Origin: a virus
Lineage: Duplodnaviria > Heunggongvirae > Uroviricota > Caudoviricetes
Virus record (IMG/VR): IMGVR_UViG_3300001528_000017
Span: 1-64,000 of that record
Length of the DNA: 64,000 nt
Direction: 5' to 3' (one strand)
Shown: positions 1 through 64,000 of the stretch, one piece after another
Layout: each line of letters begins with the position of its first letter
Position numbering within the stretch: position 1 is the first letter of the stretch
Notes under the pieces: generated by a model
Databases searched by the model: none
The model's input: the letters and a program-made list of their open reading frames with translations, nothing else
What the model was told of the DNA's origin: nothing
Program-made: the position numbers and the translations under genes

Positions 1-44
1 TTTTTTTTTTGTTTATATTCGTGTAAAGAAAAGTAATTACAATA

Positions 45-962
45 TTATTGGCAGATTATCTTCTTGTCCCTATACCAACTACCAGAAACTAGACCATCAG
101 GGTGTACTATGATTTCCCTCAAAATCCTGTCATCCTCCATCTTTTCCAAGTTATACAGAAGCTTCATATTTGAATGGGAAAGTGTAATATTCAACCCTTC
201 ATAGTTCCAAGTTTCATACACATAATAATCCTTAAGAACCTGCTCAACAAAGGAGGCATTATAATAAAGGAAGTGTTTCAGTTGCTGGAATAAGTCATCC
301 TTAGGAGCCTCCTCTGTGGTATTGATAAGTCTTCTAAAACTTAAGTCATCCACCACTCCAACATAGTGCTCAACAAAAGTCTTAATCTCCTCAATAGTTT
401 GTAAACCAAAGGGATGAAGGACACATTGTATTCTTACCTTAGTTGAGGGGTGCAGTATCCTATATTCTTTGAGCATTTCCTTGTCTAGGTCTTGTATGCC
501 TGTGTAAGAATCCTTCCCTACTACATGCCTAGAAATGTTTACCCAATCAGGGTCAGATGAACTACATATCCCCCTGTGAAAATTGGTGTTAATATTGAGA
601 AAGGTATTATACTGTTTAACGTAATCAATTACCTCTCCCGTGTATGCACATAAGGAAGGTTCCCCTCCTGTAATACTAACAGTGGTAAGATGGTTCTAGT
701 CATTCATTTCCTTGAGAAGCACCTGAAGGTTCTCAAGTAAGTGCTGCTTATTTTCCATTATATGAGAAGACTTTTCTATACAGAAAGGACAATGAGCATC
801 GCACTTATCAGTGATTTTTATGTGTATATGCTTCATCCAATAGTCATCCATAATTCTCCAAGGCTTACCAAAAAGTACGATAGGAGTACTATACAATTCT
901 GCCTTACTCTCCAATGTTGGGTTAAAGGAGTCCCCACTTATGTCATTTACTTCTTTAATCAT
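45..962 (-). CDS. Radical SAM domain protein; a single reading frame from 962 to 45 interrupted only by an in-frame TAG at 696-698
   Basis: ORFs 696..962 and 45..476 share one frame. My translation of 477-695 is open and contains the ITGGEPSL (SAM-binding GGEP) motif. The N-terminal part carries CDAHCPFC (CxxxCxxC). Confidence 0.5.
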
Positions 963-963
963 A

Positions 964-1353
964 TTAGTCCTCCATTACTTCTGTTTCATCTTCTGTCCAA
1001 CCTTCACACTCATCAATGAGGTGTTTGAACTTTCGGTACCCCTTTATATCAACTACAGGGTCAGGAAGATGTTTTGTTAAGAAATCTTTGAACTCACCAA
1101 TCAGCTGAAGAGGAGTAAGGTGCTCACCCTTATAGGCTTCCATCCAATCAGTATCAGAGGTGTCAATTGACTCATAAACCCCATCCTCATCTTGGTCCAC
1201 TTCAGGAACATAGTCATTGGTTGTGACCCTAGTACTTTTGCTAAGTGTCTGACTTATGCAGACATCAAATTGCCTCTCAGGAACTTCCCGTTCATTCCAA
1301 GGTGCTCTAGGGTCAAACTCTGCACCTGGGGGATAATAGCCACTTTCTCTCAT
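964..1353 (-). CDS. hypothetical acidic protein
   Basis: 129-aa ORF tightly packed with its neighbours (1350/1353 stop/start junction). Confidence 0.4.
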   Translation of the reverse strand: MRESGYYPPGAEFDPRAPWNEREVPERQFDVCISQTLSKSTRVTTNDYVPEVDQDEDGVYESIDTSDTDWMEAYKGEHLTPLQLIGEFKDFLTKHLPDPVVDIKGYRKFKHLIDECEGWTEDETEVMED

Positions 1354-1553
1354 AATTTTCTTCGTTTTATGTAGATGTTCAAATTGTTTTCTTTTATCAA
1401 TCTCCGTGCAATAACACAGGCTAGCTTGAGAGGAATGCTCATGTGATGACCTTCTTTATTTACATATATGGAATGGCTACCATTACTTCGCATGTAATAA
1501 AAGCCATTCCTTTCAGCCATCTTGCAAAACTCATCATGCGTCCATTGTCTCAT
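1350..1553 (-). CDS. hicA: HicA-like (YcfA family) mRNA-interferase toxin-like protein
   Basis: 67 aa with NGSHSIYVNKEGHHMSIP resembling the HicA GSH...iP.H core. Overlaps the upstream small ORF at an ATGA-type junction. Confidence 0.5.
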   Translation of the reverse strand: MRQWTHDEFCKMAERNGFYYMRSNGSHSIYVNKEGHHMSIPLKLACVIARRLIKENNLNIYIKRRKL

Positions 1554-1738
1554 TATTTAGAAGTTCTAGCTGATGCCCTCTGCAAGGCTCTACTAGCCTT
1601 CTTCACAGCTTCTATCTCACTTGCCTTCATGTATTTTAATTCACCATACTCTTCCTCAAACAGGAAAGTAGATATGTGACTAACAAGCTTGAGAGCATTA
1701 GGCATCTTACTCTTTTTGTCTGTTATTCTAATTCCCAT
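1553..1738 (-). CDS. hypothetical small protein (possible HicA partner)
   Basis: 61-aa ORF immediately upstream of, and overlapping, the hicA-like gene. Confidence 0.3.
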   Translation of the reverse strand: MGIRITDKKSKMPNALKLVSHISTFLFEEEYGELKYMKASEIEAVKKASRALQRASARTSK

Positions 1739-2153
1739 TGCTCAATTGTTTTATTCTATCATTGATATACCAAATAGCTTTCCTGAGGTCTTCAATCTCC
1801 TTCTCTCTATCTTCTAGACCCATTTCCTTCTTTAGTCCTGCTCTCCAAAGGTACTTGATAGCATTACCTATAGAGAAACAATAGTGTCTAGTAATCTCAA
1901 TACACTCAATCCCAGAAGGATGACTAGTGTAATGGGAAGGATGATTTACAGAATCATTTTCCTTTTCTTCAACCTCTTGGACCTCGTGAGGAACACCTTT
2001 TGATATGAAGTCAAATATCTTAAACCTAGCTTGAAGTACCTTCTCCATAAGTTTATGGTAGTTATCTCCACAAGGTTTAATCAACTCCTTAAATTCCTCA
2101 TCTATGAATTTTCTAATCTCTTTTATGTCCATAATATGAAAAGGGTACCCCAA
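1728..2153 (-). CDS. DUF3310-family phage protein
   Basis: HPSHYT...GIECIEIT...AIKYLWRAG matches the DUF3310 signature. Confidence 0.5.
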   Translation of the reverse strand: MGYPFHIMDIKEIRKFIDEEFKELIKPCGDNYHKLMEKVLQARFKIFDFISKGVPHEVQEVEEKENDSVNHPSHYTSHPSGIECIEITRHYCFSIGNAIKYLWRAGLKKEMGLEDREKEIEDLRKAIWYINDRIKQLSNGN

Positions 2154-2174
2154 CTGAATGAGGTGCCCATATAG

Positions 2175-4493
2175 TTAGTGTATCCAATGGTCTGAACAAG
2201 TAGCATCTGCTGGCATAGGGAGTTTTCTACAGAAGAACTCTCCAGCCTTAGACATGCAATCCTGTAATACTTTTGTCATTTCCTCTGCTATCTCTTCAGG
2301 CACTTCTATGTTCCATTCATCATGTGCAGGAACACAGAGCTTAACCTTGAATAGTAGGTCATGCTCCAATAGATACTCCCAAAGGAATATGGAGGCAGTC
2401 TTAAACATCACAGCACCAGTACCCTGACAAGGATAATTGATGGATTGTTTCTCAGATGCAGACTTCCTCTTGAAGAAATATTTCACAGGATAAACATAGG
2501 CATCAGCAAGGGAAACATATATCTCTTTGGTCTCTTCCTTATTGGCTTTCTTTACCTTATAAGTATATACACCAGTGATAGCTTCCATGCTTAACCCATC
2601 TGCAAACTTCTTACAGATTTCAGCTCTTACAGACTTTGGTACATTAAAGTTCTCTTGACCTTTATAGTTCCTATACTCATCCCAAAACTCAGATGTAAAC
2701 CTCTTCTTACATCCCATAAGGATGTCAAAGTCATAGATATAGGCTTTATGCTGGGATAAGGGATTCAACAGAATTACACCATGCTGCATGACAAGTTTCC
2801 TTTGCCTCTCTTGATAAGCTGCAATACCAGGGAAACCTTTCATGTAGTTGTCATATATCTGCTTTGATTCTTTCTCACTCTTTCCTGAATGCTGCCTGAT
2901 GGTATTCCAGTCACCACCATAGTTAATAGGAAACTCCACTTGGGACTTTACATCATTCCTAATGCTGTGGAACTTCTCTTTAACCTCTTCAACAGGACAT
3001 GTGACAATATCAGGATATGACATCTTAGCCACTAGACTGTGAACATCACCACAACCATTGTTGAATAGGTCAAGCATTGCTGGGTCATTAGTTATGTCAG
3101 CAATAATACGACTTTCCTGACCACTATAGTCACATGAAATCCACTTCATTCCAGCACCAGAGACAAAGCAAGCTCTAGTCTCAGCATCATGTGGGAAATT
3201 CTGAAAGTTTAGGTACTCAAGGTTATTACTTTTGTCTTTACCGCCTGATGACAATCTTCCAGTATCTGTACCTAGTTGATTGAAGTTTGTATGAAGCCTA
3301 CGACTAACCTCATTTATCTGGTCAATTACATTTTGACCGTAAGTAGAAGTCAGTTTTTTAGCTCCTTGATACTCTATGTACAAATAGATAAGGGTAGAAA
3401 GATGAGCCTGAGGAGCAATTACCTTTTCCTCAATGCTATCCTTCATTTCTCCAGTCTCCTTATCCTTTGCCAATAGATTAAGACCTAAAGACTTGAACAA
3501 AGGAATAACCTGCTTAGGACTCTTCCAATTGATAACACAGGTAGGAGGGAGGAAGCCTAGGAACAAGTCACCTTGCAAGGTTTCCTTGACAAACTTCTTA
3601 TCCACCTGATGGTCAACTGGGACTTTGTAGGCTTCCGCATAACCTCTGATTGGACCCTTTACATCCTTCTCAGGGCATCTTTCACCTATCATCTTCTCCC
3701 TAGCCTTAGCTAAATCCTTTTCACTTAGTCCTTCAGTCTGAATGTACCAATATGCAAACTTTTGACCAGTAGCAGAAGCAACAACCCACTCATTGAGTGC
3801 ATCTTCAAAGACCCTTGCAACAAAGTCATCAAGAGCCATCTTATACTTCCACTTCTGTATGTCAAGCAGAGTACCACAATACTCAGTATAAGCTACCCAA
3901 GGAACAGACTTCTGCTCATATATATTGGCAGTAAGGAGTCCTCTCTTTTCAAGTTCAGGCTGTTGAGCATCCTTAATCTTTTCTAGGTACTTAACGTCAT
4001 TGGCAGCATACTCAATAACATCATCACTGAGTCCTGCCCACATGACTTTACCTCGAACAGTTTTATCCAGCTCAACACCTAAATAGTTTTCCCCTGCTGA
4101 TTTGAGGCTCATGCTATGAAAACCAGAAGGATAACCAAGCCACATAAGCTTCTCGGCAATAAACCCATCATACACATTCTTCAAGACCACCTTCTTATGG
4201 AAGAGGAATTTCATATCAAATTTGATATTCCATCCTATGAATAGTCTGTCAGACTGCATATAGTTCTTGAAAAACTTAACGTCAATTGTAGTACAATCTA
4301 TAACAACTTGAAAGTCATAACACCCAAGCTGAAGCAACATAAGCTGCTTGGTATAAGGGTCAAACCCCATAGTCTCAGTATCAAGACCAACCACTCTAAG
4401 TGGTTCCAACAGCTGTAGTGCATGTTCAGGTGTTATGACTTCAAATATGTCACTAGGTGGTAGTATCTGAGTAGTTACCACATATATCATCAC
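2175..4493 (-). CDS. DNA polymerase I-like (family A) with 3'-5' exonuclease domain
   Basis: LDTETMG (Exo I) and YAANDVKYL (Exo III) motifs. Polymerase motif A CDYSGQESRIIA (DYSQIELR-like) and motif C HDEWNIEV. Confidence 0.8.
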   Translation of the reverse strand: MMIYVVTTQILPPSDIFEVITPEHALQLLEPLRVVGLDTETMGFDPYTKQLMLLQLGCYDFQVVIDCTTIDVKFFKNYMQSDRLFIGWNIKFDMKFLFHKKVVLKNVYDGFIAEKLMWLGYPSGFHSMSLKSAGENYLGVELDKTVRGKVMWAGLSDDVIEYAANDVKYLEKIKDAQQPELEKRGLLTANIYEQKSVPWVAYTEYCGTLLDIQKWKYKMALDDFVARVFEDALNEWVVASATGQKFAYWYIQTEGLSEKDLAKAREKMIGERCPEKDVKGPIRGYAEAYKVPVDHQVDKKFVKETLQGDLFLGFLPPTCVINWKSPKQVIPLFKSLGLNLLAKDKETGEMKDSIEEKVIAPQAHLSTLIYLYIEYQGAKKLTSTYGQNVIDQINEVSRRLHTNFNQLGTDTGRLSSGGKDKSNNLEYLNFQNFPHDAETRACFVSGAGMKWISCDYSGQESRIIADITNDPAMLDLFNNGCGDVHSLVAKMSYPDIVTCPVEEVKEKFHSIRNDVKSQVEFPINYGGDWNTIRQHSGKSEKESKQIYDNYMKGFPGIAAYQERQRKLVMQHGVILLNPLSQHKAYIYDFDILMGCKKRFTSEFWDEYRNYKGQENFNVPKSVRAEICKKFADGLSMEAITGVYTYKVKKANKEETKEIYVSLADAYVYPVKYFFKRKSASEKQSINYPCQGTGAVMFKTASIFLWEYLLEHDLLFKVKLCVPAHDEWNIEVPEEIAEEMTKVLQDCMSKAGEFFCRKLPMPADATCSDHWIH

Positions 4494-4498
4494 CTAGA

Positions 4499-4999
4499 TT
4501 ATTTGTCCTTCTTAGCGGAAATTATCAAGTCTTTGTAATTGATGGTAAAATCATACCTCTTTAGGAATGTACTTCCTAAGATACCAACTATCTCAATCTT
4601 ATCAGATTCCTTGATATTGTCAAAGGCATCTACTCTCATTATCTGGAACTCATCCACAAACTTAGTCTTCTCATGGTTAAGTTCTATTCTAGCATACTCT
4701 ACAGGGACGATGTTACCATCAACTCCATAGGCATTGCCAGTAGTTTCTACCTTGGTATAAGCAAGCTTGTCCAAAGCATTACTATCTATCACAGAAAGAG
4801 TAGCACCAGTATCTATCAAGAAATTGAAAGATTGACCATTGTTGGTGAGGGACACTATAGGTAAGTTCAATCTACCCATATTGTCTGTAAAGGACAATCT
4901 TACCAGAGAGTTTCTAGTGTGGTAGTCTTCTATACCGTTAATTATAGTAGCGATAACAAAGACTGCCACAAGCATAATCAATACTTCAAGTATGAACAT
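4499..4999 (-). CDS. membrane-anchored retropepsin-like aspartic protease
   Basis: N-terminal TM helix. FLIDTGATLSVID (D-T/S-G-A catalytic motif) and C-terminal GILGSTFL flap-like motif. Confidence 0.5.
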   Translation of the reverse strand: MFILEVLIMLVAVFVIATIINGIEDYHTRNSLVRLSFTDNMGRLNLPIVSLTNNGQSFNFLIDTGATLSVIDSNALDKLAYTKVETTGNAYGVDGNIVPVEYARIELNHEKTKFVDEFQIMRVDAFDNIKESDKIEIVGILGSTFLKRYDFTINYKDLIISAKKDK

Positions 5000-5523
5000 T
5001 ACTTCACTCCACTATGACCCAAGCCACCTCTGTTGGGGTTGCCAAGGCTGTCCACAACTTCAATCTTGATTCCACTAGAGAAGAGCCACTTGAGCTTCTG
5101 CCAGAATGTTGCCTTTTGAGACAAATGTATCCTGAACTGACAGATTCTGTCACCCTTCTGAATATTCACCTCTCCAGTTGCCATAACAGGCATGTGCCAC
5201 TGGTCATCTTCACCACAATAAGGTTGGTCAATGACTCCAGGGGAGTTCACCTGCAATATGTTGAACTTTTTGTTAGAGGAACTTCTAGGAGCAGAGTTAC
5301 CCTCCATTCCAGCAGGAAGCTCCATAGCAATACCAAGAGGTATGTTCTTAGTAGCGAATATTACTCTTCTCGAACTCTCTCCACCTTTCCTAGTCCTAGC
5401 AACTGCATAAGGACCATCAAGATGTACATCTTCTGCTGCTCTGAGGTCTATCCAATCCCCATCTTCTGATATTACAGGGAGACATCCCTCAGTCAGCACT
5501 TTTACTTTAATTTTCAGTTTCAT
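4999..5523 (-). CDS. dut: dUTP diphosphatase
   Basis: GVIDQPYCGEDD (motif 3-like) and C-terminal RGGLGHSG (motif 5). Confidence 0.7.
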   Translation of the reverse strand: MKLKIKVKVLTEGCLPVISEDGDWIDLRAAEDVHLDGPYAVARTRKGGESSRRVIFATKNIPLGIAMELPAGMEGNSAPRSSSNKKFNILQVNSPGVIDQPYCGEDDQWHMPVMATGEVNIQKGDRICQFRIHLSQKATFWQKLKWLFSSGIKIEVVDSLGNPNRGGLGHSGVK

Positions 5524-5527
5524 GTTT

Positions 5528-5980
5528 TCAAAATTTACTTGTTATGTCTACCAACTCCTTGCCATTGACTTTATAGAATCTCTGATTAGTAGTCCTACTG
5601 TTAAGTGGACCAAACTCTTCCTTATAAGGTCCAAGTTTTATATAATCAAAATTACACAAGTCAATGTGATTACTTAATTCTTGCCTTCCACTATACCAAG
5701 CTACCTTTATGGAATTATAATGGTTGATAATGAAGGAAGCCAAAACATTTACTTTATCTGGCTCTGCATCACCTCCCATAAGAGCTATGCAGCTAATCCC
5801 ACTATTCTTCTTGATAAGTTTCCTTACTTCATTGAAAGTCAGTTCAGTACCAATATCCTGTGCCAAGTAAGAGCTATGACAGCCCTTACATTGGCATGGA
5901 CAATTAGATATGTTAATAGCAAGAGTTATCTCATCTGGCACTTCAGCAAAGACTACTTTTGCATCCACATACTTTAGCAT
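5528..5980 (-). CDS. nrdG: anaerobic ribonucleotide reductase activating protein (radical SAM)
   Basis: CPCQCKGC cluster and small size (150 aa), adjacent to nrdD. Confidence 0.7.
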   Translation of the reverse strand: MLKYVDAKVVFAEVPDEITLAINISNCPCQCKGCHSSYLAQDIGTELTFNEVRKLIKKNSGISCIALMGGDAEPDKVNVLASFIINHYNSIKVAWYSGRQELSNHIDLCNFDYIKLGPYKEEFGPLNSRTTNQRFYKVNGKELVDITSKF

Positions 5981-6330
5981 ATCTCACTCCTCCCATCACT
6001 ATAAGTTCTATGACCTGCTTCAATCTGCCTGTCCTTACCAAAAGACTTAATAGGTCTGAGATACCCAATTACCCTTGTATATTGAGTAATGTTCTTACTA
6101 TGACACTTAGGACACTCAGTGATAGGATGCTTAGTAATGTAACCACACTCATCACACTTACTATTAGGAATATTAAATGTGAAATAGTTAGTTCCATTAG
6201 CTATAGCAAAGTCTATCAACTTGAGATACTGTTCCTTGCCAAGATGGTCTTCAAGATTGATATGTGCGGCAGAGCCTCCATCAGTATATTGGTAGGTCTG
6301 GTGGCCATGAAGAATGAACTTATCCAACAC
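5974..6330 (-). CDS. nrdD: anaerobic ribonucleotide reductase, C-terminal part (Zn ribbon and glycine-radical motif)
   Basis: CDECGY...CPKCHS zinc ribbon followed by TRVIGYLRP (RVxGY glycine-radical motif). In a different frame from the N-terminal part. Confidence 0.7.
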   Translation of the reverse strand: MLDKFILHGHQTYQYTDGGSAAHINLEDHLGKEQYLKLIDFAIANGTNYFTFNIPNSKCDECGYITKHPITECPKCHSKNITQYTRVIGYLRPIKSFGKDRQIEAGHRTYSDGRSEIC

Positions 6331-7091
6331 AGATGTATCATCGTGGGCATCATAGAAATAGCTATTGTATAAGTTCTCATCCTCTGGAACCCAATCATTC
6401 TGTTACACCCTCTCCCGTTGTGCAGAGAGGTGATTCATTAGCAATATAGTTATTTAAGTTTATCAAACCAGCATGTACTTTCCTATGACAATTAGCACAT
6501 AAGCAAACACACTTACTTACTTCTTGCAGAAGCCACTCCTTGCTCCTACTTCTATACTTACCTATGGTAAATTCCTTATCTACTGGATTGATATGATGAA
6601 AGTCAATACAAACAGGTTCTGCTTCTCCACAGACAATACAGGGAGTTTTTATGCTATTAAGCCATTCTCCTTGCCTATCCTGCCTTCTTGTAGCTTGTGC
6701 CCTGTGAATCTCAGGATGTTCCAATCTCCTTTGCTTCCTATAAGCTCTTCTACAATCCTTACATTGATGTCTTCCTTCATCAAACATCTCCAATGGTAAT
6801 TCTCTACCACAAATCTTACATAATTTAGTTTCCATACTTAATCATTTTGGGAGCAAAGTTAAAACTTTTATCCCAATTATGCAAGATTATAACCATATTT
6901 TTAATGAATGGATTAATATTTCTATTAACCTCTCTATGTTACCATAGAGTTCCGACTATTGCATACCTTAATATTCTATCTTCACAGATTGTATATTAAA
7001 GTCCTCTTTGTTTAGTCTGTCAGGCTGCACAGGTTTCCCTTGCTTGCCCCTCATAATCCCATAGGGACTTCTGAGTCAATTAAAAGAGGTT
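6331..7091 (-). other. intervening sequence splitting nrdD (candidate group I intron with HNH ORF, or split-gene insertion)
   Basis: 256 nt non-coding (6836-7091) plus the HNH ORF lie between the nrdD N- and C-terminal coding parts on the same strand. Confidence 0.45.
6395..6835 (-). CDS. HNH homing-type endonuclease inserted in nrdD
   Basis: CxxC...CxxC pairs, DFHHINP and CANCHRKVH (HNH motif). Located between the two nrdD parts. Confidence 0.75.
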   Translation of the reverse strand: METKLCKICGRELPLEMFDEGRHQCKDCRRAYRKQRRLEHPEIHRAQATRRQDRQGEWLNSIKTPCIVCGEAEPVCIDFHHINPVDKEFTIGKYRSRSKEWLLQEVSKCVCLCANCHRKVHAGLINLNNYIANESPLCTTGEGVTE

Positions 7092-8876
7092 TTAGATGGA
7101 CATTGGTTCTAATCCATCTTCCTTATCCCAATTATAGTTCTTTCCTCCCAATCCTTCAGCAGGGACTACCTCAGAATTGAATAGGAATGGTCTATTGGCA
7201 TCATGAATAGAGTGTAGCTTATTCTGCTCCTTGATAGTACCAAGAACCAGTTGCAGGAACTCAATATATTCCTTGTTGTTACCAACAGTCATATCTAAGA
7301 ATCTTGCAGCCTCATTTAAGCCATTGATACCTATGGTACTGTATAACTTGCTTATGTGAATATATCCACCATTTGAAGCAGCAAACATTCCCTTATCTTC
7401 AAGTTCATAGAGCATTGTCTTGAATGCAATATGATACTTGTAGACTCTTTGGAGAATATCTACTAAGTAATCTCTAAGAAATGAAGTATTTTCTTTCCAT
7501 CCCCCATTCCTCTTCAATCCATAAGCCTTGTTGCAATCTTGTACAATCCTATTGATATTAAGAGTAATAACATTGCATGAGCCTGTCATCACACCAGTAA
7601 GACCTGATGTAGGATTGAAAGTATTCTCTGCAAGCTCATTTCTCAACCTACAACATGATGCAAGACTATCAGCACTGTCTGATATATAGGTGAAGAAGCT
7701 ATGACCTTCTGCATACATTTCAGCAGTGAAGTCCTTATAGTCTTTATCTATGATGTCATTGGTCTTAGGGTCATACACCATAGCCATAGTCTCTACAGGG
7801 AATGTAAGAATCTGTTTGGTTCTTAGCTTATTGAAGAACTTCATAAACAACCTTTGCAGACAGTCTATTGCTCCCCATTGAGGCTTAGTACCATCAGGGT
7901 AATAGAACTCCCCAAACAATGAATCAAAGTAAGTATGGTCATAATAAGACACATTGGTAAATGGACTTTGATATGACCTATTGCCAGCAGGCTGATTTAC
8001 ACCATAGATAAACTGTTTGAATGCCTTATAGATAGCATCCCTGATAGTTCTTTGCTTGTTACAATGTTCTGTGGTAGTTATCACATCCAACTTCTCATAC
8101 CAATTAGGACCAAACTCTTGTACAATGTAATAGTTCAGTGCAATAAAGTATTCACCTACTGCCACTGCACCTTTACACTGAGAGGATAGCAAGAAGATAA
8201 GATTGGTTACTTGACCACTGAATGATTGCAAGTCATTAGGAGGTGTTGGAGTGATACCATCAATATTTCCTACTCCTTCCATCATAAGAGGATACAGACT
8301 TACAGCCATACAATACTGCTTCAAGACAGGAGTGGTTGCTTCATCATGTGTATAAATGATATGAGAGTTCAAATCCTCTTCATACTTCTTGGCTACTTCA
8401 GGGTACATTTCATTCAGCTTGTCTTTCATCCTTTGCCTCTGAATAACCCTATTAGTAGTCTTATACACTTCACCCTCAAGGTTGGCAACATTCTTCATTG
8501 TGACATTGGCATTTGCATCTGTTTCTGACGAAGTAGCTGCATTCTCATTGGATTGACTATACTCATTCATATAATCAATTCTTTCCCTAATGAATCTTGC
8601 CTGCTTATGTTGCTCTCTATAAATGATATAACTCTTTACTACATCAAAGTGTTTGTCATTCATAAGAACATCCTCAACCTTGTCTTGAATCTCTTCAATG
8701 TCAATAGTATCTCCTACTGTAAATAGAGTTCTAAGAGCATTCTCAACCTCCTCTGACATTTCCAGTTCAGATGCTAAGTATGCCTTCTTTACAGCATTGA
8801 TAATCTTCTCAACATTGAAAGGTTCCTTTCTTCCGTCTCTTTTAATAACTTCCATTAGTTCATGGTATTTAACCAT
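7092..8876 (-). CDS. nrdD: anaerobic ribonucleotide reductase, N-terminal large part (ATP-cone and catalytic barrel)
   Basis: N-terminal ATP-cone-like VKYHELMEVIKRDGRKEPFNVEKI. Class III RNR-size body lacking the C-terminal glycine-radical region, which is encoded downstream at 5974..6330. Confidence 0.7.
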   Translation of the reverse strand: MVKYHELMEVIKRDGRKEPFNVEKIINAVKKAYLASELEMSEEVENALRTLFTVGDTIDIEEIQDKVEDVLMNDKHFDVVKSYIIYREQHKQARFIRERIDYMNEYSQSNENAATSSETDANANVTMKNVANLEGEVYKTTNRVIQRQRMKDKLNEMYPEVAKKYEEDLNSHIIYTHDEATTPVLKQYCMAVSLYPLMMEGVGNIDGITPTPPNDLQSFSGQVTNLIFLLSSQCKGAVAVGEYFIALNYYIVQEFGPNWYEKLDVITTTEHCNKQRTIRDAIYKAFKQFIYGVNQPAGNRSYQSPFTNVSYYDHTYFDSLFGEFYYPDGTKPQWGAIDCLQRLFMKFFNKLRTKQILTFPVETMAMVYDPKTNDIIDKDYKDFTAEMYAEGHSFFTYISDSADSLASCCRLRNELAENTFNPTSGLTGVMTGSCNVITLNINRIVQDCNKAYGLKRNGGWKENTSFLRDYLVDILQRVYKYHIAFKTMLYELEDKGMFAASNGGYIHISKLYSTIGINGLNEAARFLDMTVGNNKEYIEFLQLVLGTIKEQNKLHSIHDANRPFLFNSEVVPAEGLGGKNYNWDKEDGLEPMSI

Positions 8877-9943
8877 TCAGTAATGCTATTACTCTCTTGA
8901 GTTTCTATTCCAATTGGCACTTCGGGTCTTGAAGAGAGATAATTAGCAAGGGTCTCACCCAAGTCAAATGGGTCTTGGAGTTCAATTTGCTGTCTTTTTC
9001 CGTAAGTTAATGTGCCAATCTTTTTGGTATCTTCAAACTTCCAAACAAGAGGAGTCAAGGTCTTCTTGTTGACTACTATGAACCTATAGTCTGCCAACTC
9101 ATAGTCCTTATAAACAGGGTCTCTGTTCATATTATCCCTGATAATTCTCCAATAAAGTCTTGCTTGAATGTCATACCTCCACTGAATAAAGGACTCAAAG
9201 AAGTCCCACTCAGTATGTGAACTTGTCTTCAAATCAATAGGGTAAACTATCTTGTTTTCATGGTCAACTAACAGTAAGTCAGCCATACACCTATAATTTA
9301 CTCCATTGAGTGTTGCCTTAAACTTGAGCTGATATTCTCTTACCCACCTTTGATTAAAGGGATTATTAGGGGAGAAGAAGAACTTGGTAGCTTTCTTAGT
9401 CTTCAGTGCATCTACAGCAGCATCTACTTGCTCCTTAGTAAAGGTATCAAGTATTTTCTTGTCACCAGCAGCATACATGAGAGAGTAATACTCACTTCCT
9501 TGCTCTTTCACTACCTTTGCTCTTGTCTCAGGTTTCCAATTGAGTTGATAACTGAGTTCTTCTGATAAGTCTATGAGGTCCTTTGTGGGGACATCATTGA
9601 GGGTTGTGTATTCTCCACTCCATCTGTCAAATGCAGCCTTAACCATTTTAAGGACTGAATCTGTTACAGGAGGAAAGTCTGCAACCATGAATCCATTATC
9701 AAACTCTTCTTGACCACCAGTGATAAGGGCATCAACAGCACTACCAAAAACAAGACTAGGGGTGTCAAGCTTATCAAACAACGTATCAAGTTTGTTGAAG
9801 CCCTCCCTAGCAAACTTGGCAATGGTGCTGTATGAAAGTGCTTCATCTGCCCTATATGTGGGTTCGTCAACCTGCCAACTGATTTCATAAAGTTTCTTTA
9901 TTTCCATGCTAGATAATGTCAGATATAGAGGCTTGAAGGTCAT
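8855..9943 (-). CDS. PD-(D/E)XK-fold nuclease (recombination exonuclease-like)
   Basis: CMADLLLVDHENKIVYPIDLKTS fits a D...(D/E)xK nuclease core. Confidence 0.4.
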   Translation of the reverse strand: MTFKPLYLTLSSMEIKKLYEISWQVDEPTYRADEALSYSTIAKFAREGFNKLDTLFDKLDTPSLVFGSAVDALITGGQEEFDNGFMVADFPPVTDSVLKMVKAAFDRWSGEYTTLNDVPTKDLIDLSEELSYQLNWKPETRAKVVKEQGSEYYSLMYAAGDKKILDTFTKEQVDAAVDALKTKKATKFFFSPNNPFNQRWVREYQLKFKATLNGVNYRCMADLLLVDHENKIVYPIDLKTSSHTEWDFFESFIQWRYDIQARLYWRIIRDNMNRDPVYKDYELADYRFIVVNKKTLTPLVWKFEDTKKIGTLTYGKRQQIELQDPFDLGETLANYLSSRPEVPIGIETQESNSITEWLNTMN

Positions 9944-10559
9944 ACAAGCTTGGGAGGTCTATGTTAGCATATTTGTCATCACCTTTGCTAGTAGCCCTCT
10001 CTATCTTAACTATAGCAGAGGAAACAAGATTCTGTAACTCCTCCCAATTCCTAGCCTCCAATAATTTGTTTCCTATAGGAATGTCCTTCTCAGGTAAAGA
10101 AGGAATCAACTTCCTAATTCTCTGTACTTGTGGACTCTCCATACGAATAATTCTAAGAGCCTCCAAGAGTTCCTTTTTGGTTCTAACTTCAAAGAACATT
10201 GATGGTTGACTCAAGGTTTCGAGGTGTTTCCTGAAAAGATTTCTCTTAACAGGAAACACATCATTCTCAAAGCCTTTGACTTCAATCACTATTAGGATTC
10301 CATTATACTCAAATGTAAAGTCAGGTGTATAGGTTATAGCCTGCACTGGCTTCATATCCAAGCCTAATAGACCCTTTATTCTGTTGAAGAACGGCACTGT
10401 AGGTCTAATCTTCTCACTCAAAGTAAATGTAACCTTTTCATAGAGAGGGTTAAATCCTTCAGCTACCAATGCCTTATAAATCCTTGCTTCTGTCTCAGAC
10501 TTAAAGGCAATACCTGATTCAGTAGTCTTGGTGGCGTTCTTGATTTTCTTATTCTCCAT
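9909..10559 (-). CDS. DUF1064/VRR-NUC-like restriction-endonuclease-fold protein
   Basis: YTPDFTFEYNGILIVIEVKG (PDF...E.KG) motif. Confidence 0.4.
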   Translation of the reverse strand: MENKKIKNATKTTESGIAFKSETEARIYKALVAEGFNPLYEKVTFTLSEKIRPTVPFFNRIKGLLGLDMKPVQAITYTPDFTFEYNGILIVIEVKGFENDVFPVKRNLFRKHLETLSQPSMFFEVRTKKELLEALRIIRMESPQVQRIRKLIPSLPEKDIPIGNKLLEARNWEELQNLVSSAIVKIERATSKGDDKYANIDLPSLYDLQASISDII

Positions 10560-11082
10560 CAGCTACTAAATCCTTTATGAGAGGAAGTAACAGCCTATGA
10601 GCATCAAGAGCGTCCTTTGCGGAATAGAATACTACTGCATTGTTATGATTGCCTACCACCTCTACAGGACTGTAGTTAGCAGCAGGATTCAACCAATAGA
10701 CCTTGGGACCTTTCTTAAGGTCTCTGTTCTTCACCTCAGCAATAGTCTCCAAAAGTACAAGCAGGTGTGCTCTCTTTGAGGTCTCAGAGAGAAGGAAGAA
10801 ATACCCAATGCAAGAAGGAAGGGACATTCCATTCTTTCTGGCAAATCTCCTGAAGTAGGGCTTCATGTTCTCAAAGAAAGTCTGTGCCTCAGTCTTCTGA
10901 GGTTCATCATCCTTGATAACAACAAAGCCATCATCCACCAGCTTCTTGAGTGTTGCAGGGGATACTTCAACCTCAACCTGTGCCTTACCTCCACCATAGG
11001 AAGTGTTCACTGGAGTTGAGATTTGAATCTTCTCACCCAACTTGACTTCTTTTCCGTCTTCTTTTAAGAAAAACTTCTTCAT
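10549..11082 (-). CDS. hypothetical protein
   Basis: 177-aa ORF in the co-directional gene array. Confidence 0.35.
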   Translation of the reverse strand: MKKFFLKEDGKEVKLGEKIQISTPVNTSYGGGKAQVEVEVSPATLKKLVDDGFVVIKDDEPQKTEAQTFFENMKPYFRRFARKNGMSLPSCIGYFFLLSETSKRAHLLVLLETIAEVKNRDLKKGPKVYWLNPAANYSPVEVVGNHNNAVVFYSAKDALDAHRLLLPLIKDLVADGE

Positions 11083-11095
11083 TTTTGTGTGATTT

Positions 11096-11773
11096 TTATG
11101 TTAATAACTCTTCATACCATTTTATTGGTATGCCATAACTGTCTTTCATCATTTTGTTAAGCTCTGTGAATACCCAATAGGGCATCTTAGTATGAGTCCT
11201 AGCATAGAAAGCAGGATGATGCACCTTAATAACACTATTCAGTCTTTTGTTAATGTATGGCTCAAAGGTTTGAGCTTGGTCCCCAAAGAGTACATACACT
11301 AACCCTGGGTTTGAGTTACTAAGGTTCTGCAAGAACTTGCTTATGAAAGGTCTCCAAAGCATAACATGACTTCCTACCTTGTTCATTTCACAGGTAAGAG
11401 CAGAGTTAATCATAAGGATACCCTGCTTTGCCCATGATTCAAGTGTGACATCAAACTTGAGAGGAGGATGAGGTATTTCATAGTTGATAGCAGCCTCCTT
11501 GATTACCTCAAGGGAAGGAGAAAGCTCTGTTGTACCTTCCTTGTTACCAAAGAGCACACCAGTAGCTACTCCCTTCTGAGGATAAGGGTCCTGCCCAAGA
11601 AATACTATCTTAACATCATGCTCACTACAAAGAGTAAATGCCTTGAAGATGTCTTTGTATGCAGGAACTATAGGCTTAACTTGGCTGATGGCATTCAACT
11701 TAGTGACTACCTTGTTTAATTCGGTTACATCAATGACCTTCAGCCAATCACCAAAATACTCGTTCAGTTGCAT
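11096..11773 (-). CDS. ung: uracil-DNA glycosylase (family 1)
   Basis: GQDPYP water-activating motif, ILMINSALT, and HPAFY near the C-terminus. Confidence 0.7.
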   Translation of the reverse strand: MQLNEYFGDWLKVIDVTELNKVVTKLNAISQVKPIVPAYKDIFKAFTLCSEHDVKIVFLGQDPYPQKGVATGVLFGNKEGTTELSPSLEVIKEAAINYEIPHPPLKFDVTLESWAKQGILMINSALTCEMNKVGSHVMLWRPFISKFLQNLSNSNPGLVYVLFGDQAQTFEPYINKRLNSVIKVHHPAFYARTHTKMPYWVFTELNKMMKDSYGIPIKWYEELLT

Positions 11774-12851
11774 TAAGACTCCTCAATATGCTTTCATACA
11801 TTTCCTCTCTGTTGGCATGAGTATGGCTTATCTCATAGCCATCTACATCCACATTGTTGATAGTGCCTTCATACCTCAATTCCTTGAGATAAGCTACATC
11901 ATCATGCAGACTATAAGAGCTTTCCACGATGTCACCATTCTCATCAAAGTCTATAATGGCAATTGGGAAATACTCACAAGTTCTCATCTTACCATAGCTA
12001 TCTATAGTAGGCACAGCTACTACATTAGCAGGATTAACAAGAACCATGAGTCCTACCTTACCATAATAGTTTTGCTTGAGCCAACCCTTAGCACCAGTAT
12101 GAAGCCCTCTACTACAGCTATGCTCTTGGTCTGCATCACACTCCTCTCTAGGAATGCTTACAGGATGACCAAGCCTTATCTCTGTAGTATGGCTATGCTG
12201 GTCTGTATAGACAGGAGAATCACCACCATTGACAATCTCGTCATACAACTCTCCAAGATTCATGTTGTGAGTCTTACCTTTGCTAGTAACCTCAATATCA
12301 ACAGAATAAGGATTGTTGTGGTTGATATACTTCTCCTTATAGTAGGCATTTATGATAGCCTTCACCTGCTCAGTGCCATACTTAGCCTCCTCCTTAATGT
12401 CTGCATTTCTGTAGGCAATAATGAGACCAGACTCAGTAATCTGCATATCCCATTTCCTGATAAACCAGAACAGGTTGTTTCTAACTCTTGAGTCAGGATT
12501 AAGGGACACAAGAGTCCAAAAGTTCTTGAACTTCCTCAACTCTACCTCATCACCTTTCTCTTCTGCTTCAATGATTTTGGACACAAAGTCCTCAGGGATG
12601 CTAAGTTCAGACACACCAAGCATATATACAGAGTGACCTCTGAGGGTTAGAATCTTAGATTCTTCCACCTTCTTCATAAGCTCTCTGCCTTGGTAAAGCT
12701 CTTCATTCATGAACTTCTTCTTAACAGCACCCTCATTCTCCTGATTCTCCTGTAGGAACTTCCATATTTCATCAGTACACTCACTAGTACTGTAGAAGCT
12801 GCCATCACTGAAATCAATCTGGAGATAGTTTTGTCTTCTGAATACTTTCAT
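11748..12851 (-). CDS. hypothetical protein
   Basis: 367-aa ORF with no motif I can assign. Confidence 0.4.
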   Translation of the reverse strand: MKVFRRQNYLQIDFSDGSFYSTSECTDEIWKFLQENQENEGAVKKKFMNEELYQGRELMKKVEESKILTLRGHSVYMLGVSELSIPEDFVSKIIEAEEKGDEVELRKFKNFWTLVSLNPDSRVRNNLFWFIRKWDMQITESGLIIAYRNADIKEEAKYGTEQVKAIINAYYKEKYINHNNPYSVDIEVTSKGKTHNMNLGELYDEIVNGGDSPVYTDQHSHTTEIRLGHPVSIPREECDADQEHSCSRGLHTGAKGWLKQNYYGKVGLMVLVNPANVVAVPTIDSYGKMRTCEYFPIAIIDFDENGDIVESSYSLHDDVAYLKELRYEGTINNVDVDGYEISHTHANREEMYESILRSLNATERVFW

Positions 12852-12853
12852 TG

Positions 12854-15040
12854 TTATGTTAATTTAGGGGCTATACTTGGCGTAAGCCCTATTCTTGGTA
12901 ATCTTCCATATTTCTTGTAGGCTATTTGCCTTACTATGTCGTACCTATGTTCTTCCAAGTCTTTCCAACCTTTGTAACTCTTTGCTTCCTTTTCTGTCAA
13001 GGAGAAATAGGCAATATCACATTGATTAACCCAGCCCTTATTCTCATAGTACCTGAATATACTAGCCCTAGTTTCACTACGACTCCAGTAATCCAGACAC
13101 TTGATTTGCTCCTTGTACTTCTTGGCAAACTCCCTATAGATAGGCATTTCTGTGAGACTTATGTTGTACTTTGAGCTTATCTCATAGAAATTTCTCTTGA
13201 TAGCCATAGCAGTTACAATCTTGGAAAGCATAGAGTTCCTGAGGAACATAAAGTTCTCTACAGTCATAAACCTCTTGTTTCCTTCAAGCAGCTTGATATA
13301 CTCAGATTTGACTGTGATAACGCAAGCTAAACCTGAAGTATAGGATACAAGGTCTGAAAGTTGTTTAAGAGTGTAGTCATCCTGAGTATGAGTGGAATAT
13401 ATCACTAAGCCCTTGCTTGGTAGGTCACTAAGATGTTCAATAGTATAACCATAGCTGTGATATGTTCTCATAGGAACCTCACCTGTATCAACCTTCTTCC
13501 CCTTCTTCCTCTTGTTCCTTTGTTCTGCTTTATAGGCTTCCACATAGCTATAGGGAACAGAGTCATTGGACATGACTTTAACAGGGATACGCCTAAAGGT
13601 AAAGTCAATGCACTCTCTTACATTCACATTGTCAGATTTATCAAGGTCTCTAGTCACATAGTCCTCTATGGAATCCTTGAATGAATCCAAACCACCATAT
13701 ACAAGGATAGCTGTGGTCTTTGTGATATTCTCTATAGTATATTGAGAGGTTACTTGCTTGGTTACTTTGTCAGCCTTATCTATCAAGTCAAACCTGTCCA
13801 AAAGCAAATCCTTGAAAGTCTGGTTGAATACCCCTCTTCTATTCCAATAGCTCTTGTTTATAGCTTTGTGTATGAAAGCCTTGTCTATTCCAAGATACTT
13901 GGCAGAGTTGAGGAACTTTACATAGCCCTCAGGCAGTTTCTCACCATCCAATGTTATAAGGCTAAAGTCAACCTGAACATCCTCTCTGTCTATAGCAATC
14001 TGCTCATCCTTCTCTGTAATGACATAAGAATTTGGGAATACAAAGCTGCCACAGAAATCAGATAAGGTCATATTGCCCTTTATGCGTGAGTTTACCATGT
14101 CCTGAAGCTCCTGCTTGACAGCAGCAACCCTTGCCTTGATATTATTGTTAGTGAAGTCAGTGAACTGAAGGGCTTCTCTATTAGGAGTAATATCTACAGA
14201 GCCTATAGGAAGGTCAATAATAAGACCATCATAAGTTCTAAGCCAGTCCTTCTCACAGTCATAGATTACGTTGCCTACCTTGAAGAAGTTACTACCTTGT
14301 AGCCATGAGCACCGAGAGAATGTATTAAAGTGGGTAATCTTCCTATCGTTGAAATCTGCAACCTTAGAAGATATAGTACTGTTGTTACCCTTGTAAGAAA
14401 TGTGTAGTCTGTCAAACAGGCATAGTCCTCTTATAGCCTTAACAAGGTCATTGTCATTGTAAATGTACTTTTCAATTGAGACCTCCAAGCCATTCTTAAA
14501 ATCACTTTCTGTGACCGAGAGTTGGTCTATGTTGATTCCTCCACCGTTCTTATACATCACATAGGAATACTTCTTACCCTCATAATAAGAGGTAATGTGT
14601 GCTACATCTGCACAGGAAAGACAACTGAATCTTCCTATGCCAAACATACCAATGAAGTCATTGCTCTGTCTCTTAGTAGAACTACCTATGTTCTTGTAAA
14701 TCTTATCAAACCTTTCTGGGCTTACTCCAGTTCCATAGTCTCTGATTGAAATTCTATATGTCTTGTATTGATTAGTGTCTTGTATAAGTATTAAAATGTG
14801 CTCATTAGTGCCAGCCTCCACATGAGAATCATAGGCATTAGCCACAGTTTCCCTAAAGAAGGACTCTAAAGGTTTTGAATACAGATTAGATGTTAGAAGA
14901 GTGGTGATAAAGTCTAGGTTGCTTTTGTCTATACCAACCCTATTCTCTTGGACATCCCCTAAATACTCTGCATCGTGACTTAATTCTGTATTTAATATCA
15001 TGTTGTGTAACAAAAAAAAAAAAGAGGGAGAGACTTTCAT
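12854..15040 (-). CDS. GHKL/Hsp90-like ATPase domain protein (HATPase_c_3-like), 728 aa
   Basis: RETVANAYDS (N-box E..NA.DA), DYGTGVSPERF (G1 DxGxG) and GMFGIGRFS (G2 box). Confidence 0.55.
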   Translation of the reverse strand: MKVSPSFFFLLHNMILNTELSHDAEYLGDVQENRVGIDKSNLDFITTLLTSNLYSKPLESFFRETVANAYDSHVEAGTNEHILILIQDTNQYKTYRISIRDYGTGVSPERFDKIYKNIGSSTKRQSNDFIGMFGIGRFSCLSCADVAHITSYYEGKKYSYVMYKNGGGINIDQLSVTESDFKNGLEVSIEKYIYNDNDLVKAIRGLCLFDRLHISYKGNNSTISSKVADFNDRKITHFNTFSRCSWLQGSNFFKVGNVIYDCEKDWLRTYDGLIIDLPIGSVDITPNREALQFTDFTNNNIKARVAAVKQELQDMVNSRIKGNMTLSDFCGSFVFPNSYVITEKDEQIAIDREDVQVDFSLITLDGEKLPEGYVKFLNSAKYLGIDKAFIHKAINKSYWNRRGVFNQTFKDLLLDRFDLIDKADKVTKQVTSQYTIENITKTTAILVYGGLDSFKDSIEDYVTRDLDKSDNVNVRECIDFTFRRIPVKVMSNDSVPYSYVEAYKAEQRNKRKKGKKVDTGEVPMRTYHSYGYTIEHLSDLPSKGLVIYSTHTQDDYTLKQLSDLVSYTSGLACVITVKSEYIKLLEGNKRFMTVENFMFLRNSMLSKIVTAMAIKRNFYEISSKYNISLTEMPIYREFAKKYKEQIKCLDYWSRSETRASIFRYYENKGWVNQCDIAYFSLTEKEAKSYKGWKDLEEHRYDIVRQIAYKKYGRLPRIGLTPSIAPKLT

Positions 15041-15048
15041 CCCTCCCT
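15012..15048 (-). terminator. rho-independent terminator (minus strand), overlapping the start of the GHKL ATPase gene
   Basis: GAGGGAG...CTCCCTC stem followed on the minus strand by an 11-nt U-run. Confidence 0.5.
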
Positions 15049-15064
15049 CATAGTTAGTGTTTAA

Positions 15065-15349
15065 CTAAAGCAGAGCAGCAACTTCTTCAGCTTCCTTGGC
15101 TGTAAGTGCTCTCTTAGCCTGAAGGGTACTAAGCAGCTTAACCATAGCTTCCTTGCAGGAGCCAGTAGCTTCTTTCTTTTCCTTCTTAGGAGCAGCTTCC
15201 TCCTTGGTAGCAGGCTTCTTACCAAAGCCTCTCAGGAAATCTTCTAGGTCAGCATTAGACACTCTAGTGTAGTTGTCACCGAACTTTGTCTTGATGGCAT
15301 CGGCTGCACCCAGCTCCTTTACCTTAGCATACAATTCTTTTCTTGACAT
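15065..15349 (-). CDS. small Lys/Ala-rich protein
   Basis: ORF 15065..15403 likely starts at the internal MSRKELYAKVKELG. Confidence 0.4.
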   Translation of the reverse strand: MSRKELYAKVKELGAADAIKTKFGDNYTRVSNADLEDFLRGFGKKPATKEEAAPKKEKKEATGSCKEAMVKLLSTLQAKRALTAKEAEEVAALL

Positions 15350-15371
15350 AATGTTTGTATTTTTTTTTTTG

Positions 15372-16406
15372 TTAGAACGGCAATCTGAATGGGTCATCCT
15401 CATCTTCTTCCTCTACAGGTCTGAAAAGGCTGTTGATAATGTCACAGAATTTCTCTCTTCCTACACTCTTGAAGAGGTCTGACACATCCTTACCACCGTC
15501 AAATTTAGGGAGAACAACATTTGTGAATCCAGTCTGCTTAGATAGCTTTTCACCATCTGCAAGACCTGCTTCATCATTATCAAAGAGTACATAGACTTGT
15601 CTATATCTTCTCTTCAACTCAGATATTGCAGTGTCACTCATACCATAGCCCTCACCTTGAACAGCAACAGAAGGAATACCAGTGTTTGCCCAAAGGCATA
15701 AGGCATCCTTTAATGAGGAGCAAATGCAAACTTTGTCACCTGTCTCAGGAATCTTAGTCCAAAGACTGATGACACTTCTGTCATGCTTATTCGCCCACTT
15801 TCTGTCTGCTTTATTGTGAGGTTGATATATCTTTAATGTCACTCTTCCTTCTTTTCTTTCCACAAAGGCATAAGCAAGTTTATCAGCACCAAATACATAT
15901 TTCTTTCCCTCAGATATTACTATCTTATGGGAAATAGGATAGACATCTGCATACTTAAGCCACTCCAAAGGTACACCATAGGAAGCCCAATAGTCAATAT
16001 CATACTGCCTCCACTCTCTGACTTTGCACTGTAAGTCACTATCACTTTGATGAGAAGTGATGTCCCTTATAGCACATGGAGTGTATGTGCCAACTCTAGC
16101 TCCTCCAGCAAACCTTTTCATGTCTTGTTGTATTCTTTTTAGGACTTCTTTGTAACTGCAATGCCACATAAGGGAGAGGAGGTCATAGATACCCCCTCCC
16201 TCTCTTGTAGCAAGGTCAGTCCAGTAAATCCTATTACCATCCCTTGAATAAAGACCGAATGAAGGATTGGTGTCCTTCCTTAATGGGCTGTGAATAAAGC
16301 ATGGAATCTCAGTTACTCCTAGATAATAGGAAACCAAGTCAGCGTCACTCACTTTGCTCTTGATGTCTTCAAAGGATACAGAGTCTTTTCCTGTACTGAA
16401 TGCCAT
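15372..16406 (-). CDS. DNA primase (zinc-binding and TOPRIM domains)
   Basis: CFIHSPLRKDTNPSF zinc-binding region, TOPRIM-like ICSSLKDAL and VLFDNDEAG (DxD). Confidence 0.65.
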   Translation of the reverse strand: MAFSTGKDSVSFEDIKSKVSDADLVSYYLGVTEIPCFIHSPLRKDTNPSFGLYSRDGNRIYWTDLATREGGGIYDLLSLMWHCSYKEVLKRIQQDMKRFAGGARVGTYTPCAIRDITSHQSDSDLQCKVREWRQYDIDYWASYGVPLEWLKYADVYPISHKIVISEGKKYVFGADKLAYAFVERKEGRVTLKIYQPHNKADRKWANKHDRSVISLWTKIPETGDKVCICSSLKDALCLWANTGIPSVAVQGEGYGMSDTAISELKRRYRQVYVLFDNDEAGLADGEKLSKQTGFTNVVLPKFDGGKDVSDLFKSVGREKFCDIINSLFRPVEEEDEDDPFRLPF

Positions 16407-16428
16407 CTTACTTATGTTTTATGAGTTC

Positions 16429-17346
16429 TTAGTTTTGACCCCAAGGGGTTGCACCTCCAGCAGGGGGGAATGGCATATCACCACCACCTCCAGCAGCAAG
16501 GTCTGTACCTTCAACTACATACTCATGAAGCTCAGTGCAGTCAAACTCTGAGCTAGACATAGCACCAGATTCCTGAGTCTGCTTAACATCCTTGTCAAGC
16601 TTGCTGTAGTCAGATACACCGTTCTTAAGGAACATCCTTGTGTACACAGTCTGATACTGCTTGTTATCATCTGTGTTTCTTATACCAAAGAGAACCTTAA
16701 CCTTATTGTTGGGCTGATAGCCAATGATAGTTCTAAGCTCACTTACATCACCCTTGAAGTAATCTTCAATGTGCTCCAGTGAAGCCTCACTATCAGAAAG
16801 CTTGTCAGCATCATTCATTACCCACTTACCATCAACATATCTCTGACAGGAAGGAATGTTAAGGTATGCAATGAGGAACTTGATAAGCTCCTCTTCACCA
16901 ATGTATGCAGGTCTGTAATCCTTGTCAATGTTGGCAGGACCATTGCTATACACAGGAACTTCGTGAGCCTTAGCCTGCTCAACAGTTACCCATGCAGTTC
17001 TACCATACTTGTCAATAACCTGAACCTTGGTGTTGTCCTTGTTATACCTATAAGCTCTCCTTATAAAGAGAGAAACCTTACTTACAAAGTTGAGAGGCTG
17101 ATTAGCTGCATCAAGATACTTCTCAGGGTCAGCCTTGACAATAAAGTCAAGTCTTATCTGAGGAACCTTGGTATCACCAGCTTCTGCCTCACCAATATAC
17201 TCAGGAGCATTCTCCAGAGTTCTACCATAAAGCTTCTCTAACTCTTCTTTGAGGGGGTTTACAGCAAGTACAAATACACTAGCTACACCAATGTATCTCT
17301 TAATGCTACCACCCTCAGAACTTACTTGTCCCTGTCCAAATGCCAT
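16429..17346 (-). CDS. putative ssDNA-binding protein
   Basis: Position between primase and helicase genes. Gly-rich C-terminus with DMPF-like acidic tip. Weak. Confidence 0.3.
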   Translation of the reverse strand: MAFGQGQVSSEGGSIKRYIGVASVFVLAVNPLKEELEKLYGRTLENAPEYIGEAEAGDTKVPQIRLDFIVKADPEKYLDAANQPLNFVSKVSLFIRRAYRYNKDNTKVQVIDKYGRTAWVTVEQAKAHEVPVYSNGPANIDKDYRPAYIGEEELIKFLIAYLNIPSCQRYVDGKWVMNDADKLSDSEASLEHIEDYFKGDVSELRTIIGYQPNNKVKVLFGIRNTDDNKQYQTVYTRMFLKNGVSDYSKLDKDVKQTQESGAMSSSEFDCTELHEYVVEGTDLAAGGGGDMPFPPAGGATPWGQN

Positions 17347-17348
17347 GA

Positions 17349-17768
17349 TTACAAAGTGGGAGCTTCAGTTTCGGGTTCAAGAGTTTCAGCAGGAGCCTCT
17401 ACTGTGCCAGCTTCAGGAGCTTCAGGAGCTGCATCAGCGGGTTCTGTGGGTTCTGCTGTCTCCTCTACAGGAACTATGGTCTCAGGATACTTGAGATTCC
17501 ACTTAGTCACCTTGATAGGCTTACCGTCCTTGTCAACCTTATCAGTGACTTCCACAGTCCTTACTACGAGGTCTTCAGTGCCATAACCACCAGTAGCTTC
17601 CTTGATAGGAGCCTCATAGGTGTCAAGCTGCACCTGAATAGACTTCAATTCTTCTTCTCTTTCGGCAATCTCTGCCTGAAGTTTCTGCTTCCTTCTCACA
17701 AGGGGAGAAACATTCTGTGCAGTCCTTTTCAGACTAGCAACAAAAAACTTAGAAAATTCTTTCTTCAT
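17349..17768 (-). CDS. hypothetical protein with P/E/A/T-rich tail
   Basis: Low-complexity PTEPADAAPEAPEAGTVEAPAETLEPETEAP C-terminus. Confidence 0.4.
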   Translation of the reverse strand: MKKEFSKFFVASLKRTAQNVSPLVRRKQKLQAEIAEREEELKSIQVQLDTYEAPIKEATGGYGTEDLVVRTVEVTDKVDKDGKPIKVTKWNLKYPETIVPVEETAEPTEPADAAPEAPEAGTVEAPAETLEPETEAPTL

Positions 17769-17801
17769 AATGTTAATGTATATAAATGTGTTGTGTGTTT
17801 G

Positions 17802-18530
17802 TTATCCGTTATAATACTTGTTCACCTTTTCCACTACTATACCCAAATCATTGGGAATGTAAAGGTTGTCAAACATACCATAAGGAGACTTTGGAGAGGA
17901 TGTGAACTCATCCTCATTGGTGATGAACTCTTTGATTACCTTCTTGGAGGCAGTATCAAACCTACTTCTACCCACAAGAGTAACATCAAACTTACCTTCT
18001 GGTGTTACATACTCATCAACCATCTTTCCTGTGGTCTTCATCTTTAGATAGACTCTACCATCCTGTTGGGGGACTTCTTCACCATGTGCAAGCACTATGA
18101 TGTTCTTGTCAGAATCACCATACTTCTCAATGGCTGAGAATATCTTACCCATGAAGTAACCAATCTTCTTGGGAGTGTCCCAACCACCCTTGAGTGCATT
18201 GTCCATGTAATAGTCCTGCATCAGATAGTTAAAGTCATCAACCACAATGTTCTTAAAGGGACTCTGTAGGAGTTGCTCAATGGCGTAAGCAACCTGCTCA
18301 GGGTTATTGGTGATAACCCTATTACCACCACCCATATTGCTAATAGGTGTGGTCTTATACAACTCTCTACTCCCAGGGAATGTCAATGGCTTTGAGGTAA
18401 CACTAATGACATAGGTTTCCTTAGGGTTGAGACCAACATGGTTCAACTCTTCTACCTTACCCATGCTAAAAGTCTTACCAAAGCCAGACTTTGCAAGAAC
18501 TAAAATTCTGCTCATTGTTTTCTTCTCCAA
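17802..18530 (-). CDS. AAA_24/Sak4-like ATPase
   Basis: Walker A LAKSGFGKTFS, about 240 aa, recombination-module context. Confidence 0.5.
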   Translation of the reverse strand: MEKKTMSRILVLAKSGFGKTFSMGKVEELNHVGLNPKETYVISVTSKPLTFPGSRELYKTTPISNMGGGNRVITNNPEQVAYAIEQLLQSPFKNIVVDDFNYLMQDYYMDNALKGGWDTPKKIGYFMGKIFSAIEKYGDSDKNIIVLAHGEEVPQQDGRVYLKMKTTGKMVDEYVTPEGKFDVTLVGRSRFDTASKKVIKEFITNEDEFTSSPKSPYGMFDNLYIPNDLGIVVEKVNKYYNG

Positions 18531-18601
18531 ACTGCAAAGGTAGCAATTTTCATGTACCCTCGCAATATCATAATGAATTTACTCAGTGTATCAGAAGAGA
18601 T

Positions 18602-19702
18602 TTAATTAAGTTGCTTGAGATAGGCATAGACTTGTCCCATGCCTGCTGTGTTTTCAGGTTTAGGCAATTCAGCCCAATTACAAGTAGCACCATCAAAGAA
18701 CAAAGCTACTATACCTCCTAGCTCACCATCCCTGTTTACTAGGACTTCCAATGTTCTAAAATGGTCTTTGAACTTGTCAATAGGATACCCAAGATACTCC
18801 TTGAGTCCAAACCTGAAAGGACTAAACACACCTAACACAATGTTAGCATCATGTGATGTGTACTTACTATCCCCTAAGCCAGCTGTAGTTGGTCTGGTCC
18901 TATTGAGCTTAACACTCTCTATAGACTCATTATCCGTGTTCTGCTGCTGTATATTTATAGGAGATTGTCCATACCTGTCTCTAAGAAGAATGCAATATTC
19001 ACTCCATTTGTCAATGGCTTGCTTCTTCGTGAAACCTCTCTCAGTCTGAATTAGATTAACAGTATCAGCTAAGACAAGGACATACTCATCAGGATTGTTA
19101 GGAATGTACCTATCAAATACCTGAACCTCCTTCTCCAACCCAAGTTCATCCTTGACCTTGATAGTCTTTGTAACCACCTTCCCATGTTCTTCTGCATACT
19201 GCTTACAGAACTTATACATACCTGTGGGGTTAGATTCATCCGAGAAGACTATGTGGGACTCAAAGTAATCCACTATGTCTATGAACTCATCAGAATCTAT
19301 CTTATCAAGTATCTCTTGGGGAACTGGTCTTTCATTGTCAGAACTCCTTAAGTCTGAGGGACTTATCCTAATCTTGAAGTGCTGATTAAGAAGCCAAGAG
19401 TAGAACCTAGTCATTATCCTCTGCTTTGTCTCCTCCAATGGAAAGTAAAGTATCTTCACAGACACTCCAGTTTGCTTCTCATTGTAGTAACAGTACATGA
19501 GTGCATCAAAGAGCAAATGAGACACCAATTGAGTCTTTCCTCCTTTGGTAAAGCTAGTCACTATATAATAGGTGGACTGCTCCCAACCTAGGAAATCTCT
19601 TGAGAACCTTTTGAATGGTGAAGGAATTGTATTCACACCGCCATCAATCAGCCTCTGTCTCCTTGCCTTGAGCATTTTGTTAGTTTCTTCTCTTAGACTC
19701 AT
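18602..19702 (-). CDS. DnaB-like replicative helicase (RecA fold)
   Basis: Walker A TSFTKGGKTQL and Walker B-like LVLADTVNLIQ. Confidence 0.6.
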   Translation of the reverse strand: MSLREETNKMLKARRQRLIDGGVNTIPSPFKRFSRDFLGWEQSTYYIVTSFTKGGKTQLVSHLLFDALMYCYYNEKQTGVSVKILYFPLEETKQRIMTRFYSWLLNQHFKIRISPSDLRSSDNERPVPQEILDKIDSDEFIDIVDYFESHIVFSDESNPTGMYKFCKQYAEEHGKVVTKTIKVKDELGLEKEVQVFDRYIPNNPDEYVLVLADTVNLIQTERGFTKKQAIDKWSEYCILLRDRYGQSPINIQQQNTDNESIESVKLNRTRPTTAGLGDSKYTSHDANIVLGVFSPFRFGLKEYLGYPIDKFKDHFRTLEVLVNRDGELGGIVALFFDGATCNWAELPKPENTAGMGQVYAYLKQLN

Positions 19703-20301
19703 CTTACACTATCCATCCAACTCTCATTATTCACATCTTCATGACCTGCATTTTCAATGTAACTGAGAAACTGAGAGGTTTCATCCCCTGTTGTAAGGTT
19801 CCTCTTACTGATGAAATACTTCAGTACTTGCATGAACTGATAATCACCATTAAAGGATTCCACATACTTCTTAGTGGCTTCTATAGCCTGCTCATCTGTG
19901 AATACAGCCTTATACTTCTTTACGATAGCCTTTAACCTTTTGGCAATAATAGGCTGGCTGTCTCTCCACATGAGCTTAGTACCTGGTTTTCTACCTTCAG
20001 GGAATACTTCTTGCATCTTCTTAGCAAGCTTATCAAATCTATCTTCTTCGGAATTTGGAAGGTGGAACTCGCTATTCAAGAATATACTTTCAATGAGGTC
20101 CACACCAGTTTGAGTTAATCTAGCATTGATAGGCTCCCTCTTGAGGTCAAACCCATCAAACTCTATTAACCCTCTGGCGCAGACATCCTGAAAAGTGTTA
20201 GGGGAAATAAGTTTACCAAGATATAGAGAAGCTATGTAAAGAGCAGTATCTACGGGAACTTTTAGTTTCTCGCATTCTTTTACATCAAAGCATAACTTCA
20301 T
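19699..20301 (-). CDS. hypothetical protein
   Basis: 200-aa ORF, operon-packed. Confidence 0.4.
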   Translation of the reverse strand: MKLCFDVKECEKLKVPVDTALYIASLYLGKLISPNTFQDVCARGLIEFDGFDLKREPINARLTQTGVDLIESIFLNSEFHLPNSEEDRFDKLAKKMQEVFPEGRKPGTKLMWRDSQPIIAKRLKAIVKKYKAVFTDEQAIEATKKYVESFNGDYQFMQVLKYFISKRNLTTGDETSQFLSYIENAGHEDVNNESWMDSVR

Positions 20302-20311
20302 ACTTGTTCAC

Positions 20312-20791
20312 CTATACCTTCTGAATATATGCAAGTTCTCTAGCCGAAGTGTTGCTAAGTACCTCACAGACATTGTTCATGAAGGCTATCTCCTTCTCAT
20401 AGTACTTGACTATAGCACCGAGGATTCTCTTAGCTATAACACAAGCCTTTGAGTTGGCCTTTGCCATCACAATTCTGTCTGCCAATTCCTGATTAGGAGC
20501 ATCATCACCCCTTCTCTCTGTCTTAGCCTTGACTGCGAAGATGAATACAGGAGCCTGAGGATTCTTGTTGAACCCAAACTCAATACCTTGGAAACCGCCT
20601 GCTGCCTCAAAAGCTGCTCTCATCACATTAGGATTAAGAGCCTGACTTCCCTGACAGAAGACATGATTCAGAGGTATGGCATAATGTGCCACCACCACAG
20701 TCACCTCATTGTGCTTGCCATTAGCCTCACGACGAATGTAAGTAGGCTCATTGGCAGGCACCAAAATGGGCTTTTTCTGAAACTTAATCAT
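20312..20791 (-). CDS. hypothetical protein
   Basis: 159-aa ORF. Confidence 0.4.
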   Translation of the reverse strand: MIKFQKKPILVPANEPTYIRREANGKHNEVTVVVAHYAIPLNHVFCQGSQALNPNVMRAAFEAAGGFQGIEFGFNKNPQAPVFIFAVKAKTERRGDDAPNQELADRIVMAKANSKACVIAKRILGAIVKYYEKEIAFMNNVCEVLSNTSARELAYIQKV

Positions 20792-21981
20792 AGTTTTAAT
20801 TCTGTTAAATTTGTTATTGTTGTTACTAGCTGGGGATTGTAATCCTCCAACATTTTCTCTACCAGCTCTTGGTCTCTAGTACCCTTAAAGTATGGGATGA
20901 TAATCACAGGGTCAGGATGTCTCAACAACCTACCTAGCTTCTGCTTAATCATCCTCTCAGAACTATTGAGAACAGCATACACTCCAACCCTACAATTGAC
21001 AAGATTCACACCCTCATCAAGCATATTACATGCAGTGATATGGTCTATGAACCCATCATTGAACTGCTCTAGATTCTCTTTGGACTGCTTGGTATTCTTA
21101 CTATTTACACAGCAAGTTCCAAGCTCCTCAGTTTGAGCTATTCCATTACAGAATGTGAGAGTACGTTGGTCAGTAAGTGATGCCAAGATGGTTTTAACGA
21201 ACTCAGATTTCTGTTCACTCAACCATTTAAGCCTGTCACCTGATTTCCTTAGGAATAGGTTCTTGAAGACTTCATTGAACATCTTGTTCTTATACCAAGC
21301 AATCATAGCAGACATATCATCATAGTACTGCTTCTGAGTACATTCAATGACTATTCTCCTATTCTTTACTTTGGCATAGTCAAACCTTCTATGATATGGT
21401 ATCACTAGTTCTACCTTTTGGGACTTGTTCTTGACTATCTGATAGCGAACTCTGGTGTTGTCAAGAGTCATGGGAATGAGATAAACCCTAGGGTCAGGTA
21501 GAATCTCCTCTTGTATAGCCTGTTTGGTTGATACCTTATAGGTGTACAAGTCAGGAAACAATACCTTTAATTCCTTCTTGAGTTCTCTTCCTACAGTGGC
21601 AGACAGCATGAAACAATAGCCCATGATAAAGTCATCAAGATAGTCTCTGCATCTAGCAGAAAGGTGATGTACCTCATCAAAGATAACCATGCTCCACACA
21701 CCAGCCTTCTTTGGGAAGGACACATAGGTTACAAACTCCACATAGGGTAGATAAGACTCCATGCCCCATTTCTTAAACTCATCCTTCCAGTTGTCAATCA
21801 GCACCAGTCTTGGTATCACAATCAGAATGTGAGTGTCAGTAGAATTGCACTTGTCCTCAGGGAACTTAGACTTCAAAAGCTCAAGGGCTATTCTTGTCTT
21901 ACCAAAGGAGGTAGGCAACTCACACAATATGTTGGGACTATCTATCTGTAGAATCTCATCCCTTGCTTCTTCTCTTGTCAT
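20788..21981 (-). CDS. SF2 (DEAH-type) DNA helicase
   Basis: Motif I LPTSFGKTRIAL, motif II VIFDEVHHL, motif III LSAT, motif VI QKLGRLLR. Confidence 0.65.
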   Translation of the reverse strand: MTREEARDEILQIDSPNILCELPTSFGKTRIALELLKSKFPEDKCNSTDTHILIVIPRLVLIDNWKDEFKKWGMESYLPYVEFVTYVSFPKKAGVWSMVIFDEVHHLSARCRDYLDDFIMGYCFMLSATVGRELKKELKVLFPDLYTYKVSTKQAIQEEILPDPRVYLIPMTLDNTRVRYQIVKNKSQKVELVIPYHRRFDYAKVKNRRIVIECTQKQYYDDMSAMIAWYKNKMFNEVFKNLFLRKSGDRLKWLSEQKSEFVKTILASLTDQRTLTFCNGIAQTEELGTCCVNSKNTKQSKENLEQFNDGFIDHITACNMLDEGVNLVNCRVGVYAVLNSSERMIKQKLGRLLRHPDPVIIIPYFKGTRDQELVEKMLEDYNPQLVTTITNLTELKL

Positions 21982-22442
21982 TTAACCATTTGTTTTAATT
22001 TTGTTGTATAAGATGTATCCTCAGCGTAGCCTAAATCGTCCAAATACTTATAGTAGTCATTCGGAGGTTGTTTCCATTTCTGGATGTACTTCTTATAAGC
22101 TGCCACACATTCAGTCCAATGCTCAAAAGACATATATGTACTATCTTTCTTTCTCAGACCAAATAGGTTATTCCTGTTGATGCAAGCAGAGGACTTAAAG
22201 TTACCAGTCTCAAGCAAAGCTTGAGCAGCTACAATCTCAGGGAACTGTACATCCTGAGCCTTAAGCTCATTCATAAGGTTCTCCTCACTGAGAAGGAAAT
22301 GATTCTGCCTCCAGACTACACTGGCTACTTCACCATTTATCTTCTCACATTGTCTCTTTACTGATTGATACCATAAGACACACACTGCACCAACGAATAT
22401 ACCTATGAGGCAGCTTATTAAGTATTTTACAAAGCTGTTCAT
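21978..22442 (-). CDS. FlgJ-type N-acetylglucosaminidase (endolysin-like) with N-terminal signal-anchor
   Basis: AQALLETGNFKSSACINRNNLFGL matches the glucosaminidase AQA.LESG...NNLFG core. N-terminal TM segment. Confidence 0.6.
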   Translation of the reverse strand: MNSFVKYLISCLIGIFVGAVCVLWYQSVKRQCEKINGEVASVVWRQNHFLLSEENLMNELKAQDVQFPEIVAAQALLETGNFKSSACINRNNLFGLRKKDSTYMSFEHWTECVAAYKKYIQKWKQPPNDYYKYLDDLGYAEDTSYTTKLKQMVK

Positions 22443-22466
22443 TGTTCTCTTTTTTTTTTGTCTTTG

Positions 22467-22760
22467 TTAAACTTCCTTAGTCAACCATCCCATCAGGGAC
22501 TTCCACCATCTAGATTCACAATGGAACACTATGTCACTCTCACCAAGACCAATGCAATATGCTACGAAGCCTACTCCAAAGCAGATTGCATTCAGTATCG
22601 GGATAACAGCAACAACAATGGCTACTATATAGAGCCAGCGAGGGGTAGGTAGTTTATCACCAACCTTGCCCCTATAGCCTTGCTCATAAGTGTTCTTGTG
22701 AACGAAGATGGTAATAGTGAGCAATATGATGCCCACTATCAACCATATAAAGTAACCCAT
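22467..22760 (-). CDS. two-TM membrane protein (holin-like)
   Basis: 97 aa with two hydrophobic helices, adjacent to the glucosaminidase. Confidence 0.4.
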   Translation of the reverse strand: MGYFIWLIVGIILLTITIFVHKNTYEQGYRGKVGDKLPTPRWLYIVAIVVAVIPILNAICFGVGFVAYCIGLGESDIVFHCESRWWKSLMGWLTKEV

Positions 22761-22762
22761 AG

Positions 22763-23557
22763 TTATTTGAACTTACTGATGTCAAGGAATGCCTGAGTAT
22801 TCCCACTTGTAATAACAGAGGGTACAGAGCCATCCCACTTGTCAATCCATGCCTTCTGAAGCACAGCAGGTGTCAATGCCTGAGTTCTCAGCCTATTAGC
22901 CTCAGCTTCAGCCTCAGCAGCAACTACCAGTTTCCTAGCCTGTGCTTCTGCCACCTTCACTTCATTCTCAGCCTTCTGAGCTTCCTGAACTGCTTTGTTC
23001 TTAGCATTAACCGCATCTACAATGGTCTGAGGATATTTCAAGCCTGAGGTTAGCTGTTCAAGTTGGAACCCTTCTCTATTAAGAGTAGCCACAAGTTGCC
23101 TCTCCACAGCCTTCTCCAAGCTATCCCTCATGGACACAATCTCATCAGTAGTGAATTTATTGAGCTGAATCCTAAAGGCATCCCTCACATGATTGAACAG
23201 AGGACCACTGATAATGTCTGGCACATCCTTTCTATACTTCCTAAAGATAGGAGCAGCCTGCCCATCTATAATCTTCAGGGAGATAGTTGGGTCAACAGTG
23301 AACTCTGAACCATCCTTGGCATTGATGGTAAACGCAGGATAATCAACAGTCTGCACAAAGGTAGGATACTCATACACATTCTGAGTGAATGGGTTGTACC
23401 ACACCATACCTGTGACCAATGACACATCATTGACTCCCTTGTCTGAGCCATAGAGATTAACTAAGATGCCTTCGTGACCAGCATCAACTCTTTCACACGA
23501 GCTAAAGCTCATGGCAGTCATCACTGCGATAGCTGCCATCAAAATGAATCTTTTCAT
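22763..23557 (-). CDS. SPFH (band-7/HflC-like) domain lipoprotein
   Basis: Lipobox MSFSSC. C-terminal EAQARKLVVAAEAEAEANRLRTQALTP SPFH-type coiled region. Confidence 0.5.
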   Translation of the reverse strand: MKRFILMAAIAVMTAMSFSSCERVDAGHEGILVNLYGSDKGVNDVSLVTGMVWYNPFTQNVYEYPTFVQTVDYPAFTINAKDGSEFTVDPTISLKIIDGQAAPIFRKYRKDVPDIISGPLFNHVRDAFRIQLNKFTTDEIVSMRDSLEKAVERQLVATLNREGFQLEQLTSGLKYPQTIVDAVNAKNKAVQEAQKAENEVKVAEAQARKLVVAAEAEAEANRLRTQALTPAVLQKAWIDKWDGSVPSVITSGNTQAFLDISKFK

Positions 23558-23582
23558 TGTTTTTTTTTTTTTTGGTTGTTAA

Positions 23583-23765
23583 TTACTTACTACCCCACTT
23601 GTGCGTGAAGCATTTTGTTTTTACTGAGGCTACCACAAATGCTGCACCAACAAACAATCCTAGGGCTACTAGGAATGTGTTAGGTGCAGTAACCATGTTA
23701 CCGCAGAATATCCAAATTACCATCAGGCAAATGAACCAGAGGAAAAATAATACTGCTTTTTTCAT
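23583..23765 (-). CDS. small membrane protein
   Basis: 60 aa, two hydrophobic segments. Confidence 0.35.
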   Translation of the reverse strand: MKKAVLFFLWFICLMVIWIFCGNMVTAPNTFLVALGLFVGAAFVVASVKTKCFTHKWGSK

Positions 23766-23788
23766 ATTTGTTGTTGAATATCAGAGAG

Positions 23789-24004
23789 TCACCATCTAAT
23801 CCAGTCTATTTTCTGTATTCTCATAGACATTTTCATTGCCAAATGTAATGAGTCAAACAGTCTCATAAACTTGCTGTTTCTTGGATACTTTAGGTCTGAA
23901 CATGGAGGAGCCTTATGACCACCATTACCATAAGGTTTAGTAGCTCCCTTTTGTCTTTGACCATTTCTCCATTTTCTCTTTGTCAAGAACTTTCCTTTGC
24001 TCAT
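23789..24004 (-). CDS. small basic protein
   Basis: 71 aa, K/R-rich. Confidence 0.3.
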   Translation of the reverse strand: MSKGKFLTKRKWRNGQRQKGATKPYGNGGHKAPPCSDLKYPRNSKFMRLFDSLHLAMKMSMRIQKIDWIRW

Positions 24005-24173
24005 AAGAATGTCCAGTTTCTTCCATCCCTACCATTGTACCACATTATTCTTCTCTCCTTACCTCCAACCACAATAGTATCAAACTTTGGGTCAAAGGCT
24101 ATGTAAAGAAGAACCAATAGAACTACGATAAGGGCAATTAAAACAATTCCTGTCATAATGTCTGTTCAAGTAT

Positions 24174-24211
24174 AAAAAAAAAAAATGGCAGGCAGGATTT
24201 ACCCACCTGCC
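24174..24211 (-). terminator. rho-independent terminator (minus strand)
   Basis: Stem GGCAGG...CCTGCC followed on the minus strand by an 11-12 nt U-run (plus-strand A-run 24174-24186). Confidence 0.6.
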
Positions 24212-24336
24212 ATCAGAGACTCACTTGTTCATACTTCCAGGCTTGGTGAATCCTTGTTTGTCTTTCAGGGCTTCATACCACTTTTGCCTTGCCAGAAGTC
24301 TTGCCTTTCTGTTCTTATACTTCATTGTTTCCAATT

Positions 24337-24882
24337 TTAGTCGTTAAACACTGTGTAGGAGTCCACCCTGCCACCTAAGCTTGCAGCTGTAGCATTAAGA
24401 TGCCACTCCAGTCTCTGTTGTATGCTTGCAGCTCTCCATGCTTGAACTTCAAGAGGAGTCCCATCTACCCACTTCTTGGTCTTCCTGTCAAGTCTAGACC
24501 TTGTAGGCATATAGGGTTTGAAGTTCTTGGGAGCATGATAACCATGTGGCATTTCACTACTAATCATGTAGTCATAAGCCTCTTGGCACATGTTGATACT
24601 CTGCTTTACTTCCCTGCTCTTACGAGTGTAATAGGTAAGAGTCTCAGTCTTTCCCTTCTCTGTTAAAGAATCAACCTCAACATCATGCCTGTTATACTTG
24701 GTTAAGTCAGGTACAGTCTCATAGTACCAAAGAAGGTTGCCCTTCTTATCCCTCGCCTGCTTACCAGCATACTTGCCCCTCTTGTTAATGATGGGCTTTC
24801 TGAGTTGTTTTGAGCACTCCTGCTCACTCATCATAGCAGCACCTTGTACTACTATAACAAGATTTATTTTAATATTACTCAT
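24337..24882 (-). CDS. hypothetical protein
   Basis: 181-aa ORF, last protein gene before the RNA-gene region. Confidence 0.4.
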   Translation of the reverse strand: MSNIKINLVIVVQGAAMMSEQECSKQLRKPIINKRGKYAGKQARDKKGNLLWYYETVPDLTKYNRHDVEVDSLTEKGKTETLTYYTRKSREVKQSINMCQEAYDYMISSEMPHGYHAPKNFKPYMPTRSRLDRKTKKWVDGTPLEVQAWRAASIQQRLEWHLNATAASLGGRVDSYTVFND

Positions 24883-24999
24883 AGAAAAACCGTGTGTGCG
24901 TTTTTTTTTTTACAAGTGATAGTCACTAAGTTACGAAGTTCACATGATAATGCAATGAATTAGAATGTATGTAGTGAATTGTAAGTGACTTTAGAGTAG

Positions 25000-25115
25000 G
25001 AGAGAGAAGAGGACTCGAACCTCTACCACGGAAACCCAAATTCTCTGCTTACGGCTTGGTAAGTGCAAAACCTTGCACTAATGCGACGTGTGCTACCATT
25101 ACACCATCTCTCTCT
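25000..25115 (-). ncRNA. aberrant tRNA-like element E1 (about 115 nt): 7-bp terminal stem, D-arm, T-arm, 60-nt internal region with hairpins
   Basis: AGAGAGA/TCTCTCT terminal stem, GTGT-AATGGTA-GCAC D-arm, AGAGG-TTCGAGT-CCTCT T-arm. No recognisable anticodon arm. Confidence 0.45.
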
Positions 25116-25117
25116 AG

Positions 25118-25192
25118 GGGACAGGGTTGGAGTCAAACCAACGATTTACAGCTTAGACTACTGTAGCTCCTTATCCACGGAGTTGCCTGTCC
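25118..25192 (-). tRNA. diverged tRNA-Arg(TCT)-like paralog with non-canonical anticodon loop (G33 or 9-nt loop)
   Basis: GGACAGG/CCTGTCC acceptor, CTCC/GGAG D-stem, TACAG-TAGTCTAAG-CTGTA anticodon arm. Resembles the bona fide tRNA-Arg(TCT) at 29361-29432. Confidence 0.4.
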
Positions 25193-25198
25193 ATTGTT

Positions 25199-25317
25199 AG
25201 CTACTAATATGAATCTCACAATTACAAGTTGTGCGCTCTAACCACTGAGCTAATCTTCCGATATTGGTAGAAAATATAGGAGTCGAACCTATGCTTAATG
25301 TGTTTTTGTAAGTAGCT
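25199..25317 (-). ncRNA. circularly permuted tRNA-like module flanked by a long terminal helix (YrlA / Y-RNA-like candidate)
   Basis: Order on the minus strand: terminal strand AGCTACT, T-arm ATAGG-TTCGACT-CCTAT, acceptor-like stem ATTTTCT/GGAAGAT closed by a 9-nt loop, D-arm GCTC-AGTGGTTA-GAGC, stem-loop CACAA-CTTGTAA-TTGTG, terminal strand AGTAGCT pairing with the 5' end. Confidence 0.4.
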
Positions 25318-25322
25318 ATTTG

Positions 25323-25432
25323 CGGCGGAGCTGGGAGTCGAACCCAGATTTTCAAATTTGACATATTTGCGTTAATAAATTTGATGTTGTAAGTAACTAA
25401 ACAGATACTATTTCCGTTTAACTACTCCGCCT
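25323..25432 (-). ncRNA. tRNA-Asp(GTC)-like gene with a roughly 36-nt insertion between D-arm and anticodon stem
   Basis: GGCGGAG/CTCCGCC acceptor, CAAAT-ATGTCAA-ATTTG anticodon arm, CTGGG-TTCGACT-CCCAG T-arm. Insert carries ACTTACAA and ends ...TTAACG. Confidence 0.45.
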
Positions 25433-25439
25433 TATTTGT

Positions 25440-25564
25440 GGGGAGGGCTGGACTCGAACCAGCAATTTCAAAATCCTAATTTTTGCGTGTTTACCTGAAT
25501 TTTTGAGATAGTATTGTAAGTGACTCAAGTCACTCAGTAAATTACTACTTTCACTACCTCCCCA
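25440..25564 (-). ncRNA. tRNA-Leu(TAG)-like element with a roughly 50-nt insertion (hairpin GTGAC-TTGA-GTCAC plus ACTTACAA)
   Basis: GGGGAGG/CCTCCCC acceptor, CAAAA-ATTAGGA-TTTTG anticodon-like arm, GCTGG-TTCGAGT-CCAGC T-arm. No GG in the D-loop. Confidence 0.4.
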
Positions 25565-25880
25565 TAATGACAGTATAAAAGCCATCCGTTGTACACCGTT
25601 ACTTAAACTATCTGTCAGTTGGCTCCTCAATTAGAGGATACTCATACCTCGTGTATGTGTATGCCAGTTTTAGTAGAGCTGCCCTTACTCAAACTCTTCT
25701 GTTGCACCATTGTCTGTGGGCACCACATGAACTCCTTTTACCTAGAAACTTGCTAGCAGCTAGAAGGACTTATTATAAGTTCATTGGCAGACGGTATTGT
25801 CTAGGTCACTTGCTTACCTTCGTCAATATAAGCAATAAAAACATGGCTACGAATTTCAAAGATTTGTAAGTGACCTCTTG

Positions 25881-25999
25881 GGGGACAGATGGGACTCGAA
25901 CCCATAACCTTAAGAATTGCAATCTCACGTTAAAGAAGGAATAGTAAGTGTCTGAAAGACACTCAAGTAAACTACTCTATCCAATTGAGTTACTGTCCC
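25881..25999 (-). ncRNA. tRNA-Cys(GCA) gene interrupted by a 44-nt insertion at position 26/27
   Basis: Removing GTTTACTTGAGTGTCTTTCAGACACTTACTATTCCTTCTTTAACG leaves a canonical 73-nt tRNA: GGGACAG, ACTC-AATTGGATA-GAGT, TGAGA-TTGCAAT-TCTTA, ATGGG-TTCGAGT-CCCAT, CTGTCCC. Confidence 0.5.
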
Positions 26000-26011
26000 C
26001 ATGTTGTTTTG

Positions 26012-26133
26012 CGGGGAGTGAAAGAATCGAACTTCCACTTCTGGATTGTGTCCCAGAAAATTGTAAAAGATGATATTGTATGTGAGCTACATTCACACAA
26101 TACAATCGGGCCTAACCAATGCCCAAACTCCCC
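26012..26133 (-). ncRNA. aberrant tRNA-like element E6 with about 50-nt insertion
   Basis: GGGGAGT/ACTCCCC terminal stem, GGGC-ATTGGTTAG-GCCC D-arm, GGAAG-TTCGATT-CTTTC T-arm. Insert contains CACATACAATATC. Confidence 0.4.
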
Positions 26134-26151
26134 TTGATTTGGATACTAATG

Positions 26152-26224
26152 AATTACATCTTGGAATCGAACCAAGTACACTCGGATTATCAATCTGATG
26201 CTCTACCAAATGAGCTAATGTATT
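26152..26224 (-). tRNA. tRNA-Ile(GAT)-like paralog (compact, with acceptor and anticodon-stem mismatches)
   Basis: GCTC-ATTTGGTA-GAGC D-arm, TCAGA-TTGATAA-TCCGA anticodon arm, CTTGG-TTCGATT-CCAAG T-arm. Preceded by the ACTTACAATATC motif. Confidence 0.45.
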
Positions 26225-26298
26225 TTGATATTGTAAGTATCCATTAGTGGATGAGTGAGGTATCACCCTCACCCACCCTAGTTCTTCGGAAAAAGGTC

Positions 26299-28116
26299 CT
26301 ACAGAGTATTCTCTCTTACGAGTTCATACCTGTTTGACCTGTAGATAGACTGCAATGGAGTATAGACATCAAAGACATCCATATCCTTGAAGTTTGTCAG
26401 GAGCTGCTCAATCTGTGCAGGGTTAGATGGTATGTACATGAGGTTGTCAATACCACTGAACCTCTCAGCATTCACTCTGTCATTCCTTGTCACATCAATG
26501 GCAACAATGTAAGGTCTGAACCCTAACACTGATTCACATTGCCTGAGCAAATCATTGACAGAAGCTTCAGGGCTAGGAAGGTTATTCCACTCTCCATCAG
26601 ATATGATGGTCCACACAGGATAAGACTTGAGGGCATCTACCAATTGAGGCATACCTACCAAGGCTTCCTTGATGCTTCTAATGAGAGTAGAAATGTCAGT
26701 CCAGCCACTACCAAAGGTAGCCTGACAGAAAGAGCTGATGTTCTTGTAGTTCTCCATGAAGCTCTTAGTGGGGTCCACAAATGGCTTATGCACAGACTTA
26801 GTAGCAGCTCTTCTCATAATAGAATTAGGAGAATCACTTGCCTCTTTGTCCATGTAGCTAAACCACCTTGTGTTCCTACCAAAGAAGCCTAATAGGTTCC
26901 TACCATCATCATCAGGGTTCTTCACCAGACATACGGCAGCCAAGAAAGATGCAAATGCAAAAGGACTACCACTCATAGAGCCTGAATCATCAATGATGAC
27001 AAGGCTGTTATAAGGCAAGTTTACCTTATTCTGAATGAAAGCCTCAAGCTTGAGAGTATCTACTCTACCACTCATAATCTGGTCATAGAGTTCATTGAAG
27101 CTGGTAGCACCAACATTCACCTTAGCCTGCTTCTTAACCTTTTGCAGCTTTTCCACATCCTCGGTGCTTGCTTGGCCTTGTCTTACCTTCTCTTCAAGAA
27201 CTCTCTGTTCAGCCTGCTTCTGCTCCTTGTACTTCTCCCACTCAGTGTACCATGCAGCAAGGTTGGGCCACTTCAGGGATTCGTCAGTGTTCTTTGAGTA
27301 TTGAACTCTGTTCTTTACTCTGAACCTTGCCTGAGAGGGGAGTTTGTCGAGCCAATCAATGAACTGAGTCTTGTCAAACTCCTTGATTTTACCCGTAGAG
27401 AATAACACAGATTCCAGTGAACCATTGTACTCTTTTCTCCAATCTCTGTAACCCTTAAAGTTGGCATAAGCACCCTTTACAGTGTGCTCCCAACCCATCA
27501 GCTTGGATAACTGAATGAGGAATGCAGTTTTGTGCTCCATGACCTGCTTGGTCTGAGGGAGCATTTGCTTGTGACCAGCTCTCTTGCTAAGTCTAGGTAT
27601 AGTGAGGAACTTAGCCACCAACATTTTATTGAAGGGGTTAGTACCATTGATTACACCATACACAAACTCCACAAGTTTGTCCCTGTACCAAGTGTCTGCG
27701 AATATGTCATACACCTTCAAGACCTTAGCTCCCTTGGTCTGAACTCTAGACCTAAAGAGCAAGTCAAAGCAGGTATATTCATTGAACAGACCCTTGTTGA
27801 GGAACTGAACAAACTGGTCCCTATGGTTTACTCTCAGCCAGTCAAAGATGACATAAAAGCCAGCTCTGTTAGCATTACCACCAGAGTCCTTCTTCACACC
27901 CTTGAAGATATTATGCTGTCTAGCAGTAATATCTCCTACAGAGAACAGGATTGAGAAGAACATCTGACGTTGCTCCTTGCTGTCCTTTACTTCATTCCAA
28001 CAGGCATCAAGCAAAGACTCTGTAATTGTACCACCTACACTCTGAAAGAGCTTAAGGCAGTTACGCAGTCCATAAAAAGGATTGCTGTTACTCTTGTTTA
28101 ACTTAACTTCTACCAT
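26299..28116 (-). CDS. vWA-domain protein with N-terminal alpha-helical domain; candidate Ro60/Rsr-like (TROVE + vWA)
   Basis: MIDAS motifs LVIIDDSGSMSG (DxSxS), FGSGWTD, ISDGEW. N-terminal LKLFQSVGGTIT resembles the Ro60 FLCFGSEGGTYY motif. ORF track starts at a TTG (28122); first ATG is at 28114-28116. Confidence 0.5.
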   Translation of the reverse strand: MVEVKLNKSNSNPFYGLRNCLKLFQSVGGTITESLLDACWNEVKDSKEQRQMFFSILFSVGDITARQHNIFKGVKKDSGGNANRAGFYVIFDWLRVNHRDQFVQFLNKGLFNEYTCFDLLFRSRVQTKGAKVLKVYDIFADTWYRDKLVEFVYGVINGTNPFNKMLVAKFLTIPRLSKRAGHKQMLPQTKQVMEHKTAFLIQLSKLMGWEHTVKGAYANFKGYRDWRKEYNGSLESVLFSTGKIKEFDKTQFIDWLDKLPSQARFRVKNRVQYSKNTDESLKWPNLAAWYTEWEKYKEQKQAEQRVLEEKVRQGQASTEDVEKLQKVKKQAKVNVGATSFNELYDQIMSGRVDTLKLEAFIQNKVNLPYNSLVIIDDSGSMSGSPFAFASFLAAVCLVKNPDDDGRNLLGFFGRNTRWFSYMDKEASDSPNSIMRRAATKSVHKPFVDPTKSFMENYKNISSFCQATFGSGWTDISTLIRSIKEALVGMPQLVDALKSYPVWTIISDGEWNNLPSPEASVNDLLRQCESVLGFRPYIVAIDVTRNDRVNAERFSGIDNLMYIPSNPAQIEQLLTNFKDMDVFDVYTPLQSIYRSNRYELVRENTL

Positions 28117-28167
28117 TTTCAAGATGATTTTGATTGTGAATTGTAAGTAACAATATGCCCGAACTAA

Positions 28168-28611
28168 TCAAAAGTCCTCATCAGCATCAATAGCCGTAAG
28201 CTGTGCTTCAAGCTCCTTGATTCTGTCTTCAGGAGTCTTCTGAGATTCCTTGAGTTCCTTGAGCTGTGCTGTGAGTTCAGCCTTCTTAGCCTTAGCCTCA
28301 GCCACCTCCATATTGTGCCTCTTCCAGCCAATGATGAGGTTGACCAACTCCTTCCTTCTCTTGAGGGCTTCAAGCTTCTCCTGCTGATAGTCTGTTGCCA
28401 CCCATTCATCCTGCTTCTCAAGGTCTTCAATCTGCTTTGTAATAGCAAGCCTGATACCATTGAGAGTGTTGATGGTCTGTGTGTGCATCAGCTCAACAAT
28501 GTTGAGGGGCTGACCCATCTTTGTTGTAATAGCCTCATTAGCTACCAACATAGCAAATGCCAGTTCTTTCATCTTGGCATAATGCTCTTTTGTGAAATTG
28601 ATTTTTGCCAT
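28168..28611 (-). CDS. hypothetical coiled-coil protein
   Basis: 147-aa ORF, heptad-rich E/K/L sequence. Confidence 0.4.
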   Translation of the reverse strand: MAKINFTKEHYAKMKELAFAMLVANEAITTKMGQPLNIVELMHTQTINTLNGIRLAITKQIEDLEKQDEWVATDYQQEKLEALKRRKELVNLIIGWKRHNMEVAEAKAKKAELTAQLKELKESQKTPEDRIKELEAQLTAIDADEDF

Positions 28612-28651
28612 TGTTTTAAGCTTATTAAACGGTGAATAAATAAAAATATCG

Positions 28652-29136
28652 TGGAGCTAGAGGGAGTCGAACCCTCGTCCAAACAATCTCAGAATAAGAA
28701 ATGGGTACACGCTTTTGTTGTTTAAGCACAACTGCTAGGGATGACAGATTTGTCACCAGTCCACCACTCTATTTTGAGAAAACAGAGAAAACACCTTCCT
28801 CACATATTGCATACCCATACCTTGTGTTGCCACTACGCATGTTGCCCCAGTTATTGGAAGGTTGAGATAGTGGCTTACCTTCTCCGTGCATCAGAGCTTA
28901 TTTAGCACTAGGACCTCGGACTACCAATCTTAGTTTCCTTTCAGATGTTTCTATCTCATTTGCCCACTTTCTGTTTCAGGTAATGGGCTACCTAGCACTT
29001 ACGCAGCTAATCTGATAACAGTGCTGCTGGCAGGAGTCATTACAACTACCTTAGCATTTATTGGTTTGCCATTTTCAGGCATGACTGCCTGCGTGATTTC
29101 TTACCCCTCCTTTGCTGTCAAAACCAGAATAGCCCC
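28652..29136 (-). ncRNA. ssrA: tmRNA (SsrA), phage-encoded
   Basis: 5' end GGGGCTATTCTGGTTTTGAC matches the tmRNA consensus GGGGCUGAUUCUGGAUUCGAC. 3' end GAGGG-TTCGACT-CCCTC-TAGCTCCA matches the tmRNA T-arm/acceptor (...AGCUCCA). Internal frame ends ...TTA GCT GCG TAA (LAA-stop). Confidence 0.6.
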
Positions 29137-29197
29137 AGAGTCATCTTGTTGGTCAGGAAGATGTGAATATTGGGATGATTTCTTTTCCTAACCTCTA

Positions 29198-29270
29198 GTA
29201 GGGAGTGAAGGACTTGAACCTCCAACCTTGAATGTATAAGATTCCTGCGCTAACCATTGCGCCAACTCCC
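29198..29270 (-). tRNA. tRNA with anticodon TAT (Ile, AUA-reading)
   Basis: GGGGAGT acceptor, GCGC-AATGGTTA-GCGC D-arm, GGAAT-CTTATAC-ATTCA anticodon arm, GGAGG-TTCAAGT-CCTTC T-arm. Confidence 0.55.
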
Positions 29271-29360
29271 CATGAACCTACCGATATTCCCATACAGGCA
29301 GGCTCTACAACTAAATCTTTGCCTAAAATCTACCTTTTTACCTTAAACGAAACCTAAGAG

Positions 29361-29432
29361 TACCCCAACTAGGACTCGAACCTAGATTTACAGCTTAGAA
29401 GGCTGTTACTCTATCCCTTGAGTTATTGGGGC
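29361..29432 (-). tRNA. tRNA-Arg(TCT)
   Basis: ACTC-AAGGGATA-GAGT D-arm, ACAGC-CTTCTAA-GCTGT anticodon arm, CTAGG-TTCGAGT-CCTAG T-arm. G1.U72. Confidence 0.6.
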
Positions 29433-29579
29433 ATACTGACTCCTACAAACCTTAACACCGCCACACCCTTCACTATACATCCAATTCCTTGAATGTCATA
29501 GCTACTTCCTCGGAGTCAGGGACTACCTTGTGTCTCTGCACTTCCACAAAACTAGGTGGTTGAGAGTTTACCAGTAGTG

Positions 29580-29653
29580 TACTGCAAGTGGGAATCGAAC
29601 CCACAATCTCCACCTTGAAAGGGTGACGAGTTGACCAATTCCTCTATTGCAGC
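29580..29653 (-). tRNA. tRNA-Glu(TTC)
   Basis: TCACC-CTTTCAA-GGTGG anticodon arm, GTGGG-TTCGATT-CCCAC T-arm, GCTGCAA/TTGCAGT acceptor. Confidence 0.55.
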
Positions 29654-29655
29654 AT

Positions 29656-30798
29656 TCAGGCTACCTTATTTATCTTTTGATAGCCCTTACCTATTACTAT
29701 ATGAGGCATCCACTCATCCATATTATTCAGTACGAATTTCTTCCTTACCTTATAGGATTTATAGTGTCTCATCAGTCCTAGGTAGGAGTTTACTGAAGAG
29801 ATAAAGTCATCCATCTTGTCCTCATTATAATGTGAGTACCTAGATGATACTTTGTTGTACATCTTACAGATGGCTCTCCCTCCACAGTATATCCTGTTTT
29901 GTTTGATTATTGCTCCAACAAATGTAACACCCCTTGAACATTCTTGGATATAAAGTTTGTCAGGGTGTACAGTTAAGAGCAGTTGTTCAGTAGCAAATGC
30001 CTTCAATAGTGGAATACAAGATTTCAGATACTCTAAATTCTCATGTCCTACTACGAAGTCATCTGCATACCTCACAATTACCAAGCCTAAGCTCTCACAG
30101 TAATGGTCAAAGGGCGTGAGATAGAAATTGGCAAACATCTGTGATGTTAGATTGCCAATAGCTAATCCCTTGTCCTTACCAACATAGAATAAGCTCTTGC
30201 TTGGTGGAAGTTTCTCCCATAATGATATATTTCCTACTTTAATGCAATTGTCCTCAGGATGATGAAGAATAATCATTCTACATAACCACCTTAAACAGTT
30301 TTTCTTTCTGTTTTCAGGATAGTTCTGTACAATGAAACTATCTAGATTCTCACATAACAATTGTTTGTCAATAGTCATAAAGAAACTTTGATAGTCTAAC
30401 TTAGCTATATAATAGGGTTTCGTGTAATGCTCACTCTTCTCATCTAATATGGAGGATAGTTTCTGCACACCATGTAGTGTGCCTCTACCCTTCAGACAGG
30501 AGAATGTGTTTGCTATGAAATAACTTTCAAAGTAAGGCTCTAACTCCCTTATTACTAAGTGGTGAACTATTCTATCCCTAAAGTCAGCAGCAAACACTTC
30601 CCTGACTTTTAGGTCAGTGATAATGAATGCTTTTGATACACCTATTTCATAAGTGTAGGAATTGATTTCATCAGTCAGCTTAAGTAAATTAGTTACCTTA
30701 TCTACACAAAACTCTTTAGCTCCTATAGTATTCTTCTTATGCTTTAGGCAATCATCAAATGCAGTAAATACCTCATCATAAGTGAAACTATAATCCAT
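29656..30798 (-). CDS. DGR reverse transcriptase (DGR1)
   Basis: YADDFVV catalytic motif and DGR-type LAIGNLTSQ (IGxxxSQ) motif. 380 aa. Adjacent TR. Confidence 0.8.
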   Translation of the reverse strand: MDYSFTYDEVFTAFDDCLKHKKNTIGAKEFCVDKVTNLLKLTDEINSYTYEIGVSKAFIITDLKVREVFAADFRDRIVHHLVIRELEPYFESYFIANTFSCLKGRGTLHGVQKLSSILDEKSEHYTKPYYIAKLDYQSFFMTIDKQLLCENLDSFIVQNYPENRKKNCLRWLCRMIILHHPEDNCIKVGNISLWEKLPPSKSLFYVGKDKGLAIGNLTSQMFANFYLTPFDHYCESLGLVIVRYADDFVVGHENLEYLKSCIPLLKAFATEQLLLTVHPDKLYIQECSRGVTFVGAIIKQNRIYCGGRAICKMYNKVSSRYSHYNEDKMDDFISSVNSYLGLMRHYKSYKVRKKFVLNNMDEWMPHIVIGKGYQKINKVA

Positions 30799-30823
30799 AG
30801 CATATTGAAAATAATACGAATCG

Positions 30824-30940
30824 CAGAAGCATAAAAAGGAACAATTCTGTTAGTGTTGTTCTTGTTGTTCCAATTACAGTTCACTCTGTTTCTGTTAAGG
30901 TTACAGTTCCATGAGTTGTTAGAATTGTTCTCAGAGCAAC
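30824..30940 (-). repeat. DGR1 template repeat (TR)
   Basis: About 117-bp near-repeat of 31473-31589. On the coding (minus) strand the TR carries A where the VR varies. Confidence 0.75.
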
Positions 30941-31089
30941 TTATGCCATTGAATGTGAGCTAGTCACACTTTAACGACCTGTGAAACACAGACTGTATGG
31001 CATCCTTCCACAATAATGTACCATTTGTCCCCAGTGTTGAACCAACCATTGAAGATTGTTATGCTCTACACGCACCTTGAGGGAATACA

Positions 31090-31278
31090 CTATGAAATCA
31101 TATCGAATAGGGCAATTAGTCTCTTTCTAGGTTCAATTATGTTGAATTTACCCTTCAAGAGTAATGCCCCATCCTCTATGCACTCATCTAACAATGTTCC
31201 CAAGGTAATCAAATCATTGTAGAGTTTATCAGAGTCAAGGCTGTAATTCCTACCCTTACAGGCAAGTTTTACAGGCAA
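31090..31278 (-). CDS. small ORF between VR and TR (possible short accessory/Avd-like)
   Basis: 62-aa ORF in the canonical avd position. Too short for a typical Avd. Confidence 0.25.
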   Translation of the reverse strand: MPVKLACKGRNYSLDSDKLYNDLITLGTLLDECIEDGALLLKGKFNIIEPRKRLIALFDMIS

Positions 31279-31410
31279 GTTTTACAGCAATCTTGACATC
31301 TAATAATATATTGATTATTCTATCTCCCTCATTGTACCTATTATATCTAGGCATGTGTTTGATAGCTTTCCTCAATTCTCTACTAATGAAATCTATTTCC
31401 TTGTAAACAT

Positions 31411-32457
31411 CTATATAGTTGATTTCCATACTTTACACAATGTATTACTCAGACTCTTTTTTTTTGCTTGTGTGGAAGCATAAAAAGGAACAACCCTGTA
31501 AGTGTAGTACTTGTAGCCCCAATAACAGAACACTCTGCCGCTGTAAAGGGCACAGTCCCATGAGCAGTCAGAATAGCCCTCAGAGCAAGACCAATACCAA
31601 TAGTCAGTGTTGATAATGAAACCAAGACCAGTTATCTTGTGTGCTGCATTGAGGTATGCTGCATTATCTAACATAGTCATAGTCTCACCAAGACTGCCAA
31701 AGTACCAATCTTCCTTCTTATCCTTGCGATAGTTGATACATCTTTCAAAGGCACCAAATCTCTCCTTGTCCTTACCCTTTATTTGCTTCTTGTATTGGGC
31801 AGTAACCTCTCTACCATTGAATAACTTCATGGCTTTCTCCCATGATGTATGTTCTCCAATCTTAGAGTTACGGTCAGTATCCCATACTTCTCTGAACATT
31901 TCCAAAGCACAGATAATGGGGCTTCCATCTTCATAGAATCCACATACTATGCCTCTTACTTTGGTCTTAGCAATCTTCTTGGTAGGATGAACAAAGGAGT
32001 CATCAATCATCTGATAATCACCAACTCTGATGCCATTCTTCTCAGGAGCACTCTCAAGTATCTCCTTAAAGAGCTGAATGTCAACGGATTCATTGGTACC
32101 CTTTTCTTCAGTGATAAGCATTTGCCTAGCAGCTATCTCAGTTCCAAATGAGTCAATCCAGTATTCAGTACCCTTAGGAATAATAGCCTTGGCACAATAG
32201 TTGCCATAGTCATCACTCTCACTCAGCTTGGCATGAATTACACCACCTCCCATGCTAGATATTTCTCTATCATAGAGGTCTTTGCACTCATAACTGATGT
32301 AAGGAGTATCAGGCTGTGCAACCATCAACTTGCCCAATGTAACAGGTGTTCCCTGACATGGACTTTCATATCCCCTGCTTGTCTGCTTGAGATACTTTAA
32401 TACCACAATGTCCCTCTTGGCAACTCGTGGTTGTTTGTCTCTAATGTATAAACACAT
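31411..32457 (-). CDS. DGR1 target protein with C-terminal C-type-lectin-like variable region
   Basis: VR at the 3' end. C-terminus DYWYWSCSEGYSDCSWDCALYSGRVFCYWGYKYY is aromatic/Cys-rich like DGR CLec VRs. Confidence 0.7.
   Translation of the reverse strand: MCLYIRDKQPRVAKRDIVVLKYLKQTSRGYESPCQGTPVTLGKLMVAQPDTPYISYECKDLYDREISSMGGGVIHAKLSESDDYGNYCAKAIIPKGTEYWIDSFGTEIAARQMLITEEKGTNESVDIQLFKEILESAPEKNGIRVGDYQMIDDSFVHPTKKIAKTKVRGIVCGFYEDGSPIICALEMFREVWDTDRNSKIGEHTSWEKAMKLFNGREVTAQYKKQIKGKDKERFGAFERCINYRKDKKEDWYFGSLGETMTMLDNAAYLNAAHKITGLGFIINTDYWYWSCSEGYSDCSWDCALYSGRVFCYWGYKYYTYRVVPFYASTQAKKKSLSNTLCKVWKSTI
31473..31589 (-). repeat. DGR1 variable repeat (VR)
   Basis: Aligns to the TR with mismatches only at TR adenines (coding strand). 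Confidence 0.75.
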
Positions 32458-32492
32458 AAGCGGTAAAAAGTTATTAAGTTGTTAAACAATAG

Positions 32493-32564
32493 TACCCTCA
32501 CCAAGAATCGAACTTGGATTTAATGTTTAGGAAACACTTGTTCTATCCATTGAACTATGAGGGC
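32493..32564 (-). tRNA. tRNA-Arg(CCT)
   Basis: GTTC-AATGGATA-GAAC D-arm, AGTGT-TTCCTAA-ACATT anticodon arm, CCAAG-TTCGATT-CTTGG T-arm. Confidence 0.55.
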
Positions 32565-32608
32565 ATGGAGCAGGCTATTACACCTGCTCACTAGGCACGT
32601 CCTGCTTA

Positions 32609-32974
32609 TCAGTCAAGCTCAAAGAGTCTCTTCATGACAGTTTCAGGGTCAGGAGCCTTGCCTCTCTCCTCAGGATGGTCCTTGAGGTACTCCAAGTTGG
32701 CTTGTACACCAGTATGGATTACATCATGCAGACTTATCATCTGAGAAGGAGTGAGGTGTGTGAGAATGATGCCCTTGATGATGGTCAACTTCTCATCCTG
32801 ATTCTCCACTTGCTTCAGGTCCTCATCAACACCAGTGAAATTGCTGTTGTTTTCGAGTTCCAGAGCCTCAATAGCCTGACGCTTGAGTTCTTTAGGTGCT
32901 ACAATGTCAGCACCAGAGGCCATGAGCATCATAAGCGCAATCTTACTCATGCCTTCTTTCATTGTCTGTCCCAT
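32609..32974 (-). CDS. hypothetical protein
   Basis: 121-aa ORF. Confidence 0.35.
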   Translation of the reverse strand: MGQTMKEGMSKIALMMLMASGADIVAPKELKRQAIEALELENNSNFTGVDEDLKQVENQDEKLTIIKGIILTHLTPSQMISLHDVIHTGVQANLEYLKDHPEERGKAPDPETVMKRLFELD

Positions 32975-32982
32975 GTTTTTTT

Positions 32983-33222
32983 TTAGGGGTTACTACTTTG
33001 TTTATTTAGCTTCTTTAGCTTGTTAAGCTTTTCGAGTCTTCTGTTTGTCATGTAATCCATTACAGGTTTGTATGCTATGAGCATAATGCAGTGCAACAAA
33101 CTAGTCACACATACAATTAGGAATGGCTCCTCATTTATTAAGCAACTGTTTTCTTCAAACCCAGGCTTATCCATATAGTCTTGAATCTCAGGCCAAGTAA
33201 CTATGATGAATGTTTCTTTCAT
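32983..33222 (-). CDS. hypothetical small protein
   Basis: 79-aa ORF. Confidence 0.3.
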   Translation of the reverse strand: MKETFIIVTWPEIQDYMDKPGFEENSCLINEEPFLIVCVTSLLHCIMLIAYKPVMDYMTNRRLEKLNKLKKLNKQSSNP

Positions 33223-33455
33223 TGCCTTATCAGCCTTTCAAACCACTGACAACCTGATAGCTTGTAGCACTCTCTGTAAGAGAGGTTGCAATAGCAAAGG
33301 TAGCCAAGGATTATGTTGATTACTAACCAAATGATAGCAGGAAGCCATCTTTCAGCCTCTACCAAACTCTCGAACCCTCCAATGATAAAGAGAGTAATAG
33401 ACAATGCTGTGACCCACAACAATATGCCTTTTAATGTTATAATGATTGTCTTCAT
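33219..33455 (-). CDS. small two-TM membrane protein
   Basis: 78 aa, strongly hydrophobic. Overlaps the downstream ORF at ATGA. Confidence 0.35.
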   Translation of the reverse strand: MKTIIITLKGILLWVTALSITLFIIGGFESLVEAERWLPAIIWLVINIILGYLCYCNLSYRECYKLSGCQWFERLIRQ

Positions 33456-33617
33456 TTTGTCTCTATTGTACGGTATTCGTTCTTTAGTGTGGTTCTACCT
33501 TGGAGTTGAACAGTGTTGGTAGTGTCCCAGTATAGTTAAACCAAGGAGACCACTCAACACCATTCTTTCCAAAGAATTGGTATCTCTTTTGTAGTTGTTT
33601 TGCTATAGGAGTGTGAT

Positions 33618-33917
33618 TTAATCGTCATAAGGTATTACTTCTGTGTACACATAGACATCAAGCTCCTCATTATAGCTAAACTCGTGGTAGGAATGTAAAG
33701 CATTAACCATTGATGGCTCTAGCTTATTCTTATGTAGCCAATATCCCTTTGTCCAACTGCCATCATTCATGATAGATTCAATGGCTTTATGGGCATGTGG
33801 ATAGTTCATGTCTTCTGTCTTGATGTGGTAAACATGATGTTGAGTGTAGTCATTGTTAGACAATTCTCTTTTGTACTCAATCTGATACATGTAACCATTG
33901 TAAAACTCAGTTCTCAT
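33618..33917 (-). CDS. hypothetical protein
   Basis: 99-aa ORF. Confidence 0.35.
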   Translation of the reverse strand: MRTEFYNGYMYQIEYKRELSNNDYTQHHVYHIKTEDMNYPHAHKAIESIMNDGSWTKGYWLHKNKLEPSMVNALHSYHEFSYNEELDVYVYTEVIPYDD

Positions 33918-34414
33918 TTGTGCAAGGATTTAGTTGTTTGTTAATGTATTGTTACCACCACCAATGGTATTCATTAGCCAATTGCCATAATATTAAGAGG
34001 AAAATAGCTAGTGCCAACCAAGGTGAGCATCCATTGTTGTCTTGATTATTGTTTGTTGCCATGACCTTTGATGCTATGTATTACTGATAAATGGGATAAA
34101 ATGGGAATAAAGATTGAGGATAAAATGTGGGGTTTGGTGTTATAAGCCCCTCTCAATACCCTCAATCTCTATAACCATCTTCTTCTTAATTGACTCAATT
34201 CTATGTAATTACACAATAATGATTCAAGTGTTACTTTAGTCATGAATGTCATGTCCTTACAAAGAGTATAAGGTCAAGAAGAGTTGTAGTTAGACCTACA
34301 TCATTCACTAAGTCATGCAGTCTTTAGGTCATTGTACTCACTACCCAAAGAAGTGTATGAGTTCAAATACCCAAAGTCCCAAGGCTCCCCGAAGGGAGCC
34401 ACATGGGTTGCTGC

Positions 34415-34717
34415 TTAGTGCAGCAGGTCTTCGCCAAGGCTGCGCTTGACGTTCTTGCCACTGTTGCCTACTACCATGAGGCAGGGAACAGCTGCACCGC
34501 CGTCAATGCTGACCTCAGCATACTGGAAGTCGTCGAGGGAACCAGTCTCCATTGCTGCCTGAGCTGCTGGGCTGACATAGCCTTTCTTGCTGCCGCAGAC
34601 AAAGAAGATTTTGCCTGTGTTGGGGTTCTCAACGAACTGAAGGCTTGTATTCTCTGAAATGACAAGCTGACGTGCTGACATGCGGTTTGCACTCACGATG
34701 TTATTGCTCTGTGCCAT
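34415..34717 (-). CDS. hypothetical protein encoded in a GC-rich island
   Basis: 100-aa ORF in a >55% GC segment (genome about 36%). Followed by hairpin GGCTCCC-CGAA-GGGAGCC (34386-34403). Confidence 0.35.
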   Translation of the reverse strand: MAQSNNIVSANRMSARQLVISENTSLQFVENPNTGKIFFVCGSKKGYVSPAAQAAMETGSLDDFQYAEVSIDGGAAVPCLMVVGNSGKNVKRSLGEDLLH

Positions 34718-34948
34718 AACTGTTTACACTTCCATTTGCAAGTGTGAAGCTTTAAGTTGTTAATGATGTTAATGATGTTAATGGGCAGGGGGAGTCTCCC
34801 AACCTGCCGAAGGCTAGGGGGGGTTTTGGGTGGCTACCACCCACGCTTGACAATCAATATAGGGTAAAAAAAAAATCCAAAATTAAAAAATTTTATATGC
34901 CAACCATAAGTTTTTTACTTATTCTCTTGCATATATCAAAAATTATGC

Positions 34949-34960
34949 TTACCTTTGCAC
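34949..34960 (+). promoter_or_regulatory. Bacteroidetes-type promoter -7 element (TTACCTTTGCAC)
   Basis: TAnnTTTG consensus embedded in a conserved TT(A/C)(A/C)CTTTGCAC motif recurring 7 times on the plus strand. Confidence 0.5.
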
Positions 34961-35305
34961 CCTGTTAGATTACTTGCTGTGAGTAATATCGCCCTTGAGG
35001 TATGAAAAGTAGAGGGCTAGAAGTTGGGTTAGTAGCCTTAAATAAAGGTGAGGTTGTCCCCAATACTAACAAAAATTGCTGCCTTATAATACACTTTGCT
35101 AGAACCAACACAGCTGTGAAAAGGTACAGGTAAATCTAGCCTAGGGGGTATATAAAGAACGGGGGTGTAGAAAGAGGTAGTTAAAGAGGGCAGGTGGCAA
35201 CACCTAGCTCACGAAATGCAGGGAATTATTATGTCTTGTTGAGATTACATAAAGGGGACAAGCCCCAAATTCACTCTTCAAGACCCATAAAGGAAAGAGA
35301 AGAAA

Positions 35306-35707
35306 ATGGCAAGAGTAAAGTACATTAGGTGTGACATTTACAAGAGAGGTATCAGCGTCTTCATTGGTAGTCCTGAGGAACTTAGGGCATGGTGTAAGAA
35401 AACCTACAATGAAGATAAGGATGATGAAGACTTCAACAAGAGTCTGGAAGAGTGCAGTTATGGTGCTGCTGACTTCCACTATGGAGCAGGATATGCAGTA
35501 GTAAGACTACCAAAGTTTCCTAAGACTCCTATGGAAATAGCCTACACAGCACATGAGCTTCTTCATGCTACCCAATGGCTATTATGGTATAGTGGAGTTG
35601 ACTATGATAATCTTCATATAAATAATGAAGCATACACATACCTACATGAGCATCTTGTAAGGAATACCTTTGAAAAAGAAGGATATGAAAATGTGGAAAA
35701 AGATTAA
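35306..35707 (+). CDS. small HExxH zinc-metallopeptidase-like protein
   Basis: HELLHATQ motif, 133 aa. Confidence 0.4.
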   Translation: MARVKYIRCDIYKRGISVFIGSPEELRAWCKKTYNEDKDDEDFNKSLEECSYGAADFHYGAGYAVVRLPKFPKTPMEIAYTAHELLHATQWLLWYSGVDYDNLHINNEAYTYLHEHLVRNTFEKEGYENVEKD

Positions 35708-36086
35708 GAACTTTTTCATGGATTGGGTATGGCAATTACCTCAAAACCTACTAGGTTTTGGGTACAAGCTAGCTATCTATGAAGACATATCAGATGACCT
35801 GACAAATACAGATGAGCACTATACAATATATCTAAAAGACACCAATGGGGGTGTGACACTTGGAAGATACATATTTGTATATAGGAGGTTCAATAACCTA
35901 GCTTATATAGTAAAGCATGAGTCAGGTCATGTAAAACAGAGCAGAATGTTAGGACCTTTATACCTATTAGTAATAGGGCTACCCTCAATATTGTGGGCAG
36001 CTACTCATAGGGTAATAGCACCAGAGAAGGACTATTATTGGTTCTATACAGAGAGTTGGGCTAATAAACTAGCAGGAATTAGTTAA
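35670..36086 (+). CDS. small HExxH metallopeptidase-like protein with TM helix
   Basis: HESGHVKQS motif, hydrophobic LYLLVIGLPSILWAA. Confidence 0.4.
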   Translation: MKKKDMKMWKKIKNFFMDWVWQLPQNLLGFGYKLAIYEDISDDLTNTDEHYTIYLKDTNGGVTLGRYIFVYRRFNNLAYIVKHESGHVKQSRMLGPLYLLVIGLPSILWAATHRVIAPEKDYYWFYTESWANKLAGIS

Positions 36087-36132
36087 GTTATGTTAAAAGT
36101 TCCTCAAAAATTTGGTCAATTCAAAATCTTTG

Positions 36133-36144
36133 CTTAACTTTGCA
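36133..36144 (+). promoter_or_regulatory. Bacteroidetes-type promoter (TTAACTTTGCAC) driving the tRNA operon
   Basis: TAACTTTG -7 box about 110 nt upstream of the first plus-strand tRNA. Confidence 0.5.
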
Positions 36145-36251
36145 CTCGCAAAGAGAAAAGGCTCGCGGTGTCCTTAGTGAAGGCTAAGAGAGGTGATGGC
36201 CTCTTAGCGAGTTAAGAAGTCTTACTAAGGACTTTTAAGGCTTCTTAATAT

Positions 36252-36322
36252 TGGCTTTTGGTGTAATGGTAACACGGAAGATTTTGGTCCTTCTGTTATA
36301 GGTTCGAGTCCTATAAAGCCAA
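36252..36322 (+). tRNA. tRNA-Gln(TTG)
   Basis: GTGT-AATGGTA-ACAC D-arm, anticodon loop TTTTGGT, ATAGG-TTCGAGT-CCTAT T-arm. Confidence 0.55.
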
Positions 36323-36327
36323 CAAAT

Positions 36328-36401
36328 GCAGCCATCCTGCTAACAGGTTAGGCAACCACACTCTCAATGTGGAAATCTGAGTTCGAGTCTCAGTGGCTGT
36401 A
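36328..36401 (+). tRNA. tRNA-Glu(CTC)
   Basis: CCACA-CTCTCAA-TGTGG anticodon arm, CTGAG-TTCGAGT-CTCAG T-arm. Confidence 0.5.
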
Positions 36402-36405
36402 CAAT

Positions 36406-36477
36406 AGGGTATGTAGTGTAATGGTTAGCACACTAGACTGTCTATCTTGTAGAGGGGTTCGAGTCCCACATATCCTG
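36406..36477 (+). tRNA. tRNA (anticodon uncertain, possibly GTC/Asp)
   Basis: GTGT-AATGGTTA-GCAC D-arm, GGTTCGAGTCCC T-arm, GGGTATG/CATATCC acceptor. Confidence 0.4.
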
Positions 36478-36623
36478 CAACCCAACATAATCTAACAGAA
36501 AAGTCCACTAAGCACAGCGGTGTAAGTGGCAATTGGAGAGAGAACTCAGTGGGACTGGGACTAGTCTTGAAAACTAAGGGAGCTGTAAAAGGCTTGGGGG
36601 TCGGGACCTCCTTTCTCCGCACT

Positions 36624-36818
36624 ATGGTAACAATATTAAGAAAAGAAGGTTGGGCATTAAACCCAAATGACAAAGTGGTAAATGGGGTCTTAAAGATGAT
36701 TGAGAACAACAATGGAGAATGCCCATGCCACAATGAGAGTGAAGACAAACATTGCCCATGTAGTGACTACAGAGAAAAGAACGAATGTCATTGCAACTTA
36801 TATGTTAAAATAGGGTAA
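36624..36818 (+). CDS. ferredoxin-thioredoxin-reductase catalytic-subunit-like mini-protein (64 aa)
   Basis: ECPCHNESEDKHCPCSDYREKNECHCNLYV reproduces the FTR CPC...CPC...CHC[LM]F/Y signature. Embedded in the tRNA array; stop overlaps the tRNA-Pro start. Confidence 0.5.
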   Translation: MVTILRKEGWALNPNDKVVNGVLKMIENNNGECPCHNESEDKHCPCSDYREKNECHCNLYVKIG

Positions 36819-36885
36819 TGGCCTAATTGGTTAAGGTTCTTGCTTTGGGAGCAAGAGAGTGTGAGTTCGAGTCTCACTTACCCTA
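36812..36885 (+). tRNA. tRNA-Pro(TGG)
   Basis: CTTGC-TTTGGGA-GCAAG anticodon arm, GTGAG-TTCGAGT-CTCAC T-arm, AGGGTAA/TTACCCT acceptor. Confidence 0.55.
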
Positions 36886-36964
36886 CAAGGAAACCCTATC
36901 CAACCTAGTAGATGACTTAGAGGTGAACAAGGGGGTTTTGCTACAAACCTAAAATGTAGCATTT

Positions 36965-37050
36965 GGAGGTGAGAAGCCTAGAGGTAAGGTCTTGGTTTGC
37001 TAAACCAAAGGTTCGCATTAGTGGATGAGTTTCGATTACTCCTGCCTCCG
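36965..37050 (+). tRNA. tRNA-Ser(GCT), type II
   Basis: TTGGT-TTGCTAA-ACCAA anticodon arm, long variable arm, GGAGGTG/TGCCTCC acceptor. 86 nt. Confidence 0.5.
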
Positions 37051-37052
37051 CT

Positions 37053-37193
37053 ATGAGTGAAGGATTATACAAGAAGTTAGAAGACGAGTTCTACAGAAGT
37101 AACCACCCTAAATATAGGAAGTACTTCAAGGAATGGATTACCCACTTAACTACTGCACAAGTACTATGGTGGGGACAACATTGGGGACTATGA
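37053..37193 (+). CDS. mini-ORF (46 aa) in the tRNA array
   Basis: ATG immediately after tRNA-Ser. Stop overlaps the next ATG (ATGA). Confidence 0.3.
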   Translation: MSEGLYKKLEDEFYRSNHPKYRKYFKEWITHLTTAQVLWWGQHWGL

Positions 37194-37351
37194 AATGGAA
37201 GATAGTAGATAACGAGAAAGCTAAAGAGCTTCACCTAAAAGAGTTAAGTGGTACTCTAGTAATAAACCTAGCAGATATACCATCTGGTATGAGCATAGAG
37301 GAGTACTTGAACTTTATACAGGAGAAGAATGTAGTAATAATGGGGTTGTAG
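37133..37351 (+). CDS. small protein (72 aa; alternative start at 37190 gives 53 aa)
   Basis: ORF-track ORF. Its 3' end overlaps the 5' part of tRNA-Ala. Confidence 0.35.
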   Translation: MDYPLNYCTSTMVGTTLGTMKWKIVDNEKAKELHLKELSGTLVINLADIPSGMSIEEYLNFIQEKNVVIMGL

Positions 37352-37415
37352 TTCATCAGGCTAGAACATCTGCTTTGCAAGCAGAAGGTAGTGGGTTCGA
37401 GACCCACCTTCTCCA
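37342..37415 (+). tRNA. tRNA-Ala(TGC) with G3.U70 and two U.U acceptor mismatches
   Basis: GTTC-ATCAGGCTA-GAAC D-arm, TCTGC-TTTGCAA-GCAGA anticodon arm, GTGGG-TTCGAGA-CCCAC T-arm. Confidence 0.45.
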
Positions 37416-37477
37416 CTCTGACTTTCATTGTTTTCATAATGTTAATGGCCTAGCCAGAGGGTTAAATCTGGCACATT

Positions 37478-37550
37478 GCTTCTTAGTTCAGTGGTTAAGA
37501 ATAGTTCCCTTACAAGGAAAAGGTCATAGGTTCGATTCCTATAGAAGCAA
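37478..37550 (+). tRNA. tRNA-Val(TAC)
   Basis: TGCTTCT/AGAAGCA acceptor, anticodon loop CTTACAA, ATAGG-TTCGATT-CCTAT T-arm. Confidence 0.5.
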
Positions 37551-37554
37551 CAAT

Positions 37555-37628
37555 GGGGATATAGCACAATTGGTTAGTGCATCTGACTGTTAATCAGAAG
37601 GTTCTAGGTTCGAGTCCTAGTATGCCCG
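37555..37628 (+). tRNA. tRNA-Asn(GTT)
   Basis: GCAC-AATTGGTTA-GTGC D-arm, TCTGA-CTGTTAA-TCAGA anticodon arm, CTAGG-TTCGAGT-CCTAG T-arm. Confidence 0.55.
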
Positions 37629-37633
37629 CAAAT

Positions 37634-37705
37634 TGGTTCTTGGTGGAATGGTAACACAACTGACTCTGACTCAGGAGATTGGGGGTTCAAGTCCCTCAGA
37701 GCCAA
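37634..37705 (+). tRNA. tRNA-Gln(CTG)
   Basis: CTGA-CTCTGAC-TCAG anticodon arm, GGGGG-TTCAAGT-CCCTC T-arm. Confidence 0.45.
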
Positions 37706-37711
37706 CTACAT

Positions 37712-37783
37712 TGGTCCTTAGTGTCAATGGTAGCACGATGGTCTCCAAAACCATAAGAGAGGGTTCGAGTCCTTCAGGGTCTG
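37712..37783 (+). tRNA. tRNA-Trp(CCA)
   Basis: ATGGT-CTCCAAA-ACCAT anticodon arm, GAGGG-TTCGAGT-CCTTC T-arm. Acceptor pairing imperfect. Confidence 0.45.
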
Positions 37784-37792
37784 CAATTATAT

Positions 37793-37866
37793 AGGTATGT
37801 ATATCAGTTGGTTAGATAGCCACCCTGATAAGGTGGAAGTCGTAGGTTCAAGCCCTACCATACCTA
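37793..37866 (+). tRNA. tRNA-Ile(GAT)
   Basis: AGGTATG/CATACCT acceptor, CCACC-CTGATAA-GGTGG anticodon arm, GTAGG-TTCAAGC-CCTAC T-arm. Confidence 0.6.
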
Positions 37867-37868
37867 CT

Positions 37869-37941
37869 GTGTTAGTAGCTCAATTGGCAGAGCGATGGGT
37901 TGTGGTTCCATTGGTTGTGGGTTCAAGTCCCATCTAACACC
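37869..37941 (+). tRNA. tRNA-His(GTG)
   Basis: GTGTTAG/CTAACAC acceptor, GCTC-AATTGGCA-GAGC D-arm, anticodon loop TTGTGGT, GTGGG-TTCAAGT-CCCAT T-arm. Confidence 0.6.
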
Positions 37942-37991
37942 CTATAGCCTAGGCAAAACAAGAGTCCCTGTATATCAAACTCTTGTGGCTT

Positions 37992-38065
37992 CTCCAGTTG
38001 CCTGAGTGGTCTAAAGGAGCAGTCTGCAAAACTGTTATTCGTTGGTTCAAATCCAACACTGGAGT
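37992..38065 (+). tRNA. tRNA-Cys(GCA)
   Basis: CTCCAGT/ACTGGAG acceptor, GCAGT-CTGCAAA-ACTGT anticodon arm, GTTGG-TTCAAAT-CCAAC T-arm. Confidence 0.5.
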
Positions 38066-38213
38066 CCACAATCGTTCTTAAATTTATTGTATTATGGAAG
38101 CAATTACATTCTTAATGTATGGCTTATTAGCCGTAGCTGGCATTGTCAGCACCTTAGATTGCATGAGGAGAGGATAATCCCTCCCTCATTTCAGGGAATG
38201 TGATTGAAGAAAA

Positions 38214-38284
38214 GTCTCTATAGCTGAATGGTAAAGCAACTGCCTCTTAAGCAGTGGAGTCCAAGTTCGAGTCTTGGTGGAGAC
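38214..38284 (+). tRNA. tRNA-Lys(CTT)
   Basis: ACTGC-CTCTTAA-GCAGT anticodon arm, CCAAG-TTCGAGT-CTTGG T-arm. Confidence 0.55.
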
Positions 38285-38289
38285 ACTAT

Positions 38290-38363
38290 ACCTTCTTAGC
38301 TCAGTTGGTTAGAGCAATAGGCTTTTAACCTATGGGGCCAGAGTTCGAGTCTCTGAGGAGGTA
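38290..38363 (+). tRNA. tRNA-Lys(TTT)
   Basis: GCTC-AGTTGGTTA-GAGC D-arm, ATAGG-CTTTTAA-CCTAT anticodon arm, CAGAG-TTCGAGT-CTCTG T-arm. Confidence 0.6.
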
Positions 38364-38460
38364 CATCAAAAAGTCTGTCAGGGGTTAGGTGGAGAGTGCT
38401 GCCCCCTGTGATAAAGAAACACCTATCAGCACAAGAGCAGTTAAGGGCTTCTGCTCACTT

Positions 38461-38542
38461 GGGAGTACTTTAATGTGGTGAATTAGTGCAGACTGTAAAT
38501 CTGTTGCCCTTGGGCTAATCGGGTTCAATTCCTTATACTCCC
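38461..38542 (+). tRNA. tRNA-Tyr(GTA), type II
   Basis: GGGAGTA/TACTCCC acceptor, CAGA-CTGTAAA-TCTG anticodon arm, variable arm GCCC-TTG-GGC. Confidence 0.5.
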
Positions 38543-38547
38543 ACTAT

Positions 38548-38620
38548 GGACACTTGGCAGATGTGGTATATGCACTGGACTGAAAATCCAGCTAACGAGG
38601 TTCAACTCCTTGAGTGCCCA
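38548..38620 (+). tRNA. tRNA-Phe(GAA)
   Basis: CTGGA-CTGAAAA-TCCAG anticodon arm, CGAGG-TTCAACT-CCTTG T-arm. Confidence 0.55.
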
Positions 38621-38628
38621 CTACTTAT

Positions 38629-38709
38629 GGGAAGATGGTGGAATTAGGCAGACACGCTAGTCTTAGGAACTAGTACTTCGGTGTGAGGGTTCGAGTCCCT
38701 CTCTTCCTA
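38629..38709 (+). tRNA. tRNA-Leu(TAG), type II
   Basis: CTAGT-CTTAGGA-ACTAG anticodon arm, variable arm hairpin, GAGGG-TTCGAGT-CCCTC T-arm. Confidence 0.55.
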
Positions 38710-38719
38710 CAAACTAAAT

Positions 38720-38803
38720 ACTCTAGTGGTGGAACTGGCATACACGATGGTCTTAAACACCATTGCCCTTTGCGGATTGAGAGTTCAAATCTCTCCTAGA
38801 GTA
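38720..38803 (+). tRNA. tRNA-Leu(TAA), type II
   Basis: ACTCTAG/CTAGAGT acceptor, ATGGT-CTTAAAC-ACCAT anticodon arm, GAGAG-TTCAAAT-CTCTC T-arm. Confidence 0.55.
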
Positions 38804-38865
38804 CTAAAAATAGTTAAAATTATGCAGAAAATAAGCAAAATATTTGGTAGTCTCAATTATTTTAC

Positions 38866-38877
38866 TTAACTTTGCAC
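38866..38877 (+). promoter_or_regulatory. Bacteroidetes-type promoter (TTAACTTTGCAC)
   Basis: Conserved motif about 20 nt upstream of ATG 38896. Confidence 0.45.
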
Positions 38878-38895
38878 CCAGAAACGAATAAAACA

Positions 38896-39099
38896 ATGGA
38901 GAACAGGAAACTATCAGAAGATGAACTCAGGTGGAGAGCAGAGGAAGATGCTAGAACCATAGAGAGATACAATGAAATTATCAATGATAAACCTAGATTA
39001 GATAGGGCAATGAAAGCTGCAAAGAAGCAAGTGGAGAACTTGACTGAAAGGGCAGAAGCTCTGAACAAGAGTATCACTGGTATCAAGAAGAGGAAATAA
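38896..39099 (+). CDS. small coiled-coil protein (67 aa)
   Basis: ORF 38872..39099 trimmed to the first ATG downstream of the promoter motif. Stop abuts tRNA-Thr. Confidence 0.4.
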   Translation: MENRKLSEDELRWRAEEDARTIERYNEIINDKPRLDRAMKAAKKQVENLTERAEALNKSITGIKKRK

Positions 39100-39172
39100 G
39101 CCTCCTTAGTTCAATTGGCAGAACTACTGAATTGTAATCAGTGTGTTGTGGGTTCGATTCCTACAGGAGGCT
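39100..39172 (+). tRNA. tRNA-Thr(TGT)
   Basis: GCCTCCT/AGGAGGC acceptor, GTTC-AATTGGCA-GAAC D-arm, ACTGA-ATTGTAA-TCAGT anticodon arm. Confidence 0.6.
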
Positions 39173-39337
39173 CTCTAATAAAGAGGATAGTACTAGTGTA
39201 AGACTCAACGTAACTTAAAGGCTTTGTGAAATATCATGTAAGTTTAGCCCTTTTGGGTGTCGTATTACTCACCTTAGTCAATAGAGGATGGTCAAGGATT
39301 GACAAACTTTGCTCTAAGTTTTCAAAATAGAGCACTC

Positions 39338-39409
39338 GTAGGTATAGCACAATGGTCAGTGCGTCTGCCTTCCAAGCAGAGGATGACAGTTCGATTCTGT
39401 TTACCTACT
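39338..39409 (+). tRNA. tRNA-Gly(TCC)
   Basis: GTAGGTA/TACCTAC acceptor, TCTGC-CTTCCAA-GCAGA anticodon arm. Confidence 0.6.
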
Positions 39410-39414
39410 CAAAT

Positions 39415-39487
39415 AGCGGGGTGTTAGCAGTGGTAGCTAGTCAGGCTCATAACCTGAAGGTCGAGAGTTCGAGTCTCTCCCCCGCCA
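39415..39487 (+). tRNA. tRNA-Met(CAT) with unpaired 1:72 (initiator-like feature)
   Basis: TAGC-AGTGGTA-GCTA D-arm, TCAGG-CTCATAA-CCTGA anticodon arm, GAGAG-TTCGAGT-CTCTC T-arm, A1/C72 mismatch. Confidence 0.5.
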
Positions 39488-39649
39488 CTAAATTCAGGAG
39501 AAGATGAAAACAATAGATGCAATTTTTTCTGATACCCTAGTGGGTATTCTAGACAAACTTAATGACCTGAAGGTCCCAAGAGAGGATGTGGTCAACATCT
39601 TTCAGAACACAGAAGGTCAGTATGTAGCAGTATTTTATCCATAAACATT

Positions 39650-40033
39650 ATGGAAGACAAGAGGAAAGTAATGGAAGCCTTAACAGAAGAGGCAACTCAG
39701 GAGGAGCTGTTTCCCCAAGGAGAGCAACAGAAGGAGCTGACAAAGCCAATATCAGAGGAGGAGTTTAGAAAGCAGATACATGAAGCTGCTGTTGCAAACT
39801 ACAACAAGGTGATAGAGGACTTTGAGAAGGGTATCCTACACTTGAGGGACTACAGTGGAGTAAGAAAGTTTAAGTCCATCAGAAGAGCAATCAGAAGAGG
39901 ACATGTATCAATCTTTGGTGAAGTTTACCCCAAGAGACCATTCAAGAACATCAAGTCTAAGAAGGGTAATATCACCTACATGAAGAAGAGACTATATGAG
40001 CAATTTACCCACAAAAACAGAAAAGTCGCCTAA
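39650..40033 (+). CDS. hypothetical protein
   Basis: 127-aa ORF, first gene of the right-arm plus-strand array. Confidence 0.4.
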   Translation: MEDKRKVMEALTEEATQEELFPQGEQQKELTKPISEEEFRKQIHEAAVANYNKVIEDFEKGILHLRDYSGVRKFKSIRRAIRRGHVSIFGEVYPKRPFKNIKSKKGNITYMKKRLYEQFTHKNRKVA

Positions 40034-40229
40034 GGAAGAATACAATAACATTCCAGTACACTACTGCAAAGAGTGTCTCTCTCTAAAGGTGATGAGAGTA
40101 GTAGGAATGGAGGAAGCTTGTTACTGTGATGACTGTGGATGTACAGGCATTGAGCAGACAAGTATTGAAGAGTGGGAACAGCTCTATAAGAAAAAGCATG
40201 GTTTTACATATCTAAATAGTACATATTAA
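39996..40229 (+). CDS. small zinc-ribbon protein
   Basis: CKEC...CYCDDCGC cysteine pairs. Confidence 0.35.
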   Translation: MSNLPTKTEKSPKEEYNNIPVHYCKECLSLKVMRVVGMEEACYCDDCGCTGIEQTSIEEWEQLYKKKHGFTYLNSTY

Positions 40230-40233
40230 CATT

Positions 40234-40533
40234 ATGGCAGAGAAGAAGACAAACATTAAGGATGGTGCTCCTCAGAATGCACCTAAGTTGACTTACGAAC
40301 AACTTGAGGCTTATGCAGCTCAGACTACAGAGCAGGCAAAGAAGATTTTCCAAGAGAATCAGATGTTGAAGAAGGCTCTTTATGAGCATAGTCTAAAGGA
40401 GGTAGAGATTGCAATTAGGTGTCTTGACCATGCAGATAAGTTCTCACCTGAGTTCATCAAGTCTGTGGTAGAAAGAATTGAGGAGATTATGAATCCTCAG
40501 AAGGAAACCAAGGAAGAAACAAAGGAGGACTAA
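40234..40533 (+). CDS. hypothetical protein
   Basis: 99-aa ORF. Confidence 0.35.
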   Translation: MAEKKTNIKDGAPQNAPKLTYEQLEAYAAQTTEQAKKIFQENQMLKKALYEHSLKEVEIAIRCLDHADKFSPEFIKSVVERIEEIMNPQKETKEETKED

Positions 40534-40534
40534 C

Positions 40535-40939
40535 ATGGTAGGAACAGGAAGGGCTAACAATGTGATTAGAATCCCTACATCCCTACAAGGCAAGTTCTTT
40601 AGGATATGGATTGAGTTCTTAACTCCTCTTCATAATCTTACTAATAGAGAAAAGGATGTTGTAGCTGCCTTCATAAAGGCAAGGTTTGAGTTAAGTAAGT
40701 CTGTGACAGACAACACTCTGCTAGATAAGATAGTAATGAGTGATGATGTCAAGAGCCAGATAAAGGCTGATTGCAATGTGTCAGATGCCTTCTTCCAAGT
40801 TATCCTTGGTAAATTGAGAAAGACAGGTGTGATTGTGGATGGTAAGATAAACCCCAAGTTCATACCTAAGAACATTAAGGCAGATGACCAAGCATTTCAA
40901 TTACTATTATACTTTGACCTAAATGCAACAAACAATTGA
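40535..40939 (+). CDS. hypothetical protein
   Basis: 134-aa ORF. Confidence 0.35.
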   Translation: MVGTGRANNVIRIPTSLQGKFFRIWIEFLTPLHNLTNREKDVVAAFIKARFELSKSVTDNTLLDKIVMSDDVKSQIKADCNVSDAFFQVILGKLRKTGVIVDGKINPKFIPKNIKADDQAFQLLLYFDLNATNN

Positions 40940-41195
40940 TAGATTGTCAAGAGAGCTGAACTTACCAACTGATGTAGTGGTAAAATCATACAAAGCCTAC
41001 TGGCTGTTCATTAGACAGACCATAGAAGAGCTTCCCCTCAAGGAAGACATGGATGAGGAAACATTCAGTAGGCTTAGAACTAATTTCAATATACCAAATT
41101 TAGGTAAGCTAGCTTGCACCTATGAAAGGTACATAGGAATCAAAAAGAAGCACAAAGTAATACAAGAAAAGTATGCTGAACATAATAAAGATTAG
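40923..41195 (+). CDS. hypothetical protein
   Basis: 90-aa ORF. Confidence 0.3.
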   Translation: MQQTIDRLSRELNLPTDVVVKSYKAYWLFIRQTIEELPLKEDMDEETFSRLRTNFNIPNLGKLACTYERYIGIKKKHKVIQEKYAEHNKD

Positions 41196-41589
41196 GCCAA
41201 TGGCTAACTATCTAGTAACCACCAAGGATGAATACACTGAGGATGATGTAAAGAAAGGTGGACTCATGATTAAGACTGTAGGAAGTCTGAAAGAGTATCA
41301 GAAGGTGGTTGCAGTAGGACCAATGGTAAGAGGGATACAAGTAGGAGACCTAGTATGTATTAACCCAAAGAGGTATGCTCAATACAAGCACAAACCTGGG
41401 TCACTCAAAGATGGTGTTATCACAGATAATCCTGTAGTTTCCTACAACTTTAATGTGATTGAGTTAGACCACATATCTCATTTACTCCTTACAGACCAAG
41501 ACATTGACTTTGTAATAGAGGAGTGGAATGATGAAAAGGAGCCAGAAAAAAGTAACATAATTATCCCTGAGAGGAAAATAATTGTCTAA
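41173..41589 (+). CDS. GroES/gp31-like co-chaperonin
   Basis: ANYLVTTKDE...GGLMIKTVG...KVVAVGP...GDLV follows the Hsp10 beta-barrel pattern. Confidence 0.4.
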   Translation: MLNIIKIRPMANYLVTTKDEYTEDDVKKGGLMIKTVGSLKEYQKVVAVGPMVRGIQVGDLVCINPKRYAQYKHKPGSLKDGVITDNPVVSYNFNVIELDHISHLLLTDQDIDFVIEEWNDEKEPEKSNIIIPERKIIV

Positions 41590-42184
41590 CCTACAGCCTA
41601 CTAAGGGAAACCTTGGTAGGCTTTTTGTTTATAATATGATTAGATTATTCAAATATGAAGCTTATGAGGTGACTATAGAACCTGAAGCTATTATGCTTGC
41701 CCCATTCAAAGCTGTCTATGACAGAGATAAGCACAAGGACAAGTCAATGGCAAAGCAGGAACTAGCCTATATTTACTTCATGGGAGACCCAAGAAGCGAT
41801 TACCAATACCTTGTTGACCCTGAAGTTAGGTCTCAAGAAATCATCAAAGGACTAGGTATGCCTGATGAATGGAAGCCAGATGATGTTATTAAGAGGGCAT
41901 TAACCTTCTATGAGAGCTTTAAGCCTATATCAGCTGGACTGCTGGAAGACACAAGGTATGTGGTAAACAAGCTTAGAAAGGAGCTTAGAGACATGAACTT
42001 TGATGAGAGGGATGACAAGGGTAAGCCTGTCCATACTCTACAGTCTATTACAGCAACTCTAAAGCAAATCCCTGGGTTAGCTAAAGACCTAGATGAAGCA
42101 GAGAGGACTCTAAGCAAAGACATCATTGCTGAAGCTAAGGCAAGAGGTTCACAAACTAAAGCACTACTTGAAGATGAAGATTAA
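41582..42184 (+). CDS. hypothetical protein
   Basis: 200-aa ORF. Confidence 0.4.
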   Translation: MSNLQPTKGNLGRLFVYNMIRLFKYEAYEVTIEPEAIMLAPFKAVYDRDKHKDKSMAKQELAYIYFMGDPRSDYQYLVDPEVRSQEIIKGLGMPDEWKPDDVIKRALTFYESFKPISAGLLEDTRYVVNKLRKELRDMNFDERDDKGKPVHTLQSITATLKQIPGLAKDLDEAERTLSKDIIAEAKARGSQTKALLEDED

Positions 42185-42527
42185 CGATGTATTGAACTGT
42201 GTAAATAATACTCTAGAAGATGAGAGAAGAGCCAAGGGTTTACTTCCTAAATTAGGGCACTTCATATATCATATTGGAGTGGAAAAAGGTATGGGACATA
42301 TTAAGATGTTTCATGCTTATATTGAGTTCTTTAATATGAAAACAGGTGCATCCTACAGGGTAATTGCAGTTCACCACACAATGCCTTGCAAGGTAGAAGA
42401 ACTGGAGGAAGCAAAGGAGCAAATAGCTCTCATGGCCCTAAGGAACTTCTTTACAGCACTAAGACTTGGTGCTGATAAGGGTGCATACGAAAACTATGTA
42501 ACTGGAGAATTTCAAGGATGGACTTAA
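42126..42527 (+). CDS. hypothetical protein
   Basis: 133-aa ORF. Confidence 0.35.
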   Translation: MLKLRQEVHKLKHYLKMKINDVLNCVNNTLEDERRAKGLLPKLGHFIYHIGVEKGMGHIKMFHAYIEFFNMKTGASYRVIAVHHTMPCKVEELEEAKEQIALMALRNFFTALRLGADKGAYENYVTGEFQGWT

Positions 42528-44755
42528 GGGATGACTTTTATATACCCACTAATGAGTTTCAGACTGAGATAACCAAGGACTTTTTATCTTCATTACCTGA
42601 TGAAGTAGCAGAACAATTATTGGACTTTGTTCAGAATGTAGAGTACATTAAGAACCTAATAAGTCCTACAAGAAGAAGAGCAAAAGATATGCCTAGGGAT
42701 GACCAAGGTAGGATAATAGTTGACCTAGAGAATCCACATATCTTAGAGAATATGGATTACTTTAGACCAGCTGCTCTTCACTATAAGGAGTTTAACTGCT
42801 ACACATTCCTCAGACCTAATCCAAATCCCAATAGTGAATACAGGAAATGGATAGATGAAGAGAAGAGAAGGTGTAGAGAGGGTTATGTTAGAGAGTCTGA
42901 TGGAGAGTGGATAACGGGGTACATGTACTGGTACATGAATTATTGCCCCATCATGCTTACTAGAATCACAGAAGGTAAGAGGAAAGCAGACAGAATTGAG
43001 GACTTCCCTGAGACTTGGGAAGGGATTTACTTGAGATTCCACTACCTTCACAAGGCTAGAGAAGCTGGAAACCATGCTATTGAGCTGGCTAGAAGAGGAT
43101 GTTCAAAGTCATATACTTTGGCATCCATGATGGCTAAGAACCTAATCTTAGGGGAAAGTAATGAGGTTCGTAAGCGTGTAACAACTATTCTTACTGCTTA
43201 TCAAAAGGAATATTTGGCAGACAAGGATGGTACTTTGTCAAAGTTTGAACCTATGATTAACTTTGTGTCAGAGAACACAGAGTTCCCAAGGTTGAGACTA
43301 AGAAACTCATCCAATGAAATGTTCTGGCAGATGGGATATTTGGATGAGTATGGCAGAAAGAAAGGCTCACTCAATAGTGTAATGGGTGTGTCTTCAAAGG
43401 ATGATGAAGCCAAGCTTAGAGGTAAGAGAGGTTACATATTCTTTGAGGAAATGGGTGCCTTCCCCAATCTACTGAGTATCTATGATACTGTAAGGCATGG
43501 TATGGAGGAAGGTGACTTTACCTATGGACTAGCTTATTTAGTAGGTACGTCAGATGAAAAGGACTCTAACTTTGAGTCAGCTAAAGCACTATTGTACAAT
43601 ACAGCAGGTTATAACATCTACTCTATAAGGAATGTCTATGACAAACCAAAGCAAGGAAAGCCCACCTTTGGCTACTTCTTCCCAGCTTACTTAAACAGAA
43701 AGGGATGCTATAACAAGGATGGAGTATCTGATGTCATAAAGGCACTAGTACAGATTCTTACTGCAAGACACAAGGCAAAGTATGGTTCTGACCCTAACTC
43801 AGTGTTAAGAGTTATCTCAGAAATGCCTATCACTCCAGCAGAAGCTATCATCAAAGTAAAGAATGCCTTCTTCCCAGTAACAGCTCTTACTGAAAGGCTA
43901 CAGCAACTAGACCTAGACCCCAAGGCATTTGATGATGTCTATGTGGGAGACCTAGTTCTTGATGGCAAGGAAGTAAAATTCAGTCCATCTAGTGATGAGC
44001 TGCCTATCAGGAAGTATGGTGTAGATAATACTACAAGAGGAGCATTGGAAATCTATGAAATGCCTCAGAGGAATAGCTCAGGAAAGCTATATGATAATAG
44101 GTATGTAATAGGACATGACCCTGTAGATAATGATGAAGCTGAATCTACTTCACTGTCAAGTACCTTTGTACTAGACTTATATACAGACAGAATAGTGGCA
44201 GAGTACACTGGTAGAATGCCTTTTGCAGATGACAACTTTGAAATGGTGAGGCTATTATGTATTTTCTACAATGCCAAATGCCTGTATGAGTCCAATAAGA
44301 AAGGTATCTTTGCTTACTTCCAAAAGATGCAATGTACTCATCTACTGGCAGATACACCTGAGTATCTGAGAGATAAGCAGATGATTAAGTATAGTAGCTT
44401 TGGAAGCAATGCCAAGGGAGTTAATGCTACTGCTGCCATTAACAATTATGCTAATGGTCTTATTAGAGACTGGCTATTGAAGCCTATAGTAACAGTAGTA
44501 GTTGAGGATGGAGAAGAGAAAGAAGTTGTAGTTCCAAACCTCTACTTCTTGAGAGGTAGGGCATTATTAGAAGAGCTTATAGCTTTTGACCCAGTAAGAA
44601 ACTTCGATAGAATCAGAGCATTAGGTATGTTAATGCTGTATAGAGAGGAGAAAGTTATCCTATATGGCTCAAGATTAAATGCAGATGATGCAGAGAAGAC
44701 AGACAAGTCATACCTAGGTAATGATGATTACTTTAGTAGAAACTATTCTGAATAA
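42518..44755 (+). CDS. terminase large subunit (putative)
   Basis: 745-aa protein immediately upstream of the portal-size gene. ARRGCSKSYT P-loop-like segment. Confidence 0.45.
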   Translation: MDLRDDFYIPTNEFQTEITKDFLSSLPDEVAEQLLDFVQNVEYIKNLISPTRRRAKDMPRDDQGRIIVDLENPHILENMDYFRPAALHYKEFNCYTFLRPNPNPNSEYRKWIDEEKRRCREGYVRESDGEWITGYMYWYMNYCPIMLTRITEGKRKADRIEDFPETWEGIYLRFHYLHKAREAGNHAIELARRGCSKSYTLASMMAKNLILGESNEVRKRVTTILTAYQKEYLADKDGTLSKFEPMINFVSENTEFPRLRLRNSSNEMFWQMGYLDEYGRKKGSLNSVMGVSSKDDEAKLRGKRGYIFFEEMGAFPNLLSIYDTVRHGMEEGDFTYGLAYLVGTSDEKDSNFESAKALLYNTAGYNIYSIRNVYDKPKQGKPTFGYFFPAYLNRKGCYNKDGVSDVIKALVQILTARHKAKYGSDPNSVLRVISEMPITPAEAIIKVKNAFFPVTALTERLQQLDLDPKAFDDVYVGDLVLDGKEVKFSPSSDELPIRKYGVDNTTRGALEIYEMPQRNSSGKLYDNRYVIGHDPVDNDEAESTSLSSTFVLDLYTDRIVAEYTGRMPFADDNFEMVRLLCIFYNAKCLYESNKKGIFAYFQKMQCTHLLADTPEYLRDKQMIKYSSFGSNAKGVNATAAINNYANGLIRDWLLKPIVTVVVEDGEEKEVVVPNLYFLRGRALLEELIAFDPVRNFDRIRALGMLMLYREEKVILYGSRLNADDAEKTDKSYLGNDDYFSRNYSE

Positions 44756-44818
44756 TAGTAAAAGGGTGTGCATTTATAAGTAATTTACTTTTATACTTGC
44801 ACACCTTTAATTTTTTAC

Positions 44819-44830
44819 TTACCTTTGCAC
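44819..44830 (+). promoter_or_regulatory. Bacteroidetes-type promoter (TTACCTTTGCAC)
   Basis: Motif about 20 nt upstream of ATG 44847. Confidence 0.45.
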
Positions 44831-44846
44831 AAAAATTGAGAAAGAT

Positions 44847-47255
44847 ATGAGTTTTGGAAATATAAACTTACCTCAGCAACAATTGCCAATGTCCAAGAAG
44901 ACAAAGGCATGGAGGAAACAGCACCTAGACTGGGCAGATTCTAGAACTTTCTTCAATTATGCTCCAGTCAGGAACTCTGTTATCCATAAGAGGATTAACT
45001 ATGACCTCTTTAATGGTAAGCTGCACATGCAAGACCTTGAGGTGGTTCTTAATCCTGAACACTTAAAGGAGAAAACAACACCCACAGATATACAGCACTA
45101 TCCTATCATCAATAGTAAACTTCAGGTGCTGAGAGGAGAGGAGTCAAAGAGAGTGTTTGACTTCAGGGTTGTTGTGACCAATCCTAATTCAATCTCTGAA
45201 ATTGAGGAAAACAAGAAGGCAGCTGTACTTCAGCAGATGCAGCAACTTATGTCAGACCAATCATCAAGTGATGAGGAGTTCCAGCAGAAGCTTGATAAGA
45301 TGAATGACTACTTTACTTATGAGTGGCAAGACATGAGAGAAGTGCGTGCTAACTGCTTACTTAATCATTATATTAAGGAGTATGACATGCCTCTTATGTT
45401 CAATCAAGGATTCATGGATGCAGCCATCGTAGGAGAGGAAATATATCAGTGTGATATTAGGGGAGGAGAGCCAATTATTGAGAGGGTAAATCCACTAAAG
45501 ATAAGAATATTTAAGTCAGGTTACAGCAATAGAGTAGAGGATGCAGATATTATTATCATGGAGGATTATTGGTCTCCAGGGCAAATCATTGATGCTTATT
45601 ACGATGTTTTAAGCAAAAAGGATATTGCCTACATTGAGTCTGCTCCTGATATTGTACCTCAAGCTGATGAAATGGGTCATCCAGATGAGAGGGCTGCATT
45701 TGTTAATCACCACATGATTGATGATGTAATCTCAGGCACAGATGAAGAAGGAATGGGATTCTACTTTGACCCATTTGGACTATTCTCTGATGGTGCAGGA
45801 GACCTTCTACCCTTTGACACCAATGGTAATGTAAGAGTACTTAGAATGTACTGGAAGTCAAGAAGGAGAATCAAGAAGGTTAAGTCATACGATGAGAATG
45901 GTGAAGAGACTTATAGCTTCTATCCTGAGACTTATGTACTGAATGAGGCTCTAGGAGAAGAGGAAGAAATCCACTATATCAATGAAGCTTGGGAAGGTAC
46001 TAAGATTGGTCAGGAAATCTATGTAAATATGAGACCAAGAGTGATACAATACAATAGACTTACTAATCCTAGTAGATGTCACTTTGGTATTGTAGGCTCA
46101 ATATATAACCTCAATGAGAGTAAGCCGTACAGCCTTGTAGATATGATGAAGCCATACAACTACTTGTATGATGTAATTCACGATAGGCTTAACAAGATGA
46201 TGGCTAAGAACTGGGGTAAGATTATCACTTTAGACCTTGCTAAAGTACCCAAGGATTGGAAGATAGACAAGTGGATGTACTTTGCAAAGAAGAACAACAT
46301 AGCAGTAATTGACAGCTTCAAAGAAGGTAATGTTGGTGCTGCTACTGGTAAGCTTGCAGGTGCTCTAAACAATGCTTCCTCAGGGGTTATTGATGCAGAG
46401 CTTGGAAACAGCATACAGATGTACATTAACATGCTTGAGTTTATCAAGATGGAAATGTCAGAAGTTGTAGGTATTTCCAAGCAAAGAGAGGGACAAATCA
46501 GCAATAGAGAGACAGTAGGGGGTGTGGAAAGAGCTACTCTTCAGTCATCACACATCACAGAATGGATTTTCACAGTGCATGATGATGTGAAGAAGAGAGC
46601 ACTTGAGTGCTTCTTAGAGACAGCAAAGATATGTCTAAAGGGTAGAAACCTCAAGTTCCCTTATCTCTTATCAGATGGCTCTCAGAGAGTAGCTGATATT
46701 GATGGTGATGAGTTTGCAGAGTCAGATTATGGCTTAGTGGTAGATAACAGCAATGGGCTACAAGACCTGAATCAAAAGCTTGATATGCTGGCACAGGCAG
46801 CTCTTCAGAATCAGACAATTTCATTCTCTACTATAATGAAGCTTTATGGTAGCTCATCTGTTGCAGAAAAGCAGAGACTAGTAGAAAATGACGAAAGAAG
46901 AATACAGGAGAGGCAAGCTCAACAAGCACAAGCTGAACAGCAGATTAAGGAGGCTGAACTACAGCAGCAGGCAGCACTTGAGCAGGCTAAGATGGAGCAG
47001 GAAGATAGATTAAATCAGAGGGATAATGAAACTAAAATCATTGTTGCTAGTATGGCTCATAGTGCTGACGATGGCATTCAAGAGCCTGAGTACTCACAAG
47101 AAGCTAAAGACAAGCTAGCTGAATCCATAAGACAGTTTGATGAAAGACTCAAGCTAGATAAGGAAAGGCTTAACTTGGACAAGCATAAAGCAGAGGTTGA
47201 TGCAGACCTCAAGAGAAAAGCACTAAACAAGAAAACAACAACTTCTAGTAAATAA
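44847..47255 (+). CDS. portal protein (putative)
   Basis: 802 aa, position after the terminase-like gene, acidic C-terminus with coiled coil. Confidence 0.4.
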   Translation: MSFGNINLPQQQLPMSKKTKAWRKQHLDWADSRTFFNYAPVRNSVIHKRINYDLFNGKLHMQDLEVVLNPEHLKEKTTPTDIQHYPIINSKLQVLRGEESKRVFDFRVVVTNPNSISEIEENKKAAVLQQMQQLMSDQSSSDEEFQQKLDKMNDYFTYEWQDMREVRANCLLNHYIKEYDMPLMFNQGFMDAAIVGEEIYQCDIRGGEPIIERVNPLKIRIFKSGYSNRVEDADIIIMEDYWSPGQIIDAYYDVLSKKDIAYIESAPDIVPQADEMGHPDERAAFVNHHMIDDVISGTDEEGMGFYFDPFGLFSDGAGDLLPFDTNGNVRVLRMYWKSRRRIKKVKSYDENGEETYSFYPETYVLNEALGEEEEIHYINEAWEGTKIGQEIYVNMRPRVIQYNRLTNPSRCHFGIVGSIYNLNESKPYSLVDMMKPYNYLYDVIHDRLNKMMAKNWGKIITLDLAKVPKDWKIDKWMYFAKKNNIAVIDSFKEGNVGAATGKLAGALNNASSGVIDAELGNSIQMYINMLEFIKMEMSEVVGISKQREGQISNRETVGGVERATLQSSHITEWIFTVHDDVKKRALECFLETAKICLKGRNLKFPYLLSDGSQRVADIDGDEFAESDYGLVVDNSNGLQDLNQKLDMLAQAALQNQTISFSTIMKLYGSSSVAEKQRLVENDERRIQERQAQQAQAEQQIKEAELQQQAALEQAKMEQEDRLNQRDNETKIIVASMAHSADDGIQEPEYSQEAKDKLAESIRQFDERLKLDKERLNLDKHKAEVDADLKRKALNKKTTTSSK

Positions 47256-47260
47256 GAACT

Positions 47261-49210
47261 ATGATATTTACACAGGAACAAATTAACGAAATAAAACAGA
47301 GACTAGCACTCTCTGGTTCAAAGGACCCACAGCTTCCACTAGCTGACCTTCCTCTTTCAGGAGAGGAAACCATAGCATTAGTGCAGCAAGGTGAGAACAA
47401 GAGAGTGTCTATTGAAGAGTTCTATGAAGAGTTCTCTCAATACATTGATGGTTCTGAGAGAGTGGACTTCTTCAATGTCTCTAGGTATGCTCAAAGGGTA
47501 GCTGGTGCAGATGAAAGCGTAGCACTTACCCTAAATGAGGCAGTGGTATTATGTCCTGAGGATGTCAGAAGAGGAGGACAAGTTCTCACGTTCATTAACA
47601 GAGAAGGCAATTGGATGCTATGGCAGTACAAGGGTGTAGATGCTTCTCATTGGGAAGATACAAGCATGATGTGGGTAAACCTAGAAAGTGACCCTAACCT
47701 TGGAGTTATCTTCACAATTTCAGACTCAGTAGTACCTGTTGGAGAAACCAAGTCCATCTATCTACACTTCGAGACCTCAGATGGAGGTGAGGCATCAGTT
47801 GTACAGCTGCTAGTTAATGATGAGGTTTACAGAACCTACAGAAACACTTCCACCTTTGACCTTAACATTGATGTTGATGCTGAAACAGAGTTTACTGTTA
47901 AAGCATACCAATATGGATATGAATACATAGAGACTCACAAGGTTCTAGTAAGCTATCCTGCTTGGATAGGAGCTGGTGAAAACTATGATGATGTGGTAGC
48001 AGAGCCATACAAGATTCAGGTAACTGATACTATGGATGGCACATACGATGTAGTATTCAACTATACAGCCTACCTTATCATCCTAGTACCAAAGCACCTA
48101 ACCTTAGGTCCCATCAAGATGAGTGGATTTGATGTTCCAATGCAAGCTGCTTACACTCAGAAGATAGGTGACACTGACTACACTGTTTACATGAGTGGTA
48201 ATAAGTATGTAGCAGGAACCCATACATTTGTGGTAGGAACCTATCAAGGTACTGAGCATGAGTTAGTGACATCAATGCAGCAGGATATTGCAGGTCTCCA
48301 GACTTTAGTAGGAGAGCAAGAGCAAGTCAATCAGGAGCAAACTGGTAATATTGACAACCTACAAGAGGATGTTCATGACCTACAAGAGGAAGGTCTTAAT
48401 GGACCAGACAATGAGGATATTACCTTGCATGAAAAGAAGTATAGGTTTGCAGACAAGTTGTATGATGAACTTAACTTCTCAGGTAAGGGTAGAACATATC
48501 TAAGAAAGAATGTAAAGAGCATCACAGAGATAAGTGGAAACTCTTCTACTACCTATGTAAAGAACCTCCTATCTCAGGACATGCTGCTTTCTCCTCATAC
48601 TATTTATCACATTCAGTACAACTATGAGCTTGGTAACACTGGTTACTTTAACTTAACTCAGTCTATAACCATAAATGACATAGAGTTCAAGTACAAAGAT
48701 GTGACTCTTAAACCACAAGAGAAGATTGTACTTGGAGAGAATGGTAAGATTCTTACAAATGAGTCCTATCAGTGGGCAGTAAGCCTCAATAACTACTATG
48801 TCAATAGTGGATATGAGGACACTACAGTAAGAGTTGCTGTTCTAGCAAGTGTAGGAAATAGGGTAGATTACACTACATTAAATAGTAGAATCACCATACC
48901 TGAGGATTGTGTTCTAAAGTTTGAAGGAGGAAACATAAGCAATGGTGTACTTGATGCTCAAGGCACAATAATTGAGTGCTCAGTACCTAGGTCTGAGGTA
49001 CTGAATGTAGCAATTTATGGAACTTATGAGTTCAGTGGCTACTCAAAGAACAGCATACTTACTGGTTCAACCCCTCCAGAAGACCCAGAGATTGGACAAA
49101 TGTTCTTCTATCTAGGTGGAGAGGGTGATATACCAATATGGTACAATGGTGTATTTTGGGTAGATGCAACAGGAACACAAGTATCATTCGACAATGGAGA
49201 GGAAACTTAA
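47261..49210 (+). CDS. fibre/decoration-like structural protein
   Basis: 649 aa with a central coiled coil (QEQVNQEQTGNIDNLQEDVHDLQEEG). Confidence 0.35.
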   Translation: MIFTQEQINEIKQRLALSGSKDPQLPLADLPLSGEETIALVQQGENKRVSIEEFYEEFSQYIDGSERVDFFNVSRYAQRVAGADESVALTLNEAVVLCPEDVRRGGQVLTFINREGNWMLWQYKGVDASHWEDTSMMWVNLESDPNLGVIFTISDSVVPVGETKSIYLHFETSDGGEASVVQLLVNDEVYRTYRNTSTFDLNIDVDAETEFTVKAYQYGYEYIETHKVLVSYPAWIGAGENYDDVVAEPYKIQVTDTMDGTYDVVFNYTAYLIILVPKHLTLGPIKMSGFDVPMQAAYTQKIGDTDYTVYMSGNKYVAGTHTFVVGTYQGTEHELVTSMQQDIAGLQTLVGEQEQVNQEQTGNIDNLQEDVHDLQEEGLNGPDNEDITLHEKKYRFADKLYDELNFSGKGRTYLRKNVKSITEISGNSSTTYVKNLLSQDMLLSPHTIYHIQYNYELGNTGYFNLTQSITINDIEFKYKDVTLKPQEKIVLGENGKILTNESYQWAVSLNNYYVNSGYEDTTVRVAVLASVGNRVDYTTLNSRITIPEDCVLKFEGGNISNGVLDAQGTIIECSVPRSEVLNVAIYGTYEFSGYSKNSILTGSTPPEDPEIGQMFFYLGGEGDIPIWYNGVFWVDATGTQVSFDNGEET

Positions 49211-49375
49211 TGAGATTCTTGAGCTAACAAGAGATAACAACAGGATGCTGAGAGAGATTATCGGGTTCATCAATGCTTTTGGCAGGAACATTACCCAAGA
49301 GAATGCTGAAGACTTTGGTAGAAATGTACTCGCTAATCTCCTTAGCAACGGTTTAGAAACAAATAGATTCAAACT

Positions 49376-49798
49376 ATGAAAGGTAAAAACTTAGTTAAAA
49401 CCCCTGGTGAGCTATATGCTCCAACCGCTGGTGGAGTTGTAGTATCTGCTGATGGTGTTAAGGACTATAGGAAGAACAAAACCCAAGAAGTCCTTAACCA
49501 AGAGATACTTGATATTGCTCAAGAAGCAAAGGACATAGCACAGGATGCTGCTGAGAGTGCCAGTAGTATGGAGAACATAATTGAAATACTTAAGGAACAG
49601 GGTGAGCAAGATATTGCTACTGCACTTGAGCATGAGGCTAGAATTGAACATAATGAACAGGATATTGCCCAACTTCAAGAACAATTAGGAGACTATACTA
49701 TTGTAGAAAGTTCTGAGGCAGAGATTGAGCAACTCATTGAAGATGATGAGGCTGACCCCAATACCCTGTACTTAATACCTGAGGAGGAGGAAGAATAA
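49376..49798 (+). CDS. acidic coiled-coil protein
   Basis: 140-aa ORF. Confidence 0.35.
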   Translation: MKGKNLVKTPGELYAPTAGGVVVSADGVKDYRKNKTQEVLNQEILDIAQEAKDIAQDAAESASSMENIIEILKEQGEQDIATALEHEARIEHNEQDIAQLQEQLGDYTIVESSEAEIEQLIEDDEADPNTLYLIPEEEEE

Positions 49799-49956
49799 TG
49801 GCACTATACCTAGGTAAGAAAGAAATTGGAGCCATTTACTTGGGTAAGCAAGCGATTAACGCTATATACCTTGGCTCTAGAGTTGTCTGGGAAGCTGCCA
49901 TGAGATTATGGAAAGATTACCAGATATGGAAAGAAAGTGAACTTTGGAAATACTAA
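49798..49956 (+). CDS. mini-ORF with three IYLG(K/S) repeats (52 aa)
   Basis: TAATG overlap with the upstream stop. Not in the ORF track because <60 aa. Confidence 0.25.
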   Translation: MALYLGKKEIGAIYLGKQAINAIYLGSRVVWEAAMRLWKDYQIWKESELWKY

Positions 49957-49966
49957 TATATAAAGT

Positions 49967-52900
49967 ATGGCTAGTAAACATTCAAAATTAGGACCAATTA
50001 CGAGTCTTGATACCCCTTGGAAGGACCACACTCACTATGAGGTAGAAGAGTTCCTTAAGGACCAAATTGAGCAGCTTGCTGGAGATACATCAAGAGCAAA
50101 GATGAGCATTGTGGTTACTGGAGGTAATGTGAAGTCCTACCTAAAGGATTCAGGCTCTGTAATTTTCAACTACACAGTAAACTACACAAGAGGTGGTAAT
50201 CCTGTGAACTCATGTAAGATGAGAATAACAGTGGGTACTACTGTTGTGTTTGACGGTGACATTGTGGCAGGACAGGAGATTGAAAGCCCTGACCTAGCAT
50301 ACTGGCTTAACAAGGCTGCTGAGAACACATCTTATGTGAACATGAAAGCCTATGACCTAGATGACCAAGATGTTGAGATTATATCTGAAACAAGTAGGGT
50401 AACTTACACTAGGCAGGTAGCTAATGTTCAGTCACTAGTAGCACTTGGTGCTGTTGTAAGCACTAACACCTCACTAAGACATTATGTAGAGTTTACAGGT
50501 GCTCAAGCTACTCTTTGTGCAAGGTTCTATCAACCTGATGGCACTGTACTACAGAATGGTTCTTCTGACCATTTTGAGTACCAAGTCTATAACTCAGGTA
50601 ACACTGATGTTATTAAGGTGCCAGTAGGTCTTGATGCAGGTACACACAAGCTTGAAGCATGGCTTGTCCTCAATGATGTGTCACACACACAAAGCCCAAT
50701 GGCAGTCTCAACTATCATTACCACATCAGGTGCTCAAGATGGTGCTATCTTTATTGTAGCACAAGAGCCTACAAATGCTGTGATAAATGACTATGTGGAC
50801 ATTCCATTTGCTGTGTCAGTATATAGAGTTACCCCATCAGGAACTACAGAATACTTACCTGTAGTACTTCAAGAGAATGATGGAGTAAAGTGGGTAACTA
50901 AGGCTATCAGAAGTGCTGGTAGTGGTATTACTCAACACTGGAACTATCTAGTAAGAAATGAAGAGACCCACCTAATGATTGGTGTACCTGAACTTAACCA
51001 AGATGGTACTATCCACTATGATGGTGAAGGTAATGTTATTCTTAGGAATGATGCTTTCTTACAGGTTAATTTCACAGCTGCAAGAAGTACTATCTCTTGG
51101 GTTCAGGAGACTTCAGGACTTCTAATGTATCTGACAGCTCAGAACAAGAGTAACTCAGACTTTGATATTGGGGTCTGGAAGGATAATGGATATGAAATGG
51201 AGTTCGATGATGTCCAATGGAATGCAAATGGAAGTGGTTGGAGTGATATTCCTCTTGATGATAATGGTGTAGCAATTCAAGTTGATGACCCATCTTCTTA
51301 CACAGGAAGGAAATCTACAGCACTTCACCTCATTGGTACTTCAAGGGCAAGAGTAAAGAACTTCTATCCTCTGTTCAACAACACCACACCTTATGAACAA
51401 GGTAGAACTGGTGGTGGTATTCTAAGTACAGGTAGAACTATGAAGATGTCCTTCATGGTATCTAATGTATCTAACCCTGAGGAGAAGCTAATCAAGTGTT
51501 GGGATGAGAATAGTAGGACAGGATTCTATGTAACAGGTGACTCTATCTACATTAACATAGGTAAGGAACTTGTAAGTCTTCCTGCTGAAGCACAGAATAA
51601 GGCAGGTCACAATGAAAGACACTTTGGTGCTGACAGGAGAATTGACCTTACTATTACAATTCAGCCTTACTACTACAATGGTGCTGAGACTTCACATGAG
51701 TTAAGGTACTATATAAATGGTGAGATTGCAGGTTTTGATGTGCTTACAAACGAAACTCTTTCTCAGTTAGTAAGACAGCCTATTGAGTTTGGAGGTTCAG
51801 GTGCTGCACTTGACCTATTTGACTTTAGATGTTATGATAGTGCTCTAAGTGCATTCGAGGTTCTTCAGACAAGAACTATGGACTTGGACAGCAGTGTTGA
51901 GATTAACAATACTTTCACCAAGAATAACTTCTACACAACTATAGATGGTGAGCCAGTTATCACTCTGGCAAAGGCTATTGACTATGGTAAGTACCAAGCA
52001 AAGCTAGGTAACACTAGATTTGCAGTTTGGGTAACTACTAACCTATGTAATGGTCCTGCATACATTGGTAACACTAAGACTCACTCAACAAGACCTGAGG
52101 GCTTCTATGTATTCAGGTTTAAGCAGAATGCAGCAGGTGAAGGTATCATTGACCCAGACACAACCTTCTATATCAAGGCTACTGGAATCAAGACGAGTGA
52201 CCAAGAATCCTATCTAAGACTTAGGAGACAAGGTACTTCTACTGCAAAGGAGGCTAAGGGTAACATTAGAGTGGACGTTAGAAATACTTGTGTTGTACAT
52301 AAGTTTGATGCTTCTACTCAGCAGTTCTATGAGGATAATGATGCTAACAGAGCAGCAGGTTACACCTATACTGTAGGTAAGAAAGCTAAGATTTGGCAAA
52401 TACCTGATGCAGATGCTATCCCATGCTACCTACTTACATGTAAGAAGAACCCCAATGAGTCAACTCAGGCAAGAAACCTTCCTACTGCAAGGTGGTATGA
52501 AGATTGCTGTAGGCAACTTGCAAAGCAGACAGACTCACAAGGAAACCATCCTTACCTAGATTGTCTGACAATGCCTCAGAGAAGAGAGCTTGAGAGTATC
52601 AGAGAGAACACTAACCTTGATTGGGCAGAGTCAATTGATGCTATCAAGACAAGACAAACTGTTGATGGTATTCCTTCACTAGGATTTGAGATTGCTTATG
52701 ACTCTCCAGCAGAGCTGAATCCTGTACAAGCAGTCACCTCATTTGGTGGTCAGTTTGACATGATTACAGACAAGACTAACATGGAAGTGTTTGGTTTTGG
52801 TGGCTGGAATAGTTGGGTTAGTGAGTATGAGAGACACTTCAACAAGTGGAATGACGCTGATGAAGACTTCTCTATTGAGTGGAGAAGAAATGACTCCCTT

Positions 52901-54736
52901 ATCTGCAACTTCTTGACCGCAGACCTACAGGCTCTAGATGGAGAAACAGAAACTAATCCTCTTGCAGGAGACTTAGAGTATAGGTATCCTGAAATCAATG
53001 ATAGTAGTGTTGTTATTGCTTGGTCATCAGGTAAGACTCCTACTAGAGGTATGGAGGAAAGTGGACCTATCCAAAGGCTGTTTGACCTTGTTAGAACTTG
53101 TGCTCAGGGAGACACCAAGACAGCAGGTGTAGTATATGTCAATGGTGTAGCAGTACCACAGACAGGTATTCACGCAGGTATGATACCTATTACTGCTAAG
53201 GCAGGTGAAACCTTATGGACTGCATCTATTGATGGTACATCAGGAAAAGTTACATGGACTTCTAGAGTGGTAGCAGAGGATACTACTGATTGGAGACCTG
53301 ATAATAATGCAGCAAGAATTGCCAAGTTTAAGACAGAACTAAAGCACCACTTAGTGGTTAATCAGTTCCTATTCAATGGACTTGCAATTGATGTAGCACT
53401 GATGGTTGACCAAGACACAAAGAACCAATTCTTCACACACTTCACTGGAGAGGATACAGAGCAAGGTGAAAAGCTGATGAGGCTTTTAGGCTATGACTTT
53501 GACTCTTCTTGGGATGTGGACAATGATAACTTCTTCAGATTTGACTATACAGTTAAGTACTCTGATGGTCTGTATGATGGTGCAGCTGAATACACCTACC
53601 CAGGTGGAGCTACTGCTATCCTAGGACCTGAGATTTGGAAGCTTATTTACATTTGCTTTGCAAGTGAAATTGCTACTATCAAGAGTATCCTATACTCTGG
53701 TTATCTGAATAAGGATGCTATCCTACAATACATGCACGAGAATCAGGTGGATGTCTATAACTCACTTATGTACAATGCTAACTCAGAGTACTCATACACA
53801 AGTAAGGCATCTGACTATCCTAAGACTCATGGTTCTGCAAGAGAGCACACTGAATGGTTTGTTGAAGGAAGAATGCACTTTGTGAGTGGTATAGGCTTTG
53901 TAGGTAGTAGAGACCAACAATCAGACTTCTTCAAGAATGCAGCTGCATTCAACCTAGCTACATTCTCAGAAGAGTTCAAGCAACAATATCCTAACAATGC
54001 AGCTAACAGAGGTGGTGTTGGTAAGGAGTGGACACTTGAAGTAAAGGGTTATGAGAGAACAAATGCAGCCCTAGCTTATGGTGCAAGTACCTACTATCCT
54101 TCAGTAGAGGTAAATGTAACACAGGCTTATGATGCAAACTATCAACCTGTAGGAGACCCAGTAAGAGATACAGCTTATCTAAAGGCTTCTTCTGATGTAG
54201 GTGATGCTCCTTCAGATAACAGATTCAGAATCTTCGGTGGTAAGCACTTAATGAGTGTTAAGGGACTTTCTACATGGTACATTCTGAATGTTGCTGACTG
54301 GGGAGACTTAACTAATGTTGAGGAACTTGAGATAGGTAGCACACAATCTTGGGATGATGGACAGGGTAATATGGAGTACTATAGGAATCCTAACCTGAAT
54401 AACCTAGGTATAAACAACAGCAGCAGACCATTTGGTTCTTGCAAGAAGCTTAACCTAGCAGGTTGTGTAGCTCTTACAGGTAGGCTTGACCTAGTTAAGT
54501 TCCCAATACTTGAGGAGTTTGAAGGTCTGAGAATGGATGGTATCACAGAGGTACAGCTTCCAGTTGGTAATAGTCTGAGAAAGATTAGTTATCCAGCTAA
54601 CTTAATCACTGTGAACATCAACAATAAGCCTAACCTAAATGATGTAACATTTGAGGGAGTAAATAGTGTAACTGAGGTTTCTGTTACCAACTCAAGTGAC
54701 TACATAGCTCAATTGGCAATCACTAAATTCTTATAA
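49967..54736 (+). CDS. giant virion-associated protein (1589 aa)
   Basis: Single uninterrupted ORF directly upstream of the DGR-targeted receptor-binding-like protein. Confidence 0.5.
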   Translation: MASKHSKLGPITSLDTPWKDHTHYEVEEFLKDQIEQLAGDTSRAKMSIVVTGGNVKSYLKDSGSVIFNYTVNYTRGGNPVNSCKMRITVGTTVVFDGDIVAGQEIESPDLAYWLNKAAENTSYVNMKAYDLDDQDVEIISETSRVTYTRQVANVQSLVALGAVVSTNTSLRHYVEFTGAQATLCARFYQPDGTVLQNGSSDHFEYQVYNSGNTDVIKVPVGLDAGTHKLEAWLVLNDVSHTQSPMAVSTIITTSGAQDGAIFIVAQEPTNAVINDYVDIPFAVSVYRVTPSGTTEYLPVVLQENDGVKWVTKAIRSAGSGITQHWNYLVRNEETHLMIGVPELNQDGTIHYDGEGNVILRNDAFLQVNFTAARSTISWVQETSGLLMYLTAQNKSNSDFDIGVWKDNGYEMEFDDVQWNANGSGWSDIPLDDNGVAIQVDDPSSYTGRKSTALHLIGTSRARVKNFYPLFNNTTPYEQGRTGGGILSTGRTMKMSFMVSNVSNPEEKLIKCWDENSRTGFYVTGDSIYINIGKELVSLPAEAQNKAGHNERHFGADRRIDLTITIQPYYYNGAETSHELRYYINGEIAGFDVLTNETLSQLVRQPIEFGGSGAALDLFDFRCYDSALSAFEVLQTRTMDLDSSVEINNTFTKNNFYTTIDGEPVITLAKAIDYGKYQAKLGNTRFAVWVTTNLCNGPAYIGNTKTHSTRPEGFYVFRFKQNAAGEGIIDPDTTFYIKATGIKTSDQESYLRLRRQGTSTAKEAKGNIRVDVRNTCVVHKFDASTQQFYEDNDANRAAGYTYTVGKKAKIWQIPDADAIPCYLLTCKKNPNESTQARNLPTARWYEDCCRQLAKQTDSQGNHPYLDCLTMPQRRELESIRENTNLDWAESIDAIKTRQTVDGIPSLGFEIAYDSPAELNPVQAVTSFGGQFDMITDKTNMEVFGFGGWNSWVSEYERHFNKWNDADEDFSIEWRRNDSLICNFLTADLQALDGETETNPLAGDLEYRYPEINDSSVVIAWSSGKTPTRGMEESGPIQRLFDLVRTCAQGDTKTAGVVYVNGVAVPQTGIHAGMIPITAKAGETLWTASIDGTSGKVTWTSRVVAEDTTDWRPDNNAARIAKFKTELKHHLVVNQFLFNGLAIDVALMVDQDTKNQFFTHFTGEDTEQGEKLMRLLGYDFDSSWDVDNDNFFRFDYTVKYSDGLYDGAAEYTYPGGATAILGPEIWKLIYICFASEIATIKSILYSGYLNKDAILQYMHENQVDVYNSLMYNANSEYSYTSKASDYPKTHGSAREHTEWFVEGRMHFVSGIGFVGSRDQQSDFFKNAAAFNLATFSEEFKQQYPNNAANRGGVGKEWTLEVKGYERTNAALAYGASTYYPSVEVNVTQAYDANYQPVGDPVRDTAYLKASSDVGDAPSDNRFRIFGGKHLMSVKGLSTWYILNVADWGDLTNVEELEIGSTQSWDDGQGNMEYYRNPNLNNLGINNSSRPFGSCKKLNLAGCVALTGRLDLVKFPILEEFEGLRMDGITEVQLPVGNSLRKISYPANLITVNINNKPNLNDVTFEGVNSVTEVSVTNSSDYIAQLAITKFL

Positions 54737-54745
54737 TAGAAGTAT

Positions 54746-56821
54746 ATGGCAATAGAAAGATTTGTATGGAATAATGGTACGGAGAGTAATCCCGTACCAT
54801 TAACCACAGCAATGATGAACAAACTTATTGCTGCTGGTAAAAACAACGAGATTGAGACCTCAGTAAAAGGTTACTACAAAGACAGTAATGACAGAAGTGT
54901 TGTTAGGTCTATTGTGTGGAGTCTTGAGCAGCTATTCCCTGATTTGCACTTCCAAGGTGATGTGGCAAATGACAGGTTTAGCATTAGCACTAACTTCAAT
55001 GAAATCAAGGAGAATAACTACCTTGTAGTCAATGCAGCAGGTATCAATAGGGAATACCTGAAATTCAAGTGTGTTTTTGATGACGCTGCAATTGAGATTG
55101 ACCCCAATGACTCCCACCTTATCACAAAGGAGATTATCAAGAGCAGATTCAGATTCCAAGATGGAAACCTGATTATTGATGCTCCTGAAGAGAATGCTTC
55201 TTGGACATGTCAGTTTAAGATTAAGGCTTGTCCTGTTTATGAGGACATTGACACCACTGACAACTACAGGCTAACAGGACAAGATGCTGATGGTAATCCA
55301 ATCCCAGGAAACACTGGTGTGATTACAGCAAGGGCTATCAAGCTTGAAGGTGTTACTATTTCAGTACCAAGTGAAATGAGTATTAGGTCTAGTGTGTACA
55401 TTCAGAAAGCACCTATCCCTGCAACATCTACAAAGCTTGCACAGACAACCTATAGCTTTGCTGTCAATCCTACTACAGCAGGTAGCTTCAGTAAGTTCTC
55501 AGGAGAAGACCTCTTCACAGCAGGAGATTCAGCAGTAACTGCACAGATTGTGGCTACCCCAACACTGTTTGAGACTAACCTTCCTGTTAGTAATGTGGCT
55601 ACAATTGACATTTATAAGTCTAAGGCAACTACAATTAGGATTGACCAGAATGTAAGTGACCCTACTACTATGGTTATCAACCCTGAGGATTGTGGTAATA
55701 GAAACTCTGAGAACCCATCTAATGTGATTTACTGGATTAGAGCTAACTCACACTGCTATCTAGGCAAGTTCTATAATGAGTCTAGAGGTATGGAGATTAA
55801 GCAGCTATGGGATGAAGATAGAAACTACTTTGATGACAATGGAGAACAAGGTGCTCTAGCTAGGATTGATGGAACTCCTGACCCCAATGATGGCATCATT
55901 GCAGATGTATTCCTAAGACTGCCTGAGTTCTACTACAAGACAGTAAATGAGCTAAATGACCAAGACCAAGAGACAGGAGTTGTTGCTATCAGCTTTGCTA
56001 CTGGTAAGCTTGATGACTCTTATATCAGATGGGACCCCAACACACTTATTGGTGTATATGAAGGAACTATCATCAATGATGGTCAGTATGATAAGCTCTA
56101 TAGTATATCAGGAGCTACTCCAAAGAACAGCTACAGCCAAGCAAACTTCAAGCTTGCTGCTAGAAGAAGGAATGATATGACTTCTGTAACCCAATCTAAT
56201 AGGTTCAGTATTGTAAACTACCAAGCTCATGTGGTTATGGCATTGCTTTACTACTGCTATTGGGGTGGTGAATCAATGAACTGTCAGGCTCTTCTAGGTT
56301 CAGGTACTTCTTCTTATCCTAAGCAAACAGGTGGTACTGATGGTAGAGCAATGAGTGATACCGTAGCTAACTATGATGGTAGCATTGGTAGCATTAACTT
56401 CTGGGGATTAGAGAACTGGTGGGGAGACCTTGCTGAATGGGTAGAGGACCTTGAAACAGCTAATAGCACAGGTTTAGTAAACCTTCTAAACTACAATGGT
56501 GGTGTAACTAGGCAAATACAATCAGATGTAACCATGTTTAGTGGTTCACTTAAGTGTGTAACCAAGTATCTATTTGGGCAGTATGCTGACATGATACCAG
56601 AGAGTGTACAAACAGGTTCAAATAACTGGAATCTTAACTTCTGTGATGGGGCCTGTGTCGTTGCTGGGTCTGGCTATGTGGCTTATCGTGGTCATTATGG
56701 TTCTGATGCTATTGGTGGTGTTGGTTATCTGTTTTTGCATAGTCACGCTTCTGGTGCTTTTGCGATTGTTGGCTCTCGGTTGCTCTACAATGGTAAGGTG
56801 ACTGTGGTATCAGAACTATAA
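54746..56821 (+). CDS. receptor-binding / tail-fibre-like protein, DGR2 target (C-terminal CLec-like VR)
   Basis: VR at 56648-56785 inside the C-terminus (CDGACVVAGSGYVAYRGHYGSDAIGGVGYLF...). Confidence 0.65.
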   Translation: MAIERFVWNNGTESNPVPLTTAMMNKLIAAGKNNEIETSVKGYYKDSNDRSVVRSIVWSLEQLFPDLHFQGDVANDRFSISTNFNEIKENNYLVVNAAGINREYLKFKCVFDDAAIEIDPNDSHLITKEIIKSRFRFQDGNLIIDAPEENASWTCQFKIKACPVYEDIDTTDNYRLTGQDADGNPIPGNTGVITARAIKLEGVTISVPSEMSIRSSVYIQKAPIPATSTKLAQTTYSFAVNPTTAGSFSKFSGEDLFTAGDSAVTAQIVATPTLFETNLPVSNVATIDIYKSKATTIRIDQNVSDPTTMVINPEDCGNRNSENPSNVIYWIRANSHCYLGKFYNESRGMEIKQLWDEDRNYFDDNGEQGALARIDGTPDPNDGIIADVFLRLPEFYYKTVNELNDQDQETGVVAISFATGKLDDSYIRWDPNTLIGVYEGTIINDGQYDKLYSISGATPKNSYSQANFKLAARRRNDMTSVTQSNRFSIVNYQAHVVMALLYYCYWGGESMNCQALLGSGTSSYPKQTGGTDGRAMSDTVANYDGSIGSINFWGLENWWGDLAEWVEDLETANSTGLVNLLNYNGGVTRQIQSDVTMFSGSLKCVTKYLFGQYADMIPESVQTGSNNWNLNFCDGACVVAGSGYVAYRGHYGSDAIGGVGYLFLHSHASGAFAIVGSRLLYNGKVTVVSEL
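56648..56785 (+). repeat. DGR2 variable repeat (VR)
   Basis: About 138-bp near-repeat of 56906-57043 differing only at TR adenines. Confidence 0.8.
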
Positions 56822-56905
56822 AAATTTGAGTGTTAATTAACTAGATTGTTTAACAAAAAGGGTAGAGTAATCCAGTAGTAGAGCATTGTTTAGTTAGAAA
56901 CAAAA

Positions 56906-57043
56906 AGGGCCTATGTCAATACTAGGTCTAGCAATGTAGCTAATCGTAGTAATAATGGTTCTAATGCTAATAGTGGTGTTAGTTATCTGAATTTGAATAA
57001 TGACACTTCTAATACTAATGCGAATATTGGCTCTCAGTTACTG
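56906..57043 (+). repeat. DGR2 template repeat (TR)
   Basis: Adenine-rich copy of the VR, for example TR tagcAatgtAgctAatcgtAgtAatAatgg versus VR tggcTatgtGgctTatcgtGgtCatTatgg. Confidence 0.8.
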
Positions 57044-57212
57044 CTGTTGATTAAGGATTATTTATTGTGTAACTGATTTACTCTACCTCACCTCTTGGTG
57101 AAAAATAAAGAATGGGTTATTAAGCATAGCAGGTGATAAAGTATGTACTTCCTAGTTCCTAGGGGGTACATACTGAAATCACTGAGGTGACTAAAGCCGT
57201 TAAATCAACAGG

Positions 57213-58457
57213 ATGAAGATATATAAACACCTGTCTGAGAAAATCCTAACTATTGAGAATTTTAGAACAGCGTATAAGAATGCTACAAAAGGTAAAAGAC
57301 ACTATGAAGAAGTAAAAGAAATAGACAAAGACCCTGAAACATACCTACAGAACCTGCTTGAGGAAGTACAAAGTGGACGATATAGAGTATCTGAGTACAC
57401 TATATTCCAGTTATATACTGGACTAAAGTGGAGAGAAATCTACAAGCTGCCTATGAAGGACAGGATAGTACAACATGCTATAATGAACTATTGTGAGCCT
57501 ATATTTAGGGAAAGCTTCATCATGGACACTTATTCCTCAATCAAGACTAGAGGCATACACTTAGGGCTGAAAAGAGTAAAGGCTGCTCTGAGAGATAAGG
57601 AATATCTTTATTGTCTGAAGCTTGATATACACAAATGTTATCCATCCTTAGACAAAGAGATACTCAAGCAGAAGCTAAATAGAAAGTTCAATGACAAGAC
57701 CTTACAATGGCTGTTTGGAGTAATCATAGACAGCTGTGAGAAGGGGGTTCCTATTGGTAACTATACTTCTCAGTACTTCAATAACTTCTACTTCAGTGGA
57801 TTTGACCACTGGATTAAAGAGGTGAAGAGAGTAAAACATTACTTCAGATATTGTGATGATATAGTCATCCTAGGAAGAACCAAAGAAGAATTGCATGAAT
57901 TACTGAAGGAGATTAAGGTACAAATGGCAGAATTACATGTAGAACTCAAGAGTAACTATCAAGTATTCTCCATTGCAGACAGAGGTATAGACTTCCTAGG
58001 CTATATTACTAGAAGGAGTCACATTGCAATAAGGAAGCATATCAAGCTCAACTTCATTGACAAGATAACCTCTATGGACTTCAATGACATAACAGACAAA
58101 GACCTTAATATTCTAGGCTCCTATTGGGGAATCCTATCCCATGCAGATTGCAGACACCTATGGCAGAAATACACAGGTACACACTCTTTTGCAGAATTTA
58201 AGAAGACTTATCACCCTGAATGTTCAGCAGCTAAGATACTAAAGAAGGCTATCACGATTTACGAAGCCAAGGTAGCTTTCAATAAGAAGGTAACTAAGTT
58301 GCACATAAGAGCAAGATTAGACGGTAAACTTATAGTTATACATACCACAAGCAAGCTACTTATTCAGTCTGTAATACAGAGAGGAGTAAGCAAAGAGCCG
58401 TGGAATACCACTATAATTAAAAGCCAAAGAGGATACTATATATTCACTCAAACATAA
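57213..58457 (+). CDS. DGR reverse transcriptase (DGR2)
   Basis: YCDDIVIL catalytic motif and DGR-type PIGNYTSQ motif. Confidence 0.8.
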   Translation: MKIYKHLSEKILTIENFRTAYKNATKGKRHYEEVKEIDKDPETYLQNLLEEVQSGRYRVSEYTIFQLYTGLKWREIYKLPMKDRIVQHAIMNYCEPIFRESFIMDTYSSIKTRGIHLGLKRVKAALRDKEYLYCLKLDIHKCYPSLDKEILKQKLNRKFNDKTLQWLFGVIIDSCEKGVPIGNYTSQYFNNFYFSGFDHWIKEVKRVKHYFRYCDDIVILGRTKEELHELLKEIKVQMAELHVELKSNYQVFSIADRGIDFLGYITRRSHIAIRKHIKLNFIDKITSMDFNDITDKDLNILGSYWGILSHADCRHLWQKYTGTHSFAEFKKTYHPECSAAKILKKAITIYEAKVAFNKKVTKLHIRARLDGKLIVIHTTSKLLIQSVIQRGVSKEPWNTTIIKSQRGYYIFTQT

Positions 58458-58462
58458 ACAAT

Positions 58463-59023
58463 ATGAACTGGTTAAAAGTTAATAAAGACGAATTTGAGAA
58501 AGTACAGAGTATTAACCCAAAGAAGGGTATCTACTTAATCAATCTTTCTCCAAGACCTTATTCACCAATTGAGAATGAAGAGGAAGGCGTTGATACACAA
58601 GTCTTCTCCATCAAGGTGGATAAAATGCCTAATACAGTCGAGCTAAAACAACTCCTTCTAGACCTGCAAGCTGCTTATGACAAGGGGGAAGAGGTGAACA
58701 CCTTCAACTTAGGAGAGCAGAAGTGCTGGTTAGATAAAGAGACAAGAGTGGGACTCATCAATAGCATTACTATTCAGAAGGACAGTGGTGTAGAGGTAAC
58801 TACTCTATGGCTCAATGGAGAGCCTTATAAGGTAAGTGTTGACTATGCTTTAGAGTTCCTAAGAGGTCTAGAGCTTTATGCTGTTGACTGCTACAATGTA
58901 ACTCAGTCTCACATTGCTGAGATAAAAGCTATCTCAGGCAGGGAAGGACTCTTTGAATATGATGTTACTAAGGGTTATCCTGAGGTATTATCATTCAATA
59001 TGGAAGAAGTTATAGAAATTTAA
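58463..59023 (+). CDS. hypothetical protein
   Basis: 186-aa ORF directly after the RT. Confidence 0.4.
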   Translation: MNWLKVNKDEFEKVQSINPKKGIYLINLSPRPYSPIENEEEGVDTQVFSIKVDKMPNTVELKQLLLDLQAAYDKGEEVNTFNLGEQKCWLDKETRVGLINSITIQKDSGVEVTTLWLNGEPYKVSVDYALEFLRGLELYAVDCYNVTQSHIAEIKAISGREGLFEYDVTKGYPEVLSFNMEEVIEI

Positions 59024-59055
59024 CTCAAAATATTTGCTAATGTCAAAATAATTTC

Positions 59056-59067
59056 TTAACTTTGCAC
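59056..59067 (+). promoter_or_regulatory. Bacteroidetes-type promoter (TTAACTTTGCAC)
   Basis: Motif about 25 nt upstream of mini-ORF ATG 59088. Confidence 0.45.
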
Positions 59068-59087
59068 CCGATTAAACTAAAAACACT

Positions 59088-59207
59088 ATGGCAACAAGTA
59101 AGAAATCATCAAGTTCAAGAAGGCCCAAGCCTATGGTACCAAAGACAGCCCTAAAGCCAACTGGTAAGGGTGGAGGTAGATATAGCTGCGGAGGCAAGCT
59201 TAAGTAA
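59088..59207 (+). CDS. small basic protein (39 aa)
   Basis: MATSKKSSSSRRPKPMVPKTALKPTGKGGGRYSCGGKLK, immediately downstream of the promoter motif. Confidence 0.3.
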   Translation: MATSKKSSSSRRPKPMVPKTALKPTGKGGGRYSCGGKLK

Positions 59208-59604
59208 ACCATTATATAAGATAGAGTTGTACTTGCTAAAAGTGATACCAATGATTATGGCAGCACTATGTTTAGCAAATACGACTCTATTTTATTTTGG
59301 TATAGATGCTACTATACTGACTTACATGGGAGGAGTTTCCTTTCTTACTTTAGGCTTCTTATACCTGTCTTCCTATGTATTCAGGTTTTGTGCTTATCAT
59401 AGAATGTTCCTACATTATATAGTAGTGGTGAATGTGCTGAGTTATATAGATATGAATTGGGGGATACCAATATCAGACTTTGACCTATTCATACTATACA
59501 CTAGCATAGCTCTTGTATTTATGTTCTTTATTATTTATATGAAGGTGAAACATGAACAACTTCTTAAGAAAGTATGCAGCCAAGATACTAAGAGAAGCTG
59601 CTGA
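59170..59604 (+). CDS. multi-TM membrane protein
   Basis: 144-aa ORF with four hydrophobic helices. True start may be internal. Confidence 0.35.
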   Translation: MEVDIAAEASLSKPLYKIELYLLKVIPMIMAALCLANTTLFYFGIDATILTYMGGVSFLTLGFLYLSSYVFRFCAYHRMFLHYIVVVNVLSYIDMNWGIPISDFDLFILYTSIALVFMFFIIYMKVKHEQLLKKVCSQDTKRSC

Positions 59605-59836
59605 TAAAATAGATGCAGGCACTTGTGAACTGGATGAAGACCAAGTTATGGATATTGCATCTGCTATTGGTCATCAAGTGTTAAGCAAGGACGAGGCTTG
59701 TAGTTACCTTAACCTCGCAAGGAGTAGATTTGATGATTTAGTCAGAGAAGGAAAGATACCTAAAGGCAGAAAAAGACGAGGCTTTAAGGAACTAATTTGG
59801 TATAAGGATGAACTGACTGAGGTTCTTCGGCATTAA
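59552..59836 (+). CDS. HTH DNA-binding protein (Xis/AlpA-like HTH_17)
   Basis: ACSYLNLARSRFDDLVREGKIPKG matches the excisionase-type helix-turn-helix pattern. Confidence 0.45.
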   Translation: MNNFLRKYAAKILREAADKIDAGTCELDEDQVMDIASAIGHQVLSKDEACSYLNLARSRFDDLVREGKIPKGRKRRGFKELIWYKDELTEVLRH

Positions 59837-59842
59837 ATAAAT

Positions 59843-59874
59843 CCCCTAACTAGTTGATAGTTAGGGGATTTTTG
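59843..59874 (+). terminator. rho-independent terminator
   Basis: 9-bp stem CCCCTAACT...AGTTAGGGG followed by ATTTTTGTG. Confidence 0.7.
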
Positions 59875-59904
59875 TGTTACATCGGCATTGTTTCATAAGC
59901 TGCA

Positions 59905-59916
59905 AATTTCATCGTA
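59905..59916 (+). promoter_or_regulatory. Bacteroidetes-type promoter (GTAACTTTGCAC)
   Basis: Motif upstream of gene 59990. Confidence 0.45.
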
Positions 59917-59989
59917 ACTTTGCACCGTCAATTGACAAGAATAGTACTATAAAAATTAACCTTAAAAACAACTAACAAATCTAACAACT

Positions 59990-60892
59990 ATGGACGACAG
60001 CAAAGTTTTTATGTTCCCAGATGGAGCTAAGAGTAGCAGTAGCATTGACCCTGCTCTTCTGATGGCTTTACAGAACAATGGTGGCTTTGGAGGCAATGGA
60101 TGGTACTGGATTATCTTCCTATGGATGATGTGGCAACAGAATGGTGGAAGAGGTAACTTCAATGATTATGTTGCACAGGCAGGTAATGAGGGTAGGCAGT
60201 ATCTTGCTGAGATTATGAATGGTAGATTCGACAACCTAAACACTCTTGCACAGATTGTAAACACTGGCGTAGAGACAGTCAAGAATGGTATCTTTGCCCT
60301 TCAGACTTCAATACAGCAAGTAGGTGCTCAGGTAGGTATGTCTGCACTTGAGACTCAGAACGCTATTGCTTTAGGTAATGCTGCTCTTGCAAAGCAACTT
60401 TGTGAGTGCTGCTGCGAGAATAGGCTAGCTATTGCTAACCAGACAGCTGCTCTACAAAGCACAATTGCAGCACATGATGCAAGTGTAAGACTACAGCTTG
60501 CTCAGAATGAGGCAGCAGACCAACTTAGTGTTTGTCAGCAAACTAACCAACTAGGTTCACAGGCTGATAGGAATACTAACAATATCCTTAATGCAATTGC
60601 TGCACAAAACACCCTTATCACTAAGGAGTTCTGTGACCTGAAGGAAAGAGAGCTTCAGAACAAGATTGACACTCAGGGTGATATTATCACTCAACTAAGA
60701 GGTCAGATTAGCAATGACAAGCAGACTGAGGCATTCAATGCTGCTTTCAATGCCCTAAATGAGAAGTTGAACCTAGTTGCTGCAAAGCAACCTAACACTG
60801 TTCCAGTGCAATACCCTAACATTGTAGCTGCAAATGCTACCCCTTGGGTGGGAGGTTATGGTTTTTACCAACAGAGTAACTTCTGGAACTAA
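59990..60892 (+). CDS. Q/A-rich repetitive protein with N-terminal TM segment
   Basis: 300 aa, WYWIIFLWMMW helix then low-complexity Q/A/N-rich coiled region. Confidence 0.4.
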   Translation: MDDSKVFMFPDGAKSSSSIDPALLMALQNNGGFGGNGWYWIIFLWMMWQQNGGRGNFNDYVAQAGNEGRQYLAEIMNGRFDNLNTLAQIVNTGVETVKNGIFALQTSIQQVGAQVGMSALETQNAIALGNAALAKQLCECCCENRLAIANQTAALQSTIAAHDASVRLQLAQNEAADQLSVCQQTNQLGSQADRNTNNILNAIAAQNTLITKEFCDLKERELQNKIDTQGDIITQLRGQISNDKQTEAFNAAFNALNEKLNLVAAKQPNTVPVQYPNIVAANATPWVGGYGFYQQSNFWN

Positions 60893-60911
60893 TTAAGAAA
60901 GGAGGTAGATT

Positions 60912-61262
60912 ATGCCATTCGGTACTACTAATTTTCCTAGTAACTTCTCTAATCTGAGAGGTATCCCTATGATTGCTTCTATTTCTGTAGAAGTAACTAC
61001 AGATAATGTAGTAATAGGAGTTCCAAGGAGAGCGTTTAGGGGATTAGCAGATAGTGGTATATTCGCATTCAGACTTACACAAGAGATACCTGCTGGTGGA
61101 GCAGCTCTCCCAGTAGTATTCAGTTCTAATGAGTTCCTACAGACATTAACTGTTGTAGGAGGTACTGCTGCTACAGGTGCTCAAATTACACCTGCTGGTA
61201 TCTATCTTGTGTGGTATGACAAGTGTGCAAGCACCATGCAATTACTAACTCCTGCACCCTAA
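60912..61262 (+). CDS. hypothetical protein
   Basis: 116-aa ORF. Confidence 0.35.
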   Translation: MPFGTTNFPSNFSNLRGIPMIASISVEVTTDNVVIGVPRRAFRGLADSGIFAFRLTQEIPAGGAALPVVFSSNEFLQTLTVVGGTAATGAQITPAGIYLVWYDKCASTMQLLTPAP

Positions 61263-61287
61263 TTATTAACACTAAAATTGTTTAACT

Positions 61288-61782
61288 ATGTTTTCAAACT
61301 TAAGTCAAAATAGCATATTGTATATCTTGGATTTACAGAGTAAGCCTAAGATATTAAGTGGTCCTGTAGAGAGAGTATCTGTACCAAGACCTAAGTATAA
61401 CACCTTCAATCCTAATATGGAAATGATAGTGGATATAGTTGCTACTATCAACGGTGAAAGGAGAGAATTTAAGGGTGTACCTAATGGCTCCCTAGCTAAC
61501 TTTGGCGAGAATGCCTTTGTAATAGCTGAGAGCAAGGATGTCCTTAACTCCTATATGAACTCTATGTTACAGAACAGTAGAAGTATTGTCAATAGTATAG
61601 AGAAACATCAGAAGTTAATTACAGATTACGAAGAAGCAATTCAAGAACTAAATCCAGACATAAAAGCAAGTAGGGAAAGTGACAAGGCTATACAAACTCT
61701 TCAGGACCAAGTTGAGACTCTACAGAAGAGTATGCAACAGATGCTTGCTATTATGACCAAGAATGAAGCACCTAAAATCTAA
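61288..61782 (+). CDS. hypothetical protein
   Basis: 164-aa ORF. Confidence 0.35.
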   Translation: MFSNLSQNSILYILDLQSKPKILSGPVERVSVPRPKYNTFNPNMEMIVDIVATINGERREFKGVPNGSLANFGENAFVIAESKDVLNSYMNSMLQNSRSIVNSIEKHQKLITDYEEAIQELNPDIKASRESDKAIQTLQDQVETLQKSMQQMLAIMTKNEAPKI

Positions 61783-62005
61783 TGTTATGGTTATTTTATC
61801 ATTTAAGACAAGGAAAGACAAGGAGCACCTTCTTGAGAAAGCTAAGAAGATGGAGGAATATGCCTCTATGATTGTTGACTGCATTGAGGAGTCAAAGGAA
61901 TATGAGGAAGACTACTCTGAAAGAGCTTACAGACATGACCATGAAGAGCCTGACTATGATGAAAGATTCAATGGTAGGTATGGTTATAGAAGGAGAATGA
62001 GGTAA
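61763..62005 (+). CDS. hypothetical small protein
   Basis: 80-aa ORF. Confidence 0.3.
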   Translation: MKHLKSNVMVILSFKTRKDKEHLLEKAKKMEEYASMIVDCIEESKEYEEDYSERAYRHDHEEPDYDERFNGRYGYRRRMR

Positions 62006-62018
62006 ACCTTTTTGAGGA

Positions 62019-62483
62019 GTGAGGGGTATTTACTCCTTGCTCCTTTTTCTTTTAATTACTAATACTATGAAAAGAGCAAACTTAACACAATATGAAGAGT
62101 ACCCAAAGCCTATGCTTATCTATATGAGGAACTATGGTCCTCACTTCAACAGGAAACTATTTGAGTTTGCTGTGAGCCTAATGACAAGAGAGGTAGATGG
62201 GGAAGAGAGAAAGATAATACCCTATAGCAAGGAGGAAGTAGATAACATGCTCAAGCTACAAGGAGTTAAGGTTGAAAGGAATCAGCTGTATGATGCTGCC
62301 TATGTAGCTAATATGGGTAAGGCTGACTTCCTAGGTTCAAGCATCCCTGATGAATACCACCTTGCATTATACATCAAGGATGTAATAGATGATATAGATG
62401 CTGACGACGGAATTGTTTTTAATAGGTGGTATGCTGATATGTCATACTCAGGTATTGCTATTGACTGGGAAGCTATGCTATGA
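62019..62483 (+). CDS. hypothetical protein
   Basis: 154-aa ORF. Confidence 0.35.
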   Translation: MRGIYSLLLFLLITNTMKRANLTQYEEYPKPMLIYMRNYGPHFNRKLFEFAVSLMTREVDGEERKIIPYSKEEVDNMLKLQGVKVERNQLYDAAYVANMGKADFLGSSIPDEYHLALYIKDVIDDIDADDGIVFNRWYADMSYSGIAIDWEAML

Positions 62484-62797
62484 TTAGACAAGACATTGAT
62501 GTAGAAGGCTATTGGAAAGTCATAGTAATCTATGATGCTCCCTTAGGCAATAGAAAAGATGTAGGCTTTACCTACACTGACTCTAAGAAAAGGACTAGCA
62601 TTGTGGGTATAGCAGCTACATCAAGTCAAGAGCAATTCCTAAATACTTTAGTGCATGAAGCAAAACATGTACAGTCCCATATATGTGCATACTATAATGT
62701 ACCAGAGGATGGTGAGCAGGCTGCTTATTTAATAGGCTACCTGATTCAGAAGATGCACAGAGTGTTTACAAACTTAATAGAGAGAGGTGCCTATTAG
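62480..62797 (+). CDS. small HExxH metallopeptidase-like protein
   Basis: LVHEAKHVQSH motif, ATGA overlap with the upstream gene. Confidence 0.35.
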   Translation: MIRQDIDVEGYWKVIVIYDAPLGNRKDVGFTYTDSKKRTSIVGIAATSSQEQFLNTLVHEAKHVQSHICAYYNVPEDGEQAAYLIGYLIQKMHRVFTNLIERGAY

Positions 62798-62870
62798 CCA
62801 TACACTTACTCTATTTATATGCAACCCTTAAGGATTTTACTTAGAGGGTTGCATATTTCGTTTATAATGA

Positions 62871-62882
62871 TTACCTTTGCAC
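62871..62882 (+). promoter_or_regulatory. Bacteroidetes-type promoter (TTACCTTTGCAC)
   Basis: Motif about 18 nt upstream of ATG 62897. Shows that the ORF-track start 62819 is too early. Confidence 0.45.
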
Positions 62883-62896
62883 AAAAATTAGGTACA

Positions 62897-63508
62897 ATGA
62901 AGAAGTATTTGTATATTGCACTAGTGAGTATTGCTGTATTCATTGGTGGGCTACTACTATACCAAAGAGTGATGCTTGAGAAATATAGGAATCTATATGA
63001 GAAGGAACTTCAGAATGTGGAAGCCTATAGAGCTAGCAACTCAGGTCTAGAAGGTGAAATCAGGGAGTACAAGATGACTATGGATGACCTAAGAGCAAGC
63101 AGAGACTCTATAGATATTAGGTTAGCAGAGGTAGTTGATGAGCTGAAGATTAAGGATAAGAAGATAGAATACCTCCAATACCAAGTGAAGGTAGCACATA
63201 AGACTGATACTATTCAGATGCCAGATACTATCTTTGTTCCAGAGGCTCATGTAGATACTCTCATAGGAGACAAGTGGTATAACCTGAGATTAAGACTTGA
63301 CTATCCATCAACTATAGTAGCTTCCCCTACTTTTAATAGTGAGCAATATGTTGTGATAAACAGCAAGAAGGAATACAATAAGAAACCTTCAAAGATATTT
63401 TTCATTAGGTGGTTCCAAAAGAAGCACACTGTGGTGGAAGTTAATGTGGAAGAGAAGAGTCCTTATATAACAAACAAGGAAAATAAATTCATAAAAATCT
63501 TAAAGTAA
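62897..63508 (+). CDS. membrane-anchored coiled-coil protein (spanin/holin-associated candidate)
   Basis: N-terminal TM KKYLYIALVSIAVFIGGLLLY then a long coiled coil. Confidence 0.4.
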   Translation: MKKYLYIALVSIAVFIGGLLLYQRVMLEKYRNLYEKELQNVEAYRASNSGLEGEIREYKMTMDDLRASRDSIDIRLAEVVDELKIKDKKIEYLQYQVKVAHKTDTIQMPDTIFVPEAHVDTLIGDKWYNLRLRLDYPSTIVASPTFNSEQYVVINSKKEYNKKPSKIFFIRWFQKKHTVVEVNVEEKSPYITNKENKFIKILK

Positions 63509-63870
63509 TGGGTGAGGAATTAGTTACTCAAGGATTGGACATCCAAGTTATTGTCACTGGCGTAGTAGGACTCATAACCACAGTAACTAGTGGTTGGGTA
63601 TCATGGCTATTTGCTAAGAAGAAGTACAATGCAGAGGTTGATACCAATCTAATAGAAAATATGCAGAAGTCCCTAGACTTCTACATGAAGTTATCTGATG
63701 ATAATAAAGCTAGACTTGATGAAGCTTTGAAGAGAAATGATGTTCTCGAAGATGAAGTCAGAGACCTTAGGAAGCAGATGTTCGAGTTAATGAATAACAT
63801 TTGCTATGATATGACCTGTGAACTAAGGTCAAGAAAGCCAAAAAGGATTATAACAAAAGCAAAAAAGTGA
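63508..63870 (+). CDS. TM plus coiled-coil protein (holin-like)
   Basis: TM segment VIVTGVVGLITTVTSGWVSWLFA. TAATG overlap with the upstream gene. Confidence 0.4.
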   Translation: MGEELVTQGLDIQVIVTGVVGLITTVTSGWVSWLFAKKKYNAEVDTNLIENMQKSLDFYMKLSDDNKARLDEALKRNDVLEDEVRDLRKQMFELMNNICYDMTCELRSRKPKRIITKAKK

Positions 63871-63875
63871 GTGCG

Positions 63876-64000
63876 ATGGTACTAAAGAATGGAAGTAAAG
63901 GAGCTGAAGTCAAGGAACTACAAGGACTATTACATATTCTTCAAGATGGAGTATTTGGTCCTATAACAGAAGAAGCAGTAATAGAGTTCCAAAAGGCAAA
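63876..64000 (+). CDS. endolysin N-terminus with PG-binding domain (truncated by window end)
   Basis: GAEVKELQGLLHILQDGVFGPITEEAVIEFQKA matches the peptidoglycan-binding domain pattern. Confidence 0.5.
   Translation, partial: MVLKNGSKGAEVKELQGLLHILQDGVFGPITEEAVIEFQKA

Follow-up and report, generated by a model that had tools for sequence, protein, structure and literature searches.

The window, as the whole 64,000-nt stretch of viral DNA under analysis is called here, carries three consecutive open reading frames on its minus strand (8876..7092, 594 aa; 6835..6395, 146 aa; 6330..5974, 118 aa), described in the initial annotation as two nrdD pieces in different frames separated by an HNH endonuclease ORF. 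The ORF list bears out these positions and frames, and the Zn ribbon (CDEC...CPKC) and the TRVIGYLRP motif are both present. The phage is crAss-like, its nearest relatives belonging to Steigviridae/Asinivirinae (cr85_1, cr111_1 and IAS virus), in all three of which nrdD is uninterrupted. Reconstruction of the junction after excision of 716 nt yields a NrdD of 728 residues, collinear with the cr85_1 and cr111_1 proteins and 83-95% identical in amino acid sequence to the former over both exons. In this joined protein Pfam recognizes an ATP-cone (E 2e-22) and an NRDD domain (E 7e-79, residues 131-719), and the RVIGY and CxxC...CxxC motifs are retained. The gene probably starts at ATG 8855 and not at 8876, since this codon forms a TAATG overlap with the stop of an upstream PD-(D/E)XK ORF, the ATP-cone match begins at residue 8, and homologues align from there. 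Immediately downstream lies an nrdG-like ORF with a weak Pfam match (Fer4_12, E 4e-4), the ATG of which overlaps the nrdD stop (AUGCUAA).

The insertion point, at residue 588 of 728, separates the barrel from the Zn/glycyl-radical domain. Similarity to the intact cr85_1/cr111_1 genes (blastn, tblastn) breaks off at 7114/7112 and picks up again at 6395/6390, and comparison at both DNA and protein levels sets the break at 7112|7111 and 6396|6395, so that the two parts are indeed contiguous homologous segments of one NrdD; identity to other contigs falls at exactly these boundaries. Exon 1 ends in ...GAAGAUGGAU, and the inserted element begins with UAGAACCAAUGUCCAUC and finishes with GUAACAGAAUG, its terminal G being nucleotide 6396 (...AAUG). 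The limits first assigned to the two nrdD parts therefore hold for reading frames and not for exons: the N-terminal part ends at 7092 as an ORF but at 7112 as an exon, its last six codons (LEPMSI*) being intronic, and the C-terminal part opens at 6330 as a 118-aa ORF but at 6395 as an exon of 140 aa.

Table 1. Features of the interrupted nrdD locus, in window coordinates.
Feature	Position	Strand	Basis
nrdD exon 1 (ATP-cone and most of the class III RNR barrel)	7112..8876	-	ORF list, Pfam, blastn/tblastn, junction
Insertion, very probably a group I intron, 716 nt	6396..7111	-	absent from cr85_1/cr111_1; removal restores a 728-aa ORF
P1 hairpin	7095..7118	-	MFE fold, covariation
P3 (CCUCUUU 7089-7083 / AAAGAGG 7009-7003), enclosing the P4-P6 domain and the P7 5' strand	7003..7089	-	MFE, covariation, Rfam alignment
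P4	7075-7072/7053-7050	-	MFE, covariation, Rfam alignment
P5	7067-7064/7060-7057	-	MFE, covariation, Rfam alignment
P6	7048-7046/7025-7023	-	MFE, covariation, Rfam alignment
P6a, GAAA loop	7043-7038/7033-7027	-	MFE, covariation, Rfam alignment
P7 pseudoknot: CAGACU (7019-7014, bulged A7018) / AGUCG (6957-6953)	6953..7019	-	covariation
P8, inner hairpin with GUGA loop	7002-6993/6974-6965	-	8/8 pairs altered on both sides
P9 (CUCUAUG-GUAA-CAUAGAG)	6949-6932	-	MFE; 98.8% of cells paired
P9.1 (GGUUAAUA-GAAA-UAUUAAUC)	6930-6911	-	MFE; 94% of cells paired
P9.2 long-range helix: AUUCAUUA (6909-6902) / UAAUGAAU (6440-6433)	6433..6909	-	pairing in members, MFE
Intron ORF, 146 aa, ATG 6835; putative homing endonuclease, HNH-type (ββα-metal, Zn-binding Cys pairs)	6395..6835	-	PHROG, motif
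3'-terminal hairpin CACCUCUC...GAGAGGGUG (6432-6406), then near-invariant tail UAACAGAAUG (6405-6396)	6396..6432	-	comparison
P10 exon strand AUUGG (the opening 5 nt of exon 2), pairing with CCAAU of the intron (7106-7102)	6391..6395	-	sequence reading
nrdD exon 2 (140 codons and stop): YWVPEDENLY..., Zn ribbon, glycyl-radical motif RVIGY	5974..6395	-	homology, translation
nrdG-like activase ORF (150 aa, CPCQCKGC cluster motif), downstream context outside the intron	5528..5980	-	ORF list

Judged by sequence, the insertion has all the hallmarks of a group I intron, namely a P1 helix with a U•G pair, a 3'-terminal G, P10, helices P3 to P9 and the P7 pseudoknot. P1 comprises 7 bp formed between exon GAUGGAU (7118-7112) and the internal guide GUCCAUC (7101-7095), exon 1 ending in U and U7112•G7101 constituting the 5' splice site pair, while its loop contains the P10 guide. 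In 10/10 members of the family, across three different exon contexts, P1 has 6-7 bp and ends in a U•G. A U•G stands at the splice site in 95 of 121 family members, and each of the seven P1 pairs (7/7) is altered on both sides. P10 amounts to 5 bp here and to 3-7 bp, adjoining the P1 guide, in 10/10 members, and at two other nrdD sites its sequence varies with the exon.

What had been described as a 256-nt non-coding stretch is correctly a gap between ORFs (7091..6836), but its boundary is not that of the ribozyme core, which also takes in the preceding 20 nt. Within it the MFE fold recovers P1, P3-P6a, P8, P9 and P9.1 unaided (z = -5.1). Among 10 sequences 94.3% of cells are paired, compared with 38-47% when the alignment is slid, and 30 pairs are altered on both sides as against 8-11; among 123 distinct sequences the paired fraction is 94.7% of 6114 cells (37-43% in slid controls) and 56 of 59 pairs are altered on both sides, values equalled by none of 500 shuffles. 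In P3 all 7/7 pairs are altered on both sides and 94% of cells are paired. P7 encloses the J7/3 junction (AAAC), the P3 3' strand and P8, and in it 100% of cells are paired although P7 was not part of the model that made the alignment. Its closing pair alternates between GC (59), CG (26), AU (20) and UA (2), and the guanosine-binding pair, G7017-C6954 in the window and located beside bulged A7018, is an invariant G-C (108/108).

The remote 3' end is tied to this core by P9.2, whose 461-nt loop (6901-6441) contains the greater part of the HNH ORF, preceded by a 66-nt leader. All eight of its pairs are kept in 10/10 members with compensatory changes, the helix emerges unaided when the entire 737-nt precursor is folded (MFE, z = -6.5), and it is retained in L111, a natural relative of 306 nt without an ORF. 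The arms of the 3'-terminal hairpin likewise covary among 10 members, and the tail following it is kept at all three nrdD sites.

The Rfam search proposed in the initial annotation yielded no match at the curated threshold. The Intron_gpI model (RF00028) matched the same helices at 35.4 bits (E 8.9e-8) only with the search confined to 236 nt, falling short of its 50-bit gathering threshold, and no match was returned in searches of 64 kb or 1.6 kb. This shortfall reflects a curated threshold confronted with a divergent, P2-less phage intron, and not a structural failure. A model built from the family of the window's intron (R1) scores the window copy at 229 bits, and aligns over its full length with the core of the T4 sunY intron, for which self-splicing has been shown experimentally (T4 L124 7623-7858; 51.7 bits, E ~1e-11 to 1e-13).

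The HNH assignment of the ORF within the insertion is substantiated by matches to three PHROG families, all labelled ‘HNH endonuclease’ (PHROG 2255, E 8e-30; PHROG 3106, E 1e-23; PHROG 35854, E 5e-13), and by the motif CIDFHHIN...N...CLCANCHRKVH with flanking Cys pairs in its translation. In a Pfam search HNH models stayed under the cut-off (best HNH_2, E 0.026), a sequence search found no relative of solved structure, and a single-sequence AlphaFold model (pLDDT 58.6) was too poor to confirm the fold. The stop codon of the ORF (UGA, 6397-6395) straddles the 3' splice site, using the last two intron bases and the first base of exon 2. The ORF is placed in the peripheral P9.2 loop and the RNA fold can do without it, as both ORF-less (L111) and HNH_3-carrying versions of the ribozyme exist. 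Judging by family and location, this 146-aa protein would be the homing endonuclease of the intron, predicted to act on the corresponding intron-less gene.

The distribution of the intron indicates that it is mobile. Its own identity is 95-99.6% among contigs with exon identities of only 69-94%, with a step in identity at its boundaries, and it has spread horizontally. Ninety-three empty sites were found in IMG/VR, the exons of the closest being 92.8% identical, and the intron-less nrdD sequence of the cr85_1 type reads GAAGAUGGCUAUUGGGUCCC. No co-conversion gradient was seen in the flanking exons, and recent homing events therefore leave no visible tract there. Related ribozymes sit at two or more further nrdD sites, with different HNH_3 ORFs or no ORF, and site-C relatives of the intron reside on contigs of 77-270 kb. 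More than 10 independent contigs share the intact arrangement, their exons diverged yet open.

Taken together, the segment 7111..6396 of the minus strand is very probably a mobile group I intron in the class III RNR gene nrdD of a crAss-like phage. The initial annotation had offered as an alternative reading a homing-endonuclease-split gene. On this view, for which nrdA/mobE of the Aeromonas phage Aeh1 is the model, a free-standing HNH gene separates two nrdD halves that are translated individually and assemble into an active enzyme without any splicing. This would agree with the presence of two nrdD ORFs flanking an HNH ORF, with the existence of functional intron-less split RNR genes in phages (PMC3653736), and with the absence of an Rfam intron at the gathering score. 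However, exon 2 contains no ATG, GTG or TTG in the stretch that separates the homology boundary (6395) from 6330, and the first possible start codon, GTG 6330, lies downstream of 22 conserved residues (YWVPEDENLYNSYFYDAHDDTS) that would consequently be lost upon separate translation. In addition, a complete covarying group I ribozyme is made up of the 276 nt preceding the HNH ORF together with 45 nt at the end of that ORF, its P1 and P10 fitting these exons, and insertion of a free-standing endonuclease leaves the ORF-less L111 version unexplained. Given that no start codon stands where the homology of exon 2 begins and that the ribozyme is complete, an intron-less split gene is unsupported and very unlikely, and of the two readings it is the intron, with its ribozyme hallmarks and restored frame, that stands.

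A further possibility is that the intron or insertion has decayed and no longer splices, nrdD being a pseudogene in this phage. Splicing of the window copy is, after all, deduced from sequence, and relatives do show erosion of the ORF, which has lost its HNH 5' end in L082 and is interrupted or shortened in Lak-B8. Against this, the window copy keeps all core helices, its G-binding pair, P1, P10 and terminal G intact, both exons are open with all conserved NrdD motifs retained, the same intact arrangement is found in the independent contigs mentioned above, and the downstream nrdG is still translationally coupled, making decay highly improbable. Removal at the level of protein or translation instead of RNA, by an intein or by ribosomal bypassing, has precedents in phage nucleotide-metabolism and replication genes (PMC3653736; bioRxiv 10.1101/2022.08.31.505936), but can be given almost no credence here: 716 nt is not a multiple of 3, the frame is shifted with an in-frame stop after six codons, Pfam and PHROG searches of the joined NrdD and the intron ORF found no intein or Hint domain, and for bypassing the length far exceeds the known 50-nt gap.

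For the group I intron, established chemistry of this class suggests the following course. Transcription of nrdD would run through the intron, the catalytic core (P1, P3-P9.1) folding from its first ~210 nt while P9.2 and the terminal hairpin return the distant 3' end to the core. Exogenous guanosine bound at the P7 G-C pair would attack after U7112, at the U•G pair of P1, after which G6396 may take the same P7 site and, with exon 2 aligned by P10, the exons would be ligated, so that the Tyr codon is re-formed as U|AU and NrdD is again encoded at full length. RNA left unspliced would give only a truncated protein ending at the intronic stop. The HNH protein may cut or nick the intron-less nrdD of co-infecting phages near GAUGGAU|AUUGGG, with repair copying the intron in.

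The resemblance to the T4 nrdD (sunY) intron proposed in the initial annotation extends to the host gene, which encodes the class III RNR large subunit in both, to the layout, with a compact core at the 5' end, an endonuclease ORF 3' of it and a remote 3' splice site, and to the core itself, whose homology is detectable in both structure and sequence at the R1 score given above. According to the model alignment neither intron has a P2-like helix between P1 and P3, and they have in common UAAAA after P1, a AUAGUCNGAACU-P9 block with a GGUNAC loop, and the tail AACA..UUG. The likeness does not include the site, which in T4 follows nt 538 (codon 180 of 605), the window's site lying far downstream on the aligned T4 exon 2, nor the spacing from P6 to P7 (~62 nt in T4 versus ~22 nt in the window intron's family). 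Helices P7.1/P7.2 between P7 and P3' mark subgroup IA2 in the Michel-Westhof classification; the window intron has only 4 nt (AAAC) between the P7 5' strand and P3', leaving no room for them. The endonuclease also belongs to a different family, GIY-YIG in the case of T4 I-TevII (PMC2988022) and a small Zn-HNH protein here, and the phages that carry the two introns are unrelated, T4 being a member of Straboviridae on E. coli and the window phage one of Crassvirales on Bacteroidales.

Group I introns with an HNH homing endonuclease ORF in a peripheral loop, within a gene of nucleotide metabolism or replication, are likewise found in the Bacillus phages SPO1/SP82 (I-HmuI/I-HmuII), in Staphylococcus phage Twort nrdE (I-TwoI) and in RB3 nrdB (I-TevIII). 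Their enzymes act on alleles that lack the intron, nicking a single strand or cutting close to the insertion site (PMC2988022; PMC3653736). The genes and sites differ from those of the window intron, as do the enzymes, which are larger HNH_3/I-HmuI-type proteins whose tails for DNA binding are extended, whereas the window ORF of 146 aa combines an N-terminal CxxC...CxxC finger with a Cys-flanked HNH and falls in PHROG 2255, not Pfam HNH_3. HNH_3 ORFs do occur in relatives of the window ribozyme at the two other nrdD sites.

Ecosystem and host phylum are shared with introns of two further groups. In the Jug (jumbo gut) phages of Bacteroides/Phocaeicola, group I introns split nrdD in 95 of 104 genomes (Sci Adv 2026, PMC12880540), their ribozymes being ~200 nt long and often accompanied by HNH genes, and nrdD splicing has been confirmed by metatranscriptome reads (PMC12880540). 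The Delta and Zeta groups of crAss-like phages are intron-rich, the alpha-gamma group being described as without such insertions (Yutin et al. 2021, PMC7886860). Both reports concern other phage lineages, and the Jug introns, with which the target gene nrdD is also shared, were compared with the window intron by description.

A homologous intron occupies the identical nrdD site (GAUGGAU|...|AUUGGGU) in Prevotella Lak-B megaphages (MK250020-28, unannotated records), for which tRNA introns, and not this one, have been reported (PMC6784885). The Lak-B8 element is 66% identical to the window intron in nucleotides, and its HNH ORF is 60% identical. TAG is a sense codon in Lak phages; their HNH ORF is broken by in-frame TAG codons and stops short of the 3' hairpin. 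The phages themselves are dissimilar, the Lak host being a myovirus-like Prevotella megaphage of ~550 kb. The Lak intron forms the same helices, with a longer P5 extension and with compensatory changes in P3, P7, P6a and P8.

Comparison with the uninterrupted nrdD genes of the crAss-like phages cr85_1 (717 aa) and cr111_1 (716 aa) defines the insertion in nrdD precisely. Nucleotide homology to these genes ends at window 7114/7112 and restarts at 6395/6390, and the exon and insertion coordinates in the table follow from GGAU|AUUGGG being the only junction that reproduces the homologues' ...KEDG-Y-WVPEDE... sequence. The predicted ligated-exon junction reads ...AAGGAAGAUGGAU|AUUGGGUUCCAGAGG..., and the intron-less target sequence of cr85_1 type is GAAGAUGGCUAUUGGGUCCC. 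The predicted spliced NrdD has 728 aa and is collinear with its homologues (83% and 95% aa identity over the two exons), its parts being contiguous and broken at 7112|7111 and 6396|6395. All three ORFs of the initial annotation, including the shifted frame of the third, and the non-coding stretch between the first two appear in the ORF list, but the limits assigned there to the nrdD pieces are those of ORFs and not of exons. Because exon 1 ends at 7112, the '594-aa ORF' takes its last six codons from the intron, and because exon 2 begins at 6395 it comprises 140 codons, not 118. Since the window sequence has no start codon between 6395 and 6330, a C-terminal piece translated alone would lose 22 conserved residues. 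The locus should be annotated as one intact nrdD with a defined exon junction, not as two fragments and a stray endonuclease.

Features of the nrdD locus, its insertion and the tRNA/tmRNA region (window coordinates)
Feature	Position or sequence	Strand	Remarks
nrdD exon 1	8876..7112	minus	junction vs cr85_1/cr111_1
Insertion	7111..6396	minus	716 nt; junction vs cr85_1/cr111_1
nrdD exon 2	6395..5974	minus	140 codons
nrdD N-terminal ORF	8876..7092	minus	594 aa; ORF list
Gap between first two ORFs	7091..6836	minus	256 nt
HNH-like ORF	6835..6395	minus	146 aa; ORF list
nrdD C-terminal ORF	6330..5974	minus	118 aa; frame unlike first ORF's
P1	exon GAUGGAU / intron GUCCAUC (7101-7095)	minus	U•G at splice site
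P10	CCAAU, five bases 5' of P1 guide / exon 2 AUUGG	minus	five pairs
P3	CCUCUUU/AAAGAGG	minus	
P4, P5, P6, P6a		minus	P6a loop GAAA
P7	CAGACU (bulged A) / AGUCG	minus	
P8		minus	extended; GUGA loop
P9		minus	GUAA loop
P9.1		minus	GAAA loop
P9.2 5' strand	AUUCAUUA, 6909-6902	minus	directly after P9.1
P9.2 3' strand	UAAUGAAU, 6440-6433	minus	exact complement, 461 nt downstream
3' hairpin	6432-6406	minus	covarying; directly after P9.2
3' tail	UAACAGAAUG, 6405-6396	minus	near-invariant; kept at all three nrdD sites
Rfam tRNA match	25118-25259	minus	142 nt; 31.8 bits
Rfam tRNA match	25323-25431	minus	109 nt; 51.4 bits
Rfam tRNA match	25881-25999	minus	119 nt; 40.7 bits
Rfam tmRNA match, full length	28649-29136	minus	69.5 bits, E 5e-25; 488 nt vs 374-position model

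Megablast against deposited phages returned crAss-like Steigviridae/Asinivirinae (cr85_1, cr111_1 and IAS virus) as sole matches to 5500-9000, at ~80% identity, and the cr111_1 portal gene, at 71%, as the sole match of a 16-kb stretch elsewhere in the window; judged by these matches, the window is from a crAss-like phage without a close deposited relative. Pfam identifies ATP-cone and NRDD domains in nrdD; the Zn ribbon and the glycyl-radical motif RVIGY are found in the C-terminal piece. The true start is probably the ATG at 8855, since it overlaps the upstream stop and the ATP-cone match runs from residue 8. This upstream stop is that of a PD-(D/E)XK nuclease gene (TAATG, 8857-8853), and the nrdD stop in turn overlaps the ATG of an nrdG-like gene (ATGCTAA, 5980-5974); overlapping signals at both boundaries suggest that the three genes are translationally coupled and that the intron interrupts their operon. 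An intrinsic-terminator scan of 5400-9100 found no terminator between the nrdD exons, and sigma-70 promoter and terminator counts in this region did not exceed those of shuffled sequences, a scan that is uninformative for a Bacteroidota phage except for the absence of an obvious terminator.

The sequence of the insertion is that of a group I intron, predicted to splice at the junction described. Exon 1 ends in U and the insertion in G, and P7 lies inside blocks closely resembling the classical R and S elements (ACAGACUAAA; AAUAGUCGGAAC), with a spacing of 4 nt from P7 to P3'; no P2 was seen in the structure of the insertion. An unconstrained MFE fold of the first 290 nt (z = -5.1) recovered P1, P3, P4, P5, P6/P6a, P8, P9 and P9.1, and P9.2 was predicted unaided in the fold of the whole 737-nt precursor (z = -6.5). 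The latter helix is fully paired (8/8) in all ten representatives examined, with compensatory changes, and a search for a pairing partner of the conserved 3' tail found none.

The J6/7-P7 block AGCCUGANAGACUAAA was detected at more than 119 IMG/VR loci, which form a graded series. It runs from ~14 copies of 95-99.7% identity that share the nrdD site of the window's intron, through a 72-73% group also at that site (L078 and others), to a 66% copy in the Lak-B8 megaphage. Related introns occupy two further nrdD positions, after ...FN(S/T)E(V/Q)VP (cr85 residue 565) and after ...ILTFP (residue 355). A MAFFT alignment of ten sequences has 94.3% of cells paired, against 38-47% with the 3' partners slid by 1-3 columns, and 30 pairs changed on both sides, against 8-11. 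A covariance model built from this alignment without P7 (R1) gave 145 matches at E ≤ 0.001 in ~0.9 Mb of fetched viral loci and 44 at E ≤ 1 in a further 0.23 Mb; in the 64-kb window the nrdD intron was its sole match at E ≤ 0.001. Across 123 distinct sequences, 94.7% of 6114 cells are paired (37-43% when slid), 56 of 59 pairs have changed on both sides, and the splice-site pair is U•G in 95/121. P7 is 100% paired in this set although the alignment was not fitted to it, its closing pair varying (GC 59, CG 26, AU 20, UA 2) and its G-C pair being invariant. As exons differ among sites, P1 and P10 were checked separately from the other helices: in 10/10 representatives P1 has 6-7 bp ending in U•G and P10 has 3-7 bp adjoining the guide, both tracking the exon sequence.

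The initial annotation had left open a group I intron or a gene split by a homing endonuclease, and the P1 U•G, P10, P7, 3' G and covariation uphold the former. A split gene whose halves are not spliced is contradicted by an exon 2 that has no start codon and by the complete ribozyme lying between the halves. Decay, whether of the intron or of nrdD into a pseudogene, is unlikely, since all core elements and both exon frames are intact and the same arrangement recurs in many diverged genomes, while the frame shift, the in-frame stop and the size of the insertion exclude an intein or translational bypass.

The group I assignment drew a sub-threshold response from the Rfam Intron_gpI model suggested for checking it (RF00028, gathering score 50 bits). 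No match appeared at the gathering score over the whole window, nor at E ≤ 10 in the 1.6 kb of 5800-7400; once the search was narrowed to 236 nt, the model matched at 35.4 bits (E 8.9e-8), below the gathering score, with agreeing helix assignments. The earlier negatives thus reflect filter and threshold effects rather than absence. A routine Rfam scan run at the curated threshold overlooks this intron and, probably, many of its relatives, and given the 145 R1 matches, introns in gut-phage genomes are likely under-called.

The P9.2 loop holds the 146-aa ORF, which continues through the P9.2 3' strand, the hairpin and the tail and ends in a UGA formed by the last two intron bases and the first base of exon 2. 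It matches PHROG 2255 'HNH endonuclease' (E 8e-30) and contains a DFHHIN...CANCHRKVH motif flanked by Cys pairs. Pfam gave nothing significant, HNH models falling below threshold; no PDB sequence matched at E ≤ 1, and a single-sequence AlphaFold model (pLDDT 58.6, pTM 0.33) was judged too poor to use. At the other two nrdD sites the relatives' ribozymes carry HNH_3 (± AP2) ORFs of 229-292 aa, and the 306-nt intron of locus L111 has no ORF at all. Since the same ribozyme bears HNH_3 ORFs or none elsewhere, the putative endonuclease is a modular passenger in a defined slot. A deletion in one copy at the window intron's own site (L082, ~380-420) takes away the leader together with the HNH ORF's 5' end but spares the ribozyme core, which looks like endonuclease decay in progress. 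A 40% identical relative of the ORF, gp8 of crAss001, stands free among tRNA genes.

Several observations combine into the signature of a homing element. IMG/VR contains 93 intron-less alleles with the WDKEDGYWVP junction, the closest of them 92.8% identical to the window's spliced gene, which puts it level with the closest alleles that carry the intron. In other contigs the 716-nt element keeps 95-99.6% identity where the flanking exons share just 69-94%, the step falling exactly at the intron boundaries, and a homologous intron with a homologous HNH ORF occupies the identical site in Prevotella Lak megaphages. Exon identity was no higher near the intron than farther away, as looked for under co-conversion. 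The element thus appears from these comparisons to be a homing intron moving among co-infecting phages, its endonuclease presumably active. It offers a clean example of recent horizontal spread, near-identical in genomes whose flanking gene differs by as much as 30%. The Lak occupancy and exon/intron contrast point to Bacteroidota phages of very different kinds co-infecting cells and exchanging DNA.

Relatives carry at least two nrdD insertions each (in cr85_1 NrdD residues, ~357-363 and 565 in L092, ~404 and 565 in L111, and ~404-426 and 582 in Lak-B8), making nrdD a multi-site hot spot for the family in gut phages. Viral contigs including L008, L063, L059, L095, L100, L103, L105, L106 and L119, from non-gut samples and of GC 0.41-0.53, hold 3-5 full-length R1 matches each, a few hundred bases apart, so that some phages carry dense arrays of related group I introns.

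A broader reading, which we regard as improbable, is of a large, compact, P2-less group I lineage homing across unrelated gut Bacteroidota phage families, at 3-4 or more nrdD positions, with interchangeable endonuclease cassettes and largely invisible to Rfam at the gathering score. Its traits would be a core of ~210 nt, an ORF slot in P9.2 and the invariant 3' tail, and its carriers Prevotella Lak megaphages, Steigviridae crAss-like phages and contigs of 145-270 kb, some of which match Zeta-group crAss genomes in size. If true, nrdD would act as a 'landing pad' common to phages otherwise without shared sequence and would record the exchange of DNA between them, and a structural subgroup of its own might be warranted for the family.

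Elsewhere in the window (24500-39500), ~28 tRNA genes form two clusters (25-33 kb, minus; 36-39.5 kb, plus), a large complement comparable to that of crAss001. Three long tRNA-model matches, none called by ARAGORN, may be tRNA genes with unusual insertions (according to the Rfam alignments, 39 nt in one D-loop, ~54 nt replacing another's anticodon arm, ~70 nt in the third's variable region) and recall the 'enigmatic' tRNA introns of Lak megaphages (PMC6784885). Several tRNA-like genes are followed by a recurring motif, CACUUAC(A/U)A, and the tmRNA-model match, likewise without an ARAGORN call, would be a phage-encoded tmRNA adjoining the tRNA cluster.

Resemblance to the T4 nrdD (sunY) intron, proposed in the initial annotation, holds for the ribozyme core, which R1 matches over its full model length (51.7 bits), and for the position of the ORF 3' of the core; it fails for site and endonuclease family. 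A shared site was rejected, as the T4 intron lies after nt 538, in codon 180 of 605, and it has a longer P6-P7 segment than the window family. Its ORF encodes the GIY-YIG enzyme I-TevII (PMC2988022), unlike the HNH ORF here. Among the split RNR genes of phages, nrdD is the most common (PMC3653736). Delta/Zeta crAss-like phages are reported to be dense in group I introns, the alpha-gamma group being without such insertions (PMC7886860), and in 95/104 Jug phages of Bacteroides group I introns and HNH genes break up nrdD, with RNA reads showing splicing (PMC12880540); Lak papers report tRNA introns and not the nrdD intron described here (PMC6784885). The present case extends intron carriage to a Steigviridae-like crAss lineage. 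The intron is new for this lineage and nrdD site, structurally well resolved and mechanistically ordinary, leaving the known workings of group I introns and homing endonucleases unchanged.

What the first reader, a model, noticed from the sequence alone, without database searches (positions are those of the whole stretch)
25000..26230. tRNA-like genes interrupted by 35-50 nt insertions sharing a conserved hairpin plus ACUUACAA motif
- **Interrupted tRNAs:** at least three elements become canonical tRNAs when an internal segment is removed, and a fourth (E6, 26012-26133) has a comparable insert without resolving to a clean tRNA. These are Cys-GCA at 25881-25999, Asp-GTC-like at 25323-25432, and Leu-TAG-like at 25440-25564.
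- **Insert position and content:** the insert sits between the D-arm and the anticodon stem (position 26/27), not in the anticodon loop. Inserts share ACTTGAGTG-hairpin-CACTTAC(A/T)A and end in AACG.
- **Motif elsewhere:** the same motif (plus strand TTGTAAGT) recurs 9 times in spacers of this array and in the 5' leader of the Ro60-like gene (28137).
- **Other elements:** compact but mutated paralogs (Arg-TCT-like with G33; Ile-GAT-like with mismatches) carry no insert.

Possibilities:
1. Protein-spliced mini-introns at a non-canonical site, unprecedented for bacteria or phages.
2. A miniature mobile element targeting tRNA genes.
3. A decaying duplicate tRNA array.
4. Deliberately tRNA-mimicking RNAs.
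Basis: seen in the sequence. Interest (0 to 1): 0.7.

Follow-up and report, generated by a model that had tools for sequence, protein, structure and literature searches.

The report
Phage Ro60-linked tRNA-mimic RNA array
The "interrupted tRNA genes" are real, but they look like one form of a conserved array of about ten small tRNA-mimicking RNAs that share a 7-base-pair helix followed by UACAA and sit beside a very divergent phage Ro60-like gene, so they are most likely a new variant of the Ro60/Y-RNA system rather than tRNAs with introns.

Summary
Rfam's tRNA model finds 109-142-nt tRNA-like hits at the stated coordinates. Deleting the inserts gives ARAGORN tRNA-Cys(GCA), -Asp(GTC) and -Leu(TAG).

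The motif is half of an RNA module: a 7-bp helix (5'-[A/U]GNNACU paired with AGUNNC[U/A]) followed by UACAA. Across the window plus 30 related phage loci, 137 of 183 motif sites have a perfect 7-nt complement, against 3.2 expected. The two middle pairs covary.

The module has several topologies:
- a capped hairpin inside tRNA-like bodies (the "inserts"; the position varies);
- a terminal helix closing an unpermuted tRNA-like RNA, a circularly permuted YrlA-type one, or a ~50-nt domain;
- a helix enclosing the start codon of the adjacent 605-aa gene.

Best reading (about 0.6): Y-RNA-like tRNA mimics carrying a new protein-docking module, with autoregulation of the Ro60-like mRNA. Nothing supports the mini-intron, mobile-element or decaying-pseudogene readings. 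This is a new variant of a known kind; binding, RNA ends and function are inferred, not shown.

The parts
26299..28116 (-). 605-aa Ro60-like gene: an N-terminal helical part plus a vWA domain with the MIDAS motif DDSGSMSGS.
28086..28152 (-). Leader module of the Ro60-like mRNA. The 5' arm UGUUACU (28146-28152) is followed by UACAA (28141-28145). The 3' arm AGUAACA (28086-28092) lies in codons 9-11. The start codon (28114-28116) is inside the loop.
   Evidence: Every locus with the motif has a complement to the 6-nt core GUUACU downstream. The 7th pair is C-G or U-A in most loci and is mismatched in four (L002, L003, L015, L016). All 22 sequences with Ser-Asn here (21 loci plus the window) use AGT AAC, while neighbouring synonymous sites vary. 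The partner is relocated in L018 and L019, and lies in the 5'UTR with a changed arm (GGACACU/AGUGUCC) in L026.
26141..26242 (-). Unit A. A terminal 7-bp helix (GGAUACU 26236-26242 with AGUAUCC 26141-26147) plus UACAA encloses an unpermuted tRNA-like RNA (Ile-GAU form, 26152-26224).
   Evidence: ARAGORN and Rfam. In the RNAalifold analysis of 20 orthologues the closing helix has 0 broken pairs and covaries at 3 pairs. In close relatives the arms are AGACACU/AGUGUCU, two compensatory changes.
26012..26133 (-). A tRNA-like body carries an extra arm after the D-arm: an outer stem (26100-26107 with 26059-26068) and an inner module hairpin UGUGA-loop-UCACA followed by UACAA (26076-26097).
   Evidence: Family alignment A5; coordinates. 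Orthologues in L003, L013 and L016 carry the canonical AGU...ACU|UACAA. The window's clade has the last pair flipped to U-A/A-U.
25881..25999 (-). Unit C. A Cys-GCA tRNA-like body with a 45-nt insert at position 26/27 (25928-25972). The insert contains the hairpin AGUGUCU (25957-25963) / AGACACU (25947-25953) followed by UACUA (25942-25946).
   Evidence: Rfam 40.7 bits. ARAGORN calls tRNA-Cys after excision. 7-bp hairpin.
25804..25875 (-). Unit D. A small RNA with no tRNA-like part: the terminal helix GGUCACU (25869-25875) / AGUGACC (25804-25810) plus UACAA closes a 58-nt domain.
   Evidence: Analogous small units are present in most related loci.
25439..25563 (-). Unit E. A Leu-UAG-like class-I tRNA body with an insert carrying the hairpin AGUGAC (25529-25534) / GUCACU (25519-25524) followed by UACAA (25514-25518).
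   Evidence: ARAGORN calls tRNA-Leu(TAG) after excision. Hairpin. Nearly identical in L032 and L033, but the anticodon loop changes AUUAGGA to AGCAGGA in L033.
25323..25431 (-). Unit F. An Asp-GUC tRNA-like body with a 39-nt insert in the D-loop after GG. The insert has the hairpin AGUAUCU (25403-25409) / AGUUACU (25392-25398), with one U-U mismatch, followed by UACAA (25387-25391).
   Evidence: Rfam 51.4 bits with the alignment shown. ARAGORN calls tRNA-Asp after excision. The orthologue in L015 is 88% identical, keeps GUC, and has compensatory T-stem changes.
25199..25317 (-). Unit G. A circularly permuted tRNA-like RNA of YrlA type. In order: 5' arm AGCUACU (25311-25317), UACAA, T-arm (25276-25292), 7-bp acceptor-like hairpin with loop ACCAAUAUC (25253-25275), D-arm (25235-25250), anticodon arm CUUGUAA (25217-25233), 3' arm AGUAGCU (25199-25205).
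   Evidence: A family of 23 sequences has 97.9% of cells paired, against 77% in shuffles and 36-43% with slid partners. The covariation score is 0.56 against 0.16, reached by 0 of 500 shuffles. All four helices show compensatory changes.
25118..25192 (-). Unit H. A compact Arg-UCU-like tRNA with G33 and no module, wedged between units G and I.
   Evidence: Manual parse and RNAfold cloverleaf. Nearly identical in L032 and L033. It forms part of Rfam hit 25118-25259.
25000..25113 (-). Unit I. A tRNA-like body (acceptor, D-arm, T-arm) whose anticodon-arm region is replaced by a 56-nt insert. The insert has the hairpin AGUGCAA (25073-25079) / UUGCACU (25062-25068) followed by UACCA (25057-25061).
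   Evidence: Rfam 41.5 bits. In L033 the hairpin is AGUGAGA/(U)CUCACU followed by UACAA, within otherwise identical flanks, which is compensatory.
24921..24990 (-). Unit J. A small RNA: the terminal helix AGUCACU (24984-24990) / AGUGACU (24921-24927) plus UACAA closes a 56-nt domain. It is the last unit before the next protein gene.
   Evidence: Identical in L033 and absent in L032.
28168..28611 (-). 147-aa coiled-coil gene immediately upstream of the Ro60-like gene. It may be an operon partner. Whether it belongs to the system is inferred from synteny only.
   Evidence: tblastn finds it directly upstream of the Ro60-like gene in 29 loci. It has no informative family.

Best explanation
The region encodes an array of about ten small structured RNAs that are co-inherited with a highly divergent phage Ro60-like (TROVE-like plus vWA) protein. 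They are its Y-RNA-like partners.

The shared module. Every RNA carries a 7-bp helix, 5'-(A/U)GNNACU-3' paired with 5'-AGUNNC(U/A)-3'. The ACU strand runs straight into single-stranded UAC(A/C/U)A.

What the module is combined with. In most units it is joined to a tRNA-like domain, in interchangeable topologies:
- a terminal helix around an ordinary cloverleaf;
- a terminal helix around a circularly permuted cloverleaf with a closed acceptor hairpin, as in bacterial YrlA;
- a loop-capped hairpin planted in the D-loop, at position 26/27, or in place of the anticodon loop.

Inferred mechanism:
- The helix-UACAA module docks the Ro60-like protein. It is the functional counterpart of the stem plus GNCGAA/CGAA motif of known Y RNAs.
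- The tRNA-like domain presents a tRNA shape to a tRNA-binding effector, enzyme or nuclease.
- The copy of the module that encloses the gene's own start codon lets the protein repress its own translation once the RNAs are saturated.

What is shown: the module, its base pairing, the tRNA-like and permuted folds, the synteny, and the Ro60-like fold.
What is inferred: that the RNAs are made as separate species, that this protein binds the module, the autoregulation, and the biological role.
For: - Helix. 137 of 183 motif sites in the window plus 30 loci have a perfect Watson-Crick 7-mer partner, against a mean of 3.15 (maximum 9) in 200 flank shuffles. The helix is exactly 7 bp, and 24 different arm sequences all have matching partners.
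- Family covariation. The Ile-like family has 0 broken cells in the closing helix and 3 covarying pairs. The permuted family has 97.9% of cells paired and a covariation score of 0.56 against 0.16, reached by 0 of 500 shuffles.
- Close relatives (91-92% protein identity) show compensatory arm and hairpin changes inside otherwise identical flanks.
- Localisation. In the 64-kb window, the only sites where the ACU-ending motif has a helix partner lie at 24985-28147 on the minus strand. The one other flagged site (18474, + strand) has an arm that does not end in ACU.
- Coupling to the gene. All 30 loci found through the protein carry the motif, and nearly all have several copies clustered beside the gene on the same strand. 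In the reverse search, 10 of 54 motif-triplet loci had helices. Eight of those carried the gene in the fetched stretch, one lies on a contig known to carry it, and one stretch was too short to tell. None of the 44 helix-free hits carried the gene.
- Leader helix. It shows covariation, frozen AGT-AAC codons, and relocation of the partner when Ser-Asn is absent.
- Precedent. Phage Ro60 genes with adjacent Y-like RNAs are known (PMC12135203). YrlA is a circularly permuted tRNA mimic found within 4 kb of Ro60 on the same strand, with a short conserved motif near the 5' end (PMC4201824; bioRxiv 10.1101/312249).
- Not ordinary decoders. Anticodon positions 34 and 35 are the most variable columns of an otherwise conserved body. 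Canonical tRNAs for the same anticodons exist elsewhere in the window.
Against: - No experiment or transcript data. RNA ends, expression and protein binding are all unknown.
- The known Ro-binding motif (GNCGAAN0-1G / CGAA) is absent. The Rfam YrlA model does not match: 15 bits against a cut-off of 69 in the window, and nothing in L006.
- Another protein could be the binder, for example the conserved 147-aa neighbour.
- Three window elements keep canonical 7-nt anticodon loops. This also fits tRNAs that still function with an extra arm.
- A test for G-U over A-C mismatches, which would have proved RNA-level pairing on this strand, was inconclusive.
Confidence: 0.6

Rival explanations
1. Processing punctuation. 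The helix-UACAA module is the recognition site of an endoribonuclease, from the phage or the host, that cuts a long operon transcript into individual RNAs. In the 'interrupted' elements the cut would produce nicked or split tRNA-like molecules. No Ro60 binding would be involved.
For: - Units are packed with only about 10 nt between the 3' arm of one and the 5' arm of the next. That leaves no room for separate promoters and implies a polycistronic precursor.
- The module flanks every unit and precedes the coding region.
- A 7-bp helix has the length of an acceptor stem.
Against: - No nuclease gene was recognised beside the array.
- Cutting inside the mRNA leader, next to the start codon, would destroy the mRNA.
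- The capped hairpin form sits in the middle of folded tRNA-like bodies, where punctuation serves no purpose.
- This rival is compatible with protein docking rather than exclusive of it.
Confidence: 0.14
2. Working tRNAs with an extra arm. The Cys-, Asp- and Leu-like elements are aminoacylated and decode. The added hairpin-UACAA arm is tolerated or serves as a regulatory handle.
For: - They have canonical 7-nt anticodon loops with U33 and a purine at 37, intact T- and D-loop elbow nucleotides, and 7-bp acceptor stems.
- The Asp-like element keeps GUC, with compensatory T-stem changes, in a phage whose Ro60-like protein is only 65% identical.
Against: - Canonical tRNAs with the same anticodons are already encoded in the window.
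- The Leu-like element lacks the long variable arm.
- U33 is lost in the L033 orthologue of the Leu-like element, and anticodon triplets switch freely among orthologues of the Ile-like and permuted units.
- A 39-56-nt insertion in the D-loop or at position 26/27 has no known functional precedent (own knowledge).
Confidence: 0.1
3. Protein-spliced mini-introns. The inserts are removed by an endonuclease and a ligase, giving mature tRNAs.
For: In-silico excision gives clean tRNA-Cys, -Asp and -Leu.
Against: - E6 and unit I do not resolve.
- Many orthologues have non-canonical anticodon regions.
- The insert position varies and the boundaries are not conserved. The conserved part is internal and also occurs outside tRNA contexts.
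- No known intron family matches the inserts in Rfam.
- tmRNA in the window points to a bacterial host, which has no BHB endonuclease (own knowledge).
Confidence: 0.05
4. DNA-level signal. ACTTACAA(T) is a promoter for a phage or host RNA polymerase, or an operator. It drives each small gene and the Ro60-like gene.
For: - The motif lies 4-12 nt upstream of tRNA-like 5' ends and 1-25 nt upstream of the ATG.
- TACAAT resembles a -10 hexamer.
Against: - A promoter does not explain the unit-specific, compensating 7-nt complement found 34-116 nt away or in a local hairpin.
- In L017 the motif ends 1 nt before the ATG.
- The motif is absent from every other gene and tRNA cluster in the 64 kb.
- There is no conserved -35 element.
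Confidence: 0.06
5. A decaying duplicate tRNA array, or the footprints of a miniature mobile element.
For: - Units are gained and lost between close relatives.
- There are some mismatches in stems.
Against: - Compensatory substitutions occur in all stems.
- Orthologues are conserved down to 52-65% protein identity of the neighbouring gene.
- The elements are no closer to the genome's canonical tRNAs of the same anticodon than to others.
- Helix sequences are unit-specific, not copies of a single element.
Confidence: 0.03

Closest known systems
Bacterial and phage YrlA-type Y RNAs with Ro60/Rsr (Chen et al. 2014, PMC4201824; YrlA structure, bioRxiv 10.1101/312249)
   Same: - Small RNAs are encoded within a few kb of a Ro60-type gene, on the same strand.
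- The design is modular: a 5'/3' stem with a short conserved motif near the 5' end, plus a tRNA-like domain.
- Unit G and its 23-member family have the YrlA order exactly: stem, T-arm, closed acceptor hairpin, D-arm, stem. That is a circularly permuted tRNA.
- More than one RNA is encoded per locus.
   Different: - The conserved motif is a 7-bp helix plus UACAA, not GNCGAAN0-1G.
- The Rfam YrlA model does not match.
- There are up to about ten RNAs per locus instead of one to four.
- The tRNA-like part also occurs unpermuted, or with the module planted inside it.
- Many units keep a complete anticodon arm.
- A copy of the module wraps the gene's own start codon.
- The protein is too divergent for Pfam TROVE.
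Thermus phage phiLo Ro60 with Yrl1/Yrl2 (PMC12135203; PDB 9L5Y, 9KOP)
   Same: - It is a phage-encoded Ro60 with adjacent Y-like RNAs.
- The RNAs have a terminal 5'-3' stem next to a loop that carries a short conserved single-stranded motif.
   Different: - phiLo has two RNAs, located upstream of the gene. They were picked by their CGAA motif and were not described as tRNA mimics in the passages read.
- Here the RNAs lie downstream, are many, are mostly tRNA-like, and carry UACAA.
- Sequence identity of the proteins is only about 14% in the structural alignment.
tRNA genes with introns, split tRNA genes and permuted tRNA genes (archaeal BHB introns, Nanoarchaeum split tRNAs, Cyanidioschyzon permuted tRNAs; own knowledge)
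   Same: - tRNA-like genes are interrupted at non-canonical positions.
- One element has its 3' half placed before its 5' half.
   Different: - There is no bulge-helix-bulge at the boundaries.
- The host is bacterial (tmRNA is present).
- The conserved element is internal to the insert and also exists without any tRNA.
- Anticodons are not conserved among orthologues.

Membership tests
Y RNA / YrlA (Rfam RF02553) | Encoded within about 4 kb of a Ro60 orthologue and on the same strand. | tested here: met
   The array starts 57 nt downstream of the gene's stop codon, on the same strand. The same arrangement holds in nearly all of the 30 related loci; in L026 the modules lie upstream of the gene. 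The reverse search also leads back to the gene. Caveat: the protein is Ro60-like by fold only.
Y RNA / YrlA (Rfam RF02553) | A conserved Ro-binding motif, GNCGAAN0-1G (CGAA), near the 5' end of the RNA. | tested here: not met
   The conserved 5' motif is (A/U)GNNACU|UACAA. The single GACGAAG in unit D is not conserved in position.
Y RNA / YrlA (Rfam RF02553) | A tRNA-like domain in permuted order (T-arm, closed acceptor stem-loop, D-arm) closed by a stem made of the RNA's 5' and 3' ends. | tested here: met
   Unit G (25199-25317) and 22 relatives. All four helices covary, with 0 of 500 shuffles reaching the observed score.
Y RNA / YrlA (Rfam RF02553) | A score at or above the gathering threshold of the Rfam covariance model. 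| tested here: not met
   The best hit is 15.2 bits against 69, and it spans two neighbouring units. No hit in L006 7800-8900 at E<=10.
Y RNA / YrlA (Rfam RF02553) | Physical association with the Ro60 protein. | not testable with these tools
   Needs RIP, CLIP or EMSA.
Ro60 / TROVE protein | A match to the TROVE domain profile. | tested here: not met
   No TROVE hit for any of 25 family members, even at E<=1. The PDB profile search found no Ro60.
Ro60 / TROVE protein | A C-terminal vWA domain with a MIDAS motif (DxSxS). | tested here: met
   DDSGSMSGS at residues 376-384, invariant in the family. vWA fold hits.
Ro60 / TROVE protein | An overall fold of helical-repeat ring plus vWA, like solved Ro60 structures. 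| tested here: inconclusive
Intron-containing tRNA gene | Removing the insert restores a canonical tRNA. | tested here: inconclusive
   True for Cys, Asp and Leu. False for E6 and unit I and for many orthologues with non-canonical anticodon regions.
Intron-containing tRNA gene | A recognisable splicing signal at the exon-intron boundaries (group I core or bulge-helix-bulge) at a defined position. | tested here: not met
   The inserts are 39-56 nt and match no intron family in Rfam at E<=10. The position varies between elements. The conserved nucleotides are internal.
Canonical decoding tRNA | The anticodon is conserved among orthologues of one tRNA body. | tested here: not met
   The Ile-like family shows GAU, GUU, CAU, UGU, UAU, UCU, GGU, AAU, UUU and CAG on a conserved body. 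Positions 34 and 35 have the highest entropy. The anticodon switches between relatives whose Ro60-like proteins are 91-92% identical to the window's.

The most novel reading that the evidence does not exclude
The chimeric elements are not passive mimics. They are tRNA bodies that are still recognised as tRNAs, with canonical anticodon loops and freely evolving anticodon triplets, and that carry a docking arm for a Ro60-type ring.

The phage would use them in one of two ways:
- to bring an RNA-surveillance or repair protein onto whichever host factor attacks or uses a given tRNA, for example as decoys or sensors for anticodon nucleases;
- alternatively, the module is a cut-and-rejoin site, which would make these the first protein-processed interrupted tRNAs in a bacterial virus.
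Probability: 0.1. Interest if true: 0.85.

Novelty: new variant of a known kind. Interest (0 to 1): 0.6.

Why it matters
Ro60 and Y RNAs are conserved from bacteria to humans, yet what the tRNA-like half of bacterial Y RNAs is for remains unknown. Very few systems exist in which to study it.

This phage lineage is uncultured and currently unannotated. The search found 1229 homologues of the protein, and none of the 120 listed carries a Pfam domain or an informative name. It offers several things:
- A natural set of permutations of one docking module on tRNA-shaped scaffolds.
- A docking motif different from the canonical one.
- An apparent mRNA mimic of that motif, which predicts autoregulation. 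This has not, to my knowledge, been described for Ro60.
- tRNA bodies whose anticodon triplet is the fastest-evolving part.

Practical consequences:
- It would give annotators a way to recognise these genes and RNAs.
- It would stop tRNA finders from reporting spurious intron-containing tRNAs here.
- It would provide directly testable constructs: the helix, UACAA and compensatory mutants.

Tried and rejected
- Nucleotide and protein searches of the annotated phage collection found no relative of the region or of the protein. No curated annotation could be borrowed.
- BFVD gave full-length hits to unnamed ~490-aa viral 'VWFA' proteins. These are suggestive but uninformative.
- The Rfam YrlA model was tried on the window and on a locus with a clean permuted unit. 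It gave no usable hit.
- ARAGORN in intron mode reports spurious intron-containing Ser, Leu, SeC and Gly tRNAs for these elements. I disregarded them.
- A sigma-70 promoter and terminator scan was at or below chance.
- A test for an excess of G-U over A-C mismatches in the helices, meant to prove RNA-level pairing on this strand, had too few informative sites: 3 against 2.
- The scan of one genome per prokaryotic species found a single short MAG contig, so no host could be assigned.
- I first read ACTTACAA(T) as a -10-like promoter. I dropped this when the compensating partner strand was found.
- I first called E6's motif degenerate. The family alignment corrected this.
Full report
WHAT IS THERE

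The finding lies on the minus strand, directly downstream of a 605-aa gene (28116 to 26299). The Rfam tRNA covariance model scores above its gathering threshold for four stretches with large internal insertions: 25323-25431 (51.4 bits), 25881-25999 (40.7), 25000-25113 (41.5) and 25118-25259 (31.8). It also scores an uninterrupted tRNA at 26152-26224. ARAGORN sees only that last one in this region.

When I cut out the inserts, ARAGORN called tRNA-Cys(GCA), tRNA-Asp(GTC) and tRNA-Leu(TAG). E6 (26012-26133) and the 25000-25113 element did not resolve.

Exact ACTTACAA occurs 9 times in 64 kb. Seven of these are on the minus strand between 24979 and 28148. Two one-base variants lie inside inserts.

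THE MOTIF IS HALF OF A HELIX

Thirty related IMG/VR loci were found through the neighbouring protein, at 52-86% identity. All of them carry the motif. In most loci one copy lies 1-25 nt upstream of the gene's ATG, and nearly all have several more clustered beside the gene on the same strand, usually downstream.

The 7 nt ending in the motif's ACT have a perfect Watson-Crick complement nearby at 137 of 183 sites. Flank shuffles gave a mean of 3.15 and a maximum of 9 over 200 trials. With G-U allowed, the count is 154 against about 39.

The helix is exactly 7 bp; neither the outward nor the inward neighbours pair above chance. Its consensus is 5'-(A/U)GNNACU-3' with 5'-AGUNNC(U/A)-3', followed on the ACU strand by invariant UACAA. 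Twenty-four different arm sequences occur, each with its own matching partner. A given arm is kept among orthologous units and differs between paralogous units of one genome.

In the whole window, the only ACU-ending motif sites with a helix partner lie at 24985-28147 on the minus strand. The one other flagged site (18474, + strand) does not end in ACU.

TOPOLOGIES

Type I. The partner lies 34-116 nt downstream, so the helix closes a whole unit. That unit can be:
- a ~50-nt domain with no tRNA features (units D and J);
- an ordinary cloverleaf (unit A, the 'compact Ile-GAT');
- a circularly permuted cloverleaf (unit G, 25199-25317), in the order T-arm, 7-bp acceptor-like hairpin, D-arm, anticodon arm.

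Type II. The partner lies immediately upstream, with a loop of 3-8 nt in most cases. This makes a capped hairpin inside a tRNA-like body.

The insertion point is not fixed:
- position 26/27 in the Cys-like unit and E6;
- inside the D-loop after GG in the Asp-like unit;
- in the 5' side of the D-loop, or in place of the anticodon loop, in unit I and in many relatives.

E6 carries a compensated variant, UGUGA...UCACA|UACAA, set within an outer stem.

COVARIATION

For 20 Ile-like type-I units, RNAalifold predicts the closing helix together with the D, anticodon and T arms. None of the 140 closing-helix cells is broken, and three of its pairs covary.

For 23 permuted units:
- 97.9% of cells are paired, against 77% in column shuffles and 36-43% when partners are slid.
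- The covariation score is 0.56 against 0.16, reached by 0 of 500 shuffles.
- Compensatory changes occur in all four helices.

Two contigs whose Ro60-like proteins are 91-92% identical to the window's show double compensatory changes within otherwise identical sequence. Unit A's arms change from GGAUACU/AGUAUCC to AGACACU/AGUGUCU. Unit I's hairpin changes from AGUGCAA/UUGCACU to AGUGAGA/CUCACU. Whole units are also gained and lost between these contigs.

The tRNA-like bodies are no closer to the window's canonical tRNAs of the same anticodon than to non-cognate ones (59-69% identity in either case). They are therefore neither recent duplicates nor decaying copies.

THE mRNA LEADER

Upstream of the gene, NGUUACU|UACAA pairs with AGUAACN, which lies in codons about 9-11. 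The start codon is inside the loop. The 6-nt core complement is present in every locus that has the motif. The seventh pair is C-G or U-A in most loci and is mismatched in four (L002, L003, L015, L016).

All 22 sequences that encode Ser-Asn at this point (21 loci plus the window) use AGT AAC, while neighbouring synonymous sites vary. Two loci lacking Ser-Asn use an AGUAACU 25 nt further on. In L026, which uses TCA for Ser, the whole stem lies in the 5' UTR and has different, still matching, arms (GGACACU/AGUGUCC).

This is the pattern expected of an RNA structure that gates translation.

THE PROTEIN

- It has no Pfam family, and sequence searches of the PDB found nothing.
- It has a MIDAS motif, DDSGSMSGS.
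- phrog_850 'RNA-binding protein' is matched by 19 of 25 family members.
- An AlphaFold model (pLDDT 76, pTM 0.68) gave only vWA hits with Foldseek.

I take 'Ro60-like' as moderately supported at the fold level and unsupported at the sequence-family level.

COUPLING OF RNA AND GENE

I searched IMG/VR for three suitably spaced ACTTACAA copies and got 54 loci.
- Ten had at least three helix-bearing modules. Eight of these carried the gene in the fetched stretch. One lies on the same contig as L003, which carries it. One stretch was too short to tell.
- The 44 loci without helices were unrelated repeats: LRR-type coding repeats, tandem repeats and iterons. None carried the gene.

A 147-aa coiled-coil gene lies directly upstream of the Ro60-like gene in 29 loci.

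INTERPRETATION

Known Y RNAs are encoded next to Ro60 on the same strand. They have a 5'/3' stem with a short conserved motif near the 5' end. In bacteria and some phages they also carry a tRNA-like domain that is a circularly permuted tRNA with a closed acceptor loop (PMC4201824; bioRxiv 10.1101/312249). Phage Ro60 genes with adjacent Y-like RNAs have been characterised (PMC12135203).

The permuted units here have that architecture. The other units place the same helix-UACAA module on other scaffolds.

I therefore read the array as Y-RNA-like partners of a divergent Ro60-like protein. In this reading, helix-UACAA stands in for the stem plus CGAA motif, the 'interrupted tRNAs' are the internally tagged topology, and the leader copy is an autoregulatory mimic. 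Binding, RNA ends and function are inferred, not shown. Confidence is about 0.6.

It is not a member of Rfam YrlA. That model scores 15 bits against a cut-off of 69 and finds nothing in L006. The canonical motif is also absent.

RIVALS

- A processing-punctuation signal remains possible and is not exclusive of protein docking (about 0.14).
- Working tRNAs with an extra arm (about 0.10) fit the canonical anticodon loops of the Cys-, Asp- and Leu-like units. They fit poorly with four observations: redundancy with canonical tRNAs, loss of U33 in a close relative, a class-I 'Leu' body, and anticodon switching.
- Spliced mini-introns (about 0.05) have only the in-silico excision in their favour.
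- A promoter (about 0.06) cannot explain the compensating partner strand.
- Decay or a mobile element (about 0.03) is contradicted by the covariation.

VERDICT

This is a new variant of a known kind, the Ro60/Y-RNA system.

It has several unusual traits:
- a new docking module;
- up to about ten RNAs per locus;
- three or more topologies, including tRNA bodies with the module inserted;
- an mRNA-leader copy of the module;
- hypervariable anticodon triplets.

Noticed in passing
window 26152-26224 and alignment A3 (20 orthologues); also unit G 25217-25233: In an otherwise conserved tRNA-like body, anticodon positions 34 and 35 are the most variable columns (entropy 1.6 and 1.78 bits). U33, U36, A37 and A38 are kept. 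Orthologues carry GAU, GUU, CAU, UGU, UAU, UCU, GGU, AAU, UUU and CAG. Relatives whose Ro60-like proteins are 91-92% identical to the window's switch between GAU, UGU and UUU. The cause could be neutral drift or diversifying selection.
   Followed up: partly
window 25565-25803 (minus strand): A 240-nt stretch between units D and E has no tRNA-like feature, no module and no Rfam hit. Its last ~60 nt are almost identical in L032 and L033, including the stem UGACAG...CUGUCA. The remainder is only about 60-70% conserved. It is absent from the 30 IMG/VR loci. It may be another RNA.
   Followed up: partly
window 29656-32457: This looks like a diversity-generating retroelement. There is a reverse transcriptase (29656-30798, minus strand; RVT_1, phrog_1423). 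A 114-nt template-like repeat (30826-30939) is 79% identical to a copy at 31475-31588, near the 3' end of ORF 31411-32457. A second RT of the same PHROG lies at 57213-58457, next to a tail protein gene.
   Followed up: partly
window 28649-29136 (minus strand): A phage-encoded tmRNA (Rfam 69.5 bits) lies just upstream of the 147-aa gene and the Ro60-like gene pair. ARAGORN missed it in the window but found tmRNAs in L013, L022 and L029.
   Followed up: no
window 28168-28611 (minus strand): A 147-aa coiled-coil protein of unknown function is conserved immediately upstream of the Ro60-like gene in 29 loci. It is a candidate partner or alternative RNA binder.
   Followed up: partly
window 26255-26272 (minus strand) and equivalent positions in related loci: A strong hairpin with no U-tract (GUGAGG-GUGAUA-CCUCAC) lies between the gene's stop codon and the first RNA unit. 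Relatives have an analogous GGUAUAGGAGG...CCUCCUAUAC hairpin.
   Followed up: no
L032 3138-3461 and L033 3626-3949: Close relatives carry an extra 107-aa ORF between the Ro60-like gene and the RNA array. The window lacks it. Units C+D, F and J are present or absent between these genomes, so the array evolves by gain and loss of whole units.
   Followed up: partly
L001 2036-2276: A group I intron (Rfam Intron_gpI, 99.9 bits) lies about 1 kb upstream of the Ro60-like gene in the closest IMG/VR relative.
   Followed up: no
L044 72-967: An unrelated viral contig has an array of twelve ~75-95-nt repeat units. Each contains (A/G)GACTTACAATTT but has no complementary partner. It is a different, unexplained use of the same octamer.
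   Followed up: no
window 36252-39488 (plus strand), 29198-29653 and 32492-32564 (minus strand): There are 25 canonical tRNA genes outside the array. They include Cys-GCA, Asp-GTC, Leu-TAG, Ile-GAT, Arg-TCT and Thr-TGT. None carries the ACTTACAA motif.
   Followed up: yes
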